Shown here: positions 1-64,000 of the stretch, one piece after another | Numbering within the stretch: position 1 is the stretch's first letter | Layout: each line of letters starts with the position of its first letter | Assembly: GCA_035385585.1 (NCBI GenBank) | Contig: DAOOKJ010000002.1 | Coordinates: forward strand, 595 to 64,594 | Origin: Minisyncoccota bacterium | GTDB taxonomy: Bacteria; Patescibacteriota; Minisyncoccia; UBA6257 | DNA: 64,000 bases | Direction: 5' to 3' | Translations under genes and position numbers: made by a program | Notes under the pieces: model-generated | Seen by the model: the letters and a program-made list of their open reading frames with translations, nothing else | Told to the model about the DNA's origin: nothing | The model's database searches: none

Positions 1-1435
1 TGCTTTCGAAAAACTGGATAATACTTTAAAAGTGGCAATGCTAGACCCGGTGAATTTAGAAACTTTAAATTTTTTGGAAAAATATACCGGCTATTTTATT
101 AAGCCATATTTGGCTTTAGATGAGGATCTGCAGGCTGCCTTTGCCCAATATGGCGCCGCTGCTTCTTCGGATTTTCAAAAGATAATCCAGGAAAGCATCC
201 GCGCCTCTCTCAAATTAAGAGGACTAGAAGCAGAAAAAGCAGCAACAGAGTTTCCAATTGTTTCCTTGATTGATAATTTAATTTCCTACGCTGCTTCTTT
301 GAATGCCTCTGATATTCATATTGAGATTTTAGCCGATGAGGTGTTGATTCGATTTAGAATAGATGGAGTACTTAAGGAAGTGTTAAGACTAGCGAAAGAA
401 ATTCATCCTGCGATAGTGGCAAGAATTAAAATTCTAGCGGGGCTGCAGATCGATGAACACAACAAACCTCAAGATGGCCGATTCAAATACAAATATGCCG
501 ATACTGTTTTTGATATCCGGGTTGCAATCATTCCTACTATGTATGGCGAAAAAGTAGAGATGCGTCTTTTAACCGGTTCAGTTAAGCCAATGAGCTTCGG
601 GGAATTAGGAATGCTAGAAGAAACTATAAGAATCGTTGAAGAAAATATTGCTAAAACTCATGGAATGATTTTAGCTACTGGTCCTACTGGCTGCGGTAAG
701 ACTACTACCTTATACGCAATTTTAAATAAAATTAATCGGCCAGAGGTAAATATTATCACCATAGAAGATCCGATTGAGTATGAACTAAAATATGTTAATC
801 AAATCCAAGTTAATCCAAAAGCGGGCATTGATTTTGCCAATGGTTTGCGGGCAATCTTAAGACAGGATCCGAATATAATTATGGTTGGAGAAATCCGCGA
901 TAATGAAACCGCAGAAATCGCCATGCACGCTGCTTTAACCGGTCATTTAGTTTTGTCTACCTTACACACTAATGATGCACCAACTGCTGTGCCTCGTCTT
1001 TTTGAAATGGGTATTCCACCATTTTTAGTTTCTGCCACCGTTAATATGGTCATTGCCCAAAGGTTAGTTAGAAGAATCTGCCGGGAATGCATTGAAAGTT
1101 ATGAAGTGCCTAGTTCTGTTTATGAAGCAGTCAACCAGCAGTTAAAAATAAGTAAGGGCAAGTTCGCCCCGCTATTTAGACCAAAATTACTTTATAGAGG
1201 AAAAGGGTGCAAGTCTTGCGGTTATACTGGTTTCCGGGGCAGATTGGCCATTTATGAAGCATTTGATATTAATGAAAAAGTAAGGGAATATATTCAAAGG
1301 CCGGATTTCTCTATTGACGGTTTGAAAAACATCGCTTTTAGTCAGGGAATGAAAATAATGTTTGAAGATGGACTATCTAAAGCCGAATTAGGACAAACAA
1401 CTATTGAAGAAGTACTGAGAGTGATAAAAGAATAA
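1..1435 (+). CDS. pilB: Type IV pilus assembly ATPase PilB/GspE family, 5' partial (frame is open to the window start)
   Basis: Walker A GPTGCGKTTT, GspE-type ATPase body, C-terminal CxxC...CxxC tetracysteine motif; followed by pilC and pilin genes. Confidence 0.85.
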   Translation, partial: AFEKLDNTLKVAMLDPVNLETLNFLEKYTGYFIKPYLALDEDLQAAFAQYGAAASSDFQKIIQESIRASLKLRGLEAEKAATEFPIVSLIDNLISYAASLNASDIHIEILADEVLIRFRIDGVLKEVLRLAKEIHPAIVARIKILAGLQIDEHNKPQDGRFKYKYADTVFDIRVAIIPTMYGEKVEMRLLTGSVKPMSFGELGMLEETIRIVEENIAKTHGMILATGPTGCGKTTTLYAILNKINRPEVNIITIEDPIEYELKYVNQIQVNPKAGIDFANGLRAILRQDPNIIMVGEIRDNETAEIAMHAALTGHLVLSTLHTNDAPTAVPRLFEMGIPPFLVSATVNMVIAQRLVRRICRECIESYEVPSSVYEAVNQQLKISKGKFAPLFRPKLLYRGKGCKSCGYTGFRGRLAIYEAFDINEKVREYIQRPDFSIDGLKNIAFSQGMKIMFEDGLSKAELGQTTIEEVLRVIKE

Positions 1436-1557
1436 AGGGTTTTCTGGCTTAAACAAAAAAATAAAATATAGTTTACAAGAATAAATTGAGTGCTCGGTGC
1501 TCAATGTGATAGTAAAATTTACTTCGCATTGGGCTCGTAAATTTCAATCACATTAGT

Positions 1558-2769
1558 ATGCTTTTTCATTACGTTGCTCAGGACAAACAAGGAAGAATAA
1601 AAGAAGGCAATGTTAGCCAGCCCAACCTTCAGGCAGCTTTAGATTTTTTAGCCAGCCAGAATTTAAAGCCAATTTCAGTCAGACCAATAGCACTTGAAAA
1701 GGCAAAAAAGGGAATAATAATTCGCAAAGAATCATTAAGTTTGACTGATAAAGTATTTCTAACTAAATATCTGTCTTTGATGCTGAAAGTTGGCACTGAT
1801 TTATTTTCTGCCATTGATATTCTAATTGAAGATTTTGAATCAGGGCCAGCCAGGAGATTTTTGCTGGAAATAAGAAGTAATTTGGAAAAAGGCCAGCCAT
1901 TTTATTTGGCTTTTCAAAACCACCCTGATTATTTTTCTCAAGTGGTCATAAATTTAATAAAAGCCGGGGAGAGCGCTGGAAATCTAGAAAAGACTTTGGA
2001 GCAAGTATCTTCTGACCTGGAAAGAGAAAAAGAACTTTCTAGTAAAGTAAAATCCGCCTTAATTTATCCAATGATATTAGTCGCCACCTCGTTTTTTATG
2101 ATTATATTTCTTGCGACTTTCGCCATCCCCAAATTAAGCGAAATGTTTTTGTCAACCGGCAAAGAAGTGCCACTTTATACAAGAATAGTATTAGGTGTTG
2201 GAATGTTTTTAAACCGCTATGTTTTCATTGTTATTCCTTTAATTATCGGCGTTCCTCTGATTTTATATTTTTATTTTTCTAAAAATAAAACAGGGAAAAT
2301 GTATTTTAATAATCTTTTAGAAAAAATTCCCGTAGTGAAGAATTTGGTAGAGAAAATGGCTTTAGAAAGGTTCGCTTCTGTTTTGGGCTCTCTAATTAAA
2401 GCTGGAATGCCAATTATTCAAGCGGTTGAGGTAACTGCTCAGGCAGTTGGCAATCCCAAATATGAGGCTTCATTAAATAGAATTGCAAAAGAATATTTGA
2501 GTAAAGGAATTTCAATCGGCGATTCTTTCAAAAGAGAGAAAATTTTTCCGGCAGTAGTGTCTAATCTATTAGCCATTGGAGAAAAAGCCGGTCACACAGA
2601 AGAGATATTATTTACTTTATCCACTTTTTACGAATCAGAAATAGATGTTGCTTTAAAAACTTTGGTTTCCTTTATTGAGCCGGCTCTTCTTGTTATAATC
2701 GGAATAATTGTTGGCGGTATTGCTCTGTCTTTAATAGTGCCGGTGTATCAGTTAGTGGGACAATTCTAA
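1558..2769 (+). CDS. pilC: Type IV pilus inner-membrane platform protein PilC/GspF family
   Basis: 403 aa, two GspF-type repeats with TM segments; directly follows pilB. Confidence 0.8.
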   Translation: MLFHYVAQDKQGRIKEGNVSQPNLQAALDFLASQNLKPISVRPIALEKAKKGIIIRKESLSLTDKVFLTKYLSLMLKVGTDLFSAIDILIEDFESGPARRFLLEIRSNLEKGQPFYLAFQNHPDYFSQVVINLIKAGESAGNLEKTLEQVSSDLEREKELSSKVKSALIYPMILVATSFFMIIFLATFAIPKLSEMFLSTGKEVPLYTRIVLGVGMFLNRYVFIVIPLIIGVPLILYFYFSKNKTGKMYFNNLLEKIPVVKNLVEKMALERFASVLGSLIKAGMPIIQAVEVTAQAVGNPKYEASLNRIAKEYLSKGISIGDSFKREKIFPAVVSNLLAIGEKAGHTEEILFTLSTFYESEIDVALKTLVSFIEPALLVIIGIIVGGIALSLIVPVYQLVGQF

Positions 2770-2891
2770 AAATAAATCAAAATTCAAAACTCAAAAGTCA
2801 AAATTATAATTCAAAATTTAAATTCAAAATTTAAATTCAAAATGCAAAAGTAAAGATTTTAAAATTTAAACTTTTTACTTGTAATTTCTTA

Positions 2892-2965
2892 CCTGTCTAA
2901 ACCCCGCCCTTTTTGAAAAAAGAGCAGGATTTAGCAGGGTGAAACTTTTGAGTTTTGAATTTATA
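2892..2965. repeat. Imperfect palindromic element aaaccccgccc-tttttgaaaaaa-gagcaggattt, copy 1 of 3, followed by a conserved tail gtgaaacttttgagttttgaatt
   Basis: Copies at 12381..12450 and 53436..53480. Confidence 0.6.
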
Positions 2966-2970
2966 TTTTT

Positions 2971-3474
2971 ATGTGTTTTCATACAAAATACAAAATACAA
3001 AATACAAAATACAGATTCCGCGGCTTTACTCTTGTAGAACTTCTTATTGTTATTGGTATTACTGCTACAATGGCAACGGTTGGCATTGGTTATTATATGA
3101 ACCAGCAAAAAACTAAACTTTTAGAAACCACTGCTCAAGAGATTGTTAGTTATCTAAAATATGCCCAACAAAAATCAATCTCACAAGAACAGGGATTACA
3201 ATGGGGAGTCCATTTTGAAAACCCCTCTTCTGGTCAGGATTTTTACGCTCTTTATACTGGGACCACTTATTCTAATCCAATTGAAACAAAATATCTCCCA
3301 GAAGGAATAGAATTTTCTATACCCCAAACAGCAAGTTCAGTCGATATTTCGTTTTCCAAACTCACAGGCAAAAATTATAGTGGAACTAACCAATCTGTTA
3401 CCATTCTATCTACCTTTAATAATGCTACTACCACAATTACTGTTTCTTCTTTAGGATTAGTGACTTATCAATAA
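2971..3474 (+). CDS. Type IV pilin-like protein; 18-aa basic leader then G|FTLVELLIVIGI
   Basis: Class III signal: leader ending in G, Phe +1, Glu +5, hydrophobic helix; leader is encoded by a 4x AAAATAC heptanucleotide repeat. Confidence 0.75.
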   Translation: MCFHTKYKIQNTKYRFRGFTLVELLIVIGITATMATVGIGYYMNQQKTKLLETTAQEIVSYLKYAQQKSISQEQGLQWGVHFENPSSGQDFYALYTGTTYSNPIETKYLPEGIEFSIPQTASSVDISFSKLTGKNYSGTNQSVTILSTFNNATTTITVSSLGLVTYQ

Positions 3475-3522
3475 AGTAGCAATAACAATAATAAAATTTT
3501 ATCGTCTTGATCTATTTTTTTC

Positions 3523-3615
3523 ATGTTTTTCCATAGTCCCATTGACGAAGTCCGCATTTACAATCGGGTTCTTAGTCCCGCAGAAATTCAACAGCACTAT
3601 AACTCCAGACAATAA
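3523..3615 (+). pseudogene. Remnant C-terminal tail of a LamG (concanavalin A-like) domain, IDEVRIYNRVLSPAEIQQHY, in the same frame as the upstream pilin but cut off by two in-frame stops (TAA 3472, TGA 3508)
   Basis: Translation MFFHSPIDEVRIYNRVLSPAEIQQHYNSRQ matches the canonical LamG C-terminal DEVRIYNRALSxxEI motif; frame identical to ORF 2971..3474. Confidence 0.45.
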
Positions 3616-3721
3616 CTGACAGCAAAATTTCTAATTTTAAATTTCCAATTTTAAATTTTTAATTTTATAAATAAAAATAATTTCCTAAAAAATTTAGGCG
3701 GATAAAGTTGGTAATTAATTT

Positions 3722-4750
3722 GTGAAACACCAAATGCTCTTTACAAAATACAAAATACAAAATACAAAATACAGACTTTGTGGTCAATCTCTTTTAGAAC
3801 TTCTTTTATCCATTGCAGTCGGGACAATTTTAATTGGCGGGTCGGTGCTATTAATGACTACTTCTTTAAGAAGTTATCAATCAATAAAACAACGATTAAC
3901 TATTAATTCTTTATCTCGACAAGAAGCAGAGGTTATAATTTCCAAGGCTCAAGATAGTTGGCATAGTGTTTATGATTTAACAAGGGCAACAGATTATTAT
4001 ACTACTTCAACTAATAATGTTTGGAGTTTTAATTCTGGCAAAGAAGAATCCACAATTAATAATGTTTCTTATAGAAGATATTTCCAAGTGTTAGATGCTT
4101 TACGAGATGATTCAGGAAACATCGCTACTTCAGGAAATACTGACCCAAATACTTTAAAAATCAATGTTTTTTTGGAATACGGAATTAATTACAATTCTTC
4201 TTCCAGTTTAGTTTTTTATCTTACTCGTTCTTCTAATAATCAAGTTTTTCAACAGACAGACTGGTCTGAAGGACAGGGTCAAACTGGTCCTCTTCCTAAT
4301 CCCGGAAATAAATTTGATACTTCTACCAATATTAACTTCGCTTCAACAACCGGTTCTATTTATATGGCCACAACGACCATCGCGGCAGAATTAACTTCCT
4401 CTATTTTAGATACCGGTGTTGATGGAGGGGCTGGATTCAATTCGCTTCTTTGGCAAGGAAGCAAAGGAACTAATGGTTATGTTAAATTTCAGATTGCTTT
4501 TTCTAATTCTATTACTGGTCCTTGGACGTATTATGGTTGTACAACTATTCCTTCTTCTTGTTTGAATCCAAATAATTGGACAACTGCCAGCAGTTCTTTG
4601 GCTGCTTTAGAACCAAACACCTCCTTACCTTTGCCTTTTTATAGTACTCCTAGCCCTCAGAATAAACGTTATATTCGCTATAAAATTTTTCTTTCCACTT
4701 CTGGCACTTCTCCTCAAATAAATGATATAATAATAAACTGGAGCCCGTAG
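3722..4750 (+). CDS. Large pilin-like protein (prepilin-type N-terminus G|QSLLELLLSIAVG, Ser/Thr/Asn-rich body)
   Basis: Same KYKIQNTKY leader repeat as gene 2971; Glu +5; hydrophobic N-terminal helix. Confidence 0.65.
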   Translation: MKHQMLFTKYKIQNTKYRLCGQSLLELLLSIAVGTILIGGSVLLMTTSLRSYQSIKQRLTINSLSRQEAEVIISKAQDSWHSVYDLTRATDYYTTSTNNVWSFNSGKEESTINNVSYRRYFQVLDALRDDSGNIATSGNTDPNTLKINVFLEYGINYNSSSSLVFYLTRSSNNQVFQQTDWSEGQGQTGPLPNPGNKFDTSTNINFASTTGSIYMATTTIAAELTSSILDTGVDGGAGFNSLLWQGSKGTNGYVKFQIAFSNSITGPWTYYGCTTIPSSCLNPNNWTTASSSLAALEPNTSLPLPFYSTPSPQNKRYIRYKIFLSTSGTSPQINDIIINWSP

Positions 4751-4789
4751 TCACGAAACATGTAACATGAAACTTGAAACATAAAAAAT

Positions 4790-5152
4790 ATGAAACAAAG
4801 CCTCACCGGATCTTTCCATAAAAAATTAAGATTTAAATTAGATAAATTTGTTTCTTTAATTTATCAACTTACTAAAAATTTTCCGAAAGATGAATTATAT
4901 GGAGTTACTTCTCAATTAAGACGTTCTTCTCTTTCAATAATTTTGAATTATATCGAAGGTTATGGTAGAATGAAAAGTAAGGTATACCAAAATTTCATAG
5001 AAATTTCTTACGGCTCCTTAAAAGAAACTAAATATTTACTATACTTTTCTTATAAGGAAAATTATCTTTCTTTTGATGAATATCAAACAACTATACAACT
5101 ATCGGAAGAAATAGGAGCAATGCTTTATGGGATTTTAAAAAATATAAAATAA
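4790..5152 (+). CDS. Four-helix-bundle protein (23S rRNA intervening-sequence protein family, TIGR02436-like)
   Basis: 120 aa, helical pattern and size typical of the family; flanked by inverted GAAACA-heptamer repeat arrays. Confidence 0.55.
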   Translation: MKQSLTGSFHKKLRFKLDKFVSLIYQLTKNFPKDELYGVTSQLRRSSLSIILNYIEGYGRMKSKVYQNFIEISYGSLKETKYLLYFSYKENYLSFDEYQTTIQLSEEIGAMLYGILKNIK

Positions 5153-5157
5153 CTAAT

Positions 5158-6156
5158 ATGTTTCAGGTTTCACGTTTCAAGTTTCATAAAAAAGCTTTTA
5201 CTCTGATGGAACTTTTGCTTTATTCTGGTATTTTAGTGATTTCTGCAGGATTAATTGGCGGGATTGTTTATACTATTTCTAAGGCTAATTTAAGAACCCA
5301 AGCAGAAGAAGAGGTGAATTCTTTAATGATGCGGCTAGAGGAAGTATTTCGCCAAAAAATCGAGGTAGCAAAAGGAGTTAATAGTTTTGGAGTAGGGGGC
5401 GCGACATTGGAATTAAATATGGGCAACTCAACTACGACTTTTAGTTCAAGTAATTTTACTTTGTATTTAAATGAGGGCGCTAGTGATTTACCATTAAACG
5501 ACTCTAATAAAGTGAAAGTTACTTCTTTAGTTTTTTCTCCAACCGGCGCTACTGGCGCGGCAATTTCCAACACTTATCATTACGCTTGGAGTGGCAATGT
5601 TGGTTGGATTGATTTTGGTTATCCAGGTTCAAATGTAAGAGTCCCAACTGGTGAAGGTGAACTAACTGGCGCTGCCTATATTTTATCTGATGGCTCTTGG
5701 ATTTCTTTAAATTGCAAGACCACTGATAGTTGTTCATCGAATAATTATAAAGTAAGTTCTGATTCAAACGGTAATTTAAGCGGTTGGGGATGGTCAGATA
5801 ATTACGGCTGGGTTAGTTTTAGTTGCAAAACTGGCGGTTCAGATGGAGGAGATATTTGTTCTTCTTCTAATTATGGCGTGAAAGTGGCAACAACTACCAC
5901 AGAAAATTATCAGGCAGGCGAATTTGATGGTTATGCTTATTCCGAAAACATTGGCTGGATATCTTTTAGTTGCAAAACTGGCGGCGAAGACAAAACTGAT
6001 ATTTGTGATACTTCTGATTACCGAGTTCAAGACTTAAGGATGAACACAAATGCGGTAAAAATAGATATTACTCTGGAATACAACTCTCAAAAACCAGAAC
6101 AGCAAATTACTAGAACTAACAGTTTTGTTTTTAATATTCTTACCCCAGCGAAATGA
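5158..6156 (+). CDS. Pilin-like protein (leader MFQVSRFKFHKKA|FTLMELL) with four internal ~45-aa repeats carrying GW(I/V)SFSCKTGG...DIC..S.Y.V
   Basis: Prepilin-type N-terminus with Glu +5; repeats read directly from the translation. Confidence 0.6.
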   Translation: MFQVSRFKFHKKAFTLMELLLYSGILVISAGLIGGIVYTISKANLRTQAEEEVNSLMMRLEEVFRQKIEVAKGVNSFGVGGATLELNMGNSTTTFSSSNFTLYLNEGASDLPLNDSNKVKVTSLVFSPTGATGAAISNTYHYAWSGNVGWIDFGYPGSNVRVPTGEGELTGAAYILSDGSWISLNCKTTDSCSSNNYKVSSDSNGNLSGWGWSDNYGWVSFSCKTGGSDGGDICSSSNYGVKVATTTTENYQAGEFDGYAYSENIGWISFSCKTGGEDKTDICDTSDYRVQDLRMNTNAVKIDITLEYNSQKPEQQITRTNSFVFNILTPAK

Positions 6157-6222
6157 GGCACTAAATTTTAATTTTAAAATAATTTTTTAATGTCTTAATT
6201 TTTAAAAATTAACAAATTTAGA

Positions 6223-6639
6223 GTGTTTATTTATAGAATTAAAAATTACAAAATTAAAAATTGTTTTCGTGGAGTCGCCTCTCTTATTACGATTATTTCT
6301 TTAGGGACTTTAATTTTTATTATTTCTTTAGCCACCAGTATTCTTGCTTATTACTCAAATTTAAATATAGATTCCAATAAAAAAGCCACCATCGCAAACT
6401 ATGCTACTTATAGCGGGCTTCAGGATGCCTTGTTAAAATTAGAAAGAAATAAAGATTATAGTTCTTCTTTTAATTTAAGCGTTAATGGGACTAATGATGT
6501 TTCGGTAACTGTTTCCGGTGGGACAATTACTAGCACTGCTACTTTTTCCCAAATTAGCAAGAAATTACAAACAGAAGTTGTTATTGATTCTACCACTGGA
6601 CTAATTATCCCCACTTCAACTAGAGAGTTGACTTTATGA
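6223..6639 (+). CDS. Minor pilin/pseudopilin-like protein (leader ...NCFRG|VASLITIISLGTL)
   Basis: Basic leader then hydrophobic helix; lacks Glu +5; position in pilus cluster. Confidence 0.45.
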   Translation: MFIYRIKNYKIKNCFRGVASLITIISLGTLIFIISLATSILAYYSNLNIDSNKKATIANYATYSGLQDALLKLERNKDYSSSFNLSVNGTNDVSVTVSGGTITSTATFSQISKKLQTEVVIDSTTGLIIPTSTRELTL

Positions 6640-8156
6640 AAAACAATGTTCAAAAAAAGTTTAAAATTAATTGGCAAAAGTTATTAGTGCCTGAGTTTAG
6701 AATTTATGGCGTTTCTTTAAATGATTACGAAATTAAAATTTTCTGCTTTGATAAATCCTTAAATAAAATTTCTACTGTAAATAAATTTGTTTTGCCAGCA
6801 GGAATTATTAAAGAAGGTATTCTTCAAAATCCCGAGGCTTTCAAATCTTTTTTTAGTTCGTTAAAGGAAAAACTATGGCGAAAAGAAAAAAATGTCTGGA
6901 TAATCTTGTCATTACCTTCGGCAAATTTTTATATTAATTATTTTTCTTTGCCAGAATTAAGCGAAACTCAATTAAAGGACGCGGTAATTTTTAATGCTCA
7001 AATGGCAGCCCCTCTCCCCCTAGAAGAATCTTATTTTGATTGGGAAGATTGGGGACTATCGCAAAAAGAGTTTGAAAAAGAAATTTTTATCGCTTTGGGA
7101 ATTAAAAAACAAATTGACCCCTATTGGGAAATCTTTAAAGATTTAGGTCTAAAGATAGTGGCTATTGAGCCTTATGCTTTGTCTTTAACCCGTTTCGTCT
7201 ATAATTTTTTGGAACAAGAAGAACCGGTTTTAATTATTGATGTTAGAAATGATGGGATGGAGTTTGTAATTAGTGAAGGGAAGAAACTTATTTACTTTGA
7301 TTACGATTCCTGGCATGAAATTTTCGGCCAGAATATTCCTCAAAAAATTCTGCCTTCTCATTTAGAAAAACATCTTTTAAATGAAATCCCGATGATTTTA
7401 AACTTTTATTCTTTAAAAAGGCAAAAATCGTTAAAAAGATTTCTTCTTTTAAGCGAAAATGACCAATTATTGGTTTACTTTTACGATTGGCTAAACAAGA
7501 ATTATGGCTTAAATCCCTTGGAATTTAATGTCCCTCCTTTTTTAAAGAACCTTAAAAGAGATTGGGCTGGAGTGGTCGGTTGTGCTTTACGGGGGTTGAT
7601 TTCGCGGGGAAAAGACACTATTGTTTCCTTGGCGCCAATTCAAACCGAAGAGGATTATTATCAATCGCATTTAATAAGCACGGTTTCTTTATGGCTTAAA
7701 ATTATTGTTACTGTTTTGGGGTGTTTTACTTTAGTTTATGGTCTTGTGGATTATGCTCTGTTTATTAGAACAGAAAAAAGGTTTGCGGCTGACGCCATAG
7801 CTGCGCTTAACCCAACTATTCTGCAAAAACAAGAACAACTGCAAAGATCAGCCGATGAATTCAATACTTTAGTCCGAAAGGCAGAAGCAATTAATACTTT
7901 TAAAAAAGATTTTGCTGCTATTTTGAATGAAATTAGTAACCAAACAAAAGATTCTATTACTTTAAAAAGGATTTTTATCACTGATAGCGGTACTTTTAAC
8001 ATTACTATCACCGGAGAGGCAAAATCAAAAGAGGCCATTGTTAATTTTAAGCAGACATTGGAAGAAAAACGGATCCTACAAGATTCTTCTTTGCCGCTTG
8101 AAGCGATGGTGGAAACTCCTCAGGGGGTTAGTTTCATTTTGAACGGAAAGTTATAA
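6636..8156 (+). CDS. PilM-like actin-fold pilus assembly protein fused to a TM segment and PilN-like C-terminal region
   Basis: 506 aa; ~350-aa N-terminal region, one TM helix (VSLWLKIIVTVLGCFTLVYGLV), coiled-coil/periplasmic tail; 4-bp overlap with upstream gene. Confidence 0.45.
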   Translation: MKNNVQKKFKINWQKLLVPEFRIYGVSLNDYEIKIFCFDKSLNKISTVNKFVLPAGIIKEGILQNPEAFKSFFSSLKEKLWRKEKNVWIILSLPSANFYINYFSLPELSETQLKDAVIFNAQMAAPLPLEESYFDWEDWGLSQKEFEKEIFIALGIKKQIDPYWEIFKDLGLKIVAIEPYALSLTRFVYNFLEQEEPVLIIDVRNDGMEFVISEGKKLIYFDYDSWHEIFGQNIPQKILPSHLEKHLLNEIPMILNFYSLKRQKSLKRFLLLSENDQLLVYFYDWLNKNYGLNPLEFNVPPFLKNLKRDWAGVVGCALRGLISRGKDTIVSLAPIQTEEDYYQSHLISTVSLWLKIIVTVLGCFTLVYGLVDYALFIRTEKRFAADAIAALNPTILQKQEQLQRSADEFNTLVRKAEAINTFKKDFAAILNEISNQTKDSITLKRIFITDSGTFNITITGEAKSKEAIVNFKQTLEEKRILQDSSLPLEAMVETPQGVSFILNGKL

Positions 8157-8160
8157 CAAA

Positions 8161-8325
8161 GTCTACCCTCTCTGCCCCAATACTGCTTCGGCACCGGCTG
8201 TCGGCTCGCTCCAGCCGCTGAGCCGCAGCCTAAGCTCTCGGCCTGACGGCTCTTTCGCTTCGCTCAAGACCAAGCCCGTCAGGCCTGCGAGGTTTGCTTC
8301 AGCAGTATTGGGGCAGAGAGAACAG
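8161..8325. repeat. GC-rich structured intergenic element: perfect outer palindrome (ctctctgccccaatactgc...gcagtattggggcagagag) enclosing a ~110-nt GC-rich core with nested inverted repeats; homologous to the element at 19709..19840 in opposite orientation
   Basis: Direct sequence comparison; ~60% GC against an AT-rich background; lies immediately 3' of a plus-strand gene. Confidence 0.7.
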
Positions 8326-8381
8326 CAATGAGACATTATTCTTAAGAGAGTATTTATTATATAGAGAATTTCTTATTTTTT

Positions 8382-9794
8382 ATGAAAATTACTTTTTTTG
8401 GCGGCATAAATGAAATTGGCGGAAATAAGATTTTGATAGAGGAAAAAGGAACCTCTATTTTTTTAGATTTTGGCAAAAGTTATAAAGAATCCTCTCTCTA
8501 CTTTGAAGAATTTGTCAGTCCAAGGGCAGTTCATGGAATCAAAGACTATTTAGCCTTAGATTTGATTCCTCAAAAACAGGGTATTTACCGCAAAGACCTA
8601 GTTGAAATTTTAGAGAAAGAAAATTATGAAATATCCTCTTATGATAAGTTGTCCTTATCAGCAATTCTTCTTTCTCACCCCCATATGGACCACGCCGGCT
8701 ATCTTTCTTTTATAGACGAAAAAATTCCTGTTTATTTAACCAAAAATAGTCTTTTGGTATTAGAAACTTTTAATATTATTAAACCATCTAATTTAGAAAA
8801 TGAGATTTTTGAAATCAGTTATCCTCATTATTTTGACTCAAAGAAAAGAAAAAAACAGAAAAGAAATTTTAAAGAAGTTTCAAATTTAAAAGGGTTTAGG
8901 ATTAATGATTTAGAGATAACCCCGATTGCGGTTGACCATTCTGCGCCAGGAGCAACAATGTTCTTGATTAAATCTAAAGATAAAAAAATCCTTTATTCCG
9001 GCGATTTTCGGCTTTCAGAAATAGATAAAGAGCATTTAGAAAAAATTACCAGTTATCTTAAAAAAGAAAAAATTGATTATTTTCTGTGCGAAGGAACAAG
9101 AATTACAGAAGATAAAGTATTAAGAGAAAAAGAGGTTTATATTAAAGCCAAAGAAAGAATTTTAGATATTAAAGGACTGATAGTTGCTGATTATTCTTTA
9201 ACAGATACTACTCGCTTTTTAACTTTACAAAACCTTGCCAAGTCAATAAATAGAAAAATTGCCTTGCCATTTAACTATTTTGGCTATTTGATTTTCCTTA
9301 AAGAGAAAGGGTTCAACATTGATATTTCAAAAAATGTTATTTTATATGGTAAGAAAAAATCAAAATTAAAAAAATGGGAAAAAAATTTAATTAAAAAATA
9401 TCCTTTTGTTGAGGCGGATGAAATTCAAAAAAATCAAAAAGATTATTTTGTTATCCTGAATTTTTATCAAATTCAGGAATTAATTGATTTAAAGCCAGAT
9501 GAAAATTCTTATTTTTTAAGAGCCATTACTGAACCTCATTCAGAAGAAATGGAAATTTCTGAAGCAAGATTTGTTAATTGGATTAAGCATTTTGAAATGC
9601 AGGGCTTAACAGAGGAAGGGAAATTTGAAAGAGCGCATATTTCTGGTCATATCTCCGGCAAAGAATTAAAAGATTTTATTTCAAAAATTCAGCCCCATTT
9701 TATTATTCCTATTCATACCGAGCAACCGCAAGAATTCAAAAAAATTTATAAAAATGTTTTGATAGTGAAGAAAGGAGAAACAATTACCATATAA
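8382..9794 (+). CDS. MBL-fold beta-CASP family hydrolase, RNase J-like ribonuclease
   Basis: HPHMDHAGY (HxHxDH) motif, later GDFR and HISGH beta-CASP motifs. Confidence 0.55.
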   Translation: MKITFFGGINEIGGNKILIEEKGTSIFLDFGKSYKESSLYFEEFVSPRAVHGIKDYLALDLIPQKQGIYRKDLVEILEKENYEISSYDKLSLSAILLSHPHMDHAGYLSFIDEKIPVYLTKNSLLVLETFNIIKPSNLENEIFEISYPHYFDSKKRKKQKRNFKEVSNLKGFRINDLEITPIAVDHSAPGATMFLIKSKDKKILYSGDFRLSEIDKEHLEKITSYLKKEKIDYFLCEGTRITEDKVLREKEVYIKAKERILDIKGLIVADYSLTDTTRFLTLQNLAKSINRKIALPFNYFGYLIFLKEKGFNIDISKNVILYGKKKSKLKKWEKNLIKKYPFVEADEIQKNQKDYFVILNFYQIQELIDLKPDENSYFLRAITEPHSEEMEISEARFVNWIKHFEMQGLTEEGKFERAHISGHISGKELKDFISKIQPHFIIPIHTEQPQEFKKIYKNVLIVKKGETITI

Positions 9795-9797
9795 CTT

Positions 9798-10628
9798 ATG
9801 ATTATCGATGGTAAACAACTCGCCTCTGAAATAATAGAGGAATTGAAACAAGAAAGAAAAAAAATCGCTAAAAAGATTCGTTTGGCGGTTGTTTTAGTTG
9901 GCAATGATTCTGCTTCTCTATCTTTCATTAAACAAAAAGAAAAAATTTGCCAAGAATTAGAAATCGATTTTCGTTTGTATCAATATCCTTTAGATATAAA
10001 AACAAAAGAATTAAGGCAAAAAATTTCTCAAATTTGCCGCAATAATTATAATCGGGGAGTAGTAGTTCAATTACCTTTGCCAAAACAAATTAAAAGCCAG
10101 TCAGTTCTTAATGCGGTTTTGCCGCTAAAAGATTGTGATTGTTTATCAGAAAAGAATTTAGGTCAATTTTATACTTTTAGAAGCAAGATTTTACCACCGA
10201 CAGTTGCGGCTATAAAATTTATTTTAGAAAAATACCAAATTTTAGTTAGAGGAGAAAATGTTTTAGTGATTGGTCGGGGGCAATTGGTTGGCAAGCCCGC
10301 CGCTTTATGGTTTATAAATGAAGGAGCAACTGTTTTAGTTTCAAATAGCAAAACAAAAGACTTAAAAGAATTATTAAAATGGGCGGATATCATTGTTTCT
10401 TCTGCTGGGGTGCCAAATTTAATTAATGGCGACGATATAAAAGAGGGGGCAGTAGTAATTGATGCTGCAGTTGTCTCAGAAGCCGGGCAATTAAAGGGTG
10501 ATTGCAATTTTAATTCAGTTAAAGAAAAAACCAAAATTATTACCCCAGTACCGGGAGGAATCGGCCCCTTGACAGTTGCCTTTTTATTTAAAAATTTGCT
10601 GACATTGACCAAACTTCAAAAGAAATAG
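9798..10628 (+). CDS. folD: Bifunctional methylenetetrahydrofolate dehydrogenase/cyclohydrolase FolD
   Basis: N-terminal IIDGK...VVLVGNDSAS, Rossmann VIGRG..VGKP, C-terminal TPVPGGIGPLT. Confidence 0.85.
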   Translation: MIIDGKQLASEIIEELKQERKKIAKKIRLAVVLVGNDSASLSFIKQKEKICQELEIDFRLYQYPLDIKTKELRQKISQICRNNYNRGVVVQLPLPKQIKSQSVLNAVLPLKDCDCLSEKNLGQFYTFRSKILPPTVAAIKFILEKYQILVRGENVLVIGRGQLVGKPAALWFINEGATVLVSNSKTKDLKELLKWADIIVSSAGVPNLINGDDIKEGAVVIDAAVVSEAGQLKGDCNFNSVKEKTKIITPVPGGIGPLTVAFLFKNLLTLTKLQKK

Positions 10629-10685
10629 TATAATGTCTGTATCCTGTATCTTTTATTTATTATTTTTTATTTTTGATTTATTATT

Positions 10686-12251
10686 ATGTTTGATATTTTA
10701 ATTAAAAAAGGATTGGTTTTTGACGGTTTGGCTAATGAGCCGAAAATTTTAGATTTAGCCATTAAAGATGGAAAAATCTCTAAAATTGGTAATCTTAAAA
10801 ACGAAAAAGCAAAAACAGAAATTAATGCTGAGGGTTTTTATGTTTGCCCTGGTTTTTTAGAAATTAACTCTCTTGCCGATAGGGATTTTAGTGTTTTTTT
10901 AAAGCCAGCGGCAGAAAATTATCTTCTTCAGGGGGTAACAACGGTAATTGGCGGAGCGGGTGGCGCCTCGCTTTATCCATTAATTAGCGGTTCTTTAGAA
11001 TCTTTAAACAAATGGCTTGATTATCAGCAAATTAACATAAAATGGCAAAGAATAGGTGATTTTTTTGCTATTTTAGAAAAAAGAGGATTAGGAGTAAATT
11101 TTGGTAGTTTAATTAGTTGGGCAACCATAAGGAGTGATTTTACAAAGCGAGAATTCAGAACTTTATCAAAAGAAGAAAAAGAAAAATTAAAGTTTATTGT
11201 AGAAGAGAGTTTAAAAGAGGGAGCTTTGGGAATAGCTTTTGCTTTAGGGTCAGAAGAAGAAAGAGCAGTAGGAATAGAAGAGATTTTAGAAATTGGAGAA
11301 ATCGTGAAAAAATTTAAGGGTTATTTAGGGTTTAGCCTAAGAGATGAATCGGATGGTTTTTTGTCAAGCACAAGAGAAGTTTGTGAAGTTTCAATTAGGG
11401 GAAAATTGCCTATTGAAATATACCAATTAAAGGTTTTAGGAGAAAATAACCATAAATTCTTTAAAGATGCCCTAAAGTTTATTGAAGACGCTAATAAAAA
11501 AGAAGAATTAATAAATTTTGACCTTTCACCTTATGAGAGTACTGTTTTACCGCTGATGTCGTATCTTCCTGATTGGGCGGCAGTTGGAGGTTGGCCGGTT
11601 TTTTTAAAAAATATTCGGGAAGAGATTATATACAAAAAATTAATTCAGGATTTAAAAAGAAAAAGAAATCTTATCAGTAATTTAATTGTAACCAGTTCTG
11701 AAAATGAACCATTTTTTGTCGCTAAAAGTTTAAAAGAATTAGCCAAAGGATTTAATTTGACACCCGAGGAAACCCTGCTAAAAATTTTAGAAATAAATAA
11801 CGGTCGGGTTTTTGTTTTTTCCAAAAATCTTTCTCCGGAAAATGTCAAAATGGGAATTGCTTCAGAATTTTCCTTTGTTTCAGCGGAAAGCGGGTTCTAC
11901 AATAAAGAAGAAAAATCTCAATCATTAATTCATCCCAAGTCCTTTGATACTTTCATAAGATTTCTAAATGACTGGTCATTGAAAAATAAAATTCTTCCTT
12001 TAGAACAGGCAATTTACAAAATTACTGGTAAAGTAGCAAAAAAAATTGGTCTAAACAACAGAGGGTTTATAAAAGAAAATAATTGGGCTGATGTCATTAT
12101 TCTGTCGCCGGAAAAATTAAACTCTCTGGCAACTTATAAAAATCCTTATCTTTCTCCCGCAGGAATTGGAACTGTTATTATTAATGGAAAAATTGCTTAT
12201 AATAAAGGGATTATTAGCGAAGAGAGAGTCGGAAAAATTATAAGGCGCTAA
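10686..12251 (+). CDS. Amidohydrolase-family protein (D-aminoacylase-like fold); canonical HxH metal-binding motif not evident
   Basis: N-terminal beta-sandwich pattern typical of amidohydrolase_3, but PGFLEINSL sits where the HxH motif is expected. Confidence 0.4.
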   Translation: MFDILIKKGLVFDGLANEPKILDLAIKDGKISKIGNLKNEKAKTEINAEGFYVCPGFLEINSLADRDFSVFLKPAAENYLLQGVTTVIGGAGGASLYPLISGSLESLNKWLDYQQINIKWQRIGDFFAILEKRGLGVNFGSLISWATIRSDFTKREFRTLSKEEKEKLKFIVEESLKEGALGIAFALGSEEERAVGIEEILEIGEIVKKFKGYLGFSLRDESDGFLSSTREVCEVSIRGKLPIEIYQLKVLGENNHKFFKDALKFIEDANKKEELINFDLSPYESTVLPLMSYLPDWAAVGGWPVFLKNIREEIIYKKLIQDLKRKRNLISNLIVTSSENEPFFVAKSLKELAKGFNLTPEETLLKILEINNGRVFVFSKNLSPENVKMGIASEFSFVSAESGFYNKEEKSQSLIHPKSFDTFIRFLNDWSLKNKILPLEQAIYKITGKVAKKIGLNNRGFIKENNWADVIILSPEKLNSLATYKNPYLSPAGIGTVIINGKIAYNKGIISEERVGKIIRR

Positions 12252-12285
12252 CTTTATACCTAACAATCTTTTTTTAGGTGAGGGG

Positions 12286-12314
12286 TTGATTTTTGCCCTT
12301 TATATTGATATAAT
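12286..12314 (+). promoter_or_regulatory. Sigma70-type promoter TTGATT-17-TATAAT upstream of mreB
   Basis: Hexamers and spacing read from sequence. Confidence 0.4.
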
Positions 12315-12380
12315 GTGTTGATATAAGGTGTAGCAATTAGCCGCATTGAATTTTAAATAAATTTAAATTTTGAGTTTCTT

Positions 12381-12450
12381 GTCCGCCCAAACCCCGCCTT
12401 TTTTGAAAGAAGAGCGGGATTTGGACGGGTGAAACTTTTGACTTTTGAAT
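12381..12450. repeat. Palindromic element copy 2 (between the mreB promoter and the mreB start)
   Basis: gtccgcccaaaccccgccttttttgaaagaagagcgggatttggacggg + gtgaaacttttgacttttgaatt. Confidence 0.6.
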
Positions 12451-12460
12451 TATTATTAAT

Positions 12461-13468
12461 ATGTTAGTCCGTCATTTGGGCATAGATTTGGGTACTGTCA
12501 ATACTTTAGTTTTTATTCCAAAAAAGGGCGTCGTAACAAACGAGCCCTCAATTGTTGCTATTACCATTGATGACAACAAAGTTTTAGCGATTGGCTCAGA
12601 AGCCAGAGAAATGTTAGGTAGAACTCCAGAAATAATTAAAACTTATAAACCGTTAAAAGACGGCGTAATAGCCGATTACCGAGTTACTCAGGCAATGCTT
12701 AAATATTTTATTGATAAAGCATTGGGACCATGGCGTTTAGTTAAGCCTGATGTAGTAATATCGGTGCCGGCAGGAATTACCTCAACAGAACAAAGAGCAG
12801 TAATTGAAGCAGCCCGAGAGGCTGGCGCAAAAGAGGCTTATGTAGTAAGAGAACCAATTTTGGCCGCTTTAGGTGCTGAAGTGCCAATAAATTCTCCTCA
12901 GGGAAATATGATTGTCAACATCGGTGGCGGGACAACAGAGGTAGCAGTAATTTCTTTGGGAGGAATTGTTAGTTGGTTTTCAGTAAGAGTAGGAGGTATT
13001 AAAATGGATGAAGCAATTGCCGATTATATAAAGAAAAAATACAATTTAGCAGTTGGAGAAAGGACGGCTGAGAATATAAAAATAGAAATCGGCACTGCTT
13101 TACCTTTAAAACAAAAACAGGAAATAGAAATTAGAGGATTAGATTTAGGGGAAGGTTTACCAAAAAATATTATTATGAATTCAAATGAAATTGTTGAGGC
13201 AATTCAAACACCGCTTCAGGAAATTATCAAAGCAGTAAAATATGTTTTAGCCGAAACCCCTCCAGAATTAGCGGCTGATATTATGGAAAAAGGAATGTTT
13301 ATTTCTGGCGGCGGCGCTCTTTTAAAGAATATCGATGCTTTAATTACTAAAGTCACAGGAGTGCCAAGTTATATTGCTGAAGAGCCTCTTTTCTGCGTTG
13401 CTAAAGGAACAGGGGTAATTTTAGATAATTTAGAACTTTATAAAAGAAGCATTACCACTTATCGATAA
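12461..13468 (+). CDS. mreB: Rod shape-determining actin homologue MreB
   Basis: GIDLGTVNT phosphate-1 motif, full actin fold, 335 aa. Confidence 0.9.
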   Translation: MLVRHLGIDLGTVNTLVFIPKKGVVTNEPSIVAITIDDNKVLAIGSEAREMLGRTPEIIKTYKPLKDGVIADYRVTQAMLKYFIDKALGPWRLVKPDVVISVPAGITSTEQRAVIEAAREAGAKEAYVVREPILAALGAEVPINSPQGNMIVNIGGGTTEVAVISLGGIVSWFSVRVGGIKMDEAIADYIKKKYNLAVGERTAENIKIEIGTALPLKQKQEIEIRGLDLGEGLPKNIIMNSNEIVEAIQTPLQEIIKAVKYVLAETPPELAADIMEKGMFISGGGALLKNIDALITKVTGVPSYIAEEPLFCVAKGTGVILDNLELYKRSITTYR

Positions 13469-13493
13469 GTTAATTCTTTTGTTAAGTCTTTTA

Positions 13494-13530
13494 TCTGCTC
13501 TAATATTGCTTCAGCAGTATTTGAGCAGAC
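13494..13530. repeat. REP-like 16-bp-arm hairpin (tctgctctaatattgc-ttca-gcagtatttgagcaga) immediately 3' of mreB; this is the 'empty' form of the outer stem of the 8161 element
   Basis: Arms match the 8161 arms ctctgccccaatactgc / gcagtattggggcagag. Confidence 0.6.
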
Positions 13531-13562
13531 CCTAAAACAAAGGTAAAAATTCACTTTTTTCC

Positions 13563-14546
13563 TTGCAATCTATGATATTTCCTAATGAAAGGATTAAAAA
13601 GTTTTTAGAAAGCCTTCTTGAACATAAAGAATCACAAATTCAGAGTATGCTTTTTTGGGGAGAAAAAGGGACAGGAAAAATGACTACTGCTTTAAATTTC
13701 GCAAACTCTTTATTATGCTTAAATCAAAAAAAATGGGAAGGTTGCGGAAATTGTGTAAGTTGTCAATTACTAAAAAAAGGTCTTCATCCGGATTTAAGAA
13801 TTATTGATACTTTAAAAGATACTATTTCGATTGATGAGATAAAAGGAAAAGAGATAGAAAATAAAGAAGGACTAATTCAATTCTTATCTTTTTATCCTCA
13901 AGTTTCCCCATTTAGAATTGTAATCATAAATGAGGCAGAAAAACTTTCTTTAGATGCCCAAAATGCTTTTTTAAAAACTTTAGAAGAACCGCCACCTCAT
14001 TCAATTATTATTTTAACCTCTAATGAGCCAGATAAATTGCTTCCCACGGTTTATTCCCGGCTTTTGACTTTAAGGTTTAATCGTTTGCCGAAAGAAAAAC
14101 TTAAAAAATATCTTGCTAAAGAATATTCCCTAGAGGAAAAAGTGGCAGAAAAAATTGCTCTTCAAAGTAATGGAAAAATTGGATTGGCAATTAAACTTTT
14201 AGATAAAGAATTTGTTCAAAAGAGAAGTAGATTATGGCAGGAATTTTTAGAGATGATAAAAAATAATTTTATTTTTCGCTCCTTGTATTTAGAAAATAAA
14301 TTGAAATTCATTAAAAAACAGCAAGAAGTTCAAAATGGAGAGGGTAAAGATACCTCTCAAATAAAAGAAATGATTAGTATTTGGTTAGAAAATTTAGAAC
14401 ACGAAATTAGAGAAGAAAAAGATTTGTCATTAACGCAAGAAAAGAAAATAAATTTGGCAAAAGAACTATTAAATGCTTATAACCTAATTAGTTTTTCTAA
14501 TATTAATATTCAACTTCTTTTAGAAAATATATTTTTAACAGTTTAG
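13563..14546 (+). CDS. holB: DNA polymerase III delta-prime subunit
   Basis: GEKGTGKMT P-loop-like, CGNCVSCQ zinc module, clamp-loader fold. Confidence 0.7.
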   Translation: MQSMIFPNERIKKFLESLLEHKESQIQSMLFWGEKGTGKMTTALNFANSLLCLNQKKWEGCGNCVSCQLLKKGLHPDLRIIDTLKDTISIDEIKGKEIENKEGLIQFLSFYPQVSPFRIVIINEAEKLSLDAQNAFLKTLEEPPPHSIIILTSNEPDKLLPTVYSRLLTLRFNRLPKEKLKKYLAKEYSLEEKVAEKIALQSNGKIGLAIKLLDKEFVQKRSRLWQEFLEMIKNNFIFRSLYLENKLKFIKKQQEVQNGEGKDTSQIKEMISIWLENLEHEIREEKDLSLTQEKKINLAKELLNAYNLISFSNINIQLLLENIFLTV

Positions 14547-14590
14547 AATGTCTTTGTTGGGACAGACATCCATAATACTTAGTTAATTCA

Positions 14591-15148
14591 ATGTCTTCTG
14601 AAATCACAAAAAATTTAGAAAAAGCAGCCCAAGAAATAACTGAGTCATTTCACTCAGAGATTTTGAGTTTAAGAACTTCGCGGCCATCTCCTTCTTTGGT
14701 AGAAAATATTTCAGTTGAATCTTACGGAAATTTTTTGCCCTTAAAACACCTTGCTTCAATTTCCATTATGCCGCCAAATATTATTTCTATTGAACCGTGG
14801 GACAAATCGCTTTTAAATAATATCAAGAAAGCAATTGAGGCTTCTAATTTAGGTTTAACGCCGCAATTAGAAGCGAATCAACTGCGGCTTTACCTTCCAC
14901 CTTTAACTAAAGAGCGAAAGGAAGAATTAATCAAAATATTAAATCTTAAAAAAGAGGATTTTAGAATTAAACTGCGTCAGTTAAGGGAAGAGACCCTGCA
15001 GAATATTAAAGAACTATTTGAGAAAAAAGAGATTAGCGAAGATGAAAAATTTAGACTCAAAGACGAAATTCAAAAAATTATAGATAAAAGCAATGAAAAA
15101 TTAGATGAATACGAAACAAATAAGAAAAAAGAAATAGAAGAAGGATAA
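14591..15148 (+). CDS. frr: Ribosome recycling factor
   Basis: 185 aa, conserved RRF pattern (ISVESYG...LTPQ...RLYLPPLTKERKEEL). Confidence 0.85.
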   Translation: MSSEITKNLEKAAQEITESFHSEILSLRTSRPSPSLVENISVESYGNFLPLKHLASISIMPPNIISIEPWDKSLLNNIKKAIEASNLGLTPQLEANQLRLYLPPLTKERKEELIKILNLKKEDFRIKLRQLREETLQNIKELFEKKEISEDEKFRLKDEIQKIIDKSNEKLDEYETNKKKEIEEG

Positions 15149-15149
15149 T

Positions 15150-15953
15150 ATGATTGGCTTTATTTTGGCATTAATATCTTTAAGTCTTACACTTATTATT
15201 CACGAATGGGGGCATTTTTTATTCGCCAGAAAATTTAAAGTTAGGGTTGACGAGTTTGGAATTGGATACCCGCCACGGCTTTTTAGTGTTAAAAAAAATG
15301 GGGTAGTTTACTCAATAAATGCCATCCCTTTTGGGGCTTTAACTGCTATTTACGAGGGAGACAAAAACAATCCGGAAAAAGATAGTTTTCACGCCCAATC
15401 GTTCTGGAAAAAGTTTTTGATTCTTTTTGCCGGCCCTTTATTTAATTTTCTGTTAGCCTATTTTATTTTTATTCTCCTTTTTACCATTGGTATGCCGCAA
15501 ATTTTAATTCCCGAATCTTTTGGACAAATTAGTTTGAAGGTTCCATTTTATTTAGCACCGATTAAAGCGCTGGAGTTTTTAGGAACTCTTTTGAAAGAAA
15601 CGTTTATTGGTTTTGGAAGATTATTGGTTAATTTTTTTTTGAGATTAGATATCAGTGAACTTGTTGGCCCCGTAGGAATAATGGCTATATCTAGTAAGGC
15701 TTTTGAGATAAATATTAGTTACGGCCTATATATTTTAGGACTTATTTCCTTTGGCTTTGCGACCTTTAACTGGCTGCCAATTCCGGCGCTTGACGGTGGC
15801 AGAATCCTTTTTTTATTAATAGGAAAAATACGGAAAAAAGAAGTAAGCCAGGCGACGGAAAATGCTATTAATAACTTTGTTTTTGTAATGCTTTTAATTT
15901 TAATGCTTTTTGTCACTGTCAAAGATGTCAAATTATTTATCTTAAAAAGTTAA
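15150..15953 (+). CDS. Site-2 protease family (M50) zinc metalloprotease, short RseP-like form without PDZ
   Basis: HEWGH zinc motif in TM1, LDGG motif later. Confidence 0.7.
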   Translation: MIGFILALISLSLTLIIHEWGHFLFARKFKVRVDEFGIGYPPRLFSVKKNGVVYSINAIPFGALTAIYEGDKNNPEKDSFHAQSFWKKFLILFAGPLFNFLLAYFIFILLFTIGMPQILIPESFGQISLKVPFYLAPIKALEFLGTLLKETFIGFGRLLVNFFLRLDISELVGPVGIMAISSKAFEINISYGLYILGLISFGFATFNWLPIPALDGGRILFLLIGKIRKKEVSQATENAINNFVFVMLLILMLFVTVKDVKLFILKS

Positions 15954-15970
15954 GAGATTTATTTTTTAAA

Positions 15971-17218
15971 ATGAGATTTTCTTCTTTAAAATGGAAATCG
16001 TTAAAAGAAGTACCTAAAGATGGCAAAACAGACGGTACTTCGCTTTTAATTAAAGCCGGCTTTATTGAAAAAGTCGGAGCGGGAATCTATGATTACCTTC
16101 CTTTTGGCCTATCAATTTTAAACAAAATTGCCGCGGTAATAAGGCAAGAAATGAAAAATATTGGCGCTCAGGAGATTTTAATGCCAAGCCTTCATCCTTT
16201 GAGTTATTGGCAACAAACTAAAAGAGATAAAAGTTTTAATGCTTTATTTAAAATTAAATCCCGGTTTCATAATGAATACGTTTTGGGGCCAACTCATGAA
16301 GAAATCGTCGTTCCTTTGGCAAAAAGGTACATCTCTTCGTATAAAGATTTGCCATTATATTTATTTCAAATCCAAACAAAGTTTAGAGACGAACCGAGAC
16401 CAAAAGCGGGAATCCTTAGAGCAAAAGAATTTTTAATGAAAGACTTATATAGTTTCCATTCTGACGAAAAAGATTTGGATATTTATTACGAAAAAGTGAA
16501 AAATAGTTATACAAAAATTTTTAATGCTTTGAAACTCAAAGCCGTTATTACCGAAGCCTCTGGCGGTACTTTTTCTAAACTTTCCCACGAATTTCAGGCG
16601 CCATCTAAAAATGGCGAAGATATAATTTTTTATTGCGAAAAATGTGGATTTTCACGTAATAAAGAAATAGCAAAAAACATTAAGCAATGCCCAAATTGTC
16701 ATAATTTATTAACAAAAATTAAAAGCATAGAGGTGGCTAACATTTTTAAATTAAAAGACAGATATTCAAAACCTTTCAATTTAACTTATAAGAACAAAAA
16801 TGGCGAAGACGATTTTGTAATGATGGGCTGTTACGGAATAGGGATTTCAAGAATTTTAGGAACCTTGGCAGAAGTCTACCATGATGATAGAGGCTTTGTT
16901 TGGCCAGATTTAGTCGCTCCTTATACATATCATTTAATTTCTTTAAAAACAAAAGACGATAAAATAAATAGAGAAATCAATAAAACTTCAGAAAAAATTT
17001 ATAATTTTCTCTTACAAAATAAAAAAGAGGTTGTCTATGATGACCGAGATATTTCTACTGGCGAAAAGTTCTATGATGCTGATTTAATTGGCGCGCCAAT
17101 AAGAATTGTGGTTAGCGAAAAAACCCTAAAAGAGAAGTCCTTTGAAATCAAAAAAAGAAATTCAAATTCTTTCCAGTTGATAAAACTAGAAAAATGTGAT
17201 AAATTATTAGCAAAATAA
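15971..17218 (+). CDS. proS: Prolyl-tRNA synthetase, minimal form: no INS editing domain, small Cys4 zinc-ribbon insertion
   Basis: Class II motifs 1-3 (FRDEPRPKAGILRAKEF, GCYGIGISRI), CEKCG...CPNCH insert between motifs 2 and 3. Confidence 0.75.
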   Translation: MRFSSLKWKSLKEVPKDGKTDGTSLLIKAGFIEKVGAGIYDYLPFGLSILNKIAAVIRQEMKNIGAQEILMPSLHPLSYWQQTKRDKSFNALFKIKSRFHNEYVLGPTHEEIVVPLAKRYISSYKDLPLYLFQIQTKFRDEPRPKAGILRAKEFLMKDLYSFHSDEKDLDIYYEKVKNSYTKIFNALKLKAVITEASGGTFSKLSHEFQAPSKNGEDIIFYCEKCGFSRNKEIAKNIKQCPNCHNLLTKIKSIEVANIFKLKDRYSKPFNLTYKNKNGEDDFVMMGCYGIGISRILGTLAEVYHDDRGFVWPDLVAPYTYHLISLKTKDDKINREINKTSEKIYNFLLQNKKEVVYDDRDISTGEKFYDADLIGAPIRIVVSEKTLKEKSFEIKKRNSNSFQLIKLEKCDKLLAK

Positions 17219-17249
17219 ACAATATGATACAATTATATATTAAATTTCT

Positions 17250-18305
17250 ATGGCTTTAGTTCCGAAAATATTTAATTATAATATTGGCATAGATCTAGGC
17301 ACTACTAAAACCTTAGTTTATGTAAGAGATAAGGGGATTTTAGTTCATGAGCCAACAGTTGTTGCTGTCAATAACAAAACTAACCAGATTATTGCCGTTG
17401 GAAAAGAGGCTTATGAAATGATTGGTAAAACCCCTCCCCATATTACTGCTTCCCGCCCCTTAACAAATGGTGTTATTTCTGATTTTGAAATCGCGGAAAA
17501 ATTTATTCGTTATCTTCTAGAAAAAATAAAGAGAAAAGGAATTTTAAATAGTATTTTCGATTGGCCAAGATTAACTATCAGCATTCCAACTGGCGGAACT
17601 GAAGTTGAAAAAAGAGCGGTTGAGGAGGCGGCAAAAAACGCCGGCGCCAAAGAAGTTTATTTAATTGAGGAGCCAATGGCAGTTGCCTTAGGCACCCGTT
17701 GGCCGGTTTTACAGTCAAATGGAATTTTAGTTGCCGATATCGGTGGAGGGACGACAGAAGTGGCAGTAATTTCCTTAGGAGGGGTGGTTGTTTCAAACAG
17801 TATCAGGATTGCGGGAAATAAATTGAATGAAGATATAATTTATTATTTTCGCGATAAATTCAAAATGGCAATTGGCGAAAAAACAGCCGAAAATATTAAA
17901 ATTATTCTTGGCTCCGCAATTGATTTAGGCACTAATTCTGATATGAAAATTAAAGGGAGAGATTTAACCCATGGTTTACCGAAAGAAATCAAAATTAGAG
18001 CAGAAGATATAAGAGAGGCAATTACTCCCTCGCTTTTAAAAATAATTGATGCCATTAAATCAACAATTGAAGCCACCCCGCCAGAATTAGTTGGCGATAT
18101 TATGACTGAAGGGGTGCTGCTTTCCGGTGGTACCAGTCTTTTAAAAGGACTGGATAAATTAATAGAAAATTCAGTAGGTTTAAAAGTAAAATTAATTGAA
18201 GATCCAATTACTTCTGTCATTAGGGGAATCGGAGTGATAATGGAAGATTTCCCAACTTATAAAAACTGTCTGACTAATATTAGCAGAGAAAAACCGCCAA
18301 TTTAA
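17250..18305 (+). CDS. Second MreB paralogue
   Basis: IGIDLGTTKT, ADIGGGTTEVAVIS; directly upstream of mreC. Confidence 0.85.
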   Translation: MALVPKIFNYNIGIDLGTTKTLVYVRDKGILVHEPTVVAVNNKTNQIIAVGKEAYEMIGKTPPHITASRPLTNGVISDFEIAEKFIRYLLEKIKRKGILNSIFDWPRLTISIPTGGTEVEKRAVEEAAKNAGAKEVYLIEEPMAVALGTRWPVLQSNGILVADIGGGTTEVAVISLGGVVVSNSIRIAGNKLNEDIIYYFRDKFKMAIGEKTAENIKIILGSAIDLGTNSDMKIKGRDLTHGLPKEIKIRAEDIREAITPSLLKIIDAIKSTIEATPPELVGDIMTEGVLLSGGTSLLKGLDKLIENSVGLKVKLIEDPITSVIRGIGVIMEDFPTYKNCLTNISREKPPI

Positions 18306-18306
18306 G

Positions 18307-19125
18307 ATGAAAAGAGAGATAAAAATCAACAAATTATTGACAAAAGTGATTATTATAATCACTTTTATTGTTATTTTTAAAGTGTATCTTGAACAAAAAT
18401 CTTTTTTAGAGAATGCAATAGTTCAGGCAGCCGTAGGCGTAAATCAAAACACTTCTCTTTTTTCCCCTTTCACTTCACTTCAATTATGGTTTTCCGATTT
18501 ATTTCATTTTAATCAAATTAGGGAAGAGTATGCTAGTTTGAAAGAAGAAAATGTAAATTTAATCCGAGAGGTCAGTTACCTTTCTTCTCTAAAAGAAGAA
18601 AATGAAATTTTAAGAGAGGCGCTCAAAATAAAAGAAGAGAAAAAGTGGCATTTGATTCCGGCAAAAGTTATCCTGACGGATCCAACAGGTTTGAGTGGTA
18701 ATTTCTGGATAAATAAAGGTTTAAATGATAATCTTAGAGAGGGGATGAATGTGATTACTAATAACGAGGTTTTAGTTGGTCGAATAACAAAATGTTACAA
18801 TCAAAGTTCTAAAGTTGAATCTATTTTTGCCCCGGGAATTAGAATCGGGGTAGAAAATTTAAGGTCAAACATTTTAGCAGTAGCAGAAAGGGATTTTCAG
18901 GGGAATTTCTATCTTAAATTAATTCCTCCAAACGCAGATATTGAAGTAAACGATATACTTGTTACTTCTAGTGAAAATTCTTTTTATGTAAAGGGGTTAC
19001 TAGTGGCAAAGGTCAAAGAAAAAACGCCTACCTCAAAAATTCCGGAAAAGGAGTATGTTTTGGAAACATTTCTAAATCATCTAAAACTCCAGGATGTTTT
19101 GATTATTACCGATTTTAGTATTTAG
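18307..19125 (+). CDS. mreC: Rod shape-determining protein MreC
   Basis: N-terminal TM, coiled coil, C-terminal beta domain; synteny mreB-mreC-mreD. Confidence 0.7.
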   Translation: MKREIKINKLLTKVIIIITFIVIFKVYLEQKSFLENAIVQAAVGVNQNTSLFSPFTSLQLWFSDLFHFNQIREEYASLKEENVNLIREVSYLSSLKEENEILREALKIKEEKKWHLIPAKVILTDPTGLSGNFWINKGLNDNLREGMNVITNNEVLVGRITKCYNQSSKVESIFAPGIRIGVENLRSNILAVAERDFQGNFYLKLIPPNADIEVNDILVTSSENSFYVKGLLVAKVKEKTPTSKIPEKEYVLETFLNHLKLQDVLIITDFSI

Positions 19126-19211
19126 AATTTGTGATGATTATTGTATTTTTTATGAATTTCTAAGTATTTCTATAAATTTCATATTATTTCATATTATTTT
19201 GATTTATTTTA

Positions 19212-19700
19212 ATGCCGTCAAAACCAATTTCTTACTTTTTTGCCATTTTGCTTTTCGCTGTTTTGCTTTTGATAGAAAGTTATCTTCACCCGTATTTTAC
19301 TTCCTTATTTTTTATCAACTGGCTGATAATTTTTATAATTTTTATCAATTTTAATTTTCCTTTTATTTTTGTTTTTCCTTTAGCCTTGATTTCTGCTTTA
19401 TTTTTTGATAGTCTTACTTTCAATTATTGGGGTGTTAATTTTGGTCTTTTTTTGTTAGTGATAATATTTCAAAAGTTGCTTTTAAAAATATTTGAAAAAA
19501 ACTCCTATCTTTCTTGGCTCATAGTTGGTGAACTATTAATTATTTTTTATTTTTTAGGTTTAACATTATCTTATCTTATATTAAAACAACCAATTTTTTA
19601 CCAAAATATTTTCCTTTCTTTAGTTTTAAACGCTTTAATTTATTGGCTCATCTTACAAATTTATAATCCGAAAATCTATAAAAAAAAGTTAACCTTATGA
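19212..19700 (+). CDS. mreD: Rod shape-determining protein MreD (polytopic membrane protein)
   Basis: 162 aa, fully hydrophobic, position after mreC. Confidence 0.55.
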   Translation: MPSKPISYFFAILLFAVLLLIESYLHPYFTSLFFINWLIIFIIFINFNFPFIFVFPLALISALFFDSLTFNYWGVNFGLFLLVIIFQKLLLKIFEKNSYLSWLIVGELLIIFYFLGLTLSYLILKQPIFYQNIFLSLVLNALIYWLILQIYNPKIYKKKLTL

Positions 19701-19708
19701 TGTATACT

Positions 19709-19840
19709 GTCTACCTCACAGCCCCAACTGGCTTTCTCTTGAGCGAAGTGAAAGAAGTGAAAGCCGTTAACCCGAGAGTTTAGGCTGTGGCTCAGCGGCC
19801 GGAGTAAACCGACAGCAGGTGCGAAAGGATATTAGGACAG
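19709..19840. repeat. Second copy (inverted orientation) of the GC-rich structured element seen at 8161..8325
   Basis: Reverse complement aligns with the 8161 element (gctgtcgg...ccgctgagcc[g/a]cagcctaa[g/a]ctctcgg...cttcgctcaag, ggggctgtgaggtagac arm). Confidence 0.7.
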
Positions 19841-19862
19841 AAAAAATCACTAAATTTCATTT

Positions 19863-21794
19863 ATGTTTCAGTCTAACTTTAAAATTAAAAGAAATAAAAA
19901 TATAATAGAACCAGAAGAAATACTACTGGAAGAAAGAAATGACAAAGAAAATTCGTATGGCAGATTAGAATGGACAATAAAACCTACTTACCTAAAAACA
20001 GTATTTTGGTTAAGTCTAGCATTCTTTCTAATAATTTTTGGGAGAGTTTTGTATTTGGAAGCAGTAAAAGGAAACTTGTATGCCCAAAGAGCGGAAAATA
20101 ATCGGCTCCGTTATTATTTCGTTAATGCCCCTCGGGGAATAATTTATGACCGTTATAATGAGCCATTAGTTGAAAACATTCCCTCTTATAGTTTAGTTAT
20201 GGTGCCTCCGGATTTGCCACAAGATGAAAATTCAAAAGATAAAATAGTTCAAGAAGTTTCTAATATCTTTAGTCTACCGCCGGAAGAAATTAATCGTCAT
20301 TTGACCAACAAAGATATCAGCCTAGAACCAGTTCTTTTAAAAACTAATTTGTCTATAGAAGAAGTAAGAAAATTTGAAACCACAGTAATAAATGCTTCAG
20401 GTTTTAAAATTGTTCAAGATAATAGCCGTTATTATCCTTATGCCGAAGCAATGGCTCACTTGGTTGGTTATGTCGGAAAAATGAGCGCGGAAGATATTAA
20501 AAAATATCCTAATTATCCCTTAACTTCAGTCGTTGGTAAAACAGGACTTGAAAGTTATTATGAAAAATATCTAGCAGGTTATTTCGGAAAGAAATTAATT
20601 GAGGTTGATGCTAGTTATAAAATTGTAAAGGATTTAGGCGCCCAAGAGCCGACCCCTGGCAGTGATTTAATTACAACAATTGATAAGGATTTACAGGTAG
20701 AATTATACAAAACACTTAAAAAATATAGTGATAATCTTGGTTTAAAGGGCGCAGCCGGTATTGCCTTAAATCCTTTAAATGGCGAAGTTCTTGCTTTGGT
20801 GAGCCTGCCGTCTTTTGACCCAAATATTTTGACAAAAGGCAGTCCTTCAAAAATAATTGAAAGTTATCTTACTAGTCAAAATTATCCTCTTTTTAATAGA
20901 GCAATTTCGGGATTGTATCATCCCGGCTCAACTATTAAACCTTTAATGGCAGTCGCGGCTTTAGAAGAACAAATTATTGACCCTGAAAAAGAAATTTACG
21001 ATGAAGGAGAAATTGTAATAGTCAGCCCCTATGACCCTAATCAAAAATATGTTTATAGAGACTGGAAGAAACATGACTGGGTTGATTTAAAAAAAGCAAT
21101 CGCCCAATCTTGTAATGTTTATTTTTGGACAGTTGGTGGCGGATATAAAGATATTAAAGGATTGGGAATAGAAAAAATAAAAAAATATTGGTTAGAATTC
21201 AATTTAGATAAAAAATTCAATATAGATTTAGGAGGCGAAACAGCCGGGGTTTTACCTGATCCCGAATGGATAAAAACTAACAGAGTTAATGATCCGACGT
21301 GGAAAATAGGAGATACTTACAATGTTTCTATTGGCGAAGGAAATCTCCTTTTGACACCTCTTCAAATTTTAAGTTATCTTTCCTCTATTGCTAATGGGGG
21401 TAAACTAATGAAGCCAATGATTGTAAAAAATATCATTTCTTCCTCAAATGAAAATGTTTTAGTTCAAGAATCTAAAGTTATAAAATCTATAAATGCTTCA
21501 GCCGAGACTCTTAAATTAGTCCAGGAAGGACTTAGGGAGGTTATATTATCCGGAACTGCTCAATCTTTAAAATATCTACCAATAGAAGTAGCAGGCAAAT
21601 CTGGTTCACCAAAATTTCTAATAGGTGGCAAAGAAGGATATCATGCAATGTTTGTTTCTTATGCTCCTTATGATAATCCAGACATTGCTTTAATTGTTCT
21701 TATTGAACAACCTCCGCCAAATACCGGTTCTGCCACCACCCTAGCAATCACAGAAGAAATTTTAAAATGGTACTACGAAAATAAAAAACTATGA
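19863..21794 (+). CDS. mrdA: Penicillin-binding protein 2 (peptidoglycan D,D-transpeptidase, elongasome)
   Basis: N-terminal TM, PBP dimerisation domain, STIKP (SxxK) and KSGS motifs. Confidence 0.8.
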   Translation: MFQSNFKIKRNKNIIEPEEILLEERNDKENSYGRLEWTIKPTYLKTVFWLSLAFFLIIFGRVLYLEAVKGNLYAQRAENNRLRYYFVNAPRGIIYDRYNEPLVENIPSYSLVMVPPDLPQDENSKDKIVQEVSNIFSLPPEEINRHLTNKDISLEPVLLKTNLSIEEVRKFETTVINASGFKIVQDNSRYYPYAEAMAHLVGYVGKMSAEDIKKYPNYPLTSVVGKTGLESYYEKYLAGYFGKKLIEVDASYKIVKDLGAQEPTPGSDLITTIDKDLQVELYKTLKKYSDNLGLKGAAGIALNPLNGEVLALVSLPSFDPNILTKGSPSKIIESYLTSQNYPLFNRAISGLYHPGSTIKPLMAVAALEEQIIDPEKEIYDEGEIVIVSPYDPNQKYVYRDWKKHDWVDLKKAIAQSCNVYFWTVGGGYKDIKGLGIEKIKKYWLEFNLDKKFNIDLGGETAGVLPDPEWIKTNRVNDPTWKIGDTYNVSIGEGNLLLTPLQILSYLSSIANGGKLMKPMIVKNIISSSNENVLVQESKVIKSINASAETLKLVQEGLREVILSGTAQSLKYLPIEVAGKSGSPKFLIGGKEGYHAMFVSYAPYDNPDIALIVLIEQPPPNTGSATTLAITEEILKWYYENKKL

Positions 21795-22258
21795 CTCAAT
21801 ATATTACCCCTGAAGCCTACCAAAAATTAAAAAAAGAATTGGAGGAGTTGAAAACTGTCAAACGTCAAGAAATCGCTCAAAGAATTAAAGAAGCCAAAGA
21901 TTTGGGAGATTTATCGGAAAATGCATCGTATCAAGAAGCAAAGGAAGCGCAATCTAAATTGGAAACGCAAATTTTGGAATTAGAATCCTACCTAAAAACT
22001 GTTACCTTAATTCATCATCCTAAAACTAATGGTAAATTAGTAGAGGTCGGTTCAACGGTCTTGGTTCAATCTTTAACTCCGCCCCGCGCCAAAAAAACCT
22101 TTATTATTACTGGTTCATTAGAAGCCAATCCTTTAGAAGGCAGAATTTCTAATGAATCGCCATTAGGCCAAGCCTTTTTGAAAAAGAAAAAAGGAGATAT
22201 AGTAGTTGTCAAAACCCCTAAAGGTGAGGTAAAATATAAGATACTGAAGATAACGTAA
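21791..22258 (+). CDS. greA: Transcription elongation factor GreA
   Basis: Coiled-coil N-terminus with DLSENASY, FKBP-like C-terminus. Confidence 0.85.
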   Translation: MTQYITPEAYQKLKKELEELKTVKRQEIAQRIKEAKDLGDLSENASYQEAKEAQSKLETQILELESYLKTVTLIHHPKTNGKLVEVGSTVLVQSLTPPRAKKTFIITGSLEANPLEGRISNESPLGQAFLKKKKGDIVVVKTPKGEVKYKILKIT

Positions 22259-22399
22259 TCTGTATTCTGTATATTGTATTCAGTATTCTGATTGAGATAA
22301 CAATTTAAAATTTAGAGGATTATGAGTTTAACTTTTAACTTATCTTTTGGATCTTTGAGTTTTAATTTTTAATTTTTTATTTATTATTTTTTATTTATT

Positions 22400-23842
22400 A
22401 TGTTAGACGATATTATCAAAGAAAGAATAAAGAAATTAGAAGAGTTAGAAAAGCAAGGAATTGACCCTTATCCAGAATTTTGTTCTCGGCAATTTTCTTT
22501 AGAGGAAGTTTTAGATAATTTTAGCCTCTGGTCAAAAAAGAAAAAGAAAATAGATGTCGCTGGTAGAATTATGGCTAAAAGGGGACATGGGGGAGTAATA
22601 TTTTCTGATATAAAAGACGAAAAGGGGAAACTTCAGTTAGTGTTTAAGGAAGATAAATTAGGCACAAACCTGATGCAGTTTTTTGAGAAATATTTTGATA
22701 CTGGAGATTTTATTGATGCAAGCGGTACTCTTTTTCTTACTAAAAGCGGTGAAAAAAGTCTTTTAGTTTCAAATTTTCAACTTTTAGCTAAAAGTCTGCG
22801 ACCTTTGCCCAAAGCCTGGTATGGATTAGAAGATATCGAAGAAAGATACCGTCGACGTTATCTTGATTTAATTTTAAATGATGAAGTAAAAGAAAGATTT
22901 ATTTTGCGGTCTAAAATTATTTGTCTTATTCGGGAGTTTTTAAACAAAGAAGGGTATTTAGAAGTAGAAACTCCTGTCTTACAACCGGTTTATGGCGGAG
23001 CCAATGCCGAGCCTTTTATTACCGAACTCAAGGCGCTTAACAGTAAACTTTATTTAAGAATTGCGCCGGAATTATATCTAAAGAGGCTAATAATTGGCAG
23101 TTTTAATAAAATTTATGAAATAGGCAAAAATTTTAGAAACGAAGGAATTGACAGAGAACATAATCCTGAATTTAGCATGCTTGAACTTTACGCTGCTTAT
23201 CAGAACTCCAATGATTTAAAAGTTTTAATTCAAAACTTACTTACTTTTATTGTTAAAAATTTAAATAAAGATTTGCCTAAACCGATAACTTTGCCAAGAA
23301 AATGGCAGGAAATTGACTACGAAAAGTTTCTTTTTAAAAAAACTGGGTTACAACTTCAAGATTCACACAATGAGTGGTTTAAAAAAGCAATAGAATTAAA
23401 AATAGAAGTTAACGCTAATGAAGAAAAGGAAAAGATTTGGGATACGTTTTTTAAGAAGTTCCGGACGGAAATCAAAGAACCAACTTTTATTATAAATCAT
23501 CCAATTGAGATATCGCCCTTGGCTAAAAAATCAAAAGATGCACCGGCTAAAGTCAGCCGTTTCCAACTTATTTTTAAAGGCTGGGAAATAGTTAATGCTT
23601 TTTCTGAATTAAATAATCCCTTGGAGCAAAAACAAAGATTTGAGGTTCAGGTAAAGAAAAGAAAAAAAGGAGATTTAGAAGCCCACCCGAAAGATGTAGA
23701 ATTTATTGAAGCGTTAGAATACGGAATGCCGCCAACCGCCGGCTTAGGCCTTGGAATAGATAGATTAGTGGCAGTTTTAACTGATGCCCCTTCTTTAAAA
23801 GAAATAATTTTCTTTCCATTTATGAAGCCGAAAGAAAAATAA
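22400..23842 (+). CDS. lysS: Lysyl-tRNA synthetase, class II
   Basis: OB-fold N-terminus, FRNEGIDREHNPEF motif 2, GLGIDRL motif 3. Confidence 0.9.
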   Translation: MLDDIIKERIKKLEELEKQGIDPYPEFCSRQFSLEEVLDNFSLWSKKKKKIDVAGRIMAKRGHGGVIFSDIKDEKGKLQLVFKEDKLGTNLMQFFEKYFDTGDFIDASGTLFLTKSGEKSLLVSNFQLLAKSLRPLPKAWYGLEDIEERYRRRYLDLILNDEVKERFILRSKIICLIREFLNKEGYLEVETPVLQPVYGGANAEPFITELKALNSKLYLRIAPELYLKRLIIGSFNKIYEIGKNFRNEGIDREHNPEFSMLELYAAYQNSNDLKVLIQNLLTFIVKNLNKDLPKPITLPRKWQEIDYEKFLFKKTGLQLQDSHNEWFKKAIELKIEVNANEEKEKIWDTFFKKFRTEIKEPTFIINHPIEISPLAKKSKDAPAKVSRFQLIFKGWEIVNAFSELNNPLEQKQRFEVQVKKRKKGDLEAHPKDVEFIEALEYGMPPTAGLGLGIDRLVAVLTDAPSLKEIIFFPFMKPKEK

Positions 23843-23845
23843 AAT

Positions 23846-25120
23846 ATGTTAGACATCAGATTTATTCTTCAACATCCAGAAGAAGTTAAAAAAGGACTTC
23901 AAAATAAAGGCGTTGATTCATCTTTGGTAGATGAAGTTTTAGATTTAGACACAAAAAGAAGAGAATTAATTAAAAAAATAGAAGAATTAAGGGCAAAAAG
24001 AAACATTGCTAATGAGAAATTACTCAAAGCATCTAATCAAGAAAAAGAAGAGATTTTAAAAGTGTTGAAAGAGGTTAAAATAGTTTTAGTGCAACAGGAA
24101 AAAGAATTGAAAAAAATAGAGGAAAGTTTTAAAAAGAAAATGAGTTTATTGCCAAATCTGCCGCTTCAAGATGTTCCAATTGGGGTTAATGAAACTGGCA
24201 ATGTGGTAATAAAAGAAGTTGGCAAAAAGCCAGTTTTTAATTTTTCTCCCAAAGATTATATTCAAATTTCCGAAAATCTGGATATTATTGATGTTAAAAG
24301 GGCGGCCAAAACTTCTGGTTCCCGTTTTGGTTTTCTTAAAAAAGAAGGGGCGCTATTAGAATTAGGTTTAATTCAGTTTGCTGTTGAATTGCTATTTAAA
24401 AAAGGATTTGAAATAATAATTCCTCCTACTTTGATAAAACCAGAATTAATGTGGGCAATGGGTTATGTTGATAGAGGGAAAGAAGAGATATATTATCTGG
24501 AAAAAGACAATCTATATTTAATTGGGACGGCGGAACAAATCATTGGCCCAATGTTTGCTGGCGAGATATTTAATGAAAATGAACTTCCAAAAAGAATTGC
24601 CGCTTTTTCTTCCTGCTACCGCCGAGAAGCAGGATCCTATGGAAAAGATACAAAAGGAATTTTAAGAGTTCATCAATTTGATAAAGTAGAAATGTTTGTT
24701 TTTTCGAAACCAGAAGATTCTATAAAAGAACACCAATTTCTTTTATCAATTGAGGAAGAGATAATGCAAAAATTGGGTATTCCTTACCGTATAATCAGTA
24801 TTTGTACTGGCGATTTAGGCGACCCAGCCGCTTCCAAATACGACATTGAAGCTTGGCTGCCGGGCCAAAATGATGGAAAAGGGGAGTATCGGGAGACCCA
24901 TTCTACTTCTAATTGCACTGATTTTCAGGCAAGAAGGCTAAATACCAAATATAAAACAAAAAATGGTTTAAAATTTGTTCATACTCTAAACGGTACTGCC
25001 ACAGCCATTGGCAGGACTATTATTGCCATTATTGAAAACTATCAAACAAAAGAAGGTTTTGTGAAAATTCCAAAAGTTTTGTGGAAGTATGCCAATGGAG
25101 TGAGGATTATCAAAAGGTGA
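23846..25120 (+). CDS. serS: Seryl-tRNA synthetase
   Basis: N-terminal coiled-coil arm, class II core with FRREAGS-type motif. Confidence 0.9.
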   Translation: MLDIRFILQHPEEVKKGLQNKGVDSSLVDEVLDLDTKRRELIKKIEELRAKRNIANEKLLKASNQEKEEILKVLKEVKIVLVQQEKELKKIEESFKKKMSLLPNLPLQDVPIGVNETGNVVIKEVGKKPVFNFSPKDYIQISENLDIIDVKRAAKTSGSRFGFLKKEGALLELGLIQFAVELLFKKGFEIIIPPTLIKPELMWAMGYVDRGKEEIYYLEKDNLYLIGTAEQIIGPMFAGEIFNENELPKRIAAFSSCYRREAGSYGKDTKGILRVHQFDKVEMFVFSKPEDSIKEHQFLLSIEEEIMQKLGIPYRIISICTGDLGDPAASKYDIEAWLPGQNDGKGEYRETHSTSNCTDFQARRLNTKYKTKNGLKFVHTLNGTATAIGRTIIAIIENYQTKEGFVKIPKVLWKYANGVRIIKR

Positions 25121-25125
25121 TAAAT

Positions 25126-25165
25126 CTCTGCTCTAATATGGCTGAAAGTGTTGGGGCATCCTAGA
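25126..25165. repeat. REP-like hairpin copy immediately 3' of serS
   Basis: ctctgctctaatatggc-tgaa-agtgttggggcatcc. Confidence 0.5.
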
Positions 25166-26026
25166 AATAGACATTCTAAAACAAAATCTGAACCTGCTAT
25201 GAAAGTGAAAAAGAGCCAAAGAATAATTCAGAAGCAAAAGCAAAAAATTAAGAAATTTTTTCTTGCTTTTGGAATTATTTTGTTGGGGTTTTTTAGTTAC
25301 TGGCTTATTTTCCTTTCTAATTTCTTTCAGATTAAACAAATTAATATTGTAGACAATCCCTCTTTTCTTTTGGAAGATGTTAACCAATATTTCAAGCAAA
25401 GAAACGCGAAATTCGTTCCTATTATTATCTATAAAATCTTTCCAGATTATCAAAAAAACTACCGAAATATGCTTTTATTTTCCAAAAGTGACCTTACTTC
25501 ATTTTTAAGAAATAAGCATCCCGATATTAACGAAATAACTCTAAATTTATCAATTGCTAATCAAACCCTTGATATACAAACAACTTTAAGAGAATCAGAA
25601 TATATTTTTTGCCAGCAAGAAGATTCTAATTGTTACTTTGTTGACAAAAATGGTGTTATTTTTGAACAAGCTCCTTCAAGCACTGGTTCTTTAATCAAGC
25701 AAATAATCAGCCAAAAACCTGTAAAATTTCAATTTGGTCAAATTCTTATTACTAAAGATTTGTGGCAAAGAATTGAAAAATTATTTCTTTTAACAGCAGG
25801 GGAGCAATCTCCTTTCAAAATAGAATCAATTTATATAGACCCAGATAACCTTTCATCTTTAAAAATCAAAACACAGGAGGGTTGGTTTCTATATTTTAAT
25901 CTCAACGAAAATCTTGAGTATCTTTTAAAAGTAATCCAAGAACTTAAAGAATCAAGAGGAAACAAAGGTTTTTCTCAAATAGAATATCTTGACTGCCGCT
26001 TTTTACCGAAAATCTATATAAAATGA
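25148..26026 (+). CDS. Membrane-anchored hypothetical protein, possibly FtsQ/DivIB-like (POTRA); a likelier start is ATG 25199 (MKVKKSQR...)
   Basis: Basic N-terminus, one TM helix, IKQINIV segment; the track start 25148 is a GTG inside a REP-like hairpin. Confidence 0.35.
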   Translation: MLGHPRNRHSKTKSEPAMKVKKSQRIIQKQKQKIKKFFLAFGIILLGFFSYWLIFLSNFFQIKQINIVDNPSFLLEDVNQYFKQRNAKFVPIIIYKIFPDYQKNYRNMLLFSKSDLTSFLRNKHPDINEITLNLSIANQTLDIQTTLRESEYIFCQQEDSNCYFVDKNGVIFEQAPSSTGSLIKQIISQKPVKFQFGQILITKDLWQRIEKLFLLTAGEQSPFKIESIYIDPDNLSSLKIKTQEGWFLYFNLNENLEYLLKVIQELKESRGNKGFSQIEYLDCRFLPKIYIK

Positions 26027-26095
26027 GAGTATTGTGGTATAATTAATATATCCATTTATAGCAATGTAACAATTTAACAAGGTAGCAATTTTTTT

Positions 26096-26476
26096 ATGCC
26101 TGAAAAAGAATTAAAAATAATAAGCAAAAGGATTGAAGAAAAAAAATCTCATATTGAAAAAGCCGGTCTTCCAGCCCAGCCGGAAGAATTATTGGTAAGA
26201 GAAACTATTAGTGAGAGGATAGAGGAATCGCTAAAAAATCTACCGCCAATCTCTTCTGATTCAGGCGGCCAACCTTTCACTTCTTCTTTTGCAAAAAGAG
26301 CGGATGATGAAAATCAAAAAAAGCTTCGTGAGTTGGTAGCGCTTGCTTTTGACGAAAGTATTCCTAAAGCAGTCAATTTAGCGCGCAAAACCGGCAATTT
26401 CCACTTGATAGATTCCCTTCATGACAAATTAGTTTTAGCCTTTATTGAGAAAATAAATAAAGAAAAAGCAATATGA
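26096..26476 (+). CDS. Hypothetical protein, operonic (4-bp overlap) with the downstream ATPase
   Basis: 126 aa, acidic, no recognisable motif. Confidence 0.4.
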   Translation: MPEKELKIISKRIEEKKSHIEKAGLPAQPEELLVRETISERIEESLKNLPPISSDSGGQPFTSSFAKRADDENQKKLRELVALAFDESIPKAVNLARKTGNFHLIDSLHDKLVLAFIEKINKEKAI

Positions 26477-28860
26477 ATGCTCTTCTTGCTATTTTAATTG
26501 GTTCGATTGTTTTGATTGTTTTATTATATATTCTTTTCTCTAAAGTTGTTTTTCGTCAAGAAGTAAAAGGCAGTTTAGAGTATCGTTTATTTTTAGTAAA
26601 GGTTCCAAGAGATTTTATCTCTGAAGAACAAAAACAACAAGCCAAAAATTTTTCTCTTTTTGCCAGTTTCTTTGAGCAAATACTTGAAGCTTTTAGTAAA
26701 TATAAAAAGGATTTAATTTTTGAACTGGCAACCCCTTATGATACCAAAGAAATTTGTTTTTACTTTGCCTGCCATAATAAAGACAGCGACTTTGCTATTA
26801 AAAATATCAGCGCTCTTTTCCCTTATATTCAAATTGATGAAATAACGGAAGATTATACTATTTTTTCTCCCAATGGTAAAACCGCTGGCGCTTATCTGAA
26901 ACTGACAAATCATTATGCTCTGCCAATAAAAACTTTTAAAAACTTTGAACAGGACCCAATGGAAACTATTGTCACAGCTTTTACTAAAATTGAACAATTG
27001 GAAGGGGCGGCAATCCAAATTATTCTAAAGCCAGCGGCTGAATCCTGCAAAAAAAGCATTTTAAATATTCGTAAATCTCTAATGGAAGGGAAAGATTTAA
27101 AAGAGGCAATTGCTTTGCCAAAAGATGTTATTTTAAAAACCTTGAAAGAATCAGCTAAAACGAAAAACAAAGAGCAAGAAAAAAATAAGGAAATTACTCC
27201 TCCTAAAATAGACGAAAACCTTATAAAAGCAATTGAAGAAAAAAGTCAGTGTCCTCTTTTCAGTGTGAACCTTCGTTTGATCACCTCGGCTGAAACCCAA
27301 AATCGGGCAAACGATATCTTGGCTCACCTGGAAGGAGCCTTTATGCCCCTAAATAATCCCGTGGGAAATATCTTCAAGGTTATTAAACTTAAGGTTAATA
27401 GAGTTTTAAAAAAATTCGTTTATCTTTTTGCCTTCCGTATTTTTGAACAAAAAACCAGCATTGTTTTAAACTCTTTAGAAATTGCGACAATTTTTCATTT
27501 TCCTCACCCATTCATTGATAATTCCCAAATTAAATGGCTAAAAGCCAGAAGCGCGCCTGCGCCTTTAAATCTTCCTCAAACAGGGGCTTTATTGGGAATT
27601 AATTTTTACAGCGGAGAGGAAAAACAAGTAAGAATTTTAGATGAAGATCGTCGGCGTCATATTTATATTGTTGGTCAAACTGGCACCGGTAAAAGCACTT
27701 TGTTAAAAAATATGTTAATTGAAGATATAAATTCCGGCAAAGGTGTGTGTTTTATTGATCCTCACGGCGATACCGCGGAAGAAATGCTTGGTTTTATTCC
27801 GGAGAATCGTTTTCAAGAAGTAATTTATTTTAATCCTGGCGACTATAAACGCTCTTTCGGTTTGAATATGCTTGATTGGGATAAACGTTTTCCTTTCCAG
27901 AAATCTGCCATTTCCAATGAAATGATAGAAATTTTTGATAAACTTTATGATTTAAAGACAACCGGTGGGCCGATTTTTGAACAGTATTTTAGAAACGCCC
28001 TCCTCTTGTTATTAGACGATCCGAACGAAACACATACTTTAATAGACTTGCCAAGAGTTTTAACTAATCCTGATTACCGAAAAAAACTTTTAGAAACTAC
28101 TCCCAATCCTTTAACCAAAGAATTCTGGATAAAAGAGGCGGAAAAAGCCGGTGGAGATTTAGCCCTGGCAAATGTGGCGCCCTATATTAATTCAAAACTT
28201 AATCCGTTTCTTGCTAATGACCTCGTCAGGCCAATCATTGGTCAGATTCACTCTTCAGTTGATTTCAGGAAAATAATGGACGAGGGAAAAATTTTTATTG
28301 TCAATCTCTCCAAAGGAATGTTAGGCGATATTAACAGCTACCTCTTGGGAATGATAATTGTGGGAAAACTTCTAATGGCTTCTTTTTCAAGAGTAGATAT
28401 TCCAGAAGAACAGAGAAAAGATTTCTACCTCTATATTGATGAATTCCAAAACATTACCACTGATACCGTTGCCACTATTTTTTCTGAAGCCCGTAAATAT
28501 CGATTAGATTTAACTGTTGCCAACCAATATCTTGCCCAATTAAAAGAACCAATTTTAAAAGCGGTTTTTGGCAATGTCGGAACTTTAATTTCTTTTAGGG
28601 TAGGAAAAGACGACGCGGATATTCTAGCAAAATATTTTGACCCGGTTTTCAACGCTTATGACTTAATGAATTTAGACAACTTCAATGCCTATATTAAGTT
28701 AATGATTCAAAACCAGACTTCCCGCGCTTTTAATATAAAAACTCTAAAATCGCCTCCACCAGATATTCAAAAAATAAACTATCTGAAAGAATTTTCTTCT
28801 TTGCAATACACCACTCCTCGTGAAGAAGTAGAAATGGAAATAAGAAAGAGATACGAGTAA
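26473..28860 (+). CDS. TraD/VirD4-like type IV coupling protein family ATPase with N-terminal TM segment
   Basis: Walker A GQTGTGKST, FIDPHGD, Walker B YLYIDEFQN; 795 aa. Confidence 0.55.
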   Translation: MNALLAILIGSIVLIVLLYILFSKVVFRQEVKGSLEYRLFLVKVPRDFISEEQKQQAKNFSLFASFFEQILEAFSKYKKDLIFELATPYDTKEICFYFACHNKDSDFAIKNISALFPYIQIDEITEDYTIFSPNGKTAGAYLKLTNHYALPIKTFKNFEQDPMETIVTAFTKIEQLEGAAIQIILKPAAESCKKSILNIRKSLMEGKDLKEAIALPKDVILKTLKESAKTKNKEQEKNKEITPPKIDENLIKAIEEKSQCPLFSVNLRLITSAETQNRANDILAHLEGAFMPLNNPVGNIFKVIKLKVNRVLKKFVYLFAFRIFEQKTSIVLNSLEIATIFHFPHPFIDNSQIKWLKARSAPAPLNLPQTGALLGINFYSGEEKQVRILDEDRRRHIYIVGQTGTGKSTLLKNMLIEDINSGKGVCFIDPHGDTAEEMLGFIPENRFQEVIYFNPGDYKRSFGLNMLDWDKRFPFQKSAISNEMIEIFDKLYDLKTTGGPIFEQYFRNALLLLLDDPNETHTLIDLPRVLTNPDYRKKLLETTPNPLTKEFWIKEAEKAGGDLALANVAPYINSKLNPFLANDLVRPIIGQIHSSVDFRKIMDEGKIFIVNLSKGMLGDINSYLLGMIIVGKLLMASFSRVDIPEEQRKDFYLYIDEFQNITTDTVATIFSEARKYRLDLTVANQYLAQLKEPILKAVFGNVGTLISFRVGKDDADILAKYFDPVFNAYDLMNLDNFNAYIKLMIQNQTSRAFNIKTLKSPPPDIQKINYLKEFSSLQYTTPREEVEMEIRKRYE

Positions 28861-28861
28861 T

Positions 28862-28892
28862 AAAAAAAGAGGGCAAATTGCCCTCAAATCTA
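28862..28892. terminator. Bidirectional hairpin terminator between convergent genes
   Basis: gagggcaa/ttgccctc stem flanked by A- and T-runs. Confidence 0.6.
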
Positions 28893-28899
28893 TCTTAGT

Positions 28900-29727
28900 C
28901 TATATTAACATAGTAAGCGACATAAATCGTGCTTCTTCTTTGCTGCTTCTGCCTTGTGAGATTAAATGGTGAGAATAAAAAAGACTATCAGAATCAGTTG
29001 TATGATATGCAGAACAACAAACAGTCATTGAAACTATAGGTACTTTCTTCTCAAACTCTTCTAACTGTTTTATGACTTCTCGATGAATATCAATAAAAAT
29101 TTCCTTTTGAGTTGTTTGATAGGTATTAAATTGATATCTGGCAGCCGGTCCGATAATAACAAACAATTCAAAGTTAGGATTAGAACTAGAAACTAATTTT
29201 ATTTTTCCCCTAGTATCATAGATTGCAGCAAGATATAGACCATGCAGAATTTCTAGAGCATCTTGAATAATGGCAATATTTTTCCTAGAAACATGAACAA
29301 GCATAAGGGTATCCGAAGATGGAAGATAAATACTTACCGGCGCACAATCAGCTGCCACAAACCCTAATGGAATTATAGGAGTAGGTTTTAGAAAAAGTAA
29401 CCCATCGCATTTCAAGGAAGAAAGCTTTAACCATCCTTCACCAGACATTTCTTTTTCTACTAATATGATTTCTTCAGACATTTGTGGATTCAGAATAATT
29501 GGTTCTAAAATTTTTCTAGACTTTTTTATCTCTGAAACTTTATGCAGTAGGTCAGACCAAAATACCTCTCTGTTTGCTTTAACTTGTTCGTGAGGACCAT
29601 ACTTATACGACATATTCCCGTACAATCTGGTACTATTTACCTGAACAAGCCTTTCTAACTGAATGAAGTGGATAATTCTTCCCTCTATATCTACTAATTT
29701 TTCTTCCCCTTTTTCATTTATTGTCAT
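28900..29727 (-). CDS. PgeF/YfiH (DUF152, laccase-domain) family protein, divergent
   Basis: AADCAPV (cf. TADCLPV), H-containing segment, C-terminal C.AY...LFYSHH..GR...MLI resembling YfiH tail C.Y...FFSYRRD..GR..WLI. Confidence 0.45.
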   Translation of the reverse strand: MTINEKGEEKLVDIEGRIIHFIQLERLVQVNSTRLYGNMSYKYGPHEQVKANREVFWSDLLHKVSEIKKSRKILEPIILNPQMSEEIILVEKEMSGEGWLKLSSLKCDGLLFLKPTPIIPLGFVAADCAPVSIYLPSSDTLMLVHVSRKNIAIIQDALEILHGLYLAAIYDTRGKIKLVSSSNPNFELFVIIGPAARYQFNTYQTTQKEIFIDIHREVIKQLEEFEKKVPIVSMTVCCSAYHTTDSDSLFYSHHLISQGRSSKEEARFMSLTMLI

Positions 29728-29947
29728 TTCTTACCTCCTTTTTACTTTCAAGAACATCTTCTACTCTTTGTTTCAAGTTTGCTATATTAGTATCAAGAAG
29801 TTTAGTTCCAAAATTGGATTCAGTGGAAAATAAAACTACCATAATAATGGGATCAGTAGATAAATTGTCTTCGCATATTCCTATTTCATACTTCTTGAGT
29901 TTTTTTTCTTTTAATTTTGCCCTTAAAAAATTCATTAACTCTTCCAT
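29714..29947 (-). CDS. Small hypothetical protein
   Basis: 77 aa ORF, operon position between two minus-strand genes. Confidence 0.35.
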   Translation of the reverse strand: MEELMNFLRAKLKEKKLKKYEIGICEDNLSTDPIIMVVLFSTESNFGTKLLDTNIANLKQRVEDVLESKKEVRNDNK

Positions 29948-29948
29948 T

Positions 29949-30149
29949 TCATGCCTCCTTTTCTGACCAAGTCAATTTGATTTTGAATTCCTTACCGCAA
30001 CTGCACTTGAAAAGAACTTTCTCTTTATTTTTTAGTTCATCGATTTTAATATAATCCCATTCTCCACAATATGGGCAAGGAAAAACTATTCCTAATTCTC
30101 CCACACCCACTTCAATTTCTTTCCTTTCTTCTTCTTCTTCTTTCTCCAT
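29949..30149 (-). CDS. Small zinc-ribbon protein
   Basis: CPYCG...(17 aa)...CSCG motif, acidic N-terminus. Confidence 0.45.
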   Translation of the reverse strand: MEKEEEEERKEIEVGVGELGIVFPCPYCGEWDYIKIDELKNKEKVLFKCSCGKEFKIKLTWSEKEA

Positions 30150-30322
30150 CTTTACCTCCTTTTAAAAAAATAAAAAAAGTTCTATAATTTTCAAAGAACT
30201 GTTTATATTTAATCACAAATTCCACCAAAAGTAAAGAGAAAGTTCCTAGTTGCTTAATTTTTGCTTTTTTGATAAAATGATTTTACTGGATTATAAAAAC
30301 TTCAAATTTAAATTATTTCACT

Positions 30323-31417
30323 GTGTCTTATTTGGTTTTATATCGCAAATATCGTCCCCAGTATTTTAAAGAAGTCATTAACCAAAAAAATGTTATTCTA
30401 ACCCTGGCTAATGCTCTAAAAGAAAGCAAAATTTCTCACGCCTATCTTTTTGCTGGCCCACGAGGTACGGGAAAAACAACCGTTGCCAGACTCTTGGCAA
30501 AAGCCTTAAATTGCAAGAATCGCCAGCAAAACGAATTTGAACCTTGTAATAATTGCGAATCTTGTTTAGCGATAAATAAAGGCAGTTCTCTGGATTTAAC
30601 AGAAATTGACGCTGCTTCAAACAGAGGGATTGAAGATATTCGGGCTTTAAAAGAAAATGTGAAATTTCCGCCAGTAAACTCAAATTACAAAATTTTTATT
30701 ATTGATGAAGCGCACCAGATTACCAGAGACGCTTTTAACGCCCTTCTGAAAACTTTAGAAGAACCGCCGCCATATATTGTTTTTATTTTAGCAACTACTG
30801 AACCGGAAAAATTACCCGCCACCATTTTGTCGCGGGTTGAACGTTATGATTTTAAAAAATTAAATTTAGTTGATATCATTGGTCGTTTGAAATATCTTTG
30901 CGAAAAAGAAAATATCAAATATGACGAAGAAGCTTTGAGATTGATTGCCTTGTATTCTGATGGGGGATTAAGAGATGCTGAATCTTTATTGGGGCAAATT
31001 TCCTTGATTACTTCAAACAACGTTACAAAAGAAAGCGTGGAAGAATTAACCGGCGCTATAAATTTAGAAAAAATTAAAAGGTTTATAGACAGTTTAATTA
31101 AGAAAAATAAAGAAAAAGCGATTGGTTTTATCAATGAAATTTACGACCAAGGCTACGAACTGGAAATTTTTAACAGTGAAGTAATCAACTATTTAAGAAA
31201 ACTTCTTTTATTAAAAATTTCACCGAGTTTGGCTTCAATTTTAGAAAAGGAAACCACTGATGAAGAGTTATCAATTCTTTTTAAACAAGCCCAACTAATA
31301 GAATTACCGTATTTAGAAAGATTACTCAAAAGATTAGTTGAGGTTCAGTATCAAATTAAACGCTCCCCAGTAAAAATTTTACCCCTGGAACTATTTATCA
31401 GCGAAGAATTGATTTAA
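30323..31417 (+). CDS. dnaX: DNA polymerase III gamma/tau subunit, short form
   Basis: GPRGTGKTT Walker A, CxxC zinc module, DEAH-like IDEAHQI, GTG start. Confidence 0.85.
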   Translation: MSYLVLYRKYRPQYFKEVINQKNVILTLANALKESKISHAYLFAGPRGTGKTTVARLLAKALNCKNRQQNEFEPCNNCESCLAINKGSSLDLTEIDAASNRGIEDIRALKENVKFPPVNSNYKIFIIDEAHQITRDAFNALLKTLEEPPPYIVFILATTEPEKLPATILSRVERYDFKKLNLVDIIGRLKYLCEKENIKYDEEALRLIALYSDGGLRDAESLLGQISLITSNNVTKESVEELTGAINLEKIKRFIDSLIKKNKEKAIGFINEIYDQGYELEIFNSEVINYLRKLLLLKISPSLASILEKETTDEELSILFKQAQLIELPYLERLLKRLVEVQYQIKRSPVKILPLELFISEELI

Positions 31418-31423
31418 TAAAAA

Positions 31424-31494
31424 TGCGGGGTAGTGTAACGGTAGCACGTCAGGCTCTGGACCTGAAAATTCTGGTTCGAATCCAGGCCCCGCAG
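31424..31494 (+). tRNA. tRNA-Gln (anticodon CUG)
   Basis: Manual fold: acceptor tgcgggg/ccccgca with U1:A72, anticodon stem tcagg/cctga, loop cuCUGga, T-arm tctgg-ttcgaat-ccagg, discriminator G; no encoded CCA. Confidence 0.7.
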
Positions 31495-31620
31495 CTACCC
31501 TCAGCCAAGGCTACAGAATAGGAAACTAATTTGAAAAATCTAACAATTTTTAATATAATTAAATAATGGTCGAAGATAGGTTTGTTCACCCCCGCGCAAT
31601 AAAATTAAATCAATAAAAAT

Positions 31621-32019
31621 ATGAAAGGATATTTTACTAATATAGAAAAAGATACTTTGGAAAATGAAAATTTTCGCAAAGTACTTTACACCGCCAAACA
31701 CTCTCAGTTGGTGTTAATGAGTCTAAAACCAAAAGAAGAAATCGGAATGGAGGTCCATCTTGAAAATGACCAATTCTTCCGTTTTGAAAAAGGAGAGGGG
31801 AGAGTAATTATTGACGGAAACGAATACCAAGTTTCCGATGGCTCGGCAATCGTAGTGCCAGCCGGTGCTCAGCATAACGTCATTAACCTGTCTGAAACCG
31901 ATAGTTTGAAACTATATACTATTTATTCTCCGGCTCATCACAAAGATGGAATTATTCGCAAAACAAAAGAAGAAGCAATATCCCAAGAAGCAGAATTTGA
32001 CGGAATAACAACAGAATAA
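31621..32019 (+). CDS. Cupin-domain protein
   Basis: 132 aa, double-stranded beta-helix pattern (VVPAGAQHNV). Confidence 0.55.
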   Translation: MKGYFTNIEKDTLENENFRKVLYTAKHSQLVLMSLKPKEEIGMEVHLENDQFFRFEKGEGRVIIDGNEYQVSDGSAIVVPAGAQHNVINLSETDSLKLYTIYSPAHHKDGIIRKTKEEAISQEAEFDGITTE

Positions 32020-32026
32020 ACAATTT

Positions 32027-32605
32027 ATGATTCTTTCTGACCGCGATATTCAAAAAGTAATTAAAGAAAAGAGATTGATTTTTAAGCCGGCTCTATCCAA
32101 AGACCAGATAGGGCCGGCTTCTATTGATTTAAAATTAGGCAGAATTTTTAAATCATTTAACATTTCAAAACAATCAATGTTGGACACAAAAAAAGGACTG
32201 CCAGACAAATCTTTTATTAGCACTCGGAAATTAAAAAACAATGAACCGTTTATCCTGCATCCAACAGATTTTGTTTTAGCCTCAACTAAAGAATATGTAA
32301 AAGTCAGCAACGACTTGGTCCTAAAAGTAGAAGGGAAAAGCACCTTGGCCAGAATGGGAATTTTGGTCCACACAGCTGGCTTTGTTGACCCGGGATTTGA
32401 AGGAACTTTAACTTTAGAAATTTCCAATCAGTCAAATTTACCAGTCGCCCTGTATCCAGAGATGTATATCTGTCAAATTGCCGTAGAACTTCTATCATCT
32501 CCTGCAGAAATACCTTATAATAAGCGAAAAAAGTCACTATATTCGAAATCCAAAGGACCAATAGAAAGTAAAACCCAAAACCTATTTGAAAAAAATAAAT
32601 TTTAG
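32027..32605 (+). CDS. dcd: dCTP deaminase
   Basis: MILSDRDI N-terminus, dUTPase-like fold, 192 aa. Confidence 0.75.
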   Translation: MILSDRDIQKVIKEKRLIFKPALSKDQIGPASIDLKLGRIFKSFNISKQSMLDTKKGLPDKSFISTRKLKNNEPFILHPTDFVLASTKEYVKVSNDLVLKVEGKSTLARMGILVHTAGFVDPGFEGTLTLEISNQSNLPVALYPEMYICQIAVELLSSPAEIPYNKRKKSLYSKSKGPIESKTQNLFEKNKF

Positions 32606-32654
32606 AGTAAAATGAGTAAAAGATAAGAAAAAATTTCAAATAATAATTAATCAT

Positions 32655-32726
32655 TCCGGGGTAGTTCAGCGGTAGAACGCCTGGCTGTTAACCAGGATGT
32701 CCGAGGTTCGAATCCTCGCCCCGGAG
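32655..32726 (+). tRNA. tRNA-Asn (anticodon GUU)
   Basis: Closely matches the bacterial tRNA-Asn pattern: acceptor tccgggg/ccccgga, anticodon arm cctgg-cuGUUaa-ccagg, T-loop ttcgaat, discriminator G; followed by hairpin terminator caccgt-atcaa-acggtg + T-run. Confidence 0.8.
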
Positions 32727-33098
32727 CACTGTAGAACACTTTGAGGCTTGAAGCACCGTATCAAACGGTGTTTTCATTTTAAACATTAGCTTTTCATCCT
32801 TTCACCTCTGTTCGTGCACACTGAATCCATCTATTGAACGAAACCCGAACCTATTTTAGAGAAAATCCCGACGCCGACTTTTAGTTGCCAGCCCGCCGAT
32901 GGCGGGTTGACAACTAAACCCGTCGGCTCGCGGGCAAAAAATTTCTTCACCTAAAACTCCTTTATTCTTTGCCCGCTCGCCGAAATTTCAGCCATTGCCC
33001 GCAAAGCAAGCGTAGATTTTTATTCAATGGATAGTACTATTCCAATTTGGCATATTCTATTATGGAATATATCATAAAGGCAGAGGTAATGTCAAATT

Positions 33099-33320
33099 AT
33101 GAGTAAAACAATTTATTCAAAAGAACATAGGCATATCATTGAGCAATTAAAAAAAGCCCGTGAAGAGGCTAATTTATCGCAGGAAGAAGTCGCCAAAATT
33201 CTCGGTAAAACCCAATCTTATATTTCAAAAATTGAATCGGGGCAGCGAAAGATTGACGTTATTCAGTTAAAAGAATTTGCAAAAATTTACAAGAAAAATT
33301 TAGATTTTTTCTTAAAATAA
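33099..33320 (+). CDS. XRE-family HTH regulator, size and context of a restriction-modification controller (C) protein
   Basis: 73 aa, LSQEEVAKILGKTQSYISKIESGQRKI helix-turn-helix; palindromes (tgga-TAGTACTA-ttcca) in its upstream region. Confidence 0.6.
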   Translation: MSKTIYSKEHRHIIEQLKKAREEANLSQEEVAKILGKTQSYISKIESGQRKIDVIQLKEFAKIYKKNLDFFLK

Positions 33321-33323
33321 ATT

Positions 33324-33863
33324 ATGCACATAAACGAAGTAAAAACAGCAATTAAAGTCGGTGATTTCGTATTAAGAAAAGGGAGTAAAAACAAAATCAG
33401 TTTCCAGTACTCACCAAATCTTAATAAAAAAACGCTTTCCGATGACTCCGCAAGAATATATTTAATTACTCAAGACGGAATCATTAAGAAAATAGGTGGT
33501 TCAATTCAGACAGGAGGAATTAAGGGTACTATCAGTTTTTATATCGGCGCGATGACAGGAAGTCCCGGTAGGCCAAGATTTATTGTTCATTTGCTTATTG
33601 AAAAAGCTCTTAAAAGTGGTTCAAAAGTGGCTTTATATATGATTACTTCACCAAAAACATCAGCCAAAGTTAGTGGTCTATTTGAAACTAAGAAAATGAA
33701 GATCGCTAGTTTCAAAGAAATGGAGGATTTATGTAAATTTGATTACTATTCTAAAGAAAAGAAATATCCTGATTGGAACTTTCAAGAGAATCATCAACCA
33801 TATCCTCCCGAATTAGAAAGGAAGTTTATGGCTTATCACCGGAAGCGTTTGAGTAAGAAGTAA
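33324..33863 (+). CDS. Hypothetical protein; candidate type II restriction endonuclease on positional grounds only
   Basis: 179 aa, 4 bp downstream of the C-like gene, stop abuts the stop of the convergent methyltransferase; possible D...ExK (QDG...LIEKA). Confidence 0.3.
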   Translation: MHINEVKTAIKVGDFVLRKGSKNKISFQYSPNLNKKTLSDDSARIYLITQDGIIKKIGGSIQTGGIKGTISFYIGAMTGSPGRPRFIVHLLIEKALKSGSKVALYMITSPKTSAKVSGLFETKKMKIASFKEMEDLCKFDYYSKEKKYPDWNFQENHQPYPPELERKFMAYHRKRLSKK

Positions 33864-35405
33864 TTATTTTCTTGGTGGACCATAGATTATTATTTCGTGA
33901 GACTCTTTTACATATTTACCATTGCCATTTTTCTTTCTGTTTAGTCCTATTCTTGTTTCTCCTTGCCCCATAGTATATTGCCAACTTGGGAAAAATTGTT
34001 GAAAGTCTTTGTAATATTCTGTTATTGTTGGACAATTATTGTAGGAAAGAATAAATCCTCCTTTGTGATTTTTTAGTAAATCTCGCAGAACCTCGTGGGG
34101 AAATCCATTGTGATGAACTGGAATATTTCTCATTGGGTAAATACCTTTAAACATTTTTGAATCTTTTCCGATATAATAAGGTGGATCGCAGTAGAGAAAA
34201 TCATTGGGATATTTGGGTATTACATCTCGGAAATCTGCACATTCTACTTTTAAGTTCCCTGGTTTAAAATCTCGGATTTTCTCTATCATACTCCTATATC
34301 TTTTATCATTTAGGTAAATTTCTGATGACCAACCCATAAATCCAGGCCCATAAGAGAGGTTAAAGTTGTAGACAAAATAAACAGCCAAAGTAAGGGGATC
34401 TAGTTTTACTTTTTTCTCCCAAACATCTCTTAAAATCAACCTTATTTTTTCAAAGGTTGTTTTATTTGGTTTTAGTTCTTTCAGTTTTTCGTAGAGTAGT
34501 TTCGGCTTTTCTATTTGAAATTTCCAGTAATTGCATAGAATATCAAAAATATCAAATCCGATAACTTCTAATCCCAACTCTTTAGTCATGGCTATTTCAA
34601 TTGAACCCCCTCCAAAAAATGGAGAAATAACTCTTTTTATATTATCCGGTAATAATTCAATAACGTGCCCAACTGCCAAAGTTTTCCCTCCGGCGTATCT
34701 TATAGGAGAAAGAGCAACTCTTTTGTATTTATTTTGACTATTTAGATTTTTACTTCTTATGTGGTTCAAAAACATTTTCTTTTTGTAAGCGAGTGTTTTA
34801 TCTTGAGGAAAGTTTTCCAAATTTCTTATGATTTTAACAACTACGCCCCGTACCTCAACTTCTCTACGATAGATCGGCAGCATAGCTTGATTTGCCGGCT
34901 GTAACCTTATACGATTTTTCTCTCTATAAAGTTTCTTAAGAGTGGCTTCGTTATCGTCGATAATAGCCACCACCGTTTGGCCGTCATCGGCGGTTTCTTG
35001 CTTGCGAATTACAACAATATCGCCATCAAATATACCATCATTAATCATACTATCGCCCTGAACACGCAGGGCATAATATTTCTCATTTGGTCTTATTTCT
35101 TTTTTGGATATAGTAACTTTAGAATCAGACACTTCTATTGCTTCTATAGGTTGACCTGCAGCAATAGTCCCTACGATAGGAATTTTTACAATTTCATCAC
35201 GCTTTGTAGTATCAATAGCGCACGGTTTATTTTCTTCTTTTTCCAGATATCCTAAGTCGCGAAGTTTTGAAACATGAAAGTGAGCCGTTGAGACAGAAGA
35301 AAGCCGGAAATGTTTTGTTATTTCTTCCAAAGAGGGGGCATATCCCTTTTTGTCGGTAAAAGATTTTATAAAGTCTAAAACTTGTTTTTGACGTTTTGTC
35401 AGCAT
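33864..35405 (-). CDS. In-frame fusion: complete LexA repressor (winged-helix, Ala-Gly cleavage site, S24 Ser/Lys peptidase) + Dam-family (D12 class) N6-adenine DNA methyltransferase
   Basis: N-terminal region aligns with LexA (MLTKRQKQVLDFI...; VGTIAAGQPIEA; RVQGDSM...VVIRK); C-terminal region carries RYAGGK, PFFGGGS and DPPY Dam motifs. Confidence 0.75.
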   Translation of the reverse strand: MLTKRQKQVLDFIKSFTDKKGYAPSLEEITKHFRLSSVSTAHFHVSKLRDLGYLEKEENKPCAIDTTKRDEIVKIPIVGTIAAGQPIEAIEVSDSKVTISKKEIRPNEKYYALRVQGDSMINDGIFDGDIVVIRKQETADDGQTVVAIIDDNEATLKKLYREKNRIRLQPANQAMLPIYRREVEVRGVVVKIIRNLENFPQDKTLAYKKKMFLNHIRSKNLNSQNKYKRVALSPIRYAGGKTLAVGHVIELLPDNIKRVISPFFGGGSIEIAMTKELGLEVIGFDIFDILCNYWKFQIEKPKLLYEKLKELKPNKTTFEKIRLILRDVWEKKVKLDPLTLAVYFVYNFNLSYGPGFMGWSSEIYLNDKRYRSMIEKIRDFKPGNLKVECADFRDVIPKYPNDFLYCDPPYYIGKDSKMFKGIYPMRNIPVHHNGFPHEVLRDLLKNHKGGFILSYNNCPTITEYYKDFQQFFPSWQYTMGQGETRIGLNRKKNGNGKYVKESHEIIIYGPPRK

Positions 35406-35443
35406 ACTCTTTAACTTTCGATTTATTTTCGATTACACTTTAA

Positions 35444-35471
35444 TTATAGGGAACATACCAGTCAATGTCAA
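35444..35471 (-). promoter_or_regulatory. Consensus sigma70 promoter (TTGACA-17-TATAAT on the minus strand) driving the LexA-methyltransferase gene
   Basis: Minus-strand reading cttgTTGACAttgactggtatgttcccTATAATtaaag. Confidence 0.5.
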
Positions 35472-35670
35472 CAAGTTTAGTTATCCACAGAGGGATAAAA
35501 AGCTATTGGATTTCGTAGGGTTTTCAGGATTCAACCTCACTAATCCGAAAAACAATATTCTTTTACAAGAATCGGTCGAATTGTAATTGTTTAAAGGATT
35601 AATTGTTGTTTGAAATACAACAACCTGAAATATTATTAATTAAGAACCCTGTAGGTTTGGATTAGATACC

Positions 35671-36054
35671 ATGTTTATGATACAGAAACTGAATCTCATC
35701 TGGAATGGTTATTATTCATATAATGATAGTTCCGTTGAGAGAAACGTACCTGAAAGTGCAGGCGTATACAAAATAAGTGTTTCTCAACAAGATAAAACAT
35801 TAAAAGTTCATTACGTTGGCCAAGCAGAAAACCTAAGAAAAAGATTAAAAGAACACCTCGATACTAGTAATGAACAAAATGAATGTCTTGTAGAACACAT
35901 TGAAAAATATGCCTGTAGTTATAGTTTTGCATTAGTTTCAAGACAGGAAGATAGGGATGCTGCAGAGAGAGCATTGTACATTCATTACAAACCGGAATGC
36001 AATGATCCCGATGCTATTCCTAACGTGCCTGATGTAGAAATTAATCCAAACTAA
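35671..36054 (+). CDS. Small GIY-YIG nuclease-domain protein, divergent from the LexA-methyltransferase gene
   Basis: GVYKI...YVGQAENLRKRLKEH matches GIY-YIG motifs. Confidence 0.55.
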   Translation: MFMIQKLNLIWNGYYSYNDSSVERNVPESAGVYKISVSQQDKTLKVHYVGQAENLRKRLKEHLDTSNEQNECLVEHIEKYACSYSFALVSRQEDRDAAERALYIHYKPECNDPDAIPNVPDVEINPN

Positions 36055-36057
36055 GGT

Positions 36058-36098
36058 AGCGGACGCTATCTGAAAAGATAGCGTCCGCTCTTTTCTTT
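36058..36098 (+). terminator. Rho-independent terminator
   Basis: Perfect 13-bp stem agcggacgctatc/gatagcgtccgct plus T-run. Confidence 0.7.
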
Positions 36099-36254
36099 AT
36101 CTTAACATAAAAGTATGTCAGAAACATCATCACATAAAAGAGTGAAAGGACACGCAGCCGGTAAAAGTGGCGAAACAGAAAAGAAAATTAAATACGGTGG
36201 ACGCATTGATGTTTTTATTTTATTTCACGCAGATTCTAATGTGATTCAGGGCAC

Positions 36255-36345
36255 GGAGCCGTGCACCACGTAGGGTGCACGGCCATGAACCCAGCGTGGT
36301 TTATGGCTAATTTCAAAAAGCCTCTATTTATGAGGCTTTTTTATT
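36255..36345 (+). repeat. Two-hairpin structured element (ccgtgcacc-acgta-gggtgcacgg; ccatgaaccca-gcg-tggtttatgg) followed by its own terminator hairpin; copy 1 of 2
   Basis: Second near-identical copy at 37018..37102; the two copies flank gene 36397..36936. Confidence 0.6.
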
Positions 36346-36396
36346 TCTCTGGACACGTGTGGTATAATAGATAATTAAATAATATCCTATATATCT

Positions 36397-36936
36397 ATGT
36401 CTAAAAAAATAATCATTCCAATAATAGTAGTTATGGTGGGAGGATATTTAGTTTATCACCCTCCAAAAGGAATCAAGCAATCAACGGAAACGCAGAAGTT
36501 TACTCTAGATGCTAAAAATTGCACTTATCTCATTGAAGGTCAGAATATTACTTTAATAAATGGATATTCAGAAGAAGAAATTGCTTCTGGCTCTGCCTCA
36601 AAAATAATTACTAAATATTTTGGTAATGAGGCAGCAGGAGATTTTAATAACGATGGTTTTTCTGATGTAGCCTTTCTTTTAACGCAGGAGACTGGTGGGA
36701 GTGGTACTTTCTTCTATGTAGCAGTTGCCTTAGGGAGTGAGAATAAATGTCTTGGCACTAATGCTATTTTTCTTGGCGACCGAATTGCTCCCCAAACAAT
36801 CAATTTTCAAAATGGCGAAATAATTGTCAACTATGCAGATAGAAATCCAGACGAACCAATGACGGCATCTCCGTCAGTTGGGGTCTCAAAATACTTTCAT
36901 ATAAACGAAGGTCAGTTAGTTGAAATTCAAAAATAA
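36397..36936 (+). CDS. Secreted/membrane-anchored hypothetical protein
   Basis: N-terminal TM/signal IIIPIIVVMVGGYLV; extended -10 promoter tgtggtataat at about 36355. Confidence 0.5.
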   Translation: MSKKIIIPIIVVMVGGYLVYHPPKGIKQSTETQKFTLDAKNCTYLIEGQNITLINGYSEEEIASGSASKIITKYFGNEAAGDFNNDGFSDVAFLLTQETGGSGTFFYVAVALGSENKCLGTNAIFLGDRIAPQTINFQNGEIIVNYADRNPDEPMTASPSVGVSKYFHINEGQLVEIQK

Positions 36937-37017
36937 AATTATAGTTGAGGAGATAAGTCAGGAATGAAAATTGCTTTTCTGTTCGTGATAAACCAGCTTA
37001 TGACTGCCTAAACCCCT

Positions 37018-37102
37018 GTGAGCCGTGCACCACGTAGGGTGCACGGGCCATGAACCCAACGTGGTTTATGGCTTTTTAAAATCGCCCAAAAGGCGATTTT
37101 TT
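37018..37102 (+). repeat. Copy 2 of the two-hairpin element plus terminator hairpin (aaaatcgcccaaaaggcgatttttt)
   Basis: About 90% identical to 36255..36308 over ~55 nt. Confidence 0.6.
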
Positions 37103-37406
37103 GATATAATAGGAATTCAAATGTTTTTTTGATAGATTTTGCCGCTTCTGGAAAGTTTTCCACCTTATTTTTTTGAGTAAAAAATGATACTCTATACTTA
37201 ATATGCAGTTTGAAGAGTTACTTAATCTTTATAAAGAAAAGAAAAAGCCATACAGTAAGATAAAACTAAGAAAACAATGAAATAGTCCCAATTTAAGAAA
37301 ATTCTTAAAAATTCAATAGTCAAAATGTCAAAAGTCAATGGAATGACTAAAATTTAATATGGAGGATAAAAAATATGGACGAGCAGATGACAACATAAAT
37401 TTCTCC

Positions 37407-39848
37407 TTAATTTTGTTCGCCAAAATTTATTCCATAAACTAAACACCAACCTTTACTTTGTTTTCCACTTATTCTCGCTTGTCCTTCAAGAATAGGGGAG
37501 TAATGATTAGGAACTAATTGAGCAATAGCGGCTATCCGGGCAACTAAATCATATTCCTTTATCCAACCTAAAACAGTATTTTTTAGTTGGGTAAAAATCT
37601 CCTTCGCCTTTTGATCATTAACTAAACTTGAACCAAATTCGAGCCGCAAAACTTTCAAATTTTTATCGAAAACACTGGTAACTAATTTCTCTTTTTGAGC
37701 TGTATCGAATTCTCGTAACTTAATAGTATGTGGTAACATCTGTAAAATCAATTGGCCATCGCTGGTAGCTATTAATGACCAAACACAATGCTCATCATTA
37801 AATTCTGGATTAAGCTTATTTTTAGGAAAAGCGCCAATTAAAACTTCTGTAACTTGGCTTCCTTCTATTGGTTCAATTAGTCTATCATAGGGACTGATTC
37901 CGTTTTTATCTTTCTTAAATAAATTTTTTATTTCCTCAAGGGAGGAAATTGCTATCCATCTTCCTCTGCCGGGTAAGTCTGGATGAATACAGGTACGAAT
38001 CGAAGCGTCGTAACCATCATTAATATTTTTTTCAAGTCTCATTATTATTTCTTTAACTTTATTAGGTAACATTATTGAATAGTTTTCCCTTATTTCTGCG
38101 GGAATTAATGCATTTACAATAGTTGTCTCTTTTGCTTTAGAAGACTTAAATAAACTAATCTTTTTCGCTTTTTCCTTTTCAGCGGCTATAAATTGAGCAA
38201 CCTTTTCTATTCCCTTTCTATCTAAAATCCAATACCAAGGGTTTCGCTTTCGCTCTTCTGACCACCTTTTTACTATTTGTCTTTCGTCTTGGGTTAACAT
38301 TGCATTTTTTTCTTCCAGTGGTATCAAACCTCTAAATACTCTTACTTTTTCTCTTCCGATTACTTCTACAGTACAAATCTTTTCAGCAATTTCAGCAGGC
38401 GCCTCAGGAGCACCTATAATAACTGGGATGTTAAATCGCTGAAGCGCTCTTGTCAGATGAGAACCTAGGCTACCGGTAGAAGTAATAATGGCTTTTAACA
38501 AAGAAGAACATTGAAGAAGTTCGGAAGTATCGTCTAAACTTAAAGGACCCCAATAAATGATTTCGTTTCTATCACCCTCTAGATCTTTTAAAGAAGTAAT
38601 CACTCGGTAGCCATGAGCAACACCCGGAGAGATTCCCCACCCTCCTCGGCACAAAACCCCTCCCTCTTTTTCAGCTTTTTGCGCCTCTATTTCATTTAGA
38701 GATGGTTGCAAGAGTTGCTGCAACTCAGAAGCAGTTATCTGTGATATTGCTTCTTTTTCAGAAAGTAGCCCTTTTTTTATTTGCTCAATAAGAAATCTTA
38801 GTTTCGCCAAAGGCGAAAGGGGAAGTTCCCGCAATTGTAAACACCATACAGTATCGCCATCATAAGAAAACTCAAGCTCCTGAGGAAGAGCACAATGCTC
38901 AATAATGGTACCAAAAATTTCTTCTAATTGACTTTTTATTGGAGAATTTGGAAGCTCAGCAAGAGGTTGTGATTCCCGCGTCTCATCACCAACAACAGCC
39001 CTTCCTTGCTTTCCAGGAGCATAAATAATCAAAGGACCCCCAATCAAATCAGATGGATCGTGGGTAAGTAAAACACCAGCGCCAGCCTTTTCAGCATCTC
39101 GATTGGTAAAAATCATTTGTTGGATGATACAAGCCGTACCCCAGTCTTTGGGAATTCCTAATTCTTCCCGCCATCTTCTTGTTCCTTTACTCCCCCAAGA
39201 GCCAAAAACAATTTTAATTCCCTTTAATATCTGTTGATCAATATCCTGAGGAAATTCCTCTCCTGATTCTCTTTTAAAAATCTTTTTTGCTTCAAAAATC
39301 AACGACTCCAATCCAGCTTCATCGGTTTTAGAAGATCTATTAACTAAATCATTAAATTTCTCAGAACCAATTCCCCAAAAACAGCCTAAATTTATAATTA
39401 GATCAAGATAAGATTCATAAGCTCCTCTTACACCAATTTCATTTTTTAAAGTATTTATTGTGTTGTCATTAATCCCAACATTAAGAAGAGTCAACATTAC
39501 CCCGGCCATTGATACTGGTGGACTAGAGCGAATAGAGATAAAAAGAGGTTTTTCTCTATCATTAAAACGTCGGCCGGTTTTTTCCTCTAACCTTCTTAAT
39601 TCCCTCCTAATAATTTCTAAGAAGTTTTCCTCATTCTTTCTTAATGCCCACCAGCCATCTGTGGTGATAATAAATCCTGTTGGTACAGACAGATTCCACG
39701 ATACCATCAATCTTAACTGATATCCTTTATTTCCAAGAAAAAAACAAGCATCTTTATCAGATTCTGGAAAATAACCATCAAGAGGACAACAAATAGAAGA
39801 AGAACAATCTTCAGATGATTCCCTTTCTCTCTTACAATCATCATTCAT
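37407..39848 (-). CDS. PEP-utilising enzyme family protein: PPDK-type N-terminal ATP-grasp domain + phosphohistidine swivel domain + ~290-aa C-terminal domain of unknown type
   Basis: VPTGFIITTDGW PPDK_N signature; TSTGSLGSHLTRALQRFNIPVIIG mobile-domain signature; C-terminus does not look like the usual TIM-barrel PEP-binding domain. Confidence 0.6.
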   Translation of the reverse strand: MNDDCKRERESSEDCSSSICCPLDGYFPESDKDACFFLGNKGYQLRLMVSWNLSVPTGFIITTDGWWALRKNEENFLEIIRRELRRLEEKTGRRFNDREKPLFISIRSSPPVSMAGVMLTLLNVGINDNTINTLKNEIGVRGAYESYLDLIINLGCFWGIGSEKFNDLVNRSSKTDEAGLESLIFEAKKIFKRESGEEFPQDIDQQILKGIKIVFGSWGSKGTRRWREELGIPKDWGTACIIQQMIFTNRDAEKAGAGVLLTHDPSDLIGGPLIIYAPGKQGRAVVGDETRESQPLAELPNSPIKSQLEEIFGTIIEHCALPQELEFSYDGDTVWCLQLRELPLSPLAKLRFLIEQIKKGLLSEKEAISQITASELQQLLQPSLNEIEAQKAEKEGGVLCRGGWGISPGVAHGYRVITSLKDLEGDRNEIIYWGPLSLDDTSELLQCSSLLKAIITSTGSLGSHLTRALQRFNIPVIIGAPEAPAEIAEKICTVEVIGREKVRVFRGLIPLEEKNAMLTQDERQIVKRWSEERKRNPWYWILDRKGIEKVAQFIAAEKEKAKKISLFKSSKAKETTIVNALIPAEIRENYSIMLPNKVKEIIMRLEKNINDGYDASIRTCIHPDLPGRGRWIAISSLEEIKNLFKKDKNGISPYDRLIEPIEGSQVTEVLIGAFPKNKLNPEFNDEHCVWSLIATSDGQLILQMLPHTIKLREFDTAQKEKLVTSVFDKNLKVLRLEFGSSLVNDQKAKEIFTQLKNTVLGWIKEYDLVARIAAIAQLVPNHYSPILEGQARISGKQSKGWCLVYGINFGEQN

Positions 39849-40202
39849 ACTGGTAATATTTTAAACTATAAAATGTAATAAAGTCAATTCCTAGAGTTTA
39901 AGAGGTTATAAGTACTTTATAAATTGTTGCAAATTGATTAGCTGTCTCTTTGTCGCAGAATAATTTTTTTAAATTTAAAACATTAATTTGTTTAATAATC
40001 ACCATTATCGTCACCGATTCCGTGATAAAAATCCCTCATTATGTCTTAAAAATACCTAAATTTAGCGATCATTAGAATTTCTTCCGAAACATTAAAGGAA
40101 GAAATGTGGCCCCCGACCTTAAAAAAGCCATATGGCCCTAGGAATTACCTAAGGCTTTTTTTATTTCACACAGGTTCTAATGTAATCCAGTATTCGGAGC
40201 TA

Positions 40203-40262
40203 CTATTGACTCTTGGTTTTATTTATAGTATGATATAAATACCTTGTAATAGGGTATTTTAA
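40203..40262 (+). promoter_or_regulatory. Promoter-operator module TTGACT-17-TATGAT followed by palindrome atacc-N9-ggtat; paralogous copy at 45569..45628
   Basis: ~85% identity over 55 bp between the two copies. Confidence 0.5.
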
Positions 40263-40331
40263 TAAAAACAAGGTAGTTCTTTGAAAACTATCACATAATT
40301 TATATATAAAAATATAAAAAGGAGGCGAACA

Positions 40332-40721
40332 ATGGATAAAAAAGGGTATATGGCGATAAGACATCATGATCTTAAAGAAGCCCAATGGTGCTCAGATTGT
40401 GATAAGGTAAAAAATAAAGCACTAAATCAAACATTCGTTGGCATACTTGAAGTGGGGGAGATATATAAAGTGGCAGGGAGTAACATAAAAGAACTTAAAA
40501 GATACAACAAGCAGTACCTTCTATTTAAACCGCTTGGTTTTGGTGCCATCTTTTCTATCTCTCAATATCCGCAAGCTATCTCTTTTGCAAAATATTATTC
40601 CAGTCATTCCCTCATGTTTATAATTAAATTTGAAAGAATTTGGAAAATTGAATTTAGAGAGAATATTGAATTTAGAGAATTGACAATAGAGGGGGCAATT
40701 GGTTATTTCCAACCAGAGTAA
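40332..40721 (+). CDS. Hypothetical protein
   Basis: 129 aa ORF with strong RBS aaaggagg, followed by terminator 40738..40768. Confidence 0.5.
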   Translation: MDKKGYMAIRHHDLKEAQWCSDCDKVKNKALNQTFVGILEVGEIYKVAGSNIKELKRYNKQYLLFKPLGFGAIFSISQYPQAISFAKYYSSHSLMFIIKFERIWKIEFRENIEFRELTIEGAIGYFQPE

Positions 40722-40737
40722 TTAGTGAATAAATAGT

Positions 40738-40768
40738 TACCCCAGAGTATTTCTGGGGCTTTTTTATT
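40738..40768 (+). terminator. Rho-independent terminator
   Basis: ccccagag/ctctgggg-type stem + T-run. Confidence 0.6.
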
Positions 40769-40857
40769 TTTCATTTATGGGACTTTTTTGTTTTTTGGTA
40801 AGTGTGGTATAATACATATAAGTTTCATACGTTTACGTTTATAAAGCCTAATATATA

Positions 40858-41547
40858 ATGAATAAAAAAAATTTAATAAATATTATTTTGATAGTAATTA
40901 TTTTCGTTGCTATTGGGGCAATGGGGTATTTTATTTTCATCAAAAAATCAGAAACTATTCCCGAGGAAAGTACCAAAAGGTATACAAATTCATTATTGGG
41001 GATTGAATTTTCTTATCCTCGAAATTTTATTCCTTATCTTCGAGATAATGAATATTTAGGCGATCAACCGTCGCGTTTTGTATCTGGTAAAGATTCATAT
41101 GCTCCATTAGACGAAAACTCTTATTTCGTAATAACTCTTAATGGCGTTAAGGGTTATTATGATTGTCCTTCTTTAGAAAATTCAGAAATGTCTTACTCTG
41201 GTTCATATGAAGATATCCAACAATTCATTCAAGAAGGCAAGTCAATTAAATTTGAGAATTGCAAAGAAATTATTCAAACCATTGATCAAGCCGCTCAAAA
41301 TTCTGCTTATCATAAATTAAAGCCTTTTGGAGAAAATCCAATTATCAAAACATTGCAAATTGAAGGGCAAGAAGCAAGGCTTATAATTCCTTCCGAAAAC
41401 AGTATTAACGAAAGAGAATTAATTGTTGAGCTGAAAAAATCCGTTTTCCTTTTAGATAAATATTGGACATTTTTAGTAATCCATACAAGTCAAGATCCTG
41501 ATGGAAAAACAATGAAGACGATTTTAGAATCATTAACATTTAGATAA
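40858..41547 (+). CDS. Secreted/membrane-anchored hypothetical protein
   Basis: N-terminal TM, extended -10 tgtggtataat at about 40803. Confidence 0.5.
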   Translation: MNKKNLINIILIVIIFVAIGAMGYFIFIKKSETIPEESTKRYTNSLLGIEFSYPRNFIPYLRDNEYLGDQPSRFVSGKDSYAPLDENSYFVITLNGVKGYYDCPSLENSEMSYSGSYEDIQQFIQEGKSIKFENCKEIIQTIDQAAQNSAYHKLKPFGENPIIKTLQIEGQEARLIIPSENSINERELIVELKKSVFLLDKYWTFLVIHTSQDPDGKTMKTILESLTFR

Positions 41548-41567
41548 AATAATCCATCTGGCAAATT

Positions 41568-41600
41568 AAAACCTCGGGATAAAACGCCGAGGTTTTTAAT
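41568..41600. terminator. Bidirectional terminator between convergent genes
   Basis: aaacctcggg...cccgaggttttt. Confidence 0.6.
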
Positions 41601-41637
41601 TAATCGGATAAAGAAAACAAGTTTTGCTTTTATCAAA

Positions 41638-43626
41638 TTATGCAGTGTCAGCATTTATTGGGGAAAGGAATTGACTCATATAGAGATTGTAATAAAATCC
41701 CTTTGCCGCTAGAAGTTTTTTGTGATTTCCTTGTTCTACAATCCGACCTTTATTCATCACTAGAATAATATCAGCATTATAAATAGTGGATAAACGATGA
41801 GCTATAACCAAACTAGTACGGCCTTTTCTTAGTTTTGCCATCGCTTTTTGAATCAACATTTCTGTTCGAGTATCAACAGAACTAGTAGCTTCGTCGAGTA
41901 TCAATATTTTAGGATCAGCTAAAAAGACACGGGCTATGGTTAACAGTTGTTTTTGTCCTTGAGATATGTTAGAAGCGTCGTCGGTCAGTATAGTATCATA
42001 TCCGTCTGGTAATGTTTTGATAAAATGATCTACATAAGCCGTTTGAGCAGCTGAGATTATTTCTTGTTCAGTGGCTCCTTCTTTGCTATAGGCAATATTA
42101 TCCCGGATGGTGCTATTAAATAACCAAGTATCTTGCAAAACCATCCCAAAAATTTTACGGAGGTCATCTCTTCTCATTTTTCTGATATCAACGCCATCTA
42201 TAGAAATACATCCGCGGTCTATTTCATAAAAACGCATTAATAAATTTACTAAGGTTGTTTTACCGGCACCAGTTGGACCAACTATTGCCACAGTTTCTCC
42301 AGGCTTAATCTCTAAATTTAAATCCTCAATTAGAGGAGTATCAGGGTTGTAGCTAAAGTAGACATGTTCAAATTTTATTTCTCCCTTTACTTTTTCCAGT
42401 ACTACGGGATTTTCTATATCTGGTATTTCTTCTTTTTCATCTAAAAGTTCAAATACTCGTTCAGCTGAGGCGGCCGTAGATTGAAGAATATTTAAAATAC
42501 TGGCTACTTGAACTACTGGTTGGGTAAATTGTTTAGAATATTGAATGAAAGCCTGGACGCCACCAAGGGTAATAAGACCTTTCGCTACTCGAATTCCCCC
42601 AATAATACAAATGACAACATAATTGAGATTATTTAAAAAATTTACTGAGGGACGAATTAAACTTGATATGAATTGAGCCTTAAAACTAGATTCATAAACC
42701 TTTTGATTTTCTTCATTAAAACGTTCTTTGGCTTTTTCTTCCCGGTTGAATGCTTTGATAATATTGTGGCCGGTAAATGTTTCTTCAATATGGCCATTCA
42801 AAGTACCAGTGCTGTCCCATTGAGCTATAAAGTATTTTTGGGATTTATTAATCACTAATCCAGCAATCAAAAGAGCTAAAGGAATAATCACAAGAGATAT
42901 CCAAGTAAGCAGGGAACTAATAGAAAACATCATAATAAGAACTCCAACGACGACAGCAATCGCGTGGACTATTTGAGTAATATTTTGCTGGAGGGTATGA
43001 GCAATATTATCTACATCATTAGTCACTCGGCTTAAGATATCACCATGAGAGTGATTATCGTAATATTTTAAAGGTAATTTAGCGAGTTTGGCATCTACTT
43101 CTCGTCGTACCCGATAGACAGTATTTTGGGCAACGCCAGCCATTGTATACTGTTGTAGCCATTGAAAGAAAGCTCCTAAAAGATACACTATCAAAAGAGT
43201 AATTAATATCTGCTTCAAGGCTTGAAAATCTATGCCCTTGCCAGGCACAAGATTCATTACCGATATCATCTCTGCGAGTTGATTTTGTCCTTTTGCTTTT
43301 AATTCAGCAATAGCTTGTTCTTTAGTTATCCCGCTAGATAACTGTTTACTTATTACTCCTTCAAATAATTTATTAGTAGCTTCGCCTATTATTCTAGGTG
43401 CAAAAATAGTAAAAGTCACGCTCAAAATAGTAAAAATTACCACTAATAATAAAGGAATTGCTTGAGGCTTAAGATAAATAATAAGACGCTTCATCGTTCC
43501 TCTGAAGTCTTTAGCTTTTTCCACTGACCTAGCAGCAACTCGTGCTCCGCCACCGAATCTACCCTGCCTCCTTTGGATTTGTCCTCTTATTGGTGGTTTA
43601 TTATTTTGATTATTATTAACACTCAT
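41638..43626 (-). CDS. ABC exporter, fused permease-ATPase (MsbA/multidrug type)
   Basis: 6-TM domain + Walker A GPTGAGKTT, signature ISQGQKQ, Walker B ILILDEATS. Confidence 0.85.
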   Translation of the reverse strand: MSVNNNQNNKPPIRGQIQRRQGRFGGGARVAARSVEKAKDFRGTMKRLIIYLKPQAIPLLLVVIFTILSVTFTIFAPRIIGEATNKLFEGVISKQLSSGITKEQAIAELKAKGQNQLAEMISVMNLVPGKGIDFQALKQILITLLIVYLLGAFFQWLQQYTMAGVAQNTVYRVRREVDAKLAKLPLKYYDNHSHGDILSRVTNDVDNIAHTLQQNITQIVHAIAVVVGVLIMMFSISSLLTWISLVIIPLALLIAGLVINKSQKYFIAQWDSTGTLNGHIEETFTGHNIIKAFNREEKAKERFNEENQKVYESSFKAQFISSLIRPSVNFLNNLNYVVICIIGGIRVAKGLITLGGVQAFIQYSKQFTQPVVQVASILNILQSTAASAERVFELLDEKEEIPDIENPVVLEKVKGEIKFEHVYFSYNPDTPLIEDLNLEIKPGETVAIVGPTGAGKTTLVNLLMRFYEIDRGCISIDGVDIRKMRRDDLRKIFGMVLQDTWLFNSTIRDNIAYSKEGATEQEIISAAQTAYVDHFIKTLPDGYDTILTDDASNISQGQKQLLTIARVFLADPKILILDEATSSVDTRTEMLIQKAMAKLRKGRTSLVIAHRLSTIYNADIILVMNKGRIVEQGNHKKLLAAKGFYYNLYMSQFLSPINADTA

Positions 43627-45364
43627 ATATTATCTTTTTATTATTAGACAGTTGAGAATGCACGATATCACGATAGATTTCACAGATTTTCATAAGTTGA
43701 TTATGAGTGCCAATTCCTGCAATAGTACCATCGTCATTCAATACTACAATTTGATCAGCATCCAAAATAGTACTTACTCTTTGGGCTACAATAATGACAG
43801 CCGAATGAGTAGTTTCTTTTTTAAGGGCTAGTCGCAGTTGAGCATCAGTTTTAAAGTCTAAGGCAGAAAAGCTATCATCAAATAAGTATATCTCTGGTTT
43901 TTTGACTAAAGCCCGGGCAACAGCCAGTCTTTGACGTTGTCCTCCTGAAAAGTTAACTCCTCCCTGTTCAACAGGGGCGTATAACTTATCCGGCAGATCC
44001 ATTACAAAATTCTTAGCTTGAGCTATTTCTAAAGCGTGCCAGAGTTCTTCTTCAGTAGCGTTTTCATTTCCGTAGCGTAAATTATCGGCGATTGTGCCGC
44101 TGAAAAGAAAAGCTTTTTGAGGAACTAATCCTATTCGGTTTCTTAAATCTTTCAGAGATATTTGGCGGATATCTATACCATCTATCTTTATGCTTCCATT
44201 AGTCACATCATAAAAACGAGATATTAAAGCTATCAAAGTACTTTTTCCGCAACCAGTGCTTCCGATAATAGCAGTAGTTTTTCCAGGTATTGCTGTAAAT
44301 GTTATATCTTTGAGAACTAATTCTTCTGCATCAGGATAGTTAAAATCTACCTTAGAAAACTCTACTTTTCCTTCTATTCTTGGAGGTAAAGTTACTGATT
44401 TAGAAGGATCTTTAATAGACGGCTCGGTATTAAAAACTTCCAATAATCGCTCAGCTGAAGCTTCTGCTCGAGGCATCATAATAAACATACTCATAGCCAA
44501 AGTAACTGCTATCATAATTTCCATAATGTAAGTTAAAAAAGCAGTTAGATTACCTATTGCCATTGCTCCACTTTCTATTCTGTGACCTCCAAACCAAATA
44601 ATGGCGATGGTAGCCATATTCATAATAATGAGAAGAGAGGGTATGGCCAAAGCAATAATTCGATTTACTCTTAAGGTAGTAGCAGTAAGGTCACGATTTG
44701 CTTTATCAAAACGTCGGGCTTCATAATTATTCTTCACAAAGGCTCTTATAACCCTGACACCCATCAGTTTTTCTCGCATAATTTGGTTCACGCGATCTAT
44801 TTTACTCTGAATGGAACGAAATAGTGGTATAGCCTTTATTAAAATAAGCCATACTACCACCGCCATCAAAGGAGCAATAATAATGATAGAAGAAGACAGC
44901 ACTACGTCCTGCCGCAAAGCCATTATAATTCCGCCCAAGCACATAATAGGGGCTATAACCATAAGATTTAATCCTAAAATTACCAGCATCTGGATTTGGT
45001 GCACATCATTGGTATTGCGGGTGATAAGAGAAGGAGTGCCAAATTTATCAAGGTCAGCTTGCGAGAAACTTTCCACTTTATAAAATACTGCTTGTCTCAT
45101 ATCCCGACCTAAACTCATTGAGATTTTGGAACCTAGATAAGAAGAGGATATAGCGCAAGCCGCTAATATTAGGGTAACTACCAGCATAAAAGCGCCCGTC
45201 CTTATAATATAATTGATATCTCCCTTGGCCATCCCATTGTTAATAATATTAGCGTTAAGATTAGGCAAATAAAGACTGGCCATTACTTGAGCCAATAATA
45301 AAACTACAGCCAAGGCGACCTGTTTTCTATAGGGTTTTAAAAATTTTATTAATAAATCTTTCAT
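43616..45364 (-). CDS. ABC exporter, fused permease-ATPase, probable heterodimer partner
   Basis: GSTGCGKST Walker A, FSGGQRQR signature, YLFDDSFSALD. Confidence 0.85.
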   Translation of the reverse strand: MKDLLIKFLKPYRKQVALAVVLLLAQVMASLYLPNLNANIINNGMAKGDINYIIRTGAFMLVVTLILAACAISSSYLGSKISMSLGRDMRQAVFYKVESFSQADLDKFGTPSLITRNTNDVHQIQMLVILGLNLMVIAPIMCLGGIIMALRQDVVLSSSIIIIAPLMAVVVWLILIKAIPLFRSIQSKIDRVNQIMREKLMGVRVIRAFVKNNYEARRFDKANRDLTATTLRVNRIIALAIPSLLIIMNMATIAIIWFGGHRIESGAMAIGNLTAFLTYIMEIMIAVTLAMSMFIMMPRAEASAERLLEVFNTEPSIKDPSKSVTLPPRIEGKVEFSKVDFNYPDAEELVLKDITFTAIPGKTTAIIGSTGCGKSTLIALISRFYDVTNGSIKIDGIDIRQISLKDLRNRIGLVPQKAFLFSGTIADNLRYGNENATEEELWHALEIAQAKNFVMDLPDKLYAPVEQGGVNFSGGQRQRLAVARALVKKPEIYLFDDSFSALDFKTDAQLRLALKKETTHSAVIIVAQRVSTILDADQIVVLNDDGTIAGIGTHNQLMKICEIYRDIVHSQLSNNKKIIYEC

Positions 45365-45568
45365 TTAAATTACCTCTATTTCTATTTTAATATCATAATT
45401 TCAATATTATACACTGTATTAAATGCTTTTCAAGCGATGAAATATAATTTATCTTAAATTTTTCTTTTATAAAATTGTAATTTGTTTCTTTTTTATTCGT
45501 TATATACCAAATCCCCCGGAATTAGAGAAAAAGGGATGAGATTTACAAAGAATAATCGATCTTCAGAA

Positions 45569-45628
45569 ATTGACTTTTAATTTTATTTATAGTATGATAT
45601 AAATACCAAGTAATAGAGTATTTTTGGT
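45569..45628 (+). promoter_or_regulatory. Second copy of the TTGACT-17-TATGAT promoter-operator module
   Basis: See 40203..40262. Confidence 0.5.
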
Positions 45629-45724
45629 AAATTTTAACTAGTACCTTGAAAAAATGTACCTTCCTAATCGGCAAACTGTTCATTATCTTATTTTTAGTGG
45701 CTAGTTTGCCGATTAGGTAAGGAG

Positions 45725-46204
45725 GTGATTAACATGTTTGACATAGATGGACCAATAGCACTATTTGTATGGGCCCTCGTGATTATAGCTTTTATTAGTG
45801 TTATGCCCTGGTGGGTATGGATTCTCATTATTCTAGGTGGATTGTTATGGTTAATTTTCTCAGTTCTTAAAGATAGTGGTGTAGGGAGCGGTGTAGGTTC
45901 CTCTGAAGAACCAGAGAAGAAAGAACCCAATTATGCTCCTTATTCAGGTCATTATTCAGAGACAAATTACCATATTGATGAAGATGGAACAGTGCACGAC
46001 AATGAAAACTATCAAATTGGTTATATAGATAGAGATGGAACTATTTATAGGTATGGTAGTGATGGACCAGAAAAAATAGGGTATATAGATGATTGTGGAA
46101 ATATAAGAGGCAAAGACGGGACATCTATATCACACGATGATGATGATATCAATGATAAGATTAATGATATTGGTTTGATAATTAAGGGGAAAAAGAGGCA
46201 TTAA
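45725..46204 (+). CDS. Small membrane-anchored protein with three G-Y-I-D-x-D/C-G-x-I repeats and acidic tail
   Basis: Two TM helices then repeats IGYIDRDGTIYRYG / IGYIDDCGNIRGKDG. Confidence 0.5.
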   Translation: MINMFDIDGPIALFVWALVIIAFISVMPWWVWILIILGGLLWLIFSVLKDSGVGSGVGSSEEPEKKEPNYAPYSGHYSETNYHIDEDGTVHDNENYQIGYIDRDGTIYRYGSDGPEKIGYIDDCGNIRGKDGTSISHDDDDINDKINDIGLIIKGKKRH

Positions 46205-46215
46205 AGGTTTGTTTT

Positions 46216-46252
46216 TCAAAGCCGATCTAAAATATAAAGATCGGCTTTTTTA
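46216..46252 (+). terminator. Rho-independent terminator
   Basis: aaagccgatc...gatcggcttttttt. Confidence 0.6.
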
Positions 46253-46364
46253 ATGGTCCCATAATTCTAATACGCTTTAATATGCAGAGTTGGGCAAATC
46301 ACTGCTCGAATGACTTCGGATAACCTTTGTTTGACATTTCCTCCTAGAATAGTAAAATAGAGGC

Positions 46365-47297
46365 ATGAAAATAAAAAAATATTTTGTTTTGGTTTTAATG
46401 GCAATAATTATTCTTTGCGGAATAGGTATTTGGTTAAACTATAATAAAAGTCAGGGGGATTTGATTCCATTCAATCAGCCTCCTCCAGAAGAAAATCTTA
46501 TTGCTCAAGTGACTTTTCTTTGTAAAGATAATAAAACAATCGAAGCCAGCTTTTATGAAGGAGAAGTAAAGCCGGTAGAACCCGGCGAGCCACCAATTCC
46601 TCAGGGAAAAGTGAAGCTTGTTTTAAGTGATGGCCGGAGTTTTGAATTGCCTCAAACTATTTCTGCCAGTGGCGCTCGCTATGCTAATAGTAATGAGTCG
46701 TTTGTTTTTTGGAATAAAGGCAATGGCGCTTTGGTTTTAGAAAATAATGAAGAAAAAAATTATATCGGTTGTGTAATTTTGGCTAAAGATTCAGGAGATT
46801 TACCAAACACTTATTTAGATGCTGTGGTAGGTTTTACCATTCGTTATCCAGTTGATTATAAAATAGATACTTCGTATAAGTATCAGGCTTTAGGTCCTGG
46901 TAAAGAAATTGGTGGTGTAAAATTTACTATTCCCGAGAGTTTTGTTACAGGTACTAATTTATCAAATTTTGATACTGGAATTTCAGTTGAAATTATTCCT
47001 GCGACTGAAAATTGCCAAGCCAGCCTTTTTCTACCTGTTACTGATAGTACTGAAGTTAAAAATCTTGTTGATAATAATATTGAATATTCTTTCGCAAAAA
47101 TTACCGAAGGCGCTGCTGGCAATTATTATGAAGAACAAGTTTGGGCGCTTAAAGAAACTAATCCCTGCATTGCTCTTCGCTATCTAATCCATTCAACCAA
47201 TATTAATAATTATCCTGAAGGGATGGTTAAAGAATTTAACCGCGCCAATCTCCTAAATACTTTTGATAAAATTCGTTCTTCTTTGGTTACCTTATAA
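46365..47297 (+). CDS. MliC-domain (C-type lysozyme inhibitor-like) protein with extra C-terminal domain
   Basis: Signal/TM; ...C...SASGARYANSNESFVFWNKGNGALVL...C matches the MliC core; promoter TTGACA-16-TAAAAT at 46331..46358. Confidence 0.5.
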   Translation: MKIKKYFVLVLMAIIILCGIGIWLNYNKSQGDLIPFNQPPPEENLIAQVTFLCKDNKTIEASFYEGEVKPVEPGEPPIPQGKVKLVLSDGRSFELPQTISASGARYANSNESFVFWNKGNGALVLENNEEKNYIGCVILAKDSGDLPNTYLDAVVGFTIRYPVDYKIDTSYKYQALGPGKEIGGVKFTIPESFVTGTNLSNFDTGISVEIIPATENCQASLFLPVTDSTEVKNLVDNNIEYSFAKITEGAAGNYYEEQVWALKETNPCIALRYLIHSTNINNYPEGMVKEFNRANLLNTFDKIRSSLVTL

Positions 47298-47345
47298 GAT
47301 ATCTTACATTATTTTAAAAATAAAACAATAAATTAAAATAATTTT

Positions 47346-47552
47346 ATGAAATCAAAAAAGAATCTATTAATTGTGATAGGAGTAATTATAGTAGTCGTCG
47401 CTTTATTTTTCGTTTTTAAAGGGAATAACTTCTCAAAAATAAGCCCCTTAAATGAAAATGCTTTAAATAAGACACTCTCAAAACCATCATTGCTTCATCC
47501 TCCTGGAAAAATTTTTTGTGGAGGCATTGTCAAGGTCAATAGTTGGCACTGA
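47346..47552 (+). CDS. Small membrane protein, possibly the 5' part of a frameshifted gene continuing in ORF 47518..47736
   Basis: N-terminal TM; overlapping out-of-frame ORF downstream. Confidence 0.3.
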   Translation: MKSKKNLLIVIGVIIVVVALFFVFKGNNFSKISPLNENALNKTLSKPSLLHPPGKIFCGGIVKVNSWH

Positions 47553-47741
47553 AAATGGAGACAATAAAGGGATACCAACCGAAGAAGGCGGCAAATTTAT
47601 GAATTTTCTTCAGCAATACGGAATCAATTTTAAAGAACTGGAAGAATATTCCGATGCCTTATCTTTAGACCCAGTAAGAAGTCAGGAAGTGAGCACGAAG
47701 TTATCTAATCGACTTACAAAGTTAGGGGAAAAATAATAATC

Positions 47742-48917
47742 TTAAACTCTCTTTTGAGTGGTTTCCAAGATTTTCGCGCAAACAAGGCCAATAATAGAAA
47801 AAATAATAGCAACGGTAATTAAATAATTATCGCTTTTAATTGCGCTTAAAAGAAAACTTGGAATCGTACCGCCTAAAGTAGAAATAATACTTGAGGCAGC
47901 GCCGGCTTTTTGAACCTGCTCTTCAAAAAGGTCTAATGATAAAGCGGCTCCATTGCTTTCTTTAATCGCATAGTCAACCCCAAAAGCACATAAGGTAATT
48001 GCCAATACCCAAATGTTTTTGCTTAAGAGAAAACACACCCCTCCAACAATTCCTATCAAGATTTCCAGATAAAGCATTTTAAAACGACCTATTTTGTCAG
48101 AAATTGCTCCCATAGGGTGAGTTAATAATACTCTCGTAATTTGAAAGACTATAAGAAGAAGGCCAATGTAAGAAGCGCCATAAAGGTTCTGAATAGTAAG
48201 AGGAATTTTTGCAGTAATTAATCCAAAAATCCAACCAGTGGCAATAGAACTGGGAAAAAGCAAAAGGATTCTTCTATCAAAAACAAATTTTAGAATTTCT
48301 TTCAACTGACCAATAAAACTTCTTGAATAACTCTCTTGAAATTTTGATTTTGGCTCTCTTAAAAAGATTAGAAGAATGAGAAAACCTAGAAAAGCGATAA
48401 TTGTAAGAATGAAATAAAAATTTATAAAAGACCCCCGAGCCAAATAGAGCGAACCAAAAACCAAACTCAAAGTTGCCCCAATTCTTACTCCGGCGCGATA
48501 AAAACCATTAAAACTTCCTCGTTTTTCTTTAGGACTAACTGCTCCAATATATGCCACTTCAACATTACCTTTTAATCCTGCCCCTAATCCCAAACAAATA
48601 GCCGCCGTATATAAAAAAAGAACATTTCTCGTAATAATAGCCAATATAAAAAGAGGGTAAGAGAAAAAACCCAAAACTAATGATTTTTTTAAGCCAATTT
48701 TAGAACTTATAAACGGCGCCGCAATATTTCCCAAAAATACTACCCCATATAAAAGCGAGAGGGCTTTTAGGGCGAAAGTTAATTGACCAGTGGTTTTATA
48801 AAAGGCGGTAAAATAATGTTCTGAGGCTTGCCAGCCAAAAAATAAAATTCCTCCTGCCAGAGTTAAAATTATAATATCTGCATATTGATTAAGAGAAAAT
48901 CGTCGTTTGTTTTCCAT
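47742..48917 (-). CDS. MFS transporter
   Basis: About 12 TM segments, 391 aa. Confidence 0.7.
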   Translation of the reverse strand: MENKRRFSLNQYADIIILTLAGGILFFGWQASEHYFTAFYKTTGQLTFALKALSLLYGVVFLGNIAAPFISSKIGLKKSLVLGFFSYPLFILAIITRNVLFLYTAAICLGLGAGLKGNVEVAYIGAVSPKEKRGSFNGFYRAGVRIGATLSLVFGSLYLARGSFINFYFILTIIAFLGFLILLIFLREPKSKFQESYSRSFIGQLKEILKFVFDRRILLLFPSSIATGWIFGLITAKIPLTIQNLYGASYIGLLLIVFQITRVLLTHPMGAISDKIGRFKMLYLEILIGIVGGVCFLLSKNIWVLAITLCAFGVDYAIKESNGAALSLDLFEEQVQKAGAASSIISTLGGTIPSFLLSAIKSDNYLITVAIIFSIIGLVCAKILETTQKRV

Positions 48918-48930
48918 CTTATTTATAAAT

Positions 48931-49812
48931 TTACCAGTCGAAAATTGAAATTAGATATTCGTCAATTTCGCGTTGGTCTAAATCGTAAAAATTTTTATTT
49001 TCTTGATGAAGTTTGGTGGCTAATCTAATACCGACAAATCGCCAATGCCAAGGTTCAAAAATATAATATTTGTTATTTTCTGGATAAGATAAAATAAAAC
49101 CGTATTTATAAGCATTTTCTAAAAGCCATTTATAGGTTTTTGTTTTATGAAATAAAGAAGAATTTCCATTGAATTCACTGGTAGTAAAATCAATAGTTGT
49201 TCCTAATTGGTGTTCTGAATATCCTTGGTCAGCAACAAATTTATTTGCTCCAGAGCCATAAGAAAAAGAAGAACTGGATTTAATATTTGCTTGTTCAAAA
49301 AAAGACCGATATCCCCATTTAACCTTTAAATCAATTTGGTTCTTTTTTGCTTCTTCTAAAAGAGTGTATAAAAACGGCAAAACATTACCGTGGATATATT
49401 GTTCCTTTGAATTGTTTACATATTGGGAGTCAATCGGGAGCAGGGTTTTTGGCACATAGTTCTCGTTTAAAAAATAAACTTTGGAATATTTTTTTAGCAG
49501 TTCTTCGTCTAAACTTCTTAATTTTACAATCGTATTGACATTTTGCTTTAAATCTTCAAGAGTGGAAGAAACATTATCAATTTGCGCTTCTTGATTTATT
49601 AACTGCTCTTGAAGCGCTAAATTCTCTTCGTTTTTTCTTTCCACTATACTCTCATAAACTTCATTTACTCTCTGATAAACTGTAAGGGCACCTTTAACTT
49701 GCCTGAATTCGTTTAAGAAAATATAGAATTTTAGAGAGAAATAAGAAAGGGCGCCAAACCCAACCAAAATAATAACTAAAACAACTGCTGTTTTGAAAAA
49801 CGATTTTTTCAT
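48931..49812 (-). CDS. VanY/M15B-family D-alanyl-D-alanine carboxypeptidase, membrane-anchored with coiled-coil stalk
   Basis: SEHQLGTTIDF and EPWHWRF zinc-peptidase motifs. Confidence 0.7.
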   Translation of the reverse strand: MKKSFFKTAVVLVIILVGFGALSYFSLKFYIFLNEFRQVKGALTVYQRVNEVYESIVERKNEENLALQEQLINQEAQIDNVSSTLEDLKQNVNTIVKLRSLDEELLKKYSKVYFLNENYVPKTLLPIDSQYVNNSKEQYIHGNVLPFLYTLLEEAKKNQIDLKVKWGYRSFFEQANIKSSSSFSYGSGANKFVADQGYSEHQLGTTIDFTTSEFNGNSSLFHKTKTYKWLLENAYKYGFILSYPENNKYYIFEPWHWRFVGIRLATKLHQENKNFYDLDQREIDEYLISIFDW

Positions 49813-49902
49813 TTATTTTACCCCTTTATTGTATCAACTTTTGAGATATAAAGCAAAAATCATTTGTTTTAAGGCGCAAAATGCGATAAAATATTAAGAA
49901 TT

Positions 49903-50670
49903 ATGGAAAAAACAGAAAAAGAACTGGTTTTAAATGGCCTTTTAGTCCAATCTTATTTCAAAAAATCTTTAGAAAAATCTAAAGGAAATATTTTACTTCT
50001 CCACGGCTGGGGAGTTTCTGCCTCTATTTTTAATTCTCTGGCAGAATTTTTAACTAAGGAAAATTTTGATGTTTATTTAATTGATTTTCCCGGTTTTGGC
50101 AAATCGCCAGCGCCAAAAATGCCTTTAGTGTTGGAAAACTATTCGTTGTTGGCAAAAGAATTTATTGAAAAAGAAATCCAAGAAGAAACTATTGTTTTGG
50201 CTCATTCGTTCGGCGGGAGGGTGGCTATTAAATTAACCAGCAATTTCTCGCAATTGGTGAAAAAACTTGTTTTAATAGATAGCGCTGGTTTTGTAAAAAA
50301 AGGTTTGAAAAATACTTTAATTAAAATCTTTGCCCAAATTTTTAAGCCAATTTTTAAACTTCCGGCCTTTTCTTCGTTAAAGATTAAAATTTATAAAAAA
50401 ATCGGCACTGAGGATTATCTTTCAAATCTTGAATTGAAAAAAACTTACGCCAATATCGTAAAGGAAGATTTAACAGAAGAATTAAAAAAAATATCGGTTG
50501 AAACAATTATTATTTGGGGAAAAGATGATAAAACCACTCCTTTGAGTTGGGGAAAGAAAATGCACAAATTAATCAAAAATTCCAAATTTTACGAAATAAA
50601 AGGCGACCATTTTTGCTTTTTGGACAATCCTTCTGAATTTAACTTCATTCTAAAGAATATTCTTAGTTAA
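49903..50670 (+). CDS. Alpha/beta-fold hydrolase
   Basis: HGWG oxyanion region, AHSFGG nucleophile elbow. Confidence 0.65.
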   Translation: MEKTEKELVLNGLLVQSYFKKSLEKSKGNILLLHGWGVSASIFNSLAEFLTKENFDVYLIDFPGFGKSPAPKMPLVLENYSLLAKEFIEKEIQEETIVLAHSFGGRVAIKLTSNFSQLVKKLVLIDSAGFVKKGLKNTLIKIFAQIFKPIFKLPAFSSLKIKIYKKIGTEDYLSNLELKKTYANIVKEDLTEELKKISVETIIIWGKDDKTTPLSWGKKMHKLIKNSKFYEIKGDHFCFLDNPSEFNFILKNILS

Positions 50671-50715
50671 AAAGTTATTTAATCTGCTTTAAAACTTATT
50701 CGCTCGAACTGGCAT

Positions 50716-50746
50716 TAGGGGTTTGCTGAAGCAGTATTGAAGCAGA
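50716..50746. repeat. Partial REP-like copy (ggtttgctgaagcagtattgaagcagac) 3' of the hydrolase gene
   Basis: Matches ggtttgcttcagcagtattggggcagagag at 8291..8320. Confidence 0.45.
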
Positions 50747-52191
50747 CAAAAAACAACAATTTTAAAATGAAAAAATTTGTAAAAATTCTATTTTTTTACC
50801 CTTTATACTTCCTTCAATTGGAAAACTACCAATTGAAAAGGTTTTATCAGGTTTATTTTAAAAAGGCTTCTACTTTAGAAAAACCACGGCAAAAACTCGT
50901 TTTAACTTTAAAAATCAAAGTTCTTATTTTGGTTTCGGCAATAATAATTCTTTTGGCTGGCGTATTGTTCGCTTACAAGTTTTCTGTCTGTTGGGGAATT
51001 GCTGCAAGTTTTATTCTTGTTTTATGTTTTCCATTTATTCTTGGTTTAAGCGTCATAATTCTTCTTCCGTTGGATATTTTAATCAAAAAACTAAATATTT
51101 TTCAGGCTCAACAAAAAATTAAAAGATTAAAAAATCTAAAAATAGTTGGAATTACCGGCAGTTATGGAAAAACTTCATTTAAGGAAATTTCAGCCGCTAT
51201 CTTGGGAACAAAATATAAAGTAGTTTATACTCCAGAAAACAAAAATACTCCGTTGGGAGTTAGCCAAGTCATTTTAAAAAATTTAAAGCCGGAAACGGAA
51301 ATTTTTGTGGCAGAAATGAGCGCCTGGCAAAAGGGAGATATTAAAATCCTCTCTCGAATAGCGCCACCGGGAATCGCGGTTTTAACAGGGATAAACGAGA
51401 GCCATTTAGAAAGGTTTAAAACCATTGAAAATACTATCAACACTAAATTTGAAATTGTTAAATATTCAAAGGAAAACGCTTTAGTTGTCTTAAATGCAGA
51501 CAACGATTATATTATAAAAAACTACAAAAAATATGTCGGCAATAAAAAGGTAATTTTCTTTGGCAAAGAAAACGAAGAATTTTTAAATTATAAAATTAAA
51601 GAAATAATTTTTAACGAAAACACCTTAAAACAAACTTTTATCTTGGAATTAGAAGGCAAAACTTATCAATTTGAAATTCCTTTTTTGGGTGAATATGCGG
51701 TAGCGATGACTATTGGCGCAATTTTAATCGCTAAATATCTCAATTTAAATGAAACAGAAATAAAAATAGGCTTGAGCTTGTTAAAACCAATAGAACACCG
51801 GCTTCAGCCAATCCTTCGTGACGATATTTTAATCATTGATGACAGTTATAATGGCAATCCTAATGGCGCCAGAGAGGCGATTAAGGTTTTGTCTCGTTTT
51901 AAAAAGAGAAGAAAAATTTATGTTACGCCGGGGCTGGTAGAAATTGGGAAGCGGAGTTACGAAATTCACAAAGAAATTGGAAAACTATTGGCTCCAGTAG
52001 CGGATTTGGTAATTTTAATAAAAAACAGCGTCACGGATTTCATTGTTGCAGGTCTTAAAGAAAGCGGCTTTAATTCAGAACAAATCATAATTTATAATAC
52101 TCCCTTTGAATTGGAAGAAAACATTAAAAAAATAATTAGAGCCAATGATGTAGTTTTATTTCAAAACGATTGGCCGGACAACTACCTGTAA
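50737..52191 (+). CDS. murF: UDP-MurNAc-tripeptide--D-Ala-D-Ala ligase MurF with unusual ~110-aa N-terminal region containing two predicted TM helices
   Basis: GITGSYGKTS Mur-ligase P-loop; adjacent to ddl. Confidence 0.7.
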   Translation: MKQTKNNNFKMKKFVKILFFYPLYFLQLENYQLKRFYQVYFKKASTLEKPRQKLVLTLKIKVLILVSAIIILLAGVLFAYKFSVCWGIAASFILVLCFPFILGLSVIILLPLDILIKKLNIFQAQQKIKRLKNLKIVGITGSYGKTSFKEISAAILGTKYKVVYTPENKNTPLGVSQVILKNLKPETEIFVAEMSAWQKGDIKILSRIAPPGIAVLTGINESHLERFKTIENTINTKFEIVKYSKENALVVLNADNDYIIKNYKKYVGNKKVIFFGKENEEFLNYKIKEIIFNENTLKQTFILELEGKTYQFEIPFLGEYAVAMTIGAILIAKYLNLNETEIKIGLSLLKPIEHRLQPILRDDILIIDDSYNGNPNGAREAIKVLSRFKKRRKIYVTPGLVEIGKRSYEIHKEIGKLLAPVADLVILIKNSVTDFIVAGLKESGFNSEQIIIYNTPFELEENIKKIIRANDVVLFQNDWPDNYL

Positions 52192-52246
52192 AATTAACTG
52201 CCAATAACATTTTCTTTTTAAGATTTGTTCTGCTAAAATAATAATT

Positions 52247-53422
52247 ATGAAAAGCGCTAAACCAACAATTGGAGTATTTTTTGGCAGCCGAAGCCCAGAA
52301 CACGATATTTCTATTATTACGGCTGAGTTAATTATCAGCGGATTAAAAGGGTTAGAATATCCAGTTATTCCTGTATATTTTGCCAAAGACGGCACTTGGT
52401 ATATTAATGAAAAATTATCTAATTTGTCTTTTTTTCAGACTGATATTTGGGATTTTAAAAATTGGCATCGTTATTATTTAGATTTAGAAAATTCTAAAGA
52501 AAAAATCGTTTTAAAGCAAAAGGGGATTTTTGGGAAAAAAATAACGATTGAAGTTTCTTTTCCGGCTTTTCACGGCCAATATGGGGAAGACGGCACAATT
52601 CAAGGTTTATGGGAAATTTTTAATATTCCTTATATTGGCTGCAGTGTTTCAAGTTCTGCTTTGGCGAAAGACAAAGTTTTTACAAAATTAATTTACAAAG
52701 CAAAACAGATTCCAACAACAGATTTTATCTATTTTTATAACTTTGAGTGGGATATTCATAAAGAAAAAATCTTAAAAGAAATCCAGGAAAAACTTCATTA
52801 TCCTCTGTTTGTAAAACCATCAAGGCTCGGTTCGTCTATTGGAATAAAAAAGGTAAAAAATCGCAACGAGTTGGAAGAGGCGATTGAAGTTGCCCTTCAC
52901 TACGATGAAAAAATTATAGTTGAAAATGGAATTGAAAATGTTAGAGATTTAACTTGCGCAGTTTTGGGAAATTCTAAAGACCTGTTTGTTTCTTTGGTTC
53001 AAGAATCGCTTTATGAGACTGATTTTTTTACCTTTGAAGACAAATATTTAAAAGCCGGAGGCGCTCAAACAGGAAAAGCCCAACAAAAAATAGTTATTCC
53101 GGCAGAAATTCCTAATAATCTGACTGAAGAGATTCAAAAATTAGCAAAAGAAATTTTTGTGATGTTTGGCTGCAGCGGAATCTCAAGAATTGACTTTCTA
53201 TACGATGAAAAAGAAAATAAACTCTACACCAATGAAATCAATCCTTTGCCAGGCACACTCTACCATCATTTATTCAAGAAGAGCGGTATTGAACTTCCTC
53301 AATTATTGCAAAAACTAATTGATTCAGCGTTTGAAAGACATAGAGAAAAACAGCAATTAATCACTACTTTCAATTCTTCAGTTTTAAAGCAAAGCAATAT
53401 CTCAAATAAATTCAAAATTTAA
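52247..53422 (+). CDS. ddl: D-alanine--D-alanine ligase
   Basis: IGVFFGSRSPEHDIS N-terminus, ATP-grasp core. Confidence 0.85.
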   Translation: MKSAKPTIGVFFGSRSPEHDISIITAELIISGLKGLEYPVIPVYFAKDGTWYINEKLSNLSFFQTDIWDFKNWHRYYLDLENSKEKIVLKQKGIFGKKITIEVSFPAFHGQYGEDGTIQGLWEIFNIPYIGCSVSSSALAKDKVFTKLIYKAKQIPTTDFIYFYNFEWDIHKEKILKEIQEKLHYPLFVKPSRLGSSIGIKKVKNRNELEEAIEVALHYDEKIIVENGIENVRDLTCAVLGNSKDLFVSLVQESLYETDFFTFEDKYLKAGGAQTGKAQQKIVIPAEIPNNLTEEIQKLAKEIFVMFGCSGISRIDFLYDEKENKLYTNEINPLPGTLYHHLFKKSGIELPQLLQKLIDSAFERHREKQQLITTFNSSVLKQSNISNKFKI

Positions 53423-53435
53423 GGTCGATTCACTC

Positions 53436-53480
53436 ACCCAAATCCCGCTTTTTTTTGAAAAAAGAGCAGGATTTAGGCGA
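53436..53480. repeat. Palindromic element copy 3 (directly after the ddl stop)
   Basis: acccaaatcccgcttttttttgaaaaaagagcaggatttagg. Confidence 0.55.
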
Positions 53481-53515
53481 ACAAGTAAAATTAAATTAAC
53501 TTCTAATTAACTTCT

Positions 53516-53794
53516 ATGGTGAATTTTGTCATTAAAAAAGATGGTTCGCAAGAACCATTTGACCAAGAAAAAATAAAAAGGGCAGTCATTGGCGCTTGCA
53601 AAGAAGCAGGATTGAATGAAACAAAACAGGCAGAATTGGCCCAAAGCATTAGCCAAAAAATAATGGAAATATTTAACGGTCAAGAAGTAGTAAAATCTAT
53701 TGAACTGCGGGATAAAATTTTAGGTGAATTAGAAATAATGGCACCCGAAGCAACCGCTGCTTGGTACAACTACGAAGCGAATAAAGCAAAATAG
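53516..53794 (+). CDS. Stand-alone ATP-cone domain protein
   Basis: VIKKDGSQEPFDQEKIKRAV matches the ATP-cone N-terminal motif. Confidence 0.55.
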   Translation: MVNFVIKKDGSQEPFDQEKIKRAVIGACKEAGLNETKQAELAQSISQKIMEIFNGQEVVKSIELRDKILGELEIMAPEATAAWYNYEANKAK

Positions 53795-53808
53795 GAGGCG
53801 AAAATAAA

Positions 53809-53840
53809 AAGGGGCAAATTATTGCCCCTTAGATTTTTTA
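53809..53840. terminator. Bidirectional hairpin terminator (aaggggcaa/ttgcccctt)
   Basis: Perfect 9-bp stem between convergent genes. Confidence 0.6.
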
Positions 53841-54349
53841 TCTAACTCTTCTTCTATCTTTTCTATTTCTTGAATTAATGCTTTATTTTGCCTGATGGAA
53901 TCATTCTGAAACCATAAAATGAATTTTTGAAATAATATATGTGCTTGCCATTCTTGACCCCATATTTCCAGACACTCTTGTAAAATGAGTTTAAATTTTT
54001 CAGCTTTTTTTCTGTTATGAAAATCAATTGTAATCTGTTTTATATTCTCTGAATCTTCTTTAGCAGCATTTAAAGCAGAATCCGTCAGCTCCTTCATTTG
54101 GATATCAAAATCTTTCAGAAAATCATCATATAGTTTCAAGTCAGTAATCGTTTTTCCAAAATAAAAAGGTAATATCTCCTCAAAAAAAAACCGCATAATG
54201 GCAGAGGGGTGCCAGTTATTGAACAACGAATGATACAATCCATGCTTAAATCTATTGATCTTTGGAAGTTTATTCTTTTCTTCATCACTTCCCCCAATGC
54301 TCACCGGTACTATATGGTGAGTATCAGTACCGTCCCTTTTCATCTTCAC
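53819..54349 (-). CDS. HNH endonuclease-domain protein
   Basis: HHIVPVSIGGSDEEKN...H motif near the N-terminus. Confidence 0.5.
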   Translation of the reverse strand: MKMKRDGTDTHHIVPVSIGGSDEEKNKLPKINRFKHGLYHSLFNNWHPSAIMRFFFEEILPFYFGKTITDLKLYDDFLKDFDIQMKELTDSALNAAKEDSENIKQITIDFHNRKKAEKFKLILQECLEIWGQEWQAHILFQKFILWFQNDSIRQNKALIQEIEKIEEELDKKSKGQ

Positions 54350-54428
54350 CTCCCGTTTAAAAAATTTTTAAAGAACAAAATTACTCTTTTATTGTATCAG
54401 TTATCCTCTATTTAAGCAATATCAAAAT

Positions 54429-55187
54429 ATGAAAGACTATCTTCAAAGAGCAAAAAAGTGGCTATTAGAAGAAAAATATAATGGCGAGCAGTCTGTACAA
54501 TATTTTAAAGATTTAGAAAAACTAAAAAGAGGAGAGCCTTTAGATTACGTAATCGGTTTTAGAGATTTTTTAAATTGCAAAATTGATTTGTCTTTAAAAC
54601 CTTTAATTCCGCGCGAAGAAACAGAACATTGGTTGGAAAAAATTATCATTGATATCAAAAACAAGTATTCTGGCAAAAAATTAAAAATTTTAGACCTTTT
54701 TAGCGGTTCTGGTTGCGTTGGCATAGCAATTTTAAAACATCTACCGAATTCTCTGGTTGTTTTTGGCGAAAAATCTCCTAAATTTATAAAACAAATTAAA
54801 ATTAATCTAAAAATAAATAAAATAAAGCCTTCCCGCTATAAAATTGTTCAAACAGATATCTATTCAAATATTAAGGGAAAATTTGATTTTATTTTTGCCA
54901 ATCCGCCTTATTTATCTAAACAAAGAATTTCCAAGGTTCAAAAATCGGTTTTAAAATACGAACCGAAAAACGCTTTATTCGCCAAAAACAACGGCTTATA
55001 CTTTATTGAGAGATTAATTAAAACATCAAAAAATTTTCTAAAATCAAAAGGAGAAATGTTCATTGAATTTGACTCCTGGCAGAAAAAGAAAATAGAGAAA
55101 ATTTTAAAAGTAAATCCTTTCTACAATTTTCAATTTTTTAAAGACCAATTCAATCGTTACCGCTACTTAAAACTTACTTTGAAATAA
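54429..55187 (+). CDS. prmC: Release-factor glutamine N5-methyltransferase PrmC/HemK family
   Basis: LDLFSGSGCVG SAM motif, FANPPY. Confidence 0.7.
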   Translation: MKDYLQRAKKWLLEEKYNGEQSVQYFKDLEKLKRGEPLDYVIGFRDFLNCKIDLSLKPLIPREETEHWLEKIIIDIKNKYSGKKLKILDLFSGSGCVGIAILKHLPNSLVVFGEKSPKFIKQIKINLKINKIKPSRYKIVQTDIYSNIKGKFDFIFANPPYLSKQRISKVQKSVLKYEPKNALFAKNNGLYFIERLIKTSKNFLKSKGEMFIEFDSWQKKKIEKILKVNPFYNFQFFKDQFNRYRYLKLTLK

Positions 55188-55387
55188 CACCTTTCTTTTC
55201 TTAATTCTTCCTCTTTTCTTTTTTTAGTGACGATCGTCATTAAAAAAAGAAAAGTTGCAATAAGAAGGTCAAAAATGGTAAGATAGAAAAATAGAATAGA
55301 AAACACAGGGCTCTATTTGAGGGACTTATATAACTTCAAAATAGGGCGCTTTTGTATTTTAGAAATCAGTCTTAGAGTCAGAAAAAA

Positions 55388-57214
55388 ATGTCTATTTTTA
55401 AGTTAAAATCACCGTATAAACCAGCCAGCGGCCAACCTAAGGCTATAAAACAACTGGTAGAAGGAATAAAAAAGGGGTATCGCTTTCAAACCTTAATGGG
55501 AGTCACTGGTTCTGGAAAAACTTTTGTGATGGCTAATACTATTTCTCATTTTGACAAGCCAATTTTAGTAATTGCCCCGAACAAAGCCTTGGCTGCCCAA
55601 CTCTATCATGAGTACAAAACTTTTTTCCCGGCAAATTCGGTTAATTATTTTGTCTCTTATTATGATTATTACCAGCCAGAAGCATATCTGCCAATTACTG
55701 ATACTTATATTGAAAAAGAGGCCCTTATTAATGAACAAATAGATAAATTAAGGCATAAAGCAACGTCTGCTTTAATGACGCGGCGCGATGTCATTATCGT
55801 GGCTTCAGTTTCTTGCATTTATAACTTAGGAGTGCCTTTAAACTATTTTGCTTCTGCAATTCATTTGGAAATAGAAAAACCAATTACCCGCGGAGACCTA
55901 ATCAGGCAACTAATAAAAATCCAATTCACTCGCACCAATAGCGATTTGAAACCGGGTTATTTCAGAGTAAGAGGAGATGTTTTTGAAATTATGCCTATAA
56001 CAGGGGAGGTAATTTATTATGTTGAAATTAAAGACCAAAAAATTTATGAGATAAATCTACTTGCCCCCCTAACCAGAAAAATCATTGAGAAGTTAAAGGA
56101 AGCGGTGATTTTTCCAGTCAAACATTTTATTTCACTAGAACCTCAAAGAGAAAAAGCAATTGAAGAAATTAAAAAAGAACTAAAAGAAAGGTTAGATTAC
56201 TTTAATAAAAATAAACTTTATTTAGAGGCAGAAAGGTTGGAAAGAAGAACAAAGTACGACATTGAAATGATTAAGACTTTAGGCTATTGCCATGGCATTG
56301 AAAATTATTCAAGACATTTGACTGGCAAACTAATGGGCGACCCACCGGATACTTTGCTTTCATATTTTCCTTCTAAAAATGGCAAACCTGACTTCCTGAC
56401 AATTATTGACGAATCTCATATTTCTATTCCTCAAATCAGAGGAATGTATGAAGGTGACCGTTCAAGAAAAGAAATTTTAGTCCAATACGGCTGGCGTTTG
56501 CCATCTGCTTTAGATAACCGGCCTTTAAAATTTGAGGAGTTTTTGGAAAGAACTGAACAGATAATTTTTACTTCTGCCACTCCCGGCGATTTTGAACAAA
56601 AGAATTCTAAACAAATTGTAGAATTGATTATTAGGCCAACCGGCCTTGTTGATCCGCCAATTGAAGTCCGGCCAGTCTTTAACAAAGAAACTAATTACAG
56701 CCAAATTGATGATGTGGTAAAAGAATTAGAAATGATAGAAAAGAAAGGGGAACGAGCAATTGTCAATGTTTTGACTAAAAAAATGGCCGAAGAATTGACT
56801 GATTATCTTTTAAGAAAAAATATCAAGGCAAATTATCTGCATTCTGATATTAAAACTTTTCAGCGAGCGGAAATTTTAACCAAGTTCAGAGAAGGAGAAT
56901 TTAATGTTTTAGTCGGAGTCAACCTTTTAAGAGAAGGGCTTGATTTGCCTGAAGTCACTTTGGTGGCAATTTTAAATGCTGACCAAGAAGGATTTTTAAG
57001 AAGCGAATCTTCTTTAATTCAAACAATGGGAAGAACTGCCAGAAATATCAACGGCAAAGTTCTTCTTTATGCTGATAACTTAACCGGCTCAATTAGAAAA
57101 GCAGTTAAAGAAACTCAGAGGAGAAGAAAAATCCAATTGGCATACAATAAAAAACACCATATTACGCCGGAAAGCATCCATAAAAAAGTAGAGGAATTGA
57201 TTACTTTTGATTAA
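55388..57214 (+). CDS. uvrB: Excinuclease ABC subunit B
   Basis: GVTGSGKTF, helicase motifs, UvrB domain order. Confidence 0.9.
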   Translation: MSIFKLKSPYKPASGQPKAIKQLVEGIKKGYRFQTLMGVTGSGKTFVMANTISHFDKPILVIAPNKALAAQLYHEYKTFFPANSVNYFVSYYDYYQPEAYLPITDTYIEKEALINEQIDKLRHKATSALMTRRDVIIVASVSCIYNLGVPLNYFASAIHLEIEKPITRGDLIRQLIKIQFTRTNSDLKPGYFRVRGDVFEIMPITGEVIYYVEIKDQKIYEINLLAPLTRKIIEKLKEAVIFPVKHFISLEPQREKAIEEIKKELKERLDYFNKNKLYLEAERLERRTKYDIEMIKTLGYCHGIENYSRHLTGKLMGDPPDTLLSYFPSKNGKPDFLTIIDESHISIPQIRGMYEGDRSRKEILVQYGWRLPSALDNRPLKFEEFLERTEQIIFTSATPGDFEQKNSKQIVELIIRPTGLVDPPIEVRPVFNKETNYSQIDDVVKELEMIEKKGERAIVNVLTKKMAEELTDYLLRKNIKANYLHSDIKTFQRAEILTKFREGEFNVLVGVNLLREGLDLPEVTLVAILNADQEGFLRSESSLIQTMGRTARNINGKVLLYADNLTGSIRKAVKETQRRRKIQLAYNKKHHITPESIHKKVEELITFD

Positions 57215-57219
57215 ATTCT

Positions 57220-59736
57220 ATGGAGGATGAAATAATTATTAAAGGAGCAAGAGTTCATAATCTAAAAAATATCAACTTAAGGTTGCCAAAAAATAAGTTG
57301 ATTGTTTTTAGCGGTGTATCTGGAAGCGGCAAGTCTTCTTTGGCTTTTGATACTATTTTTGCTGAAGGCCAGCGTCGTTATTTGGAATCTTTATCTCCTT
57401 ATGCGAGACAATTTTTGGGTCAAATGGACAAACCAGATGTTGATGAAATTTTGGGCCTTTCGCCGGCAATCGCCATTGACCAAAAAGCCCTTTCCCACAA
57501 TCCTCGCTCAACTGTCGGCACTCTAACAGAAATCTACGATTATTTAAGAGTGCTTTTTGCCAGAATGGGAGAAGTATTTTGTCCTTTATGCGGAGAGAAA
57601 ATTCAAAAACTCTCTTTAGATGAAATGACAGACATTATTAAAGAAAAGGCGAAAAGCGTAAAAAATAAAACTGTTACCGTTCTTTCACCTGTTATTCGCG
57701 GCAGGAAAGGGGAGTATTATCAAATGCTTTATGACTTTCTATCATTAGGTTATTCATTTGCTTACATTGATTCAAAAAAATATTCTCTTCATGATAAAAT
57801 TGAACTGTCGCGTTATAAAAATCACACTATTGAAATTGTCATTGACACTGTCTCAATTGACGATGAATCGCGACTTTTTGAAGCAATAGAAAACGCGGTA
57901 AATTATAGCAAAGGTTTGGTGAAAGTAACTTTTGAAAAAGAAAAACCGCCTCAGAAAATAAAAGAAACTCTTCTTTTATCAAGCCTCTGGACTTGTCCCG
58001 AAGATAATTTTGCTTTTCCCGAAGTTGAACCACGCCTTTTTTCCTTTAACAGTCCTTATGGCGCCTGTCCTGCTTGCCATGGTTTGGGAAAAGAAGATAT
58101 TTTTACCAATGAAATCTGCCCAGTTTGCAAAGGAAAAAGATTAAAGCCAGAAGCTTTAGTCGTAAAAATCAATGGCAAGAATATTTGTGAATTAACCAAC
58201 TTATCAATTGACCAACTCTATTTATTTTTTAATAAATACGAAGCAAATTTAAAAGAAAAAGAAAAAATTATTTCTGCTGATTTAATTAAAACGATTAAAG
58301 AAAGATTAAAATTTTTAAGCGAAGTCGGGCTTTCTTATTTAAGTTTAAACCGGGAAGCAGAAACGCTTTCTGGCGGAGAAGCCCAAAGAATCAGATTGGC
58401 TTCCCAAATTGGCTCTCAACTTTCAAATGCTCTATATGTTTTGGACGAGCCAACAATAGGCCTTCATGAAAGAGATACTGACAAATTAATTAAAATTTTA
58501 GAAACTCTTAAAAAAAGAAACAATACTATTATTGTCGTTGAACACGATGAAAAAACAATTTATTCTTCGGATTATTTAGTAGATTTGGGGCCGGGAGCAG
58601 GAATTGAAGGCGGTTATATTACGGCAAGCGGTAAAACAGAAGAATTAATCGAAAACGAAAAGAAATACCAATCTTTAACTTTAGATTATTTAAGGGATAA
58701 AAGAACAGTCTTTGTTCAGAATCCTTTAAGGGGGCAATTGACAGAGAAACTTAAAATAATCGGCGCCAAGGCGAATAATTTAAAAAATATTAACGTTGAA
58801 ATTCCTTTAAGAAAATTAGTAGTTGTCACTGGCGTTTCTGGCAGCGGAAAATCATCTTTAATTTATGATGTCTTGTATAAAAATCTTGTTAATCTTATTT
58901 ATCGCCTTCCTCAGGATTTAAAAAATGTTTCAAAAATTTTAGGCAGTGAATACTTAGACAGGGTAGTAATGGTTACTCAGGCGCCGATTGGCCGAACTCC
59001 GCGTTCAAATCCCGCTACTTATACGGGAATTTTTACTCCAATTCGCGAATTTTACGCTTCTTTGGAAGAAGCCAGACAAAGAGGCTATCATGCCTCACGA
59101 TTTTCATTTAATGTTAAAGGCGGCCGTTGCGAAGCCTGCGAAGGAGCAGGCTACAAATTAATTGAAATGCATTTCCTGCCGCCTATTCTGGTGGAATGTG
59201 AAGTTTGCCACGGAAAAAGATTTAATCGGGAAACCTTACAAGTAAAATATCAGGGAAAAAATATTAGCGAAGTGTTAGAGTTAACAGTAGAGGAAGCGCT
59301 TAAATTTTTTGAAGGAATTTATCCTATTACCGAAAAATTACAAGTTTTGAAAGAAGTCGGCTTGGGTTACATTAAATTGGGACAATCAGCCACTACTCTT
59401 TCTGGCGGAGAAGCCCAAAGAATTAAATTGGCGCGCGAACTTACCCATCCATTAGGAAGAAGAGTGCTTTATCTTTTAGATGAACCGACAGTCGGTCTTC
59501 ATTACTATGACATAGAAATGCTTCTCAAAGTTTTAATAAAATTGATTGAAAAAGGAAATTCAGTAGTTATGATTGAGCATAATATGCATGTAATTAAATG
59601 CGCGGATTATATTGTTGATTTGGGACCAGAGGGCGGTGAAAAAGGAGGAAAATTAATTATTGAAGGAACTCCCCAGGAGATTGTAAAGACAAAAAACTCT
59701 TATACTGGTCAGTATCTGAAACATTACTTAAAATAA
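57220..59736 (+). CDS. uvrA: Excinuclease ABC subunit A
   Basis: Two ABC ATPase modules (GVSGSGKSS x2) and zinc fingers. Confidence 0.9.
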   Translation: MEDEIIIKGARVHNLKNINLRLPKNKLIVFSGVSGSGKSSLAFDTIFAEGQRRYLESLSPYARQFLGQMDKPDVDEILGLSPAIAIDQKALSHNPRSTVGTLTEIYDYLRVLFARMGEVFCPLCGEKIQKLSLDEMTDIIKEKAKSVKNKTVTVLSPVIRGRKGEYYQMLYDFLSLGYSFAYIDSKKYSLHDKIELSRYKNHTIEIVIDTVSIDDESRLFEAIENAVNYSKGLVKVTFEKEKPPQKIKETLLLSSLWTCPEDNFAFPEVEPRLFSFNSPYGACPACHGLGKEDIFTNEICPVCKGKRLKPEALVVKINGKNICELTNLSIDQLYLFFNKYEANLKEKEKIISADLIKTIKERLKFLSEVGLSYLSLNREAETLSGGEAQRIRLASQIGSQLSNALYVLDEPTIGLHERDTDKLIKILETLKKRNNTIIVVEHDEKTIYSSDYLVDLGPGAGIEGGYITASGKTEELIENEKKYQSLTLDYLRDKRTVFVQNPLRGQLTEKLKIIGAKANNLKNINVEIPLRKLVVVTGVSGSGKSSLIYDVLYKNLVNLIYRLPQDLKNVSKILGSEYLDRVVMVTQAPIGRTPRSNPATYTGIFTPIREFYASLEEARQRGYHASRFSFNVKGGRCEACEGAGYKLIEMHFLPPILVECEVCHGKRFNRETLQVKYQGKNISEVLELTVEEALKFFEGIYPITEKLQVLKEVGLGYIKLGQSATTLSGGEAQRIKLARELTHPLGRRVLYLLDEPTVGLHYYDIEMLLKVLIKLIEKGNSVVMIEHNMHVIKCADYIVDLGPEGGEKGGKLIIEGTPQEIVKTKNSYTGQYLKHYLK

Positions 59737-59742
59737 TTTCTT

Positions 59743-60936
59743 ATGGCATCTCTCAAAGAACAAGTTAAAAAATTTCCAAAATCAAGCGGCGTTTATCTCT
59801 TTTTGGATAAAAACGGCAAAGTGCTATACGTCGGCCGGGCAACCTCTTTAAGAAAAAGAGTTCTAAATTACTTTGAAAAAGGATTGGAGCCAAGAATTTC
59901 TGAAATGGTCGGACTGGCGAAAAAGGTCAACTGTATTAAAACTAACAACCTTTTAGAGGCAGTAATTTTAGAAGCAAATTTAATCAAAAAATATTGGCCA
60001 AAATATAATATTAAAGAAAAAGACAACCGCTCTTTTATTTATCTGGTGATTTCTAAAAAAGACTTTACTTATCCAATTATTGCCAGAGGCCAGGAACTAA
60101 AAAAATTTCCGGCGGAAAAAGCGGAAATCTTCGGCCCTTATCAAAGTTTAACTATCGTTAATAATGCTTTAAAAATTTTGCGGCGTTTTTTCCCTTATAG
60201 CACCTGTAAAATTAATTCTGGCAAACCTTGTTTTAATTACCAAATAGGACTCTGTCCCGGCGCCTGTATTGGCGCCATCTCAAAAGAAGATTATCAAAAA
60301 AACATAAATAATTTGATTCTCTTTTTAAAAGGCGAAAATAAAAAACTTTTTAAAATTATTGCCAAAGAAAATCCGGAAAAACTGAAAGCATTAAAGCATA
60401 TTCAGGACGCGGCTTTAATTTCAAAAGAAGATTATTATTTAAAGCAAAACCTTTATCGGATTGAAGGCTATGACATTTCTTATTTTCAAGGGAAAATTCC
60501 TTATGGTTCAATGGCAGTTTTTATAAATTCAAAAAAATCGCCTTCTGACTATCGAATTTTTAAAATCAAAGAGGCGCAGCCAAAAAATGACCTAGAGGCT
60601 TTAGCCGAAGTTATCAGAAGAAGATTGAAACATTCGGAATGGAGATTGCCGGATTTAATTGTGATTGACGGCGGGAAACCTCAAGTAGATTATTTGTCAA
60701 AACTATTTAAACAATTACAAGTAAAAATTCCTTTTGTTGGGATTTCAAAATACCGAAACGACAAGTCCCACAACTTTTCTGCGAGAAGTCAGGACAAGTT
60801 TGTTTTTCCAAAAAATACAAAGACCACGGTTAAAAATTTAATTGAAAGTCAAAAAAACACTTTGCTAAAGGTGCGAGATGAAGCCCATCGTTTTGCGCTA
60901 AAATTTTCCAGAAAAACCATTAACTTGAAAAAATGA
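59743..60936 (+). CDS. uvrC: Excinuclease ABC subunit C, short form (GIY-YIG + UvrBC-interacting region; C-terminal HhH region absent)
   Basis: GVYLFLDKNGKVLYVGRATSLRKRV GIY-YIG motif; only 397 aa. Confidence 0.7.
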   Translation: MASLKEQVKKFPKSSGVYLFLDKNGKVLYVGRATSLRKRVLNYFEKGLEPRISEMVGLAKKVNCIKTNNLLEAVILEANLIKKYWPKYNIKEKDNRSFIYLVISKKDFTYPIIARGQELKKFPAEKAEIFGPYQSLTIVNNALKILRRFFPYSTCKINSGKPCFNYQIGLCPGACIGAISKEDYQKNINNLILFLKGENKKLFKIIAKENPEKLKALKHIQDAALISKEDYYLKQNLYRIEGYDISYFQGKIPYGSMAVFINSKKSPSDYRIFKIKEAQPKNDLEALAEVIRRRLKHSEWRLPDLIVIDGGKPQVDYLSKLFKQLQVKIPFVGISKYRNDKSHNFSARSQDKFVFPKNTKTTVKNLIESQKNTLLKVRDEAHRFALKFSRKTINLKK

Positions 60937-60954
60937 AATAAAAATCAAAGAAAT

Positions 60955-61560
60955 TTGTATAATTATATGAAGGCAAATAGCAATTTTCCCCAAAAAGAAG
61001 CCATTTCTGATGAACAAATCGCCACTAGCGTTCAGAAAGGAAATTTAGAAGATTTCGGTGAATTAGTACTAAGATATGGTAAGAAAATCCAGAACTATCT
61101 TTTTAGATTTATTCAAACTAAAGAGGAAGTAGAAGACTTAACTCAGGACATTTTTTTAAAGGCCTATTCAAATATTTTAAGTTTCAATCCAAAGAAAAAA
61201 TTCACTCCCTGGCTTTATCAAATAGCCCACAATGAGTTAGTCAATTATTTAAGAAAAAAACATTATCTTTCAACAAAATTTATCAATTTAGATTTAGATA
61301 TTTTGGCCGCGAAAAGTGTATCGAAAAATGACATTCTAAAAGATTTAGAAAACAATTTAAAATTTGAATTAATAGACAAAAACCTGAATAAATTAAATTT
61401 TAAATATCGCCAGCCATTTGTTTTGTTTTTCTATGAGAATCTTTCTTATCAGGAAATTTCCGACATCTTAAAAATACCTATCTCCACTGTTGGAACCAGA
61501 ATCAAAAGAGCAAAAGAAATTATAAAAAAATCCGTTAATAATTCAGAATCTTTTTATTAA
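60955..61560 (+). CDS. ECF-subfamily sigma-70 factor
   Basis: Region 2 (DLTQDIFLKAY...WLYQIAHN) and region 4 HTH (LSYQEISDILKIPISTVGTRIKRA). Confidence 0.8.
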   Translation: MYNYMKANSNFPQKEAISDEQIATSVQKGNLEDFGELVLRYGKKIQNYLFRFIQTKEEVEDLTQDIFLKAYSNILSFNPKKKFTPWLYQIAHNELVNYLRKKHYLSTKFINLDLDILAAKSVSKNDILKDLENNLKFELIDKNLNKLNFKYRQPFVLFFYENLSYQEISDILKIPISTVGTRIKRAKEIIKKSVNNSESFY

Positions 61561-61564
61561 ATTT

Positions 61565-62338
61565 ATGGAAAAAGAAGAGACTGAAAAAAAAGAGACTAAT
61601 AACACCCCAAAATTGAAAGAAACAATTCTTGCTCAAATTAAAAATGGGAAAGTAAAAATAAAATCTAAATTTTCTTTTATTTTAAAAGACATCCTTCTAA
61701 TAGCGGGCATAATCGCTTTAATTCTTTTGGCGTGGTTTATTTTAAGTTTTGTTTTCTTTGTTTTAAAAGTTAAAGGGTTATCTTTTCTTCCCCAGATAGG
61801 CCTAATCGGCTTAAAAATATTTCTGATAAATCTTCCTTGGCTATTAATTCTTATTGTTTTGTTAATTCTAATAGTCTTGGAATTATTTGCCAAAAATTTG
61901 GCAGTGGTTTACCGAAAGCCGCTCCTTATTTCTTTTTTCGTGCTCTTTGGCTTAATTTTGATTGGCAGTCTAATTCTAAACAGAACATCCCTTCATCCTC
62001 GCTTTTTTTCTCAGTCTAAAAAGCAGATGCCCCCGCCAGTTTATGGTTATTTTTATAGAAGAATCGGACCCCAAAAACCTCCGCCTTATTTTCAATCCTT
62101 TGTCTGGCGTGGTAATATAAAAGAACTCACAAACAAAGGATTTATCTTGGAAACTTATTTTGGCGAAATATTGGAAGTTCAAACCTCTACTTTAAAGAAA
62201 CCTTTGGCCGAACCTTTAAAAATAGGGGATTCAGTGGCAGTAATTGGAAAAAAGAAAGGAACCATTATTGAAGCGGAAAAAATTTTAAAAACCGAAGATA
62301 TTTTTAGAAAACCTCTCCCAGAAAATAAAAAAATTTAA
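61565..62338 (+). CDS. Membrane protein, candidate anti-sigma factor by position
   Basis: Directly downstream of the ECF sigma gene; several TM helices. Confidence 0.4.
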   Translation: MEKEETEKKETNNTPKLKETILAQIKNGKVKIKSKFSFILKDILLIAGIIALILLAWFILSFVFFVLKVKGLSFLPQIGLIGLKIFLINLPWLLILIVLLILIVLELFAKNLAVVYRKPLLISFFVLFGLILIGSLILNRTSLHPRFFSQSKKQMPPPVYGYFYRRIGPQKPPPYFQSFVWRGNIKELTNKGFILETYFGEILEVQTSTLKKPLAEPLKIGDSVAVIGKKKGTIIEAEKILKTEDIFRKPLPENKKI

Positions 62339-62349
62339 TAATTAAACTT

Positions 62350-64000
62350 ATGGCTCATAATTCTTCAAACTTCATAAAAAAATTAGCGAAAAACAAAATT
62401 TTCATTTTTGCTTTAGTCGTCATAGTTATCCTTGGCGGTTATTTTATCTATAAAAAAACTGCTAATAAGGAGGAAACTAAATATATCATCGGTCAAGTTT
62501 CCAAAGGAACAATCAACAAAATCGTTTCTGGCAGCGGTTATATAACCATTCCTGACCAATTAGATGTCAAATCCAAAATCGGGGGAGAGGTCGTTTATAT
62601 TAACGTTCAAAACAATTCTTTTGTTAGCGCCGGAACAACAATTTTAAAAATAGATTCAAAAAATTACGAGAAACAGGTTGATGACGCTCAATTCAGTTTA
62701 GAAATGGCTCAAATGTCTCTTGAAAAATTAATCTCTCAAAAAGAACAAACAACAAATGACTTAAATAAAGCCTACGAAGATGCTTTCCAGAATCTCTCCA
62801 CAATTTATGGCGCTCTTCCTTCCTTGATAACCAATATTAAAGAGATTTTTGAATCGGAAACAAAAAGAGAAATAAACCTAAAAGATTTGGATTTTTACAG
62901 CCAGGTTGTCGGCTTCTACAATAATTTGCCTTATACTCAAAATCAACAAATAGATTCTTTTAAAAAACTTTTGAATGAATATTATGATTTATTCAGAAAA
63001 TATCAATTATTGAAACTGCCCGTAGAGCATAACGATTTTGACAATTTTCTAAATTCTACTTACTACACCATTAAAAATTTATTTGATTTAATCAGGAACA
63101 ACCGTGATATTGTTCTCTCTTATAAAGATTTACACGACAATCATTCAATTTTTACCGACATTCCGATGGCCATTACCAATTCCCAGCTTGACTCCTTATC
63201 ACAAGCCACAGCGAGTTTAAACCAATACATAAACACCATTACTTCAAATAAAAATACAATTGATAAATACAAAACTACCCTTAAAAATTACGAACAGGAT
63301 ATTAAAAACCAAGAGTATTCAATTAAGCAAAAAGAAAATGCCCTGAAAGAAGCCAAAGATAATCTTGAAAATTGTTATGTGAGAGCGCCTTTAAGCGGAA
63401 CCCTGACAAATTTTGAAATTAAAAAGGGCGATCTAATTTCTAGTAATACCACTATCGGGACTTTAATTACCAAAAATAAAGTGGCAGAAATTACCTTAAC
63501 AGAAATAGACGCGGCTTTGGTGAAAGAAGGACAATCAGTCACTCTTACTTTTGACGCTTTGCCAGAAGTAATTTTAAAAGGTCGGGTAACTGAAGTTGGG
63601 TTATTAGGCCAGACATCGCAGGGAGTAGTTTCTTATCCAGTTAAGATTTCCATTGAATCTTCGCCTGATTTAGAAAAAGTAAAAGCCTCAATGACAGTTG
63701 ATGCCAATATCATCGTAGAAGGGAAAAGTAATATTTTAACTATTCCCCTTACCGCTCTCAAAACAAAAAATGGAAAAAGTTTTGTTGAAATCCCTGATGA
63801 AGCAGATTTAACTTTAATAAAATCGCAAACATCAACCAATCAAAAACAACGCCCACAAAAAACAGTTACTTTAAAGTTGCCGCCTAAAGAAAAATTTGTT
63901 GAAACTGGAATAAGCGATGAAGAAAATATAGAAATAACCTCTGGCTTAAATGAAGGAGATTATATCATTATTCAAACTATCACTCCAAATCAAAACACTT
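62350..64000 (+). CDS. HlyD/MacA-family periplasmic adaptor (efflux membrane-fusion protein), 3' partial; not in the ORF track because it has no stop inside the window
   Basis: ATG 62350, frame stays open to the window end; N-terminal TM, coiled coil, CYVRAPLSGTL beta-barrel motif. Confidence 0.7.
   Translation, partial: MAHNSSNFIKKLAKNKIFIFALVVIVILGGYFIYKKTANKEETKYIIGQVSKGTINKIVSGSGYITIPDQLDVKSKIGGEVVYINVQNNSFVSAGTTILKIDSKNYEKQVDDAQFSLEMAQMSLEKLISQKEQTTNDLNKAYEDAFQNLSTIYGALPSLITNIKEIFESETKREINLKDLDFYSQVVGFYNNLPYTQNQQIDSFKKLLNEYYDLFRKYQLLKLPVEHNDFDNFLNSTYYTIKNLFDLIRNNRDIVLSYKDLHDNHSIFTDIPMAITNSQLDSLSQATASLNQYINTITSNKNTIDKYKTTLKNYEQDIKNQEYSIKQKENALKEAKDNLENCYVRAPLSGTLTNFEIKKGDLISSNTTIGTLITKNKVAEITLTEIDAALVKEGQSVTLTFDALPEVILKGRVTEVGLLGQTSQGVVSYPVKISIESSPDLEKVKASMTVDANIIVEGKSNILTIPLTALKTKNGKSFVEIPDEADLTLIKSQTSTNQKQRPQKTVTLKLPPKEKFVETGISDEENIEITSGLNEGDYIIIQTITPNQNT

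Follow-up and report, generated by a model that had tools for sequence, protein, structure and literature searches.

We found that a four-helix-bundle (4HB) protein gene in the spacer between two pilin-like genes lies within a 431-nt element (positions 4755–5185) that is probably a cassette of the intervening-sequence (IVS) type in a pilus operon, in which a TIGR02436/PF05635 open reading frame (ORF) carries its own inverted arms of ATGAAAC-type heptamers, about four units each. On this reading, the right arm became the leader of the downstream pilin-like gene, and the array-encoded leaders of the other pilin-like genes, together with an ORF-less stem, are relics or ORF-less derivatives of similar cassettes. 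We assign the element to the IVS type because its arms resemble those found across the 4HB family, on cyanobacterial plasmids and in Coxiella. We observed the anatomy of the element, its generality across the family, empty, occupied and decayed states of the orthologous site, and co-orientation with host operons; positions refer to the window, by which we mean the whole 64-kb stretch of DNA that was analysed. The initial annotation had suggested, as one possibility, a small selfish 4HB cassette between inverted heptamer arrays, and its overall interpretation is partly supported: the bracketed cassette and the exchange of leaders among pilin genes are upheld, whereas the origin it gave to the arms and the shufflon are not. 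The element consists of three parts:

4755–4786, + strand: 4HB-cassette left arm, 4.6 units of GAAACAT/GTAACAT/GAAACTT, recognised by Tandem Repeats Finder (TRF), as an inverted repeat and by its match to the family consensus
4790–5152, + strand: gene for a 120-aa four-helix-bundle protein, PF05635 (23S_rRNA_IVP) / TIGR02436
5157–5186, + strand: 4HB-cassette right arm, GTTTCAN in 3.9 units, reverse-complementary to the left arm

The left arm (GAAACAT ×4.6, 80% matches in TRF) begins 4 nt past the TAG of pilin-like gene 3722 and stops 3 nt short of the 4HB ATG, which itself falls inside one more heptamer unit, ATGAAAC, and the unit of this arm agrees with the consensus for the family, [A/T][T/C][G/A]N A[A/G]C. 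The right arm, whose array at 5160–5186 is called by TRF as GTTTCAA ×3.9 with 90% matches, holds the ATG at 5158 and leader codons 1–10 of pilin-like gene 5158. That inverted repeats bracket the 4HB gene had been seen before, and we could place them at 4755–4783 and 5157–5185, two segments of 29 nt that are complementary at 25/29 positions (86%) and lie 373 nt apart, with the 4HB ORF filling the loop of the arm–arm stem. When the 64 kb were scanned in 550-nt windows, just one further locus reached 25/29, at 2770–2798 / 2944–2972 immediately 5′ of pilin-like gene 2971; the next-best tiles scored 23/29, one of them at gene 6223, and most scored 18–20. In a fold of the RNA from 4745 to 5200, the long-range stem is present in the minimum-free-energy structure (z = −3.5), and none of 100 dinucleotide shuffles was as stable. 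Compared by eye for compensatory changes, the type-B cassettes of orthologous loci appear to have invariant GAAAC cores and 2-nt spacers that are often unpaired, and so seemed to carry little information on this point. The genome has 33% GC and the basic leaders use AAA, AAT and TAC codons, which would suit a reading in which AT-rich low complexity and K/Y/F/N codon usage make the repeats only apparent, but we give this reading next to no probability: the inverted repeat tops the window-wide distribution, no shuffle folds as well, the arrays have a period of 7 nt and not 3, and the pattern recurs over 80 independent loci relative to controls. Codon bias as the sole source of the repeats, raised in the initial annotation, is likewise rejected because period-7 arrays also occur in non-coding DNA and around 4HB genes without a pilin beside them.

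The 120-aa protein matches PF05635 at E=8.9e-29 (100.3 bits vs a cutoff of 33.8) and TIGR02436 at 101.9 bits (cutoff 24), and its gene is the sole 4HB copy within the window. A match to the solved pentamer of Xanthomonas XCC0516 (PDB 2GSC, E=7.8e-12) leads us to predict, from sequence alone, the same fold and a homopentameric state. The protein also matches the Pfam bAvd profile (E=1.8e-11), the neighbouring pilins are variable, and diversity-generating retroelements (DGRs) are common in CPR genomes, all of which would be expected if the 4HB protein were the Avd accessory protein of a DGR that diversifies the pilins. Such a role is nevertheless highly improbable here, as no ORF of at least 200 aa with a YxDD reverse-transcriptase motif is present in the 64 kb, the NCBIfam Avd equivalog NF033474 scores 33.1 bits vs a cutoff of 80 (against TIGR02436 at 102), and the direct repeats of the locus include no template/variable repeat pair. 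Among anti-phage defence families, the sole match was a marginal one to Cas11b (E=0.0055), which we took as noise. As for viral carriers, tblastn against INPHARED gave no match and IMG/VR held no close relative. In the open-access literature that we found, the 4HB (S23p) family has no assigned function, and, DGR Avd aside, the only context discussed for it is the rRNA intervening sequence. Flanking inverted heptamer arrays are undescribed as a signature of TIGR02436/PF05635 in the open-access literature searched, where only a note on Coxiella was found, although this absence is not proof.

We saw no target-site duplication, transposase or recombinase at the cassette, the last judged from the neighbouring genes. 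The region 2700–6700 contained no terminator-like sites in our scan, and its 21 promoter-like sites do not exceed the background of 16.1 ± 4.2. Motif inspection recognised neither an RNase III (rnc-like) gene nor a prepilin peptidase (PilD) gene in the window. Rfam reported two tRNAs only in the 64-kb window and no rRNA. An rRNA IVS in the strict sense was rejected, as rRNA is found neither in the window nor beside the 20 homologous 4HB loci tested.

The flanks of other 4HB genes, which the initial annotation had named as the place to look, carry the same inverted arrays. We compared 80 4HB homologues (53–71% identity, mostly from Patescibacteria) with 71 control genes from the same loci, and observed a flank-to-flank duplex with z<−3 at 51/80 4HB genes vs 2/71 controls, and with z<−2 at 61/80 vs 5/71. 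A repeat search of the 4HB loci returned arms of 29–56 nt that are 82–93% complementary and 368–411 nt apart. Lag-7 autocorrelation is 0.46 in both 4HB flanks vs 0.27 in controls, and period-7 arrays are denser close to 4HB ORFs (3.2 per kb at distances up to 120 nt) than in the remainder of these loci (0.165 per kb). In the strand-polar consensus unit, in short NNNNA[A/G]C, A occupies position 5 in 103/106 units and C position 7 in 99/106. Cyanobacterial plasmid 4HB genes are flanked by inverted heptamer arms too (in one, L135, the arm is 40 nt long and 88% complementary). Both neighbours are co-oriented with the 4HB gene in 56/68 loci, and in none are both opposite; the cassettes ride on host transcripts. 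Mismatches within the arms are G·U in 69 cases and A·C in 84, and since there is no G·U excess, they do not demonstrate that selection acts on the sense RNA in particular, and the stem could be of importance at the DNA level.

In absolute numbers, 61 period-7 arrays in the 80 loci adjoin 4HB genes and 66 lie away from them, which means that arrays can exist without the ORF and could in principle precede it. These distant arrays would be accounted for if heptamer arrays were prior host cis-elements (for instance post-transcriptional operators, or hairpins where genes begin) and 4HB genes inserted preferentially into the hairpin loops, the arms being the target. rRNA intervening sequences do occupy hairpin loops (helix 45 in Coxiella), and heptamer arrays immediately 5′ of start codons or in convergent pairs have been described without mention of 4HB genes in Beggiatoaceae, cyanobacteria, Bacteroidetes and Xanthomonas (PMC4679880, PMC4692102). 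The arms, however, abut the 4HB ORF within a few nt and their polarity is fixed to it: upstream arrays are sense-only in 54 cases vs reverse-only in 0, and the downstream figures are 49 vs 2. Arms match each other better within one cassette (median score 16) than against the arms of other loci (8). Heptamer type correlates, weakly, with 4HB similarity (r = −0.145, a value reached by 4/500 permutations), which further argues against arms that belong to the host.

The cassette in the window lies within a block of four pilin-like genes, all of them with an array-encoded N-terminus, as had been claimed and as TRF and the translations bear out:

2971–3474, + strand: pilin-like gene with an N_methyl match and a weak GspH match; leader array at 2981–3013
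3722–4750, + strand: pilin-like gene 5′ of the cassette, N_methyl 16.1 bits (below cutoff); leader array at 3742–3773
5158–6156, + strand: pilin-like gene (ORF) with a 13-aa leader, MFQVSRFKFHKKA (5158–5196), from the cassette arm
6223–6639, + strand: small fourth gene of the pilin block; GTG start, N-terminus encoded by an array

The translated leaders and the starts of the mature parts read MCFHTKYKIQNTKYRFRG before FTLVE, MKHQMLFTKYKIQNTKYRLCG before QSLLE, MFQVSRFKFHKKA before FTLME and MFIYRIKNYKIKNCFRG before VASL. In the first three, as in the class III signal peptides of type IV prepilins, a basic leader ending in G or A precedes a hydrophobic N-terminus that has Glu in position +5, predicting prepilin cleavage at RG/FTLVE (2971), CG/QSLLE (3722) and KA/FTLME (5158); gene 2971 also passes the N_methyl profile (26.7 bits vs 21.2). 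Gene 6223 has no Pfam or NCBIfam match, and its pilin status is uncertain because it lacks Glu at +5. The leader array of gene 2971 has period 7, 4.7 copies and 100% matches, that of gene 3722 is AATACAA ×4.6, again with 100% matches, and is followed by AATACAGA, and that of gene 6223 (6237–6262) has period 7 and 3.6 copies. For pilin-like gene 5158, position 5158 is the only possible start codon, and the mature part, from position 5197, begins FTLMELLLYSGIL. The near-identical nucleotide block reported for genes 2971 and 3722 was recovered as 64 nt at 84% identity, about 32 nt of it identical; it had been taken as a sign of gene conversion or of selection on DNA or RNA, and the argument for selection loses its force since recent copying, or slippage starting from a single unit, explains the two ACAAAAT leaders equally well. 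Genes 2971 and 3722 have one and the same leader module, which recurs as the right cassette arm in L099/L102. The AATACAA arrays of these two leaders lack the AAC core, and their link to cassettes consists only in this likeness to the L099/L102 right arm.

Leaders do move between pilin genes, as had been proposed. The AATACAR module is found on non-orthologous pilins, the leader type of gene 6223 also occurs on 5158 orthologues (P0039, P0042, P0091), and in L010 the same mature pilin follows a different leader and a different upstream gene. Pilin 3722 orthologues in L010 and L099 have different leaders and no array. Among 269 homologues of pilin 5158 at E≤1e-5, the 111 with a recognisable N-terminus among the matches listed have a common mature N-terminus and hypervariable leaders. 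The right arm together with the leader of pilin 5158 recurs in orthologues (L096, L137, L138, L139), and cassette orientation in orthologues is unchanged down to 63% pilin identity.

Comparison of orthologous pilin spacers gave us empty, occupied and decayed sites. In L098 the site is empty: its spacer measures 41 nt and is free of arrays, and the leader, MKFRKANA, has 8 aa; the empty sites in L106, L124 and L125 are likewise array-free, contrary to what host cis-elements serving as insertion targets would leave behind. The same spacer, of about 40 nt, has been occupied by at least five 4HB lineages with mutual identities of 14–46%, each with its own heptamer unit and its own long leader type, which also argues against a pre-existing host array and shows the pilin spacer to be a recurrent insertion hot spot. 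Across 26 loci, which are phylogenetically non-independent, all 13 with an upstream 4HB ORF have leaders of 13–34 aa, and all 5 with leaders of 8 aa or fewer lack a 4HB gene. Decay of the ORF with intact arms was seen as a pseudogene in L138, a 37-aa stub in L139 and an in-frame deletion in L099; L097 and L109 keep a relic leader and have no cassette.

The initial annotation had read the arms as pilin-leader sequence, possibly hit by an insertion, but the derivation runs the opposite way, with leader 5158 coming from the right arm. We assign the arms to the cassette because the same arms stand beside non-pilin genes and on cyanobacterial plasmids, and because the empty site is array-free with an 8-aa leader. 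Only 6/68 downstream neighbours have a pilin motif, no pilin motif is found within ~3 kb at 64/79 4HB loci, and like-armed 4HB genes adjoin genes with N-termini resembling GatA, FtsE, RuvA and SerRS. The right arm does encode a leader, identical leader modules sit on non-orthologous pilins, the L010 leader is replaced together with the gene upstream, and many contigs end inside pilin 3722, so it was worth weighing whether the arms are leader copies left by insertion into a leader, or substrates for shufflon-like inversion or recombination of N-terminal modules. We consider this very unlikely, given the pilin-free loci, the cyanobacterial plasmids and the Coxiella 23S rRNA gene with the same arms. 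Moreover, flipping 4783–5157 would invert the 4HB gene only and leave both pilins unchanged. The exact 4HB protein is present on 17 contigs and the exact pilin on 15, all of them colinear and none without the cassette, and the 15 near-identical contigs from other assemblies, as consensus sequences in which minority variants are invisible, have no indel or inversion in 2700–6700. With no inversion, deletion or copy-number variant seen, constant orientation in orthologues and no adjacent recombinase, the suggested inversion or deletion of 4783–5157 is unsupported, as is phase variation.

Phase variation would be expected if the arrays were contingency loci, with slipped-strand mispairing altering the heptamer copy number and frame-switching the pilins as in the CTCTT repeats of Neisseria opa. 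Two surface-structure genes do have perfect arrays of 4.6–4.7 copies in their 5′ coding region, 7 is not divisible by three, the heptamer copies of the Coxiella IVS vary by strain (2 vs 3), and some orthologue leaders differ by 7 aa, which equals three units (26 vs 19 aa). Set against the absence of indels in those consensus assemblies, however, and against a frame that is open through the array in 111/111 of the orthologues with a recognisable N-terminus among the matches listed, we judge this quite unlikely; leader length is moreover stable per type (30 aa across pilins that are 58–64% identical, 13 aa in type B), and the imperfection of the arms that start at 4755 and 5160, with 80–90% matches, disfavours slippage.

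Of the window's 14 period-7 arrays, 7 fall in the pilin locus, and outside the cassette we distinguished three further array features there:

2774–2969, + strand: ORF-less inverted heptamer stem, with sense NTCAAAA arrays at 2774–2851, an antisense arm at 2944–2969 and 92–145 nt between
3625–3667, + strand: antisense-type heptamer array (AATTTTA-like) 5′ of pilin-like gene 3722
6177–6267, + strand: weak inverted pair around the GTG of gene 6223, 6177–6205 / 6239–6267, 79% complementary

The first of these includes the intergenic array at 2777–2849 (TCAAAAT ×10.9 in TRF), and its inverted repeats are 92% and 88% complementary, with a fold z of −7.1. Its arms match the arms of the L118 4HB cassette over 27 nt at 92.6% and over 22 nt at 91%, and we read this stem as an L118-type cassette minus its 4HB ORF. 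The second intergenic array, at 3625–3667, does not fold stably with the array of the leader, and this stem is not significant (z = −0.24). The right part of the pair at gene 6223 is the AATTAAA array encoding the leader MFIYRIKNYKIKN, and its stem, with a tile score of 23/29, is not significant in folding (z = −0.94). Further ORF-less arrays or stems are present at 22255–22290 and directly before ATG 10686 and ATG 22400. A search of the spacers 2770–2975, 3475–3745, 6157–6240 and 22255–22400 for 4HB ORF remnants gave none (all E>0.6). ORF-less elements of this kind are what prior host cis-elements would look like, but the ORF decay observed in L099, L138 and L139 explains the ORF-less stems, and, in light of the array-free empty sites and the fixed polarity, we hold insertion into pre-existing host hairpins to be unlikely. 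The array-encoded leaders of genes 2971, 3722 and 6223 look like relic or ORF-less cassette arms.

From an IVS-type cassette with arms of its own, a sequence of events can be proposed. The cassette would have entered between two co-transcribed pilin-like genes, and its right arm would have been captured into the downstream coding sequence, giving the start codon and most of the 13-aa prepilin leader and replacing an ancestral leader of probably about 8 aa. That a leader encoded by an arm was tolerated probably reflects the removal of prepilin leaders ahead of pilus assembly. Once transcribed as part of the operon, the arms may pair into a stem of about 26–29 bp that would hide the pilin start codon, and this stem could be cut by RNase III, by analogy with the 23S IVS of Coxiella and Leptospira, and/or opened by ribosomes ending the 4HB ORF 5 nt upstream, which would amount to translational coupling. 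The pentameric 4HB protein may bind the arrays.

Taken with the 80 related loci, the locus shows that the IVS architecture, in which inverted heptamer arrays close a loop that carries the ORF, is the general form of 4HB genes, that these reside mainly in ordinary protein-coding operons of CPR bacteria and that cassette arms can become host coding sequence. This gives the leaders of CPR pilins, unusually long, periodic in 7 residues and hypervariable, a concrete origin, and it connects an orphan protein family to heptanucleotide tandem repeats in a testable way. For annotation, it implies that start codons and N-termini 3′ of 4HB cassettes are likely miscalled, for example in MFHVPCSM... extensions. 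More tentatively, and as a possibility we would not yet favour, 4HB proteins and polar heptamer arrays might be a two-part system across phyla, seen here in Patescibacteria and Cyanobacteria and from the literature in Coxiella, in which the pentamer recognises, and perhaps propagates or regulates via, NNNNAAC-type arrays in RNA or single-stranded DNA, and which may underlie the GGGAATC pairs of Xanthomonas and TAACTGA arrays. In that case, the many arrays without an ORF where genes start would be dispersed targets or relics of the system, explaining a decades-old excess of heptamer repeats, and the long hypervariable CPR prepilin leaders would be translated by-products.

Among known systems, the window protein is by its sequence a member of the TIGR02436/S23p family of homopentamers (2GSC). 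Avd, a pentameric, positively charged barrel that binds a defined RNA element (bioRxiv 10.1101/2023.10.23.563531), belongs to a homologous fold family, but the window contains neither a reverse transcriptase nor template/variable repeats, and the protein scores below the Avd cutoff. Neisseria opa CTCTT repeats and the R64 shufflon are similar in having short repeats in a signal-peptide coding region and inverted repeats near pilins, respectively; here, however, no copy-number or inversion polymorphism was seen, frames are kept, and neither an Rci-type recombinase nor alternative C-terminal segments are found.

Heptanucleotide tandem repeats have been described as the STRR of cyanobacteria (Calothrix), as convergent GGGAATC pairs in Xanthomonas and as TAACTGA before start codons, with function unknown; arrays typically have 2–6 units in Beggiatoaceae, in Xanthomonas about 4 are common and as many as 14–43 have been reported, and they lie at gene boundaries in co-oriented operons, often as convergent inverted pairs that vary in 7-nt indel steps (PMC4692102, PMC4679880). 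The arrays in the window share the period of 7, the position at operon gene boundaries and the inverted pairs, and TAACTGA read as TGATAAC would fit the NNNNAAC unit. Those reports draw no link to 4HB genes, whereas here the arrays enclose a 4HB gene and some are translated.

The 23S IVS of Coxiella and Leptospira can be compared part by part. In contrast to them, the window element lies in a protein-coding pilus-operon spacer instead of helix 25 or 45 of a 23S rRNA gene, one of its arms is translated into the neighbouring protein, and excision by RNase III, which here would cut an mRNA, is proposed by analogy. In Coxiella, the IVS is 428–444 nt long, RNase III cuts its 28-bp terminal stem in the middle, and GACAGAT repeats (×3) stand ahead of a decaying S23p ORF (PMC4990558). 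Like that element, the cassette described here encodes a PF05635 protein, is of similar size (431 nt vs 428–444), places the ORF inside terminal inverted repeats that form a stem of about 28 bp (here 25/29, with 373 nt between) and has tandem heptamers before the ORF start (here GAAACAT ×4.6), and in both, decay tends to affect the ORF but to spare the RNA stem.

The four-helix-bundle (4HB) gene sits between the second and third pilin-like genes of a type IV pilus operon, on a contig of 33% GC (ENA ERZ795050 NODE_408) whose placement in the Paceibacterota/Minisyncoccia comes from named homologues. The features of this region are as follows:

1-8200, + strand: type IV pilus operon
32-1435, + strand: putative PilB-like ATPase
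1558-2769, + strand: putative PilC-like protein
2971-3474, + strand: pilin-like gene
3722-4750, + strand: pilin-like gene
4790-5152, + strand: 120-aa 4HB gene, between the second and third pilin
5158-6156, + strand: pilin-like gene
6223-6639, + strand: pilin-like gene
6636-8156, + strand: PilM/PilN fusion

The 4HB protein, encoded by a single copy in the whole window, matches PF05635 (23S rRNA intervening-sequence protein; E=8.9e-29), TIGR02436 ('four helix bundle protein'; 101.9 bits) and the sequence of the solved pentamer 2GSC. We conclude that the element is a 4HB cassette of the 23S intervening-sequence (IVS) type residing in an mRNA operon, that one of its heptamer arms has turned into a prepilin leader, and that such cassettes have colonised pilin 5′ ends repeatedly in Paceibacterota, this being one case. 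The inverted arrays that the initial annotation had noticed around this gene are real and more general than it supposed. Elsewhere in the operon, an orphan C-terminal gene fragment (...PIDEVRIYNRVLSPAEIQQHYNSRQ*) with the appearance of a LamG/lectin-type tail lies between pilin genes 2971 and 3722 (3530-3615) and is a sign of past spacer rearrangement. Just downstream of PilM/N, a GC-rich 154-nt element (8168-8321) is bounded by a perfect 20-bp inverted repeat (CTCTCTGCCCCAATACTGCT / AGCAGTATTGGGGCAGAGAG), folds at -94 kcal/mol (z = -7.9) and matches nothing in Rfam, even at E<=1; because a contig otherwise 99.99% identical to the window (L002/L012) differs in sequence from 8157 to about 8373, this element is an insertion or replacement polymorphism.

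By TRF, each of the four pilin-like genes has a period-7 array in its 5′ coding region, another array precedes the 4HB gene and two long ones are intergenic; genes 2971 and 3722 have ~32 identical nt of (AATACAA)n in common. The inverted repeat 4755-4783 / 5157-5185 is complementary at 25/29 positions, a score that just one other site equalled when the whole window was scanned in tiles; this site, like one of the runners-up, is also at a pilin start codon. The two arms of the repeat delimit a cassette of 431 nt, and the minimum-free-energy fold of 4745-5200 contains the long-range stem (z = -3.5). All the arrays, the shared block and the inverted repeat of the initial annotation are present in the sequence.

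The initial annotation had suggested inspecting the flanks of other 4HB genes, and inverted heptamer arrays are present at most of 80 loci with 4HB homologues (53-71% identity, chiefly other Patescibacteria MAGs, with taxon labels as in the records). When the 90 nt upstream and 90 nt downstream of each ORF were paired as an RNA duplex and compared with dinucleotide shuffles, 51/80 4HB loci reached z<-3 vs 2/71 control genes in the same loci (61/80 vs 5/71 at z<-2); with the tile scan, this comparison leaves a chance origin unsupported. The arms are nearly always tandem heptamers, occasionally octamers, with a lag-7 autocorrelation of 0.46 in both flanks vs 0.27 in controls, and the density of period-7 arrays beside 4HB ORFs is ~20-fold that elsewhere in the same loci. 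A repeat finder placed arms of 29-56 nt at a distance of 368-411 nt from each other, and the arms lie within a few nucleotides of the ORF. Their rotated consensus unit is [A/T][T/C][G/A]N-A-[A/G]-C (e.g. ATGAAAC, ATGTAAC, ACATAAC, TTGAAAC), of which the window cassette's unit is typical, and, read along the coding strand, the A-A-C strand precedes the ORF (54 to 0 upstream, 49 to 2 downstream). Arms match better within a cassette than between cassettes, and there is a weak correlation of heptamer type with 4HB similarity. Nearly all cassettes have the orientation of both neighbours, and the genes downstream are diverse, with N-termini that by eye resemble GatA, FtsE, RuvA and SerRS; pilins make up 6/68, and none of 20 loci tested had an rRNA neighbour. 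Flank complementarity, period, polarity and neighbour diversity therefore make the inverted arrays part of the 4HB cassette, so that the earlier view of them as pilin-leader sequence does not hold; an empty orthologous site without an array (L098) also speaks against it. For many non-pilin genes downstream of cassettes (among L016-L095; e.g. L022, L039, L059, L077, L093), the longest ORF starts within the right arm (MFHVPCSM..., MLHVPCSM..., VFYALCFM...) and a second Met follows at the outer end of the arm; gene callers probably make these N-termini too long, unless the extensions are truly translated.

At the third pilin, the ATG at 5158 is the sole possible start before the cleavage motif KA|FTLME and lies within the right arm, which therefore encodes MFQVSRFKF. 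This pilin family has 269 homologues at E<=1e-5; among the 111 listed with a recognisable N-terminus, the mature N-terminus is conserved (FTLMELLIYSGIL) and the leader hypervariable, being a canonical 6-9 aa (MKFKKAKA type) in 36/111 and 11-42 aa in 74/111. Of the 51 leaders that reach 15 aa, 32 have a 7-residue periodicity, the trace that translation of a heptanucleotide array leaves in a protein. Orthologous loci range from empty through occupied to decayed. The empty site, L098, has a 41-nt spacer and the leader MKFRKANA; L096 and L137 carry cassette and leader type as in the window at a pilin identity of 63-67%; L138 retains arms and leader around a 4HB pseudogene, L139 a 37-aa stub between intact arms, and L097 and L109 a relic leader only. 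In L102 the 4HB belongs to a different lineage and its arms read CTGTATC.../...GAATACAG, the right one encoding NTEYRIQDTRYRIQNTEYRLHG; L099 and L101 share this arrangement, except that their ORF carries an in-frame deletion. Further cassettes occur at L103/L129, L116/L127, L118/L111, L108 and L113, every one with a unit and a leader of its own, and insertions at L118 and L108 are nested or serial. Across 26 loci, leaders measure 13-34 aa in 13/13 with a 4HB ORF upstream, and 0/5 loci whose leader is no longer than 8 aa have a 4HB. The 4HB proteins at this single spacer form at least five groups of only 14-46% mutual identity. Genomic context settles the direction of derivation, from cassette arm to pilin leader. 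Within L118 (2501 minus 700 nt), a GTCAAAA-armed 4HB cassette lies inside the first codons of a GAAAC-type one (MEKSPTN...), and upstream in L108 a complete CAATAAC-armed cassette is followed by a relic CCAGATT array now within the leader. L097, a related genome that lost the cassette, carries a group II intron-type reverse transcriptase (RVT_1 + GIIM) at 5657-6805, on the opposite strand ~1.2 kb downstream of the pilin block.

The arms had also been proposed as a substrate for shufflon-like variation. Exact matches to the 4HB protein and to the pilin occur on 17 and 15 contigs; those retrieved, from several other metagenome assemblies, are all colinear with the window with zero gaps, and the cassette is in all that extend upstream. 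No inversion, deletion or heptamer copy-number variant was seen among them, leaving shufflon-like and phase-variation readings unsupported. A diversity-generating retroelement (DGR) is not supported either. The idea of recombination between pilin N-terminal modules fared better: in a 96%-identical strain (L010, GCA_020049655.1) the cassette is nearly identical (1 mismatch in 446 nt) and the 3722 orthologue has the same mature pilin with a different leader and upstream gene (L010 1-920 compared with window 2971-3784), the breakpoint falling at the leader/mature-protein junction. Five contigs of the window's strain break inside gene 3722. The leader swap and these breaks establish that leader modules recombine, as far as can be seen without use of the cassette arms. 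The L010 upstream gene has FN3-like repeats and a Cys-rich C-terminus, and the leader on the L010 pilin is array-free (MNFRKFVFLKKKYLFKVQFKA).

Other arrays in the window resemble cassette parts. The leader arrays of 2971 and 3722 consist of AATACAA x4, then AATACAGA...GG, a module equal to the L099/L102 right arm. Segment 2774-2969 is strongly folded (z = -7.1) and its arms have the unit and polarity of the L118 cassette; they are just 92-145 nt apart, and no 4HB remnant was detected in the interval. From its sequence we read it as a putative ORF-less derivative of a cassette. The array pairs at 3722 and 6223 form no significant stem when folded. The remaining sizeable arrays (four copies or more) lie at gene boundaries, directly after a stop or before an ATG (10653-10685; 22255-22290; 22360-22401; 37308-37338). 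That at 22255-22290 (CTGTATT x5) has no partner arm; it matches the left arm of L099 and, in reverse complement, the AATACAR leader arrays. The alternative that arrays precede cassettes keeps some weight, since arrays without an ORF equal in number those linked to one. In a long intergenic region, a structured GC-rich stretch (36960-37100; sub-threshold Rfam matches only) precedes a hairpin-plus-T-run and shares a CTAAACCCC motif with hairpin 2896-2943 in the ORF-less stem.

In the operon transcript, where a scan found no terminator-like site in the pilin block, the arms are predicted to pair in a ~26-bp stem, interrupted by three single mismatches, in which the start codon of the pilin would lie; homology with the IVS of Coxiella and Leptospira makes this stem a plausible substrate of RNase III. 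The stop codon of the 4HB ORF (5150-5152) is 5 nt ahead of the pilin ATG, and a ribosome that terminates there would open the right arm, which suggests that pilin translation is coupled to the 4HB ORF. Since prepilin leaders are cleaved off ahead of pilus assembly, pilin 5′ ends would be unusually insertion-tolerant, which would explain why arrays are translated there. The 4HB homologue Avd, a DGR accessory protein, is described in the literature as a basic, barrel-shaped pentamer and binds a defined RNA element. Because of this, and because the heptamer core is conserved and polar, which is more than a plain stem would need, the arrays are candidate binding sites of the 4HB protein; the arm mismatch spectrum does not single out sense RNA. 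No target duplication, transposase or recombinase was seen at the cassette, and no phage or viral carrier of it was found.

Matches to the 4HB in a plasmid collection were cyanobacterial only. Complementary heptamer arms at z<-5 flank 3 of six such genes inspected (L133, L134 and L135, the last with a 40-nt arm 88% complementary), and in L132 the arrays are visibly inverted (z = -2.1). On Nostoc PCC 7120 plasmid gamma (L131, 450-1000), mutually non-complementary arrays (z = +1.4) lie on both sides of the 4HB gene, ACTTCAA-type upstream and CTTCTGC/CCTCTGC downstream, with an ISL3 transposase gene directly upstream; the cassette may have arisen by recombination or had one half replaced. Heptamer arrays have been reported without a 4HB link (PMC4692102, PMC4679880), and we found no statement of a general 4HB-heptamer association in the open-access literature, the Coxiella report being the one related description. 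The Coxiella burnetii 23S IVS (428-444 nt) contains a decaying S23p ORF preceded by three tandem GACAGAT repeats, whose copy number varies by strain, and is closed by a terminal stem of 28 bp, cut by RNase III in its middle (PMC4990558). The window element resembles it in length (431 nt), IVS architecture and protein family, but unlike it does not lie in an rRNA gene, the defining feature of an IVS.

Follow-up and report, generated by a model that had tools for sequence, protein, structure and literature searches.

Described Palindromic Repeat Systems

The ERIC (or IRU) sequences of the Enterobacteria are MITE-like imperfect palindromes of about 127 bp. They are long palindromes that lie, in either orientation, in transcribed spacers at gene 3′ ends, with internal insertion and deletion variants and occasional intragenic copies. 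The Correia (or NEMIS) elements of Neisseria, the classical bacterial MITE, are non-coding, with perfect, conserved terminal inverted repeats (TIRs) of about 20–26 bp, a body of 100–150 bp and a TA duplication; there are more than 100 copies, present or absent at the strain level. In transcripts, Correia and ERIC elements are acted on by RNase III and RNase E: the co-transcribed Correia elements have their paired TIRs cleaved by RNase III, and ERIC alters the fate of mRNA through RNases (PMC10969869). The RPEs of Rickettsia, palindromes of about 150 bp, occur in spacers and also in frame in protein genes, to which they add a tolerated hydrophilic peptide (PMC10969869). The REPs (with BIMEs and REPINs) are extragenic palindromes of 20–40 nt downstream of genes, where they stabilize mRNA 3′ ends; they number hundreds per genome, have a conserved 5′ tetranucleotide, and are accompanied by a RAYT gene. 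The mobile GC clusters, double-hairpin elements and repetitive hairpin-forming elements of fungal and sponge mitochondria are lineage-specific GC-rich hairpin inserts of AT-rich compact genomes, found in spacers and coding regions and in both orientations (PMC2800124, in part). The attC sites of integrons are imperfect palindromes right after stop codons, with a variable structured center, a crossover inside the right arm, and an outer right arm that comes from the target. The genomes of CPR bacteria are tiny and streamlined, and are usually regarded as poor in repeats and mobile DNA.

In a CPR bacterium of the Candidatus Paceibacterota, we describe repeats that are best read as a new structured family of the ERIC, Correia and RPE kind, confined to a narrow lineage of that group. 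On balance, we favor the whole of the following reading: the repeats are lineage-restricted, non-coding, non-autonomous, GC-rich structured palindromes, which decay by internal deletion and act as stem-loops in mRNA. The family shares with ERIC the position, the two orientations, the internal variants and the occasional intragenic copy; it has no sequence similarity to ERIC, forms a GC-rich three-way junction where ERIC forms a single hairpin, is present in far fewer copies, has an unconserved stem sequence, and resides in a CPR host. Like Correia, it has perfect TIRs, a body of similar length, no coding function, and strain-level presence or absence, but copies are few, no TA or other clean duplication was found, and it is the core instead of the arms that is conserved. 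Its bare hairpins look REP-like, although the REP features of size, number, tetranucleotide and RAYT gene are lacking: the units are of 160 nt, there are 5–6 sites in 64 kb plus 18 kb, and no Y1 transposase domain was found among the window ORFs scanned. The mitochondrial inserts, which are alike in composition, placement and orientation, differ in being organellar, usually shorter, and unrelated in sequence.

The Copy at 8161–8325 and Its Relatives

The window, by which we mean the whole 64,000-nt stretch of DNA that was analyzed, carries housekeeping genes, those of a CPR bacterium. Among GTDB representatives, the nearest is a Candidatus Paceibacterota MAG with a holB 85% identical; relatives are called Minisyncoccia in other sources. 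The members of the family in the window are the following.

8168–8187, plus strand: left closing-stem arm of the full-length type-A copy, CTCTCTGCCCCAATACTGCT, the perfect 20-bp complement of 8301–8320
8188–8300, plus strand: GC-rich type-A core, 113 nt, 64–73% GC; two hairpins, folding into a three-way junction with the closing stem
8301–8320, plus strand: right arm of the closing stem, AGCAGTATTGGGGCAGAGAG
13494–13529, plus strand: bare hairpin, arms only; 16 bp, 4-nt loop, one mismatch and one G·U pair
14548–14569, plus strand: sixth remnant, downstream of holB, ATGTCT..TTGTTGGGACAGACAT, matching the sister species’ “empty” allele exactly
19706–19845, minus strand: second, older type-A copy; one arm kept (19829–19841), the other truncated
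25125–25160, plus strand: degenerate bare hairpin, paired on the plus strand only, via four G·U pairs
50683–50746, plus strand: internally deleted type-A copy; left arm, 3′ third of the core, right arm

The original prediction was of an unannotated repeat family in which five plus-strand genes are trailed by related palindromes, the one at 8161 being perfect and built around a core of about 110 nt, with a reversed copy of that core at 19709 and an “empty” hairpin at 13494. These statements hold: the five sites exist, Rfam has no match to them, the 8161 copy has 20-bp arms around 113 nt, the sequence blocks named for the core recur at 19709, and the 13494 hairpin has the predicted arms and loop apart from its mismatch and its G·U pair. 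The arms recur above chance, a 17-mer with up to three mismatches occurring four times against 0.07 expected. A regular expression for the arm finds exactly the five predicted sites and none other in the window and the two loci reaching about 8 kb past each of its ends (about 18 kb). Every site starts 5–26 nt past the stop codon of a plus-strand gene, the preceding genes being pilMN, mreB, an mreD-like gene, serS, and a hydrolase gene.

The GC content of the core of the 8161 copy is to be set against 33% for the window overall. The 181-nt region at 8161 folds with a minimum free energy of −94.3 kcal/mol on the plus strand and −100.7 on the minus strand (z-scores of −7.8 and −6.8, respectively), which none of 200 shuffles equals; folded as DNA, it gives −55.3 (z = −8.0). 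The family unit is about 160 nt long, with a closing stem of 20–29 bp around the two hairpins of the three-way junction. Copies are found both ways round, and the window inventory comprises two full copies (about 76% identical, in opposite orientations), one internally deleted copy, two bare hairpins, and one further remnant.

The reversed copy at 19706–19845 is 76% identical over 130 nt to 8171–8293 and scores 107 bits with a covariance model, R1, built from three type-A copies. Its spacer is identical in sequence in eight contigs, and the copy looks fixed in the strain contigs. Two of the palindromes proved to be other than predicted. The one placed at 50716 exists, but it starts at 50683 and retains about one third of the core; it is 76% identical to 8282–8322 by repeat comparison, folds with −20.9 kcal/mol on the plus strand against −14.3 on the minus strand, and is apparently fixed in the window population, since the gene-to-gene spacing is equal in 10 of the 10 contigs listed. 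The site at 25126 also exists, although its pairing is confined to the plus strand (−12.6 kcal/mol, against −3.3 on the minus strand).

We infer that these copies form a decay series, from full through partial and bare to degenerate hairpin, by internal deletion. Given the intermediate at 50683–50746, with its partial core, and the self-complementary TGCTTC(A/G)GCA at both core boundaries, the bare hairpins are better read as remnants of internal deletion between these repeats than as targets for insertion. The same self-complementarity accounts for an apparent target-site duplication at the edges of the insert (8184/8296), which is intrinsic to a self-complementary helix segment (TGCT..AGCA).

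Other repeats were seen in the window. A third hairpin family, CCCAAA(C/T)CCCGC...GCGGGATTTGG, lies in spacers after genes at 2896–2937, 12386–12427, and 53438–53479, in part within a 106-nt repeat (2869–2974 and 12359–12464); the covariance models of the element detect it only through its generic long stem. An unrelated GC-rich motif of about 60 nt, GCCGTGCACCACGTAGGGTGCACGG..CCATGAACCCA.CGTGGTTTATGGCT, is repeated at 36240–36310 and 37017–37075, its leader being found also at 40156–40200. A terminator-like hairpin and a T run come after each copy; Rfam has no match to the motif, which could represent a family of small RNA genes or a cis-regulatory RNA. Two copies of a 56-nt repeat, at 40205–40260 and 45569–45624, are 89% identical; the repeat has a TTGAC box and an AT-rich stretch and looks like a shared promoter or leader. 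Perfect heptanucleotide repeats (TACAAAA, 4.6 units) at 2981–3013 and 3742–3773 lie at the 5′ ends of two pilin-like ORFs, where they could cause slipped-strand phase variation.

Gain and Loss between Strains and Species

Contigs L001 and L012, from strains of anaerobic-digester samples (such as JGI 3300010347, 3300010338, and Ga0067045), represent one sister species. Their identity is 98.9% to each other and 82–89% to the window in DNA, with which they are fully syntenic. Over the approximately 20 kb that can be compared, this species lacks the 13494 hairpin, which is missing from its spacer, and the 19709 copy, which is absent at the orthologous site; none of three type-A or hairpin sites is common to the two species. 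In turn, a full type-A copy lies downstream of holB in L001, with 93% identity to 8161–8325, the flanking genes being 85–87% identical. It occupies exactly the position of the remnant at 14548–14569. The same site is empty, with only ...AATGTCTTTGTTGGGACAGACATCC..., in L012, in ten further conspecific contigs (L050–L060), and in the window. Recurrent deletion is a less parsimonious account of the empty sites, as it would set 11 empty conspecifics and the outgroup against a single filled strain.

The spacer after pilMN, ahead of a metallo-β-lactamase-fold gene, is occupied differently. Where the window has 8161–8325, the sister species carries another GC-rich element, type B:

L012 1969–2128, L001 7050–7209, and L010 1625–1784: type-B element of the pilMN spacer, orthologous to window 8157–8373

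In type B, 19-bp arms, AACCCAGAGGAATAAGTTC, enclose an imperfect hairpin rich in GAGCGA, and the element folds with about −87 kcal/mol in the sense direction and −75 in the antisense. L010 is a window-like strain, its pilMN being 100% identical to that of the window, and it carries its own variant of type B, 95.6% identical to the sister-species copy; A and B are thus alleles within the window species. Between the two species type B diverges by 4.4%, and its flanking genes by 13–15%; of five substitutions that fall at paired sites, four preserve sense-strand pairing, and the apical loop is inverted between the lineages (TGC versus GCA). Type B also looks constrained.

In more distant relatives (holB identity of 55–59%), the gene order is the same, the genes overlap or are separated by spacers of 4–20 nt, and there is neither a GC island nor an element. 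The polymorphism, together with these relatives lacking elements in the same operon, indicates insertions specific to a small clade, at least one of them recent. The contigs compared thus document a family that came into the narrow gaps between the genes of a conserved, closely packed operon, and did so in this lineage only, with one site polymorphic within a species and another carrying the unrelated elements A or B in strains of one species.

Some contigs were set aside as possible chimeras and do not enter as evidence, namely those with apparent A/B or hairpin polymorphisms in the sister species (L028/L002 and L050). L028/L002 (ERZ27257460 k141_450586) and L050 (Ga0116252_10130852) switch from 100% window-like to 99–100% sister-like sequence exactly at element-bearing spacers, and either are assembly chimeras of co-occurring species or are genuine inter-species recombinants. 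In addition, five of ten contigs end exactly at 8156.

The L001 Insertion Junction

With a slash marking the junctions, the filled site of L001 reads ...CTTTGTTG/ATTTAATGTCTGTCCCAACACTGC...core...GCAGTGTTG/GGACAGACATCC, and all empty sites read ...CTTTGTTG/GGACAGACATCC. This is the only junction that can be dated, by comparison with the 11 empty strains. It shows a 5-nt repeat, TGTTG, one copy of which lies inside the right arm; no target-site duplication is visible at the other copies. From the alignment of filled and empty sites, it follows that the outer 10–15 nt of the right arm pre-existed in the target. This target itself, with ATGTCT on its left and TTGGGACAGACAT on its right, looks like an older remnant of the family, left by deletion.

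There are only two haplotypes in this block, L001 differing by about 1.6% from all others over at least 5 kb, and for this reason the filled/empty comparison at holB is taken as provisional. Three explanations may apply: a homology- or base-pair-guided re-insertion at the remnant, a recombinase that acts on a folded single strand within its right arm, or the same deletion having happened twice.

Compared with a MITE, the family has the terminal inverted repeats (20 of 20 positions at 8161, 19 of 19 in L001) and multiple non-coding copies that are present or absent between close relatives, though these copies are few. The sequence of the arms is not conserved across the wider family. By these comparisons the conserved part is the folded core, the stem sequence being free to vary, which is the reverse of a MITE defined by its transposase. 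This reversal and the odd L001 junction are the two unusual traits of the family.

An Ancient Relative within a Gene

Model R1 also finds, with 21.7 bits, a relative of the element in the same genome (contig L026, 5919–6077), about 0.4–0.55 kb upstream of where the window begins. It has the architecture of type A, with the two-hairpin core and 20-bp arms, the latter unrelated in sequence to those of type A. Unpaired motifs are common to both: GCUUGGU, CGAGA, and GCUGGAGCGAG. A diverged relative with the same core and a different closing stem implies that stem and core are one ancient unit. On the same contig, at 1871–3894, there are two LAGLIDADG homing-endonuclease ORFs among GC-rich islands, probably within intron-bearing rRNA genes, which are common in CPR.

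The relative lies in frame within a gene for a 275-aa membrane protein adjoining pilB. Orthologues of 197–204 aa lack the corresponding hydrophilic segment of about 45 aa, and others, at 46–80% identity, retain it; three have different inserts. This is the arrangement of an RPE insertion, absent from some orthologues. RPEs, however, are found in many unrelated genes, and here a phmmer search of 1.84 billion representative proteins with the encoded peptide recovered the orthologous family only.

The DNA of four orthologues of the in-gene copy (46–100% protein identity) aligns without gaps. In this alignment, the proportion of paired cells is 96.1% and both sides have changed in 14 of 58 pairs, values reached in none of 500 shuffles; slid controls give 36–46% pairing. 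A second model, R2, built from the in-gene relative, matches the window at 8158–8328, on the minus strand only, with 51.4 bits (E = 1.9e-11), and the L001 copy with 50.5 bits. When two type-A copies are added to the in-gene sequences, making six, the proportion of paired cells is 93.6% and compensation is seen at 35 of 58 pairs, 26 of them among the 29 of the closing stem; this alignment leans towards structure, as it was fitted to the model. Compensatory changes thus exceed both the shuffled and the slid controls. By this comparative evidence the ancient in-gene relative has kept its fold through many compensatory changes, and what is maintained would be the fold and not the stem sequence. 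Gene conversion from arm to arm could mimic covariation of the closing stem, a less plausible explanation for the inner hairpins. A catalytic core like that of the hammerhead or pistol ribozymes, suggested by CUGAUGA in one orthologue, was considered and rejected, as this stretch lies in a covarying stem and lacks conservation.

Searches for Known Relatives and a Mobile Partner

At the gathering threshold, no Rfam (15) family matches anywhere in the whole window. Scans of both full copies at permissive E-values returned only noise (sX11, Pistol, MIR839, and raiA-hairpin, best E 1.4–9), and those of the in-gene copies returned nothing. The doubts that had accompanied the original prediction were that there might be no further copies and no covariation, or that the core might be a known RNA or an rRNA fragment. 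Further copies and covariation are present, and no known RNA family or rRNA matches. The 23-nt core pattern GCTGAGCCNCAGCCTAANCTCTC has no match in 185,579 GTDB representative genomes and a single match in the JGI metagenome contigs, which is L001. A shorter core pattern gave seven matches in IMG/VR, all rejected as chance identities of 17–22 nt, and BLASTN of types A and B against phage and plasmid collections gave no match. The spurious 57-aa ORF on the element matches only itself among 5.8 billion proteins. Our full-text literature searches gave no relevant account of such repeats in CPR bacteria.

No transposase, integrase, or reverse transcriptase domain is encoded in the 30 window ORFs scanned, or listed in the precomputed Pfam annotation of the remaining window and the extensions of about 18 kb. 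Nor was an autonomous partner, an IS or a transposase with the same ends, found in the window, its extensions, and the related loci (about 100 kb in total). The pilus locus contains a gene of the bAvd/23S-rRNA-IVP family (4790–5152), with no reverse transcriptase seen in the window; a link to a retroelement or DGR was considered and found no support, given that neither the 30 scanned ORFs nor the annotation of the others includes an RT domain. The pilus and competence context also raised DNA uptake sequences as a candidate, rejected on the count of just 5–6 sites in 64 kb.

Elsewhere in the window, the segment 32655–36054 has, downstream of tRNA-Asn, a GC-rich hairpin (32860–32940), a minus-strand ORF (33864–35405) in which a LexA DNA-binding domain and an S24 peptidase are fused to a D12 adenine methyltransferase, and a GIY-YIG protein (35671–36054). 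Together with a VirD4/TraG-like ATPase (26473–28860), these genes may mark an integrated element.

Alternative Readings

The original prediction left a choice between a small non-autonomous element and a structured RNA. Both halves have support, mobility in the strain polymorphism and structure in the covariation of a diverged paralogue; the accompanying idea, that the core is inserted in a loop, does not stand as it was put. A functional structured RNA family, cis-regulatory or processed into a small RNA, whose copies arose by duplication and are not selfish, is possible, if unlikely. Such an RNA might, for instance, bind a protein through GCUUGGU and the common GGAGCGAG, or act in catalysis. 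The strong covariation, the persistence of the fold within coding sequence down to 46% protein identity, and the unpaired motifs common to type A and the in-gene copy all speak for it, as do the occurrence of GGAGCGAG in type B as well, the slower evolution of types A and B than of the neighboring genes, and the GC-rich island within an AT-rich genome. It is harder to reconcile with an inconsistent orientation relative to transcription, with decay to bare hairpins and absence from the sister species and relatives, or with the interchange of the unrelated A and B at one site; Rfam has no match, and the scans revealed no dedicated promoter or terminator. At the other extreme, to regard the sites as ordinary intrinsic terminators or chance palindromes has next to nothing to recommend it beyond hairpin formation and a location at gene 3′ ends, and is already effectively refuted. 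The palindromes had been called terminator-like, but no T run follows any of them (3′ flanks CCCTAAAAC, AACAGCAATG, and CAAAAAAC) and the terminator scan flags none; moreover, the arms recur far above chance, and the 113-nt core is conserved between loci and between species.

The remaining alternatives concern how the element is inserted. A two-part system, in which a separate mobile GC-rich core inserts into a resident REP-like hairpin, is improbable in our view. The bare hairpins at 13494 and 25126 would be its unoccupied targets, the core is bounded by the TGCTTC(A/G)GCA repeat (a perfect 10-mer in L001), and the L001 element does sit within an older remnant hairpin, using its outer right arm. 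To that extent, the predicted insertion into the loop of a pre-existing hairpin is partly echoed, yet the junction is in the right arm and not in the loop, and the insertion brought along a complete left arm. The boundary repeat is the two halves of a self-complementary helix, the copy at 50683–50746 is an intermediate with a partial core, a core without arms was not found, and the in-gene relative joins the same core to a co-evolving stem of wholly different sequence. Just as improbable is a single-stranded DNA hairpin serving as a recombination substrate, by the logic of integron attC, the folded attP of CTX phage, or IS200/IS605, the folded stem being bound by a recombinase that exchanges strands inside the right arm. 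The L001 junction indeed falls there, at G/TTGGGA, its left arm has TCCCAAC, near the RYYYAAC and GTTRRRY boxes of integrons, the target supplies the outer right arm, as happens when a cassette is inserted, GT[TG][AG][AT] lies 4–16 nt to the left of the arm in every copy, and the elements follow stop codons. But the attC consensus is partly matched in one copy only: L001 comes close (TCCCAAC, GTTGGGA), and the 8161 copy has CCCCAAT and ATTGGGG. The stem runs 10 bp past the putative crossover, an integrase, an HUH transposase, and a cassette array are absent from about 100 kb, the flanks are syntenic housekeeping genes, and the two inner hairpins are dissimilar, unlike IS200/IS605 ends. It is tempting, finally, to imagine that the element is directed, through homology or base pairing, to sequences that match its own stem arm, and uses the target to restore its closing stem, a self-templating, guide-like insertion, the fold being kept also in a coding gene for a function of host or element. 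In the L001 insertion, all the empty sites already have 15 nt of the right arm, to which the incoming left arm is perfectly complementary. Such a model predicts arms that vary but stay paired and cores that are nearly constant between young copies, and the young copies have arms that differ at 5 of 20 positions, still perfectly paired, and cores that differ by just 7%. Even so, we consider it distinctly unlikely.

The reading as non-autonomous palindromic repeats has points against it as well. Copies are few: 80 kb contain about two full ones, and a 298-kb contig of the sister species has a single exact match to the core. The arms, which in a classical MITE are the conserved part, are the least conserved part here. 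Both the missing autonomous partner and the want of a clean target-site duplication count against it too.

Possible Role in the Transcript

Since the elements have no promoter- or terminator-like sites of their own in the promoter and terminator scans, and lie between co-directional genes, they would be co-transcribed with the operon. A stem-loop of −85 to −100 kcal/mol would then form in the polycistronic mRNA just past the stop codon. By analogy with REP, ERIC, and Correia, it can be expected to block 3′ exonucleases or offer a site to RNase III, so that the elements may serve in 3′-end protection, processing, or insulation between cistrons. New copies would arise seldom, either with the help of a trans-acting enzyme or, in an organism that is naturally competent, by copying guided by homology or microhomology.

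Which strand is transcribed differs among the copies. The G-rich strand, which corresponds to the conserved sense fold of the in-gene relative, is sense in that relative and at 19709, and antisense in the two youngest copies, L001 and 8161; at 8161 it is the minus strand. In type B, the better-folding G-rich strand is also sense. A strand-specific RNA role therefore cannot hold for all copies, the conserved-fold strand being antisense in 8161 and L001; the closing stem, for its part, folds on either strand. The G·U pairs of the hairpins fall on the sense strand, and among the one-sided changes in the four in-gene orthologues, by the pair-table count, about 19 cells are G·U on the mRNA-sense strand against about 6 on the other. 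This excess could be attributed to a C-to-T mutation bias instead of selection.

Significance for CPR Genomes

The tightly packed operons of CPR bacteria are evidently able to accept structured inserts of 160 nt, and even to exchange them between strains. Such elements may break metagenome assemblies and yield chimeric contigs of co-occurring species, which matters for the quality of CPR bins. The family also amounts to a natural experiment, in which the same fold exists as young copies in spacers, as decaying remnants, and as an old, translated copy in a membrane protein. It thus allows one to ask whether palindromic elements are kept for the host, in mRNA processing or stability, or for themselves.

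What the first reader, a model, noticed from the sequence alone, without database searches (positions are those of the whole stretch)
32727..40200. Accessory island downstream of tRNA-Gln and tRNA-Asn, with GC-rich structured non-coding segments
Coding density drops sharply after tRNA-Asn (32726). The next ~7.5 kb carries the R-M-like module, a GIY-YIG gene, a secreted protein flanked by paired structured repeats, and a divergent PEP-utilising-enzyme gene, separated by long non-coding stretches with strong promoters and terminators. Segment 32865..33010 is locally GC-rich with nested palindromes (gccgacttttagttgcc-agcccgcc-gatg-gcgggtt-gacaactaaacccgtcggc; cgcgggcaaa...tttgcccgc). tRNA 3' flanks are classical integration sites, yet no integrase or tRNA-fragment direct repeat was found.
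Basis: partly seen in the sequence, partly recalled or inferred. Interest (0 to 1): 0.5.

Follow-up and report, generated by a model that had tools for sequence, protein, structure and literature searches.

The report
Swappable gene block beside tRNA-Asn
Next to a tRNA gene in an uncultured ultra-small (Patescibacteria) bacterium lies a patchwork of swappable gene blocks, and one block holds a restriction-modification system whose protective methylase is fused to LexA, the cell's DNA-damage switch.

Summary
Region 32728-40331 has the lowest coding density in the window (75% against 93%) and 5 of its 6 long intergenic gaps.

The accessory-island reading is largely supported. Gene order upstream of tRNA-Asn is conserved in about 10 related genomes. 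Everything downstream differs, and two close relatives carry other cargo or another order. Fifteen same-species contigs show 69 variable sites in the flanks and none in the island.

It is not a classical island. No recombinase occurs in 64 kb, composition is ordinary, and only the last 6 nt of the tRNA (CGGAGC) recur at module junctions.

The R-M module is real: a C protein, a GIY-YIG endonuclease, and a D12 adenine methylase fused to a complete LexA. This fusion-plus-nuclease pair is conserved in more than 120 protein clusters of Patescibacteria, in different genomic contexts. I found no paper describing it.

The GC-rich segment (32865-32985) is one copy of a dispersed two-hairpin repeat that is abundant in metagenomes and absent from Rfam. 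The PEP-utilising gene is a rare dikinase lacking the pyruvate-binding domain.

The parts
31424..31495 (+). tRNA-Gln(CTG). Its 3' flank also varies among relatives.
32027..32605 (+). dCTP deaminase. Last gene of the conserved left flank.
   Evidence: Pfam DCD, E 1.5e-41. Synteny.
32655..32727 (+). tRNA-Asn(GTT). Anchor of the variable region. It ends in CGGAGC.
32728..32806 (+). Segment A: the trailer and terminator hairpin after tRNA-Asn. In relative L028 the same sequence lies 2.9 kb from the tRNA and is again preceded by CGGAGC.
   Evidence: blastn L028 4136-4220 = window 32722-32806, 92%. Sequences.
32826..32985 (+). Copy of a dispersed two-hairpin GC-rich repeat. It has a conserved leader, a variable GC-rich hairpin (32873-32922) and a conserved hairpin (32923-32983: GGCTCGCGGGCAAAAAA, C-rich loop, TTTGCCCGCTCGCC).
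   Evidence: (I23). No Rfam match.
33099..33320 (+). Controller (C) protein of the R-M system, an HTH_3 protein.
   Evidence: Pfam HTH_3, E 1.4e-17. PADLOC Control_protein, E 3e-8.
33324..33863 (+). GIY-YIG restriction endonuclease, 179 aa.
33864..35405 (-). Fusion protein of 513 aa: complete LexA (residues 1-196) followed by a type II D12 N6-adenine methylase (residues about 206-507).
   Evidence: TIGR00498 lexA 187.5 bits (cut-off 110.95). Pfam. PADLOC MTase_II, E 1.3e-112. Cleavage site and Ser/Lys dyad aligned to E. coli LexA.
35406..35490 (-). Promoter region of the lexA-methylase gene. It holds a perfect TTGACA-17-TATAAT, the direct repeat ATCGAAAATAAATCGAAA (35416-35433) and TTATCCACA (35481-35489).
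35671..36054 (+). Small free-standing GIY-YIG protein, 127 aa.
   Evidence: Pfam GIY-YIG, E 1.8e-5. Weak match to the UvrC N-terminus in NCBIfam.
36215..36259 (+). Boundary repeat D3a, ending in CGGAGC. Right end of module 1.
   Evidence: (D3)
36260..36373 (+). Double hairpin copy 1 (36260-36308) followed by a terminator-promoter cassette (36315-36373).
   Evidence: (D9, D10, D2, D6). In L028 and L029 the same hairpins follow tRNA-Asn directly.
36397..36936 (+). 179-aa protein with an N-terminal membrane anchor or signal. It is 98% identical in L231.
37020..37100 (+). Double hairpin copy 2 followed by a terminator.
37407..39848 (-). PPDK-like dikinase, 813 aa. It has the ATP-grasp and phospho-His swivel domains and an unassigned C-terminal domain in place of the PEP/pyruvate barrel.
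40156..40200 (+). Boundary repeat D3b, ending in CGGAGC. Right end of module 2.
   Evidence: homology with L231 ends at 40124
40332..41547 (+). Module 3: a 129-aa ORF, a second terminator-promoter cassette (40740-40818) and a 229-aa anchored protein. The 229-aa gene is shared with L028 and L231 but sits in a different position in each.
41638..45364 (-). Two ABC exporter genes. They form the conserved right flank relative to L028 but are absent at this place in L231.

Best explanation
**What it is.** Region 32728 to about 41600 is a hypervariable, mosaic accessory region anchored at the 3' end of tRNA-Asn. It sits in the chromosome of a Paceibacteria-type Patescibacteria (CPR) bacterium from anaerobic digesters.

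**Its modules.**
- Module 1 (32728-36259): tRNA trailer, a dispersed GC-rich repeat, the C/R/LexA-M restriction-modification block, and a small GIY-YIG gene.
- Module 2 (36260-40200): a hairpin-flanked gene for an anchored protein, and a PPDK-like dikinase.
- Module 3 (40201-41637): two small genes.

**How modules move.** They are delimited by short reused boundary sequences:
- the tRNA-terminal hexamer CGGAGC preceded by a 45-nt 'D3' arm;
- a 53-nt double hairpin;
- a terminator-promoter cassette.

Among close relatives the same modules appear in other orders or with other cargo. The current version appears to have spread recently through the population. No resident recombinase exists. I infer exchange by incoming DNA recombining through the conserved flanks and the repeated boundaries, possibly with a recombinase acting in trans at the CGGAGC core.

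**The R-M block.**
- It is a type II system.
- Its GIY-YIG nuclease is controlled by a C protein.
- Its methylase is made as the C-terminal extension of a cleavage-competent LexA.
- I infer that methylase synthesis is LexA-autoregulated and rises on DNA damage, including self-restriction.

**Shown:** anatomy, variability, domain content, folds, conservation. **Inferred:** the exchange mechanism and the regulatory logic.
For: **Variable region**
- Lowest coding density in the window, and 5 of its 6 long gaps.
- Upstream synteny is kept in about 10 genomes while downstream content differs in all.
- L028 keeps both flanks but replaces the cargo. L231 reshuffles it.
- Six of 11 related contigs end 110 nt or less after tRNA-Asn. 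One same-species contig ends as tRNA-Asn plus 'C', the hairpin-type junction.

**Junction logic**
- Window: tRNA|A ... D3a-CGGAGC|hairpin ... D3b-CGGAGC.
- L028: tRNA|hairpin ... D3c-CGGAGC|A.

**Population signal**
- 0 of 69 variable sites from 15 same-species contigs fall in 32728-40200. The last flank SNP is at 32470 and the first on the other side at 40610.

**R-M block**
- Domains and folds.
- The fusion plus convergent nuclease occurs in 6 unrelated contexts. It is found in more than 120 clusters at 73-93% identity.
- In L229 the block again lies just downstream of a tRNA (tRNA-Ser, duplicated 4.1 kb apart), with the same leader sequence.
- Stand-alone methylase and R+M versions exist in IMG/VR (putative viral) contigs.
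Against: - No integrase, transposase or resolvase lies in the island or anywhere in the 64 kb.
- GC content and tetranucleotide usage are those of the host.
- The tRNA-derived repeat is only 6 nt long. CGGAGC occurs 9 times in the window, as expected by chance. The rest of D3 is no more similar to tRNA-Asn than shuffled sequence.
- Module boundaries rest on only three species.
- SNPs are clustered in patches, so the P value for an SNP-free island is overstated, and a second 5-kb SNP-free stretch exists.
- All same-species contigs that span the region carry the island, so no empty site has been seen directly.
- LexA-M/R diverges about as much as core genes. That fits vertical inheritance with relocation as well as mobility.
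Confidence: 0.7

Rival explanations
1. Classical tandem integrative elements. Two or three islands were inserted one after another by a tyrosine or serine recombinase at the 3' end of tRNA-Asn, with a CGGAGC core and the D3 sequence as the attP arm. The integrase gene was since lost or is encoded elsewhere in the genome.
For: - CGGAGC recurs exactly at the junctions, preceded by homologous 45-nt arms.
- The partners at the junctions are swapped between the window and L028, as attL/attR/attP logic predicts.
- L229 has two identical tRNA-Ser copies bounding a 4.1-kb accessory cassette.
- Relatives carry a serine recombinase (L032) or a 417-aa ORF that by eye looks transposase-like (L029, not checked against any family library) directly after dcd/tRNA-Asn.
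Against: - No recombinase in 64 kb.
- The repeat is 6 nt, far shorter than usual att duplications.
- D3 is not significantly tRNA-like.
- Composition is not foreign.
Confidence: 0.3
2. Not an island. The region is ancestral chromosome. The differences among relatives reflect the generally fast rearrangement and gene loss of CPR genomes. The low coding density only reflects convergent and divergent promoters and terminators.
For: - Uniform composition.
- The island is present in every same-species contig that spans it.
- LexA-M/R is clade-wide.
- Contexts of that pair differ in every genome examined, which suggests general shuffling.
Against: - Synteny is well kept on the upstream side in the same set of genomes and collapses exactly at tRNA-Asn.
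- Both flanks are retained in L028 around different cargo.
- The SNP-free stretch coincides with modules 1 and 2.
- Assembly breaks cluster at the tRNA.
Confidence: 0.15
3. Homing by free-standing GIY-YIG endonucleases. The small GIY-YIG genes (127 aa here; 83 aa next to the double hairpin in L028 and L231) cut near the tRNA-Asn/hairpin site in genomes that lack them. Repair then copies the endonuclease gene and its neighbours.
For: - In L028 an 83-aa GIY-YIG gene directly follows the double hairpin. In L231 a copy with an internal deletion, apparently disrupted, sits in the same place. It has been deleted precisely between the hairpin and the terminator-promoter cassette in the window.
- The 127-aa gene lies just upstream of D3a.
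Against: - Only weak family matches (E 1.8e-5).
- No DNA-binding domain is evident in proteins of 83-127 aa.
- No target site is known.
- The association is seen in three genomes only.
Confidence: 0.1
4. The GC-rich segment 32865-33010 is a locus-specific structured RNA, a leader or sRNA that controls the C-R operon, rather than a copy of a repeat.
For: - Strong predicted fold (z -6.4).
- It sits between a terminator and the C gene. A related leader plus GC-rich palindromes precede the C gene in L229.
- The conserved loop is C-rich (CCUCC-like).
Against: - One 18-mer from it retrieves 119 metagenome stretches, and the scan stopped at its limit. None encodes the R-M genes.
- Of 116 copies, 22 lie at contig ends, and many form near-identical inverted pairs around unrelated genes.
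- The loop is found flipped in some copies, which an RNA whose function depends on its loop sequence should not tolerate.
- No Rfam family matches.
Confidence: 0.1

Closest known systems
tRNA-linked genomic islands and integrative elements (for example islands at asn tRNA genes in enterobacteria)
   Same: - Sits directly at the 3' end of a tRNA gene.
- Presence and content vary among close relatives.
- Carries defence and surface-protein cargo.
- The tRNA terminus is repeated at the junctions.
   Different: - No integrase.
- The repeat is 6 nt rather than 15-50 nt.
- Host-like composition.
- Built of small reshuffled cassettes rather than one element.
Type II R-M systems with a C protein and a GIY-YIG nuclease (R.Hpy188I, R.Eco29kI), and methylases that autoregulate through an N-terminal HTH (M.SsoII, M.EcoRII; recalled from memory)
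   Same: - A D12 N6-adenine methylase convergent with a small GIY-YIG nuclease.
- An HTH controller upstream of the nuclease.
- An N-terminal DNA-binding extension on the methylase.
   Different: - The extension is a complete LexA: winged HTH plus an S24 self-cleaving domain with the Ala-Gly site and the Ser/Lys dyad.
- The pair is conserved clade-wide. In four of the six contexts examined it has no C protein.
LexA, the SOS repressor
   Same: - Full-length match above the equivalog cut-off.
- Catalytic and cleavage residues are present.
- A conserved direct repeat lies in its own promoter. Direct-repeat LexA boxes are known (PMC8565304).
   Different: - It carries a 310-residue DNA methylase on its C-terminus.
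- It is paired with a restriction nuclease.
- Its regulon is unknown.
REP/BIME elements and MITEs such as Correia, ERIC or BOX elements (recalled from memory)
   Same: - Short, about 120-190 nt.
- Intergenic, multi-copy and strongly palindromic.
- Breaks assemblies.
   Different: - Two hairpins: one variable and GC-rich, one with a conserved stem and a conserved C-rich loop.
- Strong excess of inward-facing inverted pairs around ordinary genes.
- No associated transposase was seen. Target-site duplications were not examined.
Integron cassette arrays and attC clusters without an integrase (CALINs)
   Same: Small cassettes separated by structured repeats, with their order permuted between relatives.
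   Different: - No IntI.
- Cassettes lie in both orientations and have their own promoters.
- The boundary repeat is a pair of hairpins, not an attC.
Pyruvate phosphate dikinase and rifampin phosphotransferase
   Same: An ATP-grasp nucleotide domain and a swivelling phospho-His domain (invariant GSH). Foldseek E 2e-31 to PPDK.
   Different: - The C-terminal 290 residues are not the PEP/pyruvate TIM barrel (PF02896 is absent).
- The family is small: 62 clusters among 1.84 billion representative proteins.

Membership tests
tRNA-associated genomic island / integrative element | Lies immediately 3' of a tRNA gene | tested here: met
   The variable DNA starts at 32728, directly after tRNA-Asn.
tRNA-associated genomic island / integrative element | Presence or absence, or different content, in related genomes with conserved flanks | tested here: met
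   L028 keeps both flanks with other cargo. L231 is reshuffled. About 10 genomes are syntenic only upstream.
tRNA-associated genomic island / integrative element | Encodes an integrase or recombinase | tested here: not met
   Pfam on about 50 ORFs of the window, and tblastn with five proteins from relatives (three with Pfam recombinase or integrase domains), found none.
tRNA-associated genomic island / integrative element | Direct repeat of the tRNA 3' segment at the distal end | tested here: inconclusive
   Only CGGAGC (6 nt) recurs, at 36254 and 40195. The rest of the D3 arm is not tRNA-like.
tRNA-associated genomic island / integrative element | Composition deviating from the host | tested here: not met
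   GC 0.32-0.38, as in the whole window. Tetranucleotide z at most 1.06.
Type II restriction-modification system with C protein | SAM-dependent DNA methylase domain | tested here: met
   PF02086, E 1.4e-31. PADLOC MTase_II, E 1.3e-112.
Type II restriction-modification system with C protein | Adjacent endonuclease with a nuclease fold and conserved catalytic residues | tested here: met
Type II restriction-modification system with C protein | HTH controller gene upstream of the nuclease | tested here: met
   33099-33320, 3 nt before the nuclease gene. HTH_3 and Control_protein models.
Type II restriction-modification system with C protein | Matching cleavage and methylation specificity | not testable with these tools
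   Needs a methylome or enzymology.
LexA (SOS repressor) | LexA winged-HTH plus S24 peptidase domains, full length | tested here: met
   TIGR00498, 187.5 bits against a cut-off of 110.95, residues 2-196. PF01726 and PF00717.
LexA (SOS repressor) | Ala-Gly cleavage site and Ser/Lys catalytic dyad | tested here: met
   Aligned to E. coli LexA: AAG (A83-G84), GDSM (S119), TLKK (K157).
LexA (SOS repressor) | Operator in its own promoter and upstream of SOS genes | tested here: inconclusive
   The direct repeat AT(A/C)GAAAATAAAT(A/C)GAAA lies upstream of the fusion gene in 4 of 6 contexts, plus a variant in a fifth. No convincing second site occurs in the window; uvrABC has none.
LexA (SOS repressor) | RecA-stimulated self-cleavage; only lexA of the genome | not testable with these tools
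   Only 64 kb of the genome is available.
REP/BIME or MITE-type dispersed repeat (GC-rich element) | Many dispersed intergenic copies | tested here: met
22 copies are at contig ends and 22 loci hold two copies. Only one copy lies in this window.
REP/BIME or MITE-type dispersed repeat (GC-rich element) | Palindromic structure | tested here: met
   Two hairpins, z -6.4. The variable hairpin keeps its pairing with different sequences across subfamilies.
REP/BIME or MITE-type dispersed repeat (GC-rich element) | Terminal inverted repeats with target-site duplication, or an associated transposase | not tested
   No transposase lies between paired copies. Target-site duplications were not examined.
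Any Rfam RNA family | Covariance-model match | tested here: not met
   Only the tRNAs reach threshold. No match in the permissive search reached its family's gathering score, and none fits the element, either in the window copy or in three typical family loci.
Integron / CALIN cassette array | IntI integrase, attC sites, co-oriented promoterless cassettes | tested here: not met
   No integrase. Genes lie on both strands with their own promoter cassettes. attC models were not run.
Pyruvate phosphate dikinase | ATP-grasp, phospho-His swivel and PEP/pyruvate TIM barrel | tested here: not met
   The first two domains are present (PF01326, PF00391; invariant H464). PF02896 is absent. TIGR01828 scores 206 bits against a cut-off of 843.

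The most novel reading that the evidence does not exclude
The LexA-methylase fusion with its GIY-YIG partner is not a selfish R-M system that happens to sit next to lexA. Instead it is the SOS master regulator of a large Patescibacteria lineage, physically coupled to genome methylation. Under-methylation or self-cleavage raises RecA activity. LexA then self-cleaves, its own promoter opens, and more methylase is made. Because the repressor and the methylase are one gene, losing the system would also remove the SOS repressor. A bolder variant is that the nuclease acts as a methyl-directed repair or strand-discrimination enzyme, as MutH does with Dam. Separately, the tRNA-Asn region may be an integrase-less cassette array whose cassettes are permuted at CGGAGC cores.
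Probability: 0.3. Interest if true: 0.8.

Novelty: new variant of a known kind. Interest (0 to 1): 0.55.

Why it matters
Patescibacteria are thought to have small, streamlined genomes with little regulation and few recognised mobile elements.

- **Accessory DNA without an integrase.** This locus shows how accessory DNA may still turn over in them. Small cassettes are reshuffled next to a tRNA gene without a resident integrase, and one version appears to have swept through digester populations.
- **A defence system wired to the damage response.** Hundreds of related genomes encode the DNA-damage repressor and a restriction-system methylase as a single polypeptide. If the fusion works as inferred, it is a natural circuit linking defence-system homeostasis to the SOS response. 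It would also be a new way for an R-M system to become indispensable. It can be tested directly with purified protein and with metagenomic methylomes.
- **A practical point for assemblies.** The GC-rich repeat family is abundant, uncatalogued and fragments CPR assemblies, so it matters for genome reconstruction.

Tried and rejected
1. **The GC-rich motif as terminal inverted repeat of an element carrying the R-M block.** Rejected. None of the 119 metagenome loci holding the 18-mer encodes LexA-M, R179 or the C protein. Paired copies enclose unrelated ordinary genes.
2. **D3 repeats as decayed tRNA-Asn copies.** A MAFFT alignment suggested this. Local-alignment scores do not exceed shuffled sequence (p about 0.2). 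Only the terminal CGGAGC is shared.
3. **Enrichment of the GC-rich element downstream of tRNAs.** Eight of about 125 copies lie 100-300 nt downstream of a tRNA in the same orientation. That is about what intergenic placement alone would give, so no claim is made.
4. **Consensus RNA structure for the repeat family with RNAalifold on a MAFFT alignment.** It failed. The variable hairpin is misaligned, and the 5' arm was fixed by the search pattern, so covariation cannot be judged.
5. **A LexA regulon in the available sequence.** The promoter repeat has no convincing second site in the window or the fetched loci.
6. **Literature on a LexA-methylase fusion.** Four searches found nothing. The one directly relevant paper, Sanchez-Osuna et al. 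2017 on the Patescibacteria SOS network, is not held and may mention it.
7. **The double hairpin in viral contigs.** No match.
8. **Recombinase search.** tblastn with five proteins from relatives, three of them with Pfam recombinase or integrase domains, found nothing below E 0.4.

Full report
**1. Source and setting**

The window is about 33% GC. Contigs 99.6-100% identical to it occur in many anaerobic-digester metagenomes. Public names for identical or related proteins are Candidatus Paceibacterota and Patescibacteria.

The rest of the window is ordinary chromosome:
- type IV pilus genes, two MreB, MreC and PBP2;
- tRNA synthetases, DnaX and dCTP deaminase;
- ABC exporters, Mur ligase and Ddl;
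- UvrB, UvrA and UvrC.

**2. The observation**

From 32728 to 40331 coding density is 74.6%, against 93% on either side. That is lower than all 282 sliding spans of the same size. Five of the six gaps of 250 nt or more in the window lie here.

Terminator-like hairpins are enriched (18 against 8.2 +/- 3.3 expected). Promoter-like sites are not enriched overall.

The quoted palindromes are real and fold much better than shuffles (z -6.4). So do the two copies of the 53-nt double hairpin that flank the 179-aa anchored protein.

**3. Is it an accessory island?**

*Within the species.* Every contig that spans the region has the same order. More distant genomes were therefore needed.

*More distant genomes.* A scan with dCTP deaminase gave 80 loci.
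- In about 10 of them, at 55-82% protein identity, the block SerRS, two small genes, a VirB4-like ATPase, DnaX, tRNA-Gln and dcd is syntenic. Nothing downstream is shared.
- Downstream, those genomes hold unrelated genes. L032 has a serine recombinase plus a methylase. L029 has a 417-aa ORF that by eye looks like a transposase; I did not check it against any family library.

*The closest species, L028.*
- Left flank: cupin 93% and dcd 96%.
- Right flank: ABC exporters 83-89%, MliC protein 92%, MFS 98%.
- Between tRNA-Asn and the 229-aa gene it has an 83-aa GIY-YIG gene and a 476-aa RCC1-repeat protein instead of the window's seven genes.

*A third species, L231.*
- It carries the dikinase (90% protein identity), the anchored protein (98%) and the 229-aa gene in a different order.
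- It also has a PrsW protease gene.
- It lacks the ABC and MliC genes at this position.

*Assembly breaks.* Six of 11 related contigs with tRNA-Asn end 110 nt or less after it.

*Population data.* Fifteen same-species contigs differ from the window at 69 sites between 22027 and 53626. None lies in 32728-40200. The nearest are at 32470 and 40610. SNPs are patchy, so the nominal P of 8e-9 is too optimistic. Still, this is the longest invariant stretch, and it coincides with modules 1 and 2.

*Against a classical island.* GC and tetranucleotide usage are unremarkable, and no recombinase is present.

**4. Junction anatomy**

In L028 and L029 the double hairpin follows tRNA-Asn directly. L041 has the second hairpin there.

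In the window the tRNA is followed instead by segment A (32728-32806). The hairpins lie 3.5 kb further on and are preceded by a 45-nt sequence, D3a, that ends in CGGAGC, the last six bases of the tRNA.

A second D3 copy (40156-40200, 80% identical) also ends in CGGAGC.

In L028 segment A lies 2.9 kb from the tRNA. It is again preceded by ...TTCGGAGC and by a weakly D3-like arm.

The two genomes therefore show the four combinations of left partner (tRNA or D3) and right partner (A or hairpin). This is what recombination at a common short core would produce. Two cautions apply:
- the core is only 6 nt and is not over-represented in the window;
- D3 is not demonstrably derived from the tRNA.

A terminator-promoter cassette (36315-36373 and 40740-40818) is also present in L028 and L231. 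It precedes the genes for the two anchored proteins here and the RCC1-repeat gene in L028, and lies upstream of the PrsW gene in L231. It offers further homology for shuffling.

**5. The R-M block**

*The three genes.*
- The 73-aa HTH protein matches controller-protein models.
- The 513-aa protein is a full LexA followed by a type II D12 methylase. The cleavage site and the Ser/Lys dyad align with E. coli LexA.

*Distribution.*
- The best 120 database clusters (73-93% identity) all carry the three domains. Sources name them Wolfebacteria, Giovannonibacteria and Patescibacteria.
- The nuclease family has 571 members.
- In six unrelated genomic contexts the two genes are convergent and abutting. 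DNA similarity to the window stops at the edges of the block.
- A C gene is present only here and in L229.
- In L229 the block again lies just after a tRNA, one of two identical tRNA-Ser genes 4.1 kb apart. It has the same leader sequence and GC-rich palindromes.
- Stand-alone methylase (76% identity) and tandem nuclease-plus-methylase versions without LexA occur in IMG/VR (putative viral) contigs. The fusion therefore joined an ordinary R-M methylase to LexA.

*Promoter.* The fusion gene has a perfect sigma-70 consensus. The direct repeat ATCGAAAATAAATCGAAA lies between the -10 box and the start codon. It recurs upstream of the fusion in 4 of 6 contexts, with a variant in a fifth. A TTATCCACA box lies just upstream in 5 of 6. 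Direct-repeat LexA boxes are known in other phyla (PMC8565304).

*Inference.* I infer LexA-type autoregulation and damage-inducible methylase synthesis. This has not been tested.

*Literature.* I found no paper describing the fusion. The 2017 study of the Patescibacteria SOS network could not be read.

**6. The GC-rich segment**

An 18-mer from its second hairpin retrieved 119 metagenome stretches before the scan hit its limit.

The family is a repeat of about 120-190 nt made of:
- a leader;
- a variable GC-rich hairpin whose sequence differs between subfamilies while the pairing is kept;
- a conserved hairpin with the stem GGCTCGCGGGCAAAAAA / TTTTTTGCCCGCTCGCC and the loop TTTCCTCCCCTAAAACCCCTCCA.

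Of 116 copies, 22 lie at contig ends. Of 22 loci with two copies, 16 have them inverted and facing inward around 0.8-6 kb of unrelated genes. Their arms are 96-100% identical.

A few copies have the loop flipped.

No Rfam family matches.

The element therefore behaves as dispersed repetitive DNA, not as a locus-specific RNA. Its orientation bias is unexplained.

**7. Other cargo**

*The 813-aa dikinase-like protein.*
- It has the PPDK ATP-grasp and phospho-His domains (Foldseek E 2e-31; invariant GSH).
- It lacks the PEP/pyruvate barrel.
- In the word-indexed search, the only hits covering at least 95% of the query were one at 91% and one at 33% identity.
- Its C-terminal domain defines a small family: 62 clusters among 1.84 billion representative proteins.

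*The small GIY-YIG genes.* The 127-aa gene here and the 83-aa gene next to the hairpins in L028 and L231 may be selfish endonucleases.

**8. Verdict**

The island reading is supported by comparative and population evidence, but the region is not a classical integrase-borne island.

The most interesting content is the clade-wide LexA-methylase fusion with its GIY-YIG partner, followed by the uncatalogued repeat family.

Noticed in passing
window 33864-35405 (-) and homologues P0001-P0120: A complete, cleavage-competent LexA is fused to a type II D12 adenine methylase. All 120 best database clusters (73-93% identity) share the three-domain architecture. In the six genomic contexts I examined, it is paired with a convergent GIY-YIG nuclease. 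I found no description in the searchable literature.
   Followed up: yes
window 32865-32985; loci L108-L226: A dispersed two-hairpin GC-rich repeat family in Patescibacteria metagenomes. There is a strong excess of inward-facing inverted pairs around ordinary genes, and occasional copies have a flipped loop. It is not in Rfam.
   Followed up: partly
window 31496-31620 and relatives L031-L047: The 3' flank of tRNA-Gln is also variable. The cupin gene (31621-32019) is present only in the closest relatives, and 0.1-4.7 kb separate tRNA-Gln from dcd in the others. An inverted partial copy of the tRNA-Gln 5' end and its upstream flank lies at 31587-31614 (repeat I4).
   Followed up: partly
window 41001-47000: The ABC-exporter region has the most deviant tetranucleotide usage in the window (z about 2.4-2.8 in the listed spans; the window maximum is at 42001-47000). 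It is absent from this position in L231. It may be accessory too.
   Followed up: no
window 33772-34938 in same-species contigs: Several assemblies break inside the R-M block: at 33772, at 33898-33912, at 34798-34816 (the LexA/methylase junction) and at 34938. This hints at strain heterogeneity or a second methylase copy.
   Followed up: no
window 46365-47297; L014, L018: The MliC-domain protein is 310 aa in some strains and 299 aa in others. The small GIY-YIG protein is called as 125 or 127 aa.
   Followed up: no
L229 8750-8838 and 12924-13011: Two identical tRNA-Ser(TGA) genes 4.1 kb apart bound a cassette with a Gp49/HTH toxin-antitoxin pair and a radical SAM gene. The LexA-M/R/C block follows the proximal copy.
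   Followed up: partly
window 4790-5152: A gene for a 23S rRNA intervening-sequence protein (PF05635, bAvd-like) sits inside the type IV pilus gene cluster.
   Followed up: no
window 37407-39848 (-): The PPDK-like protein has an unassigned C-terminal domain of about 290 residues. It belongs to a small family of about 800-850-aa proteins. The substrate is unknown.
   Followed up: partly
window 59743-60936: UvrC is only 397 aa. It has the GIY-YIG and RNase H-like domains but apparently lacks the usual C-terminal helix-hairpin-helix region.
   Followed up: no
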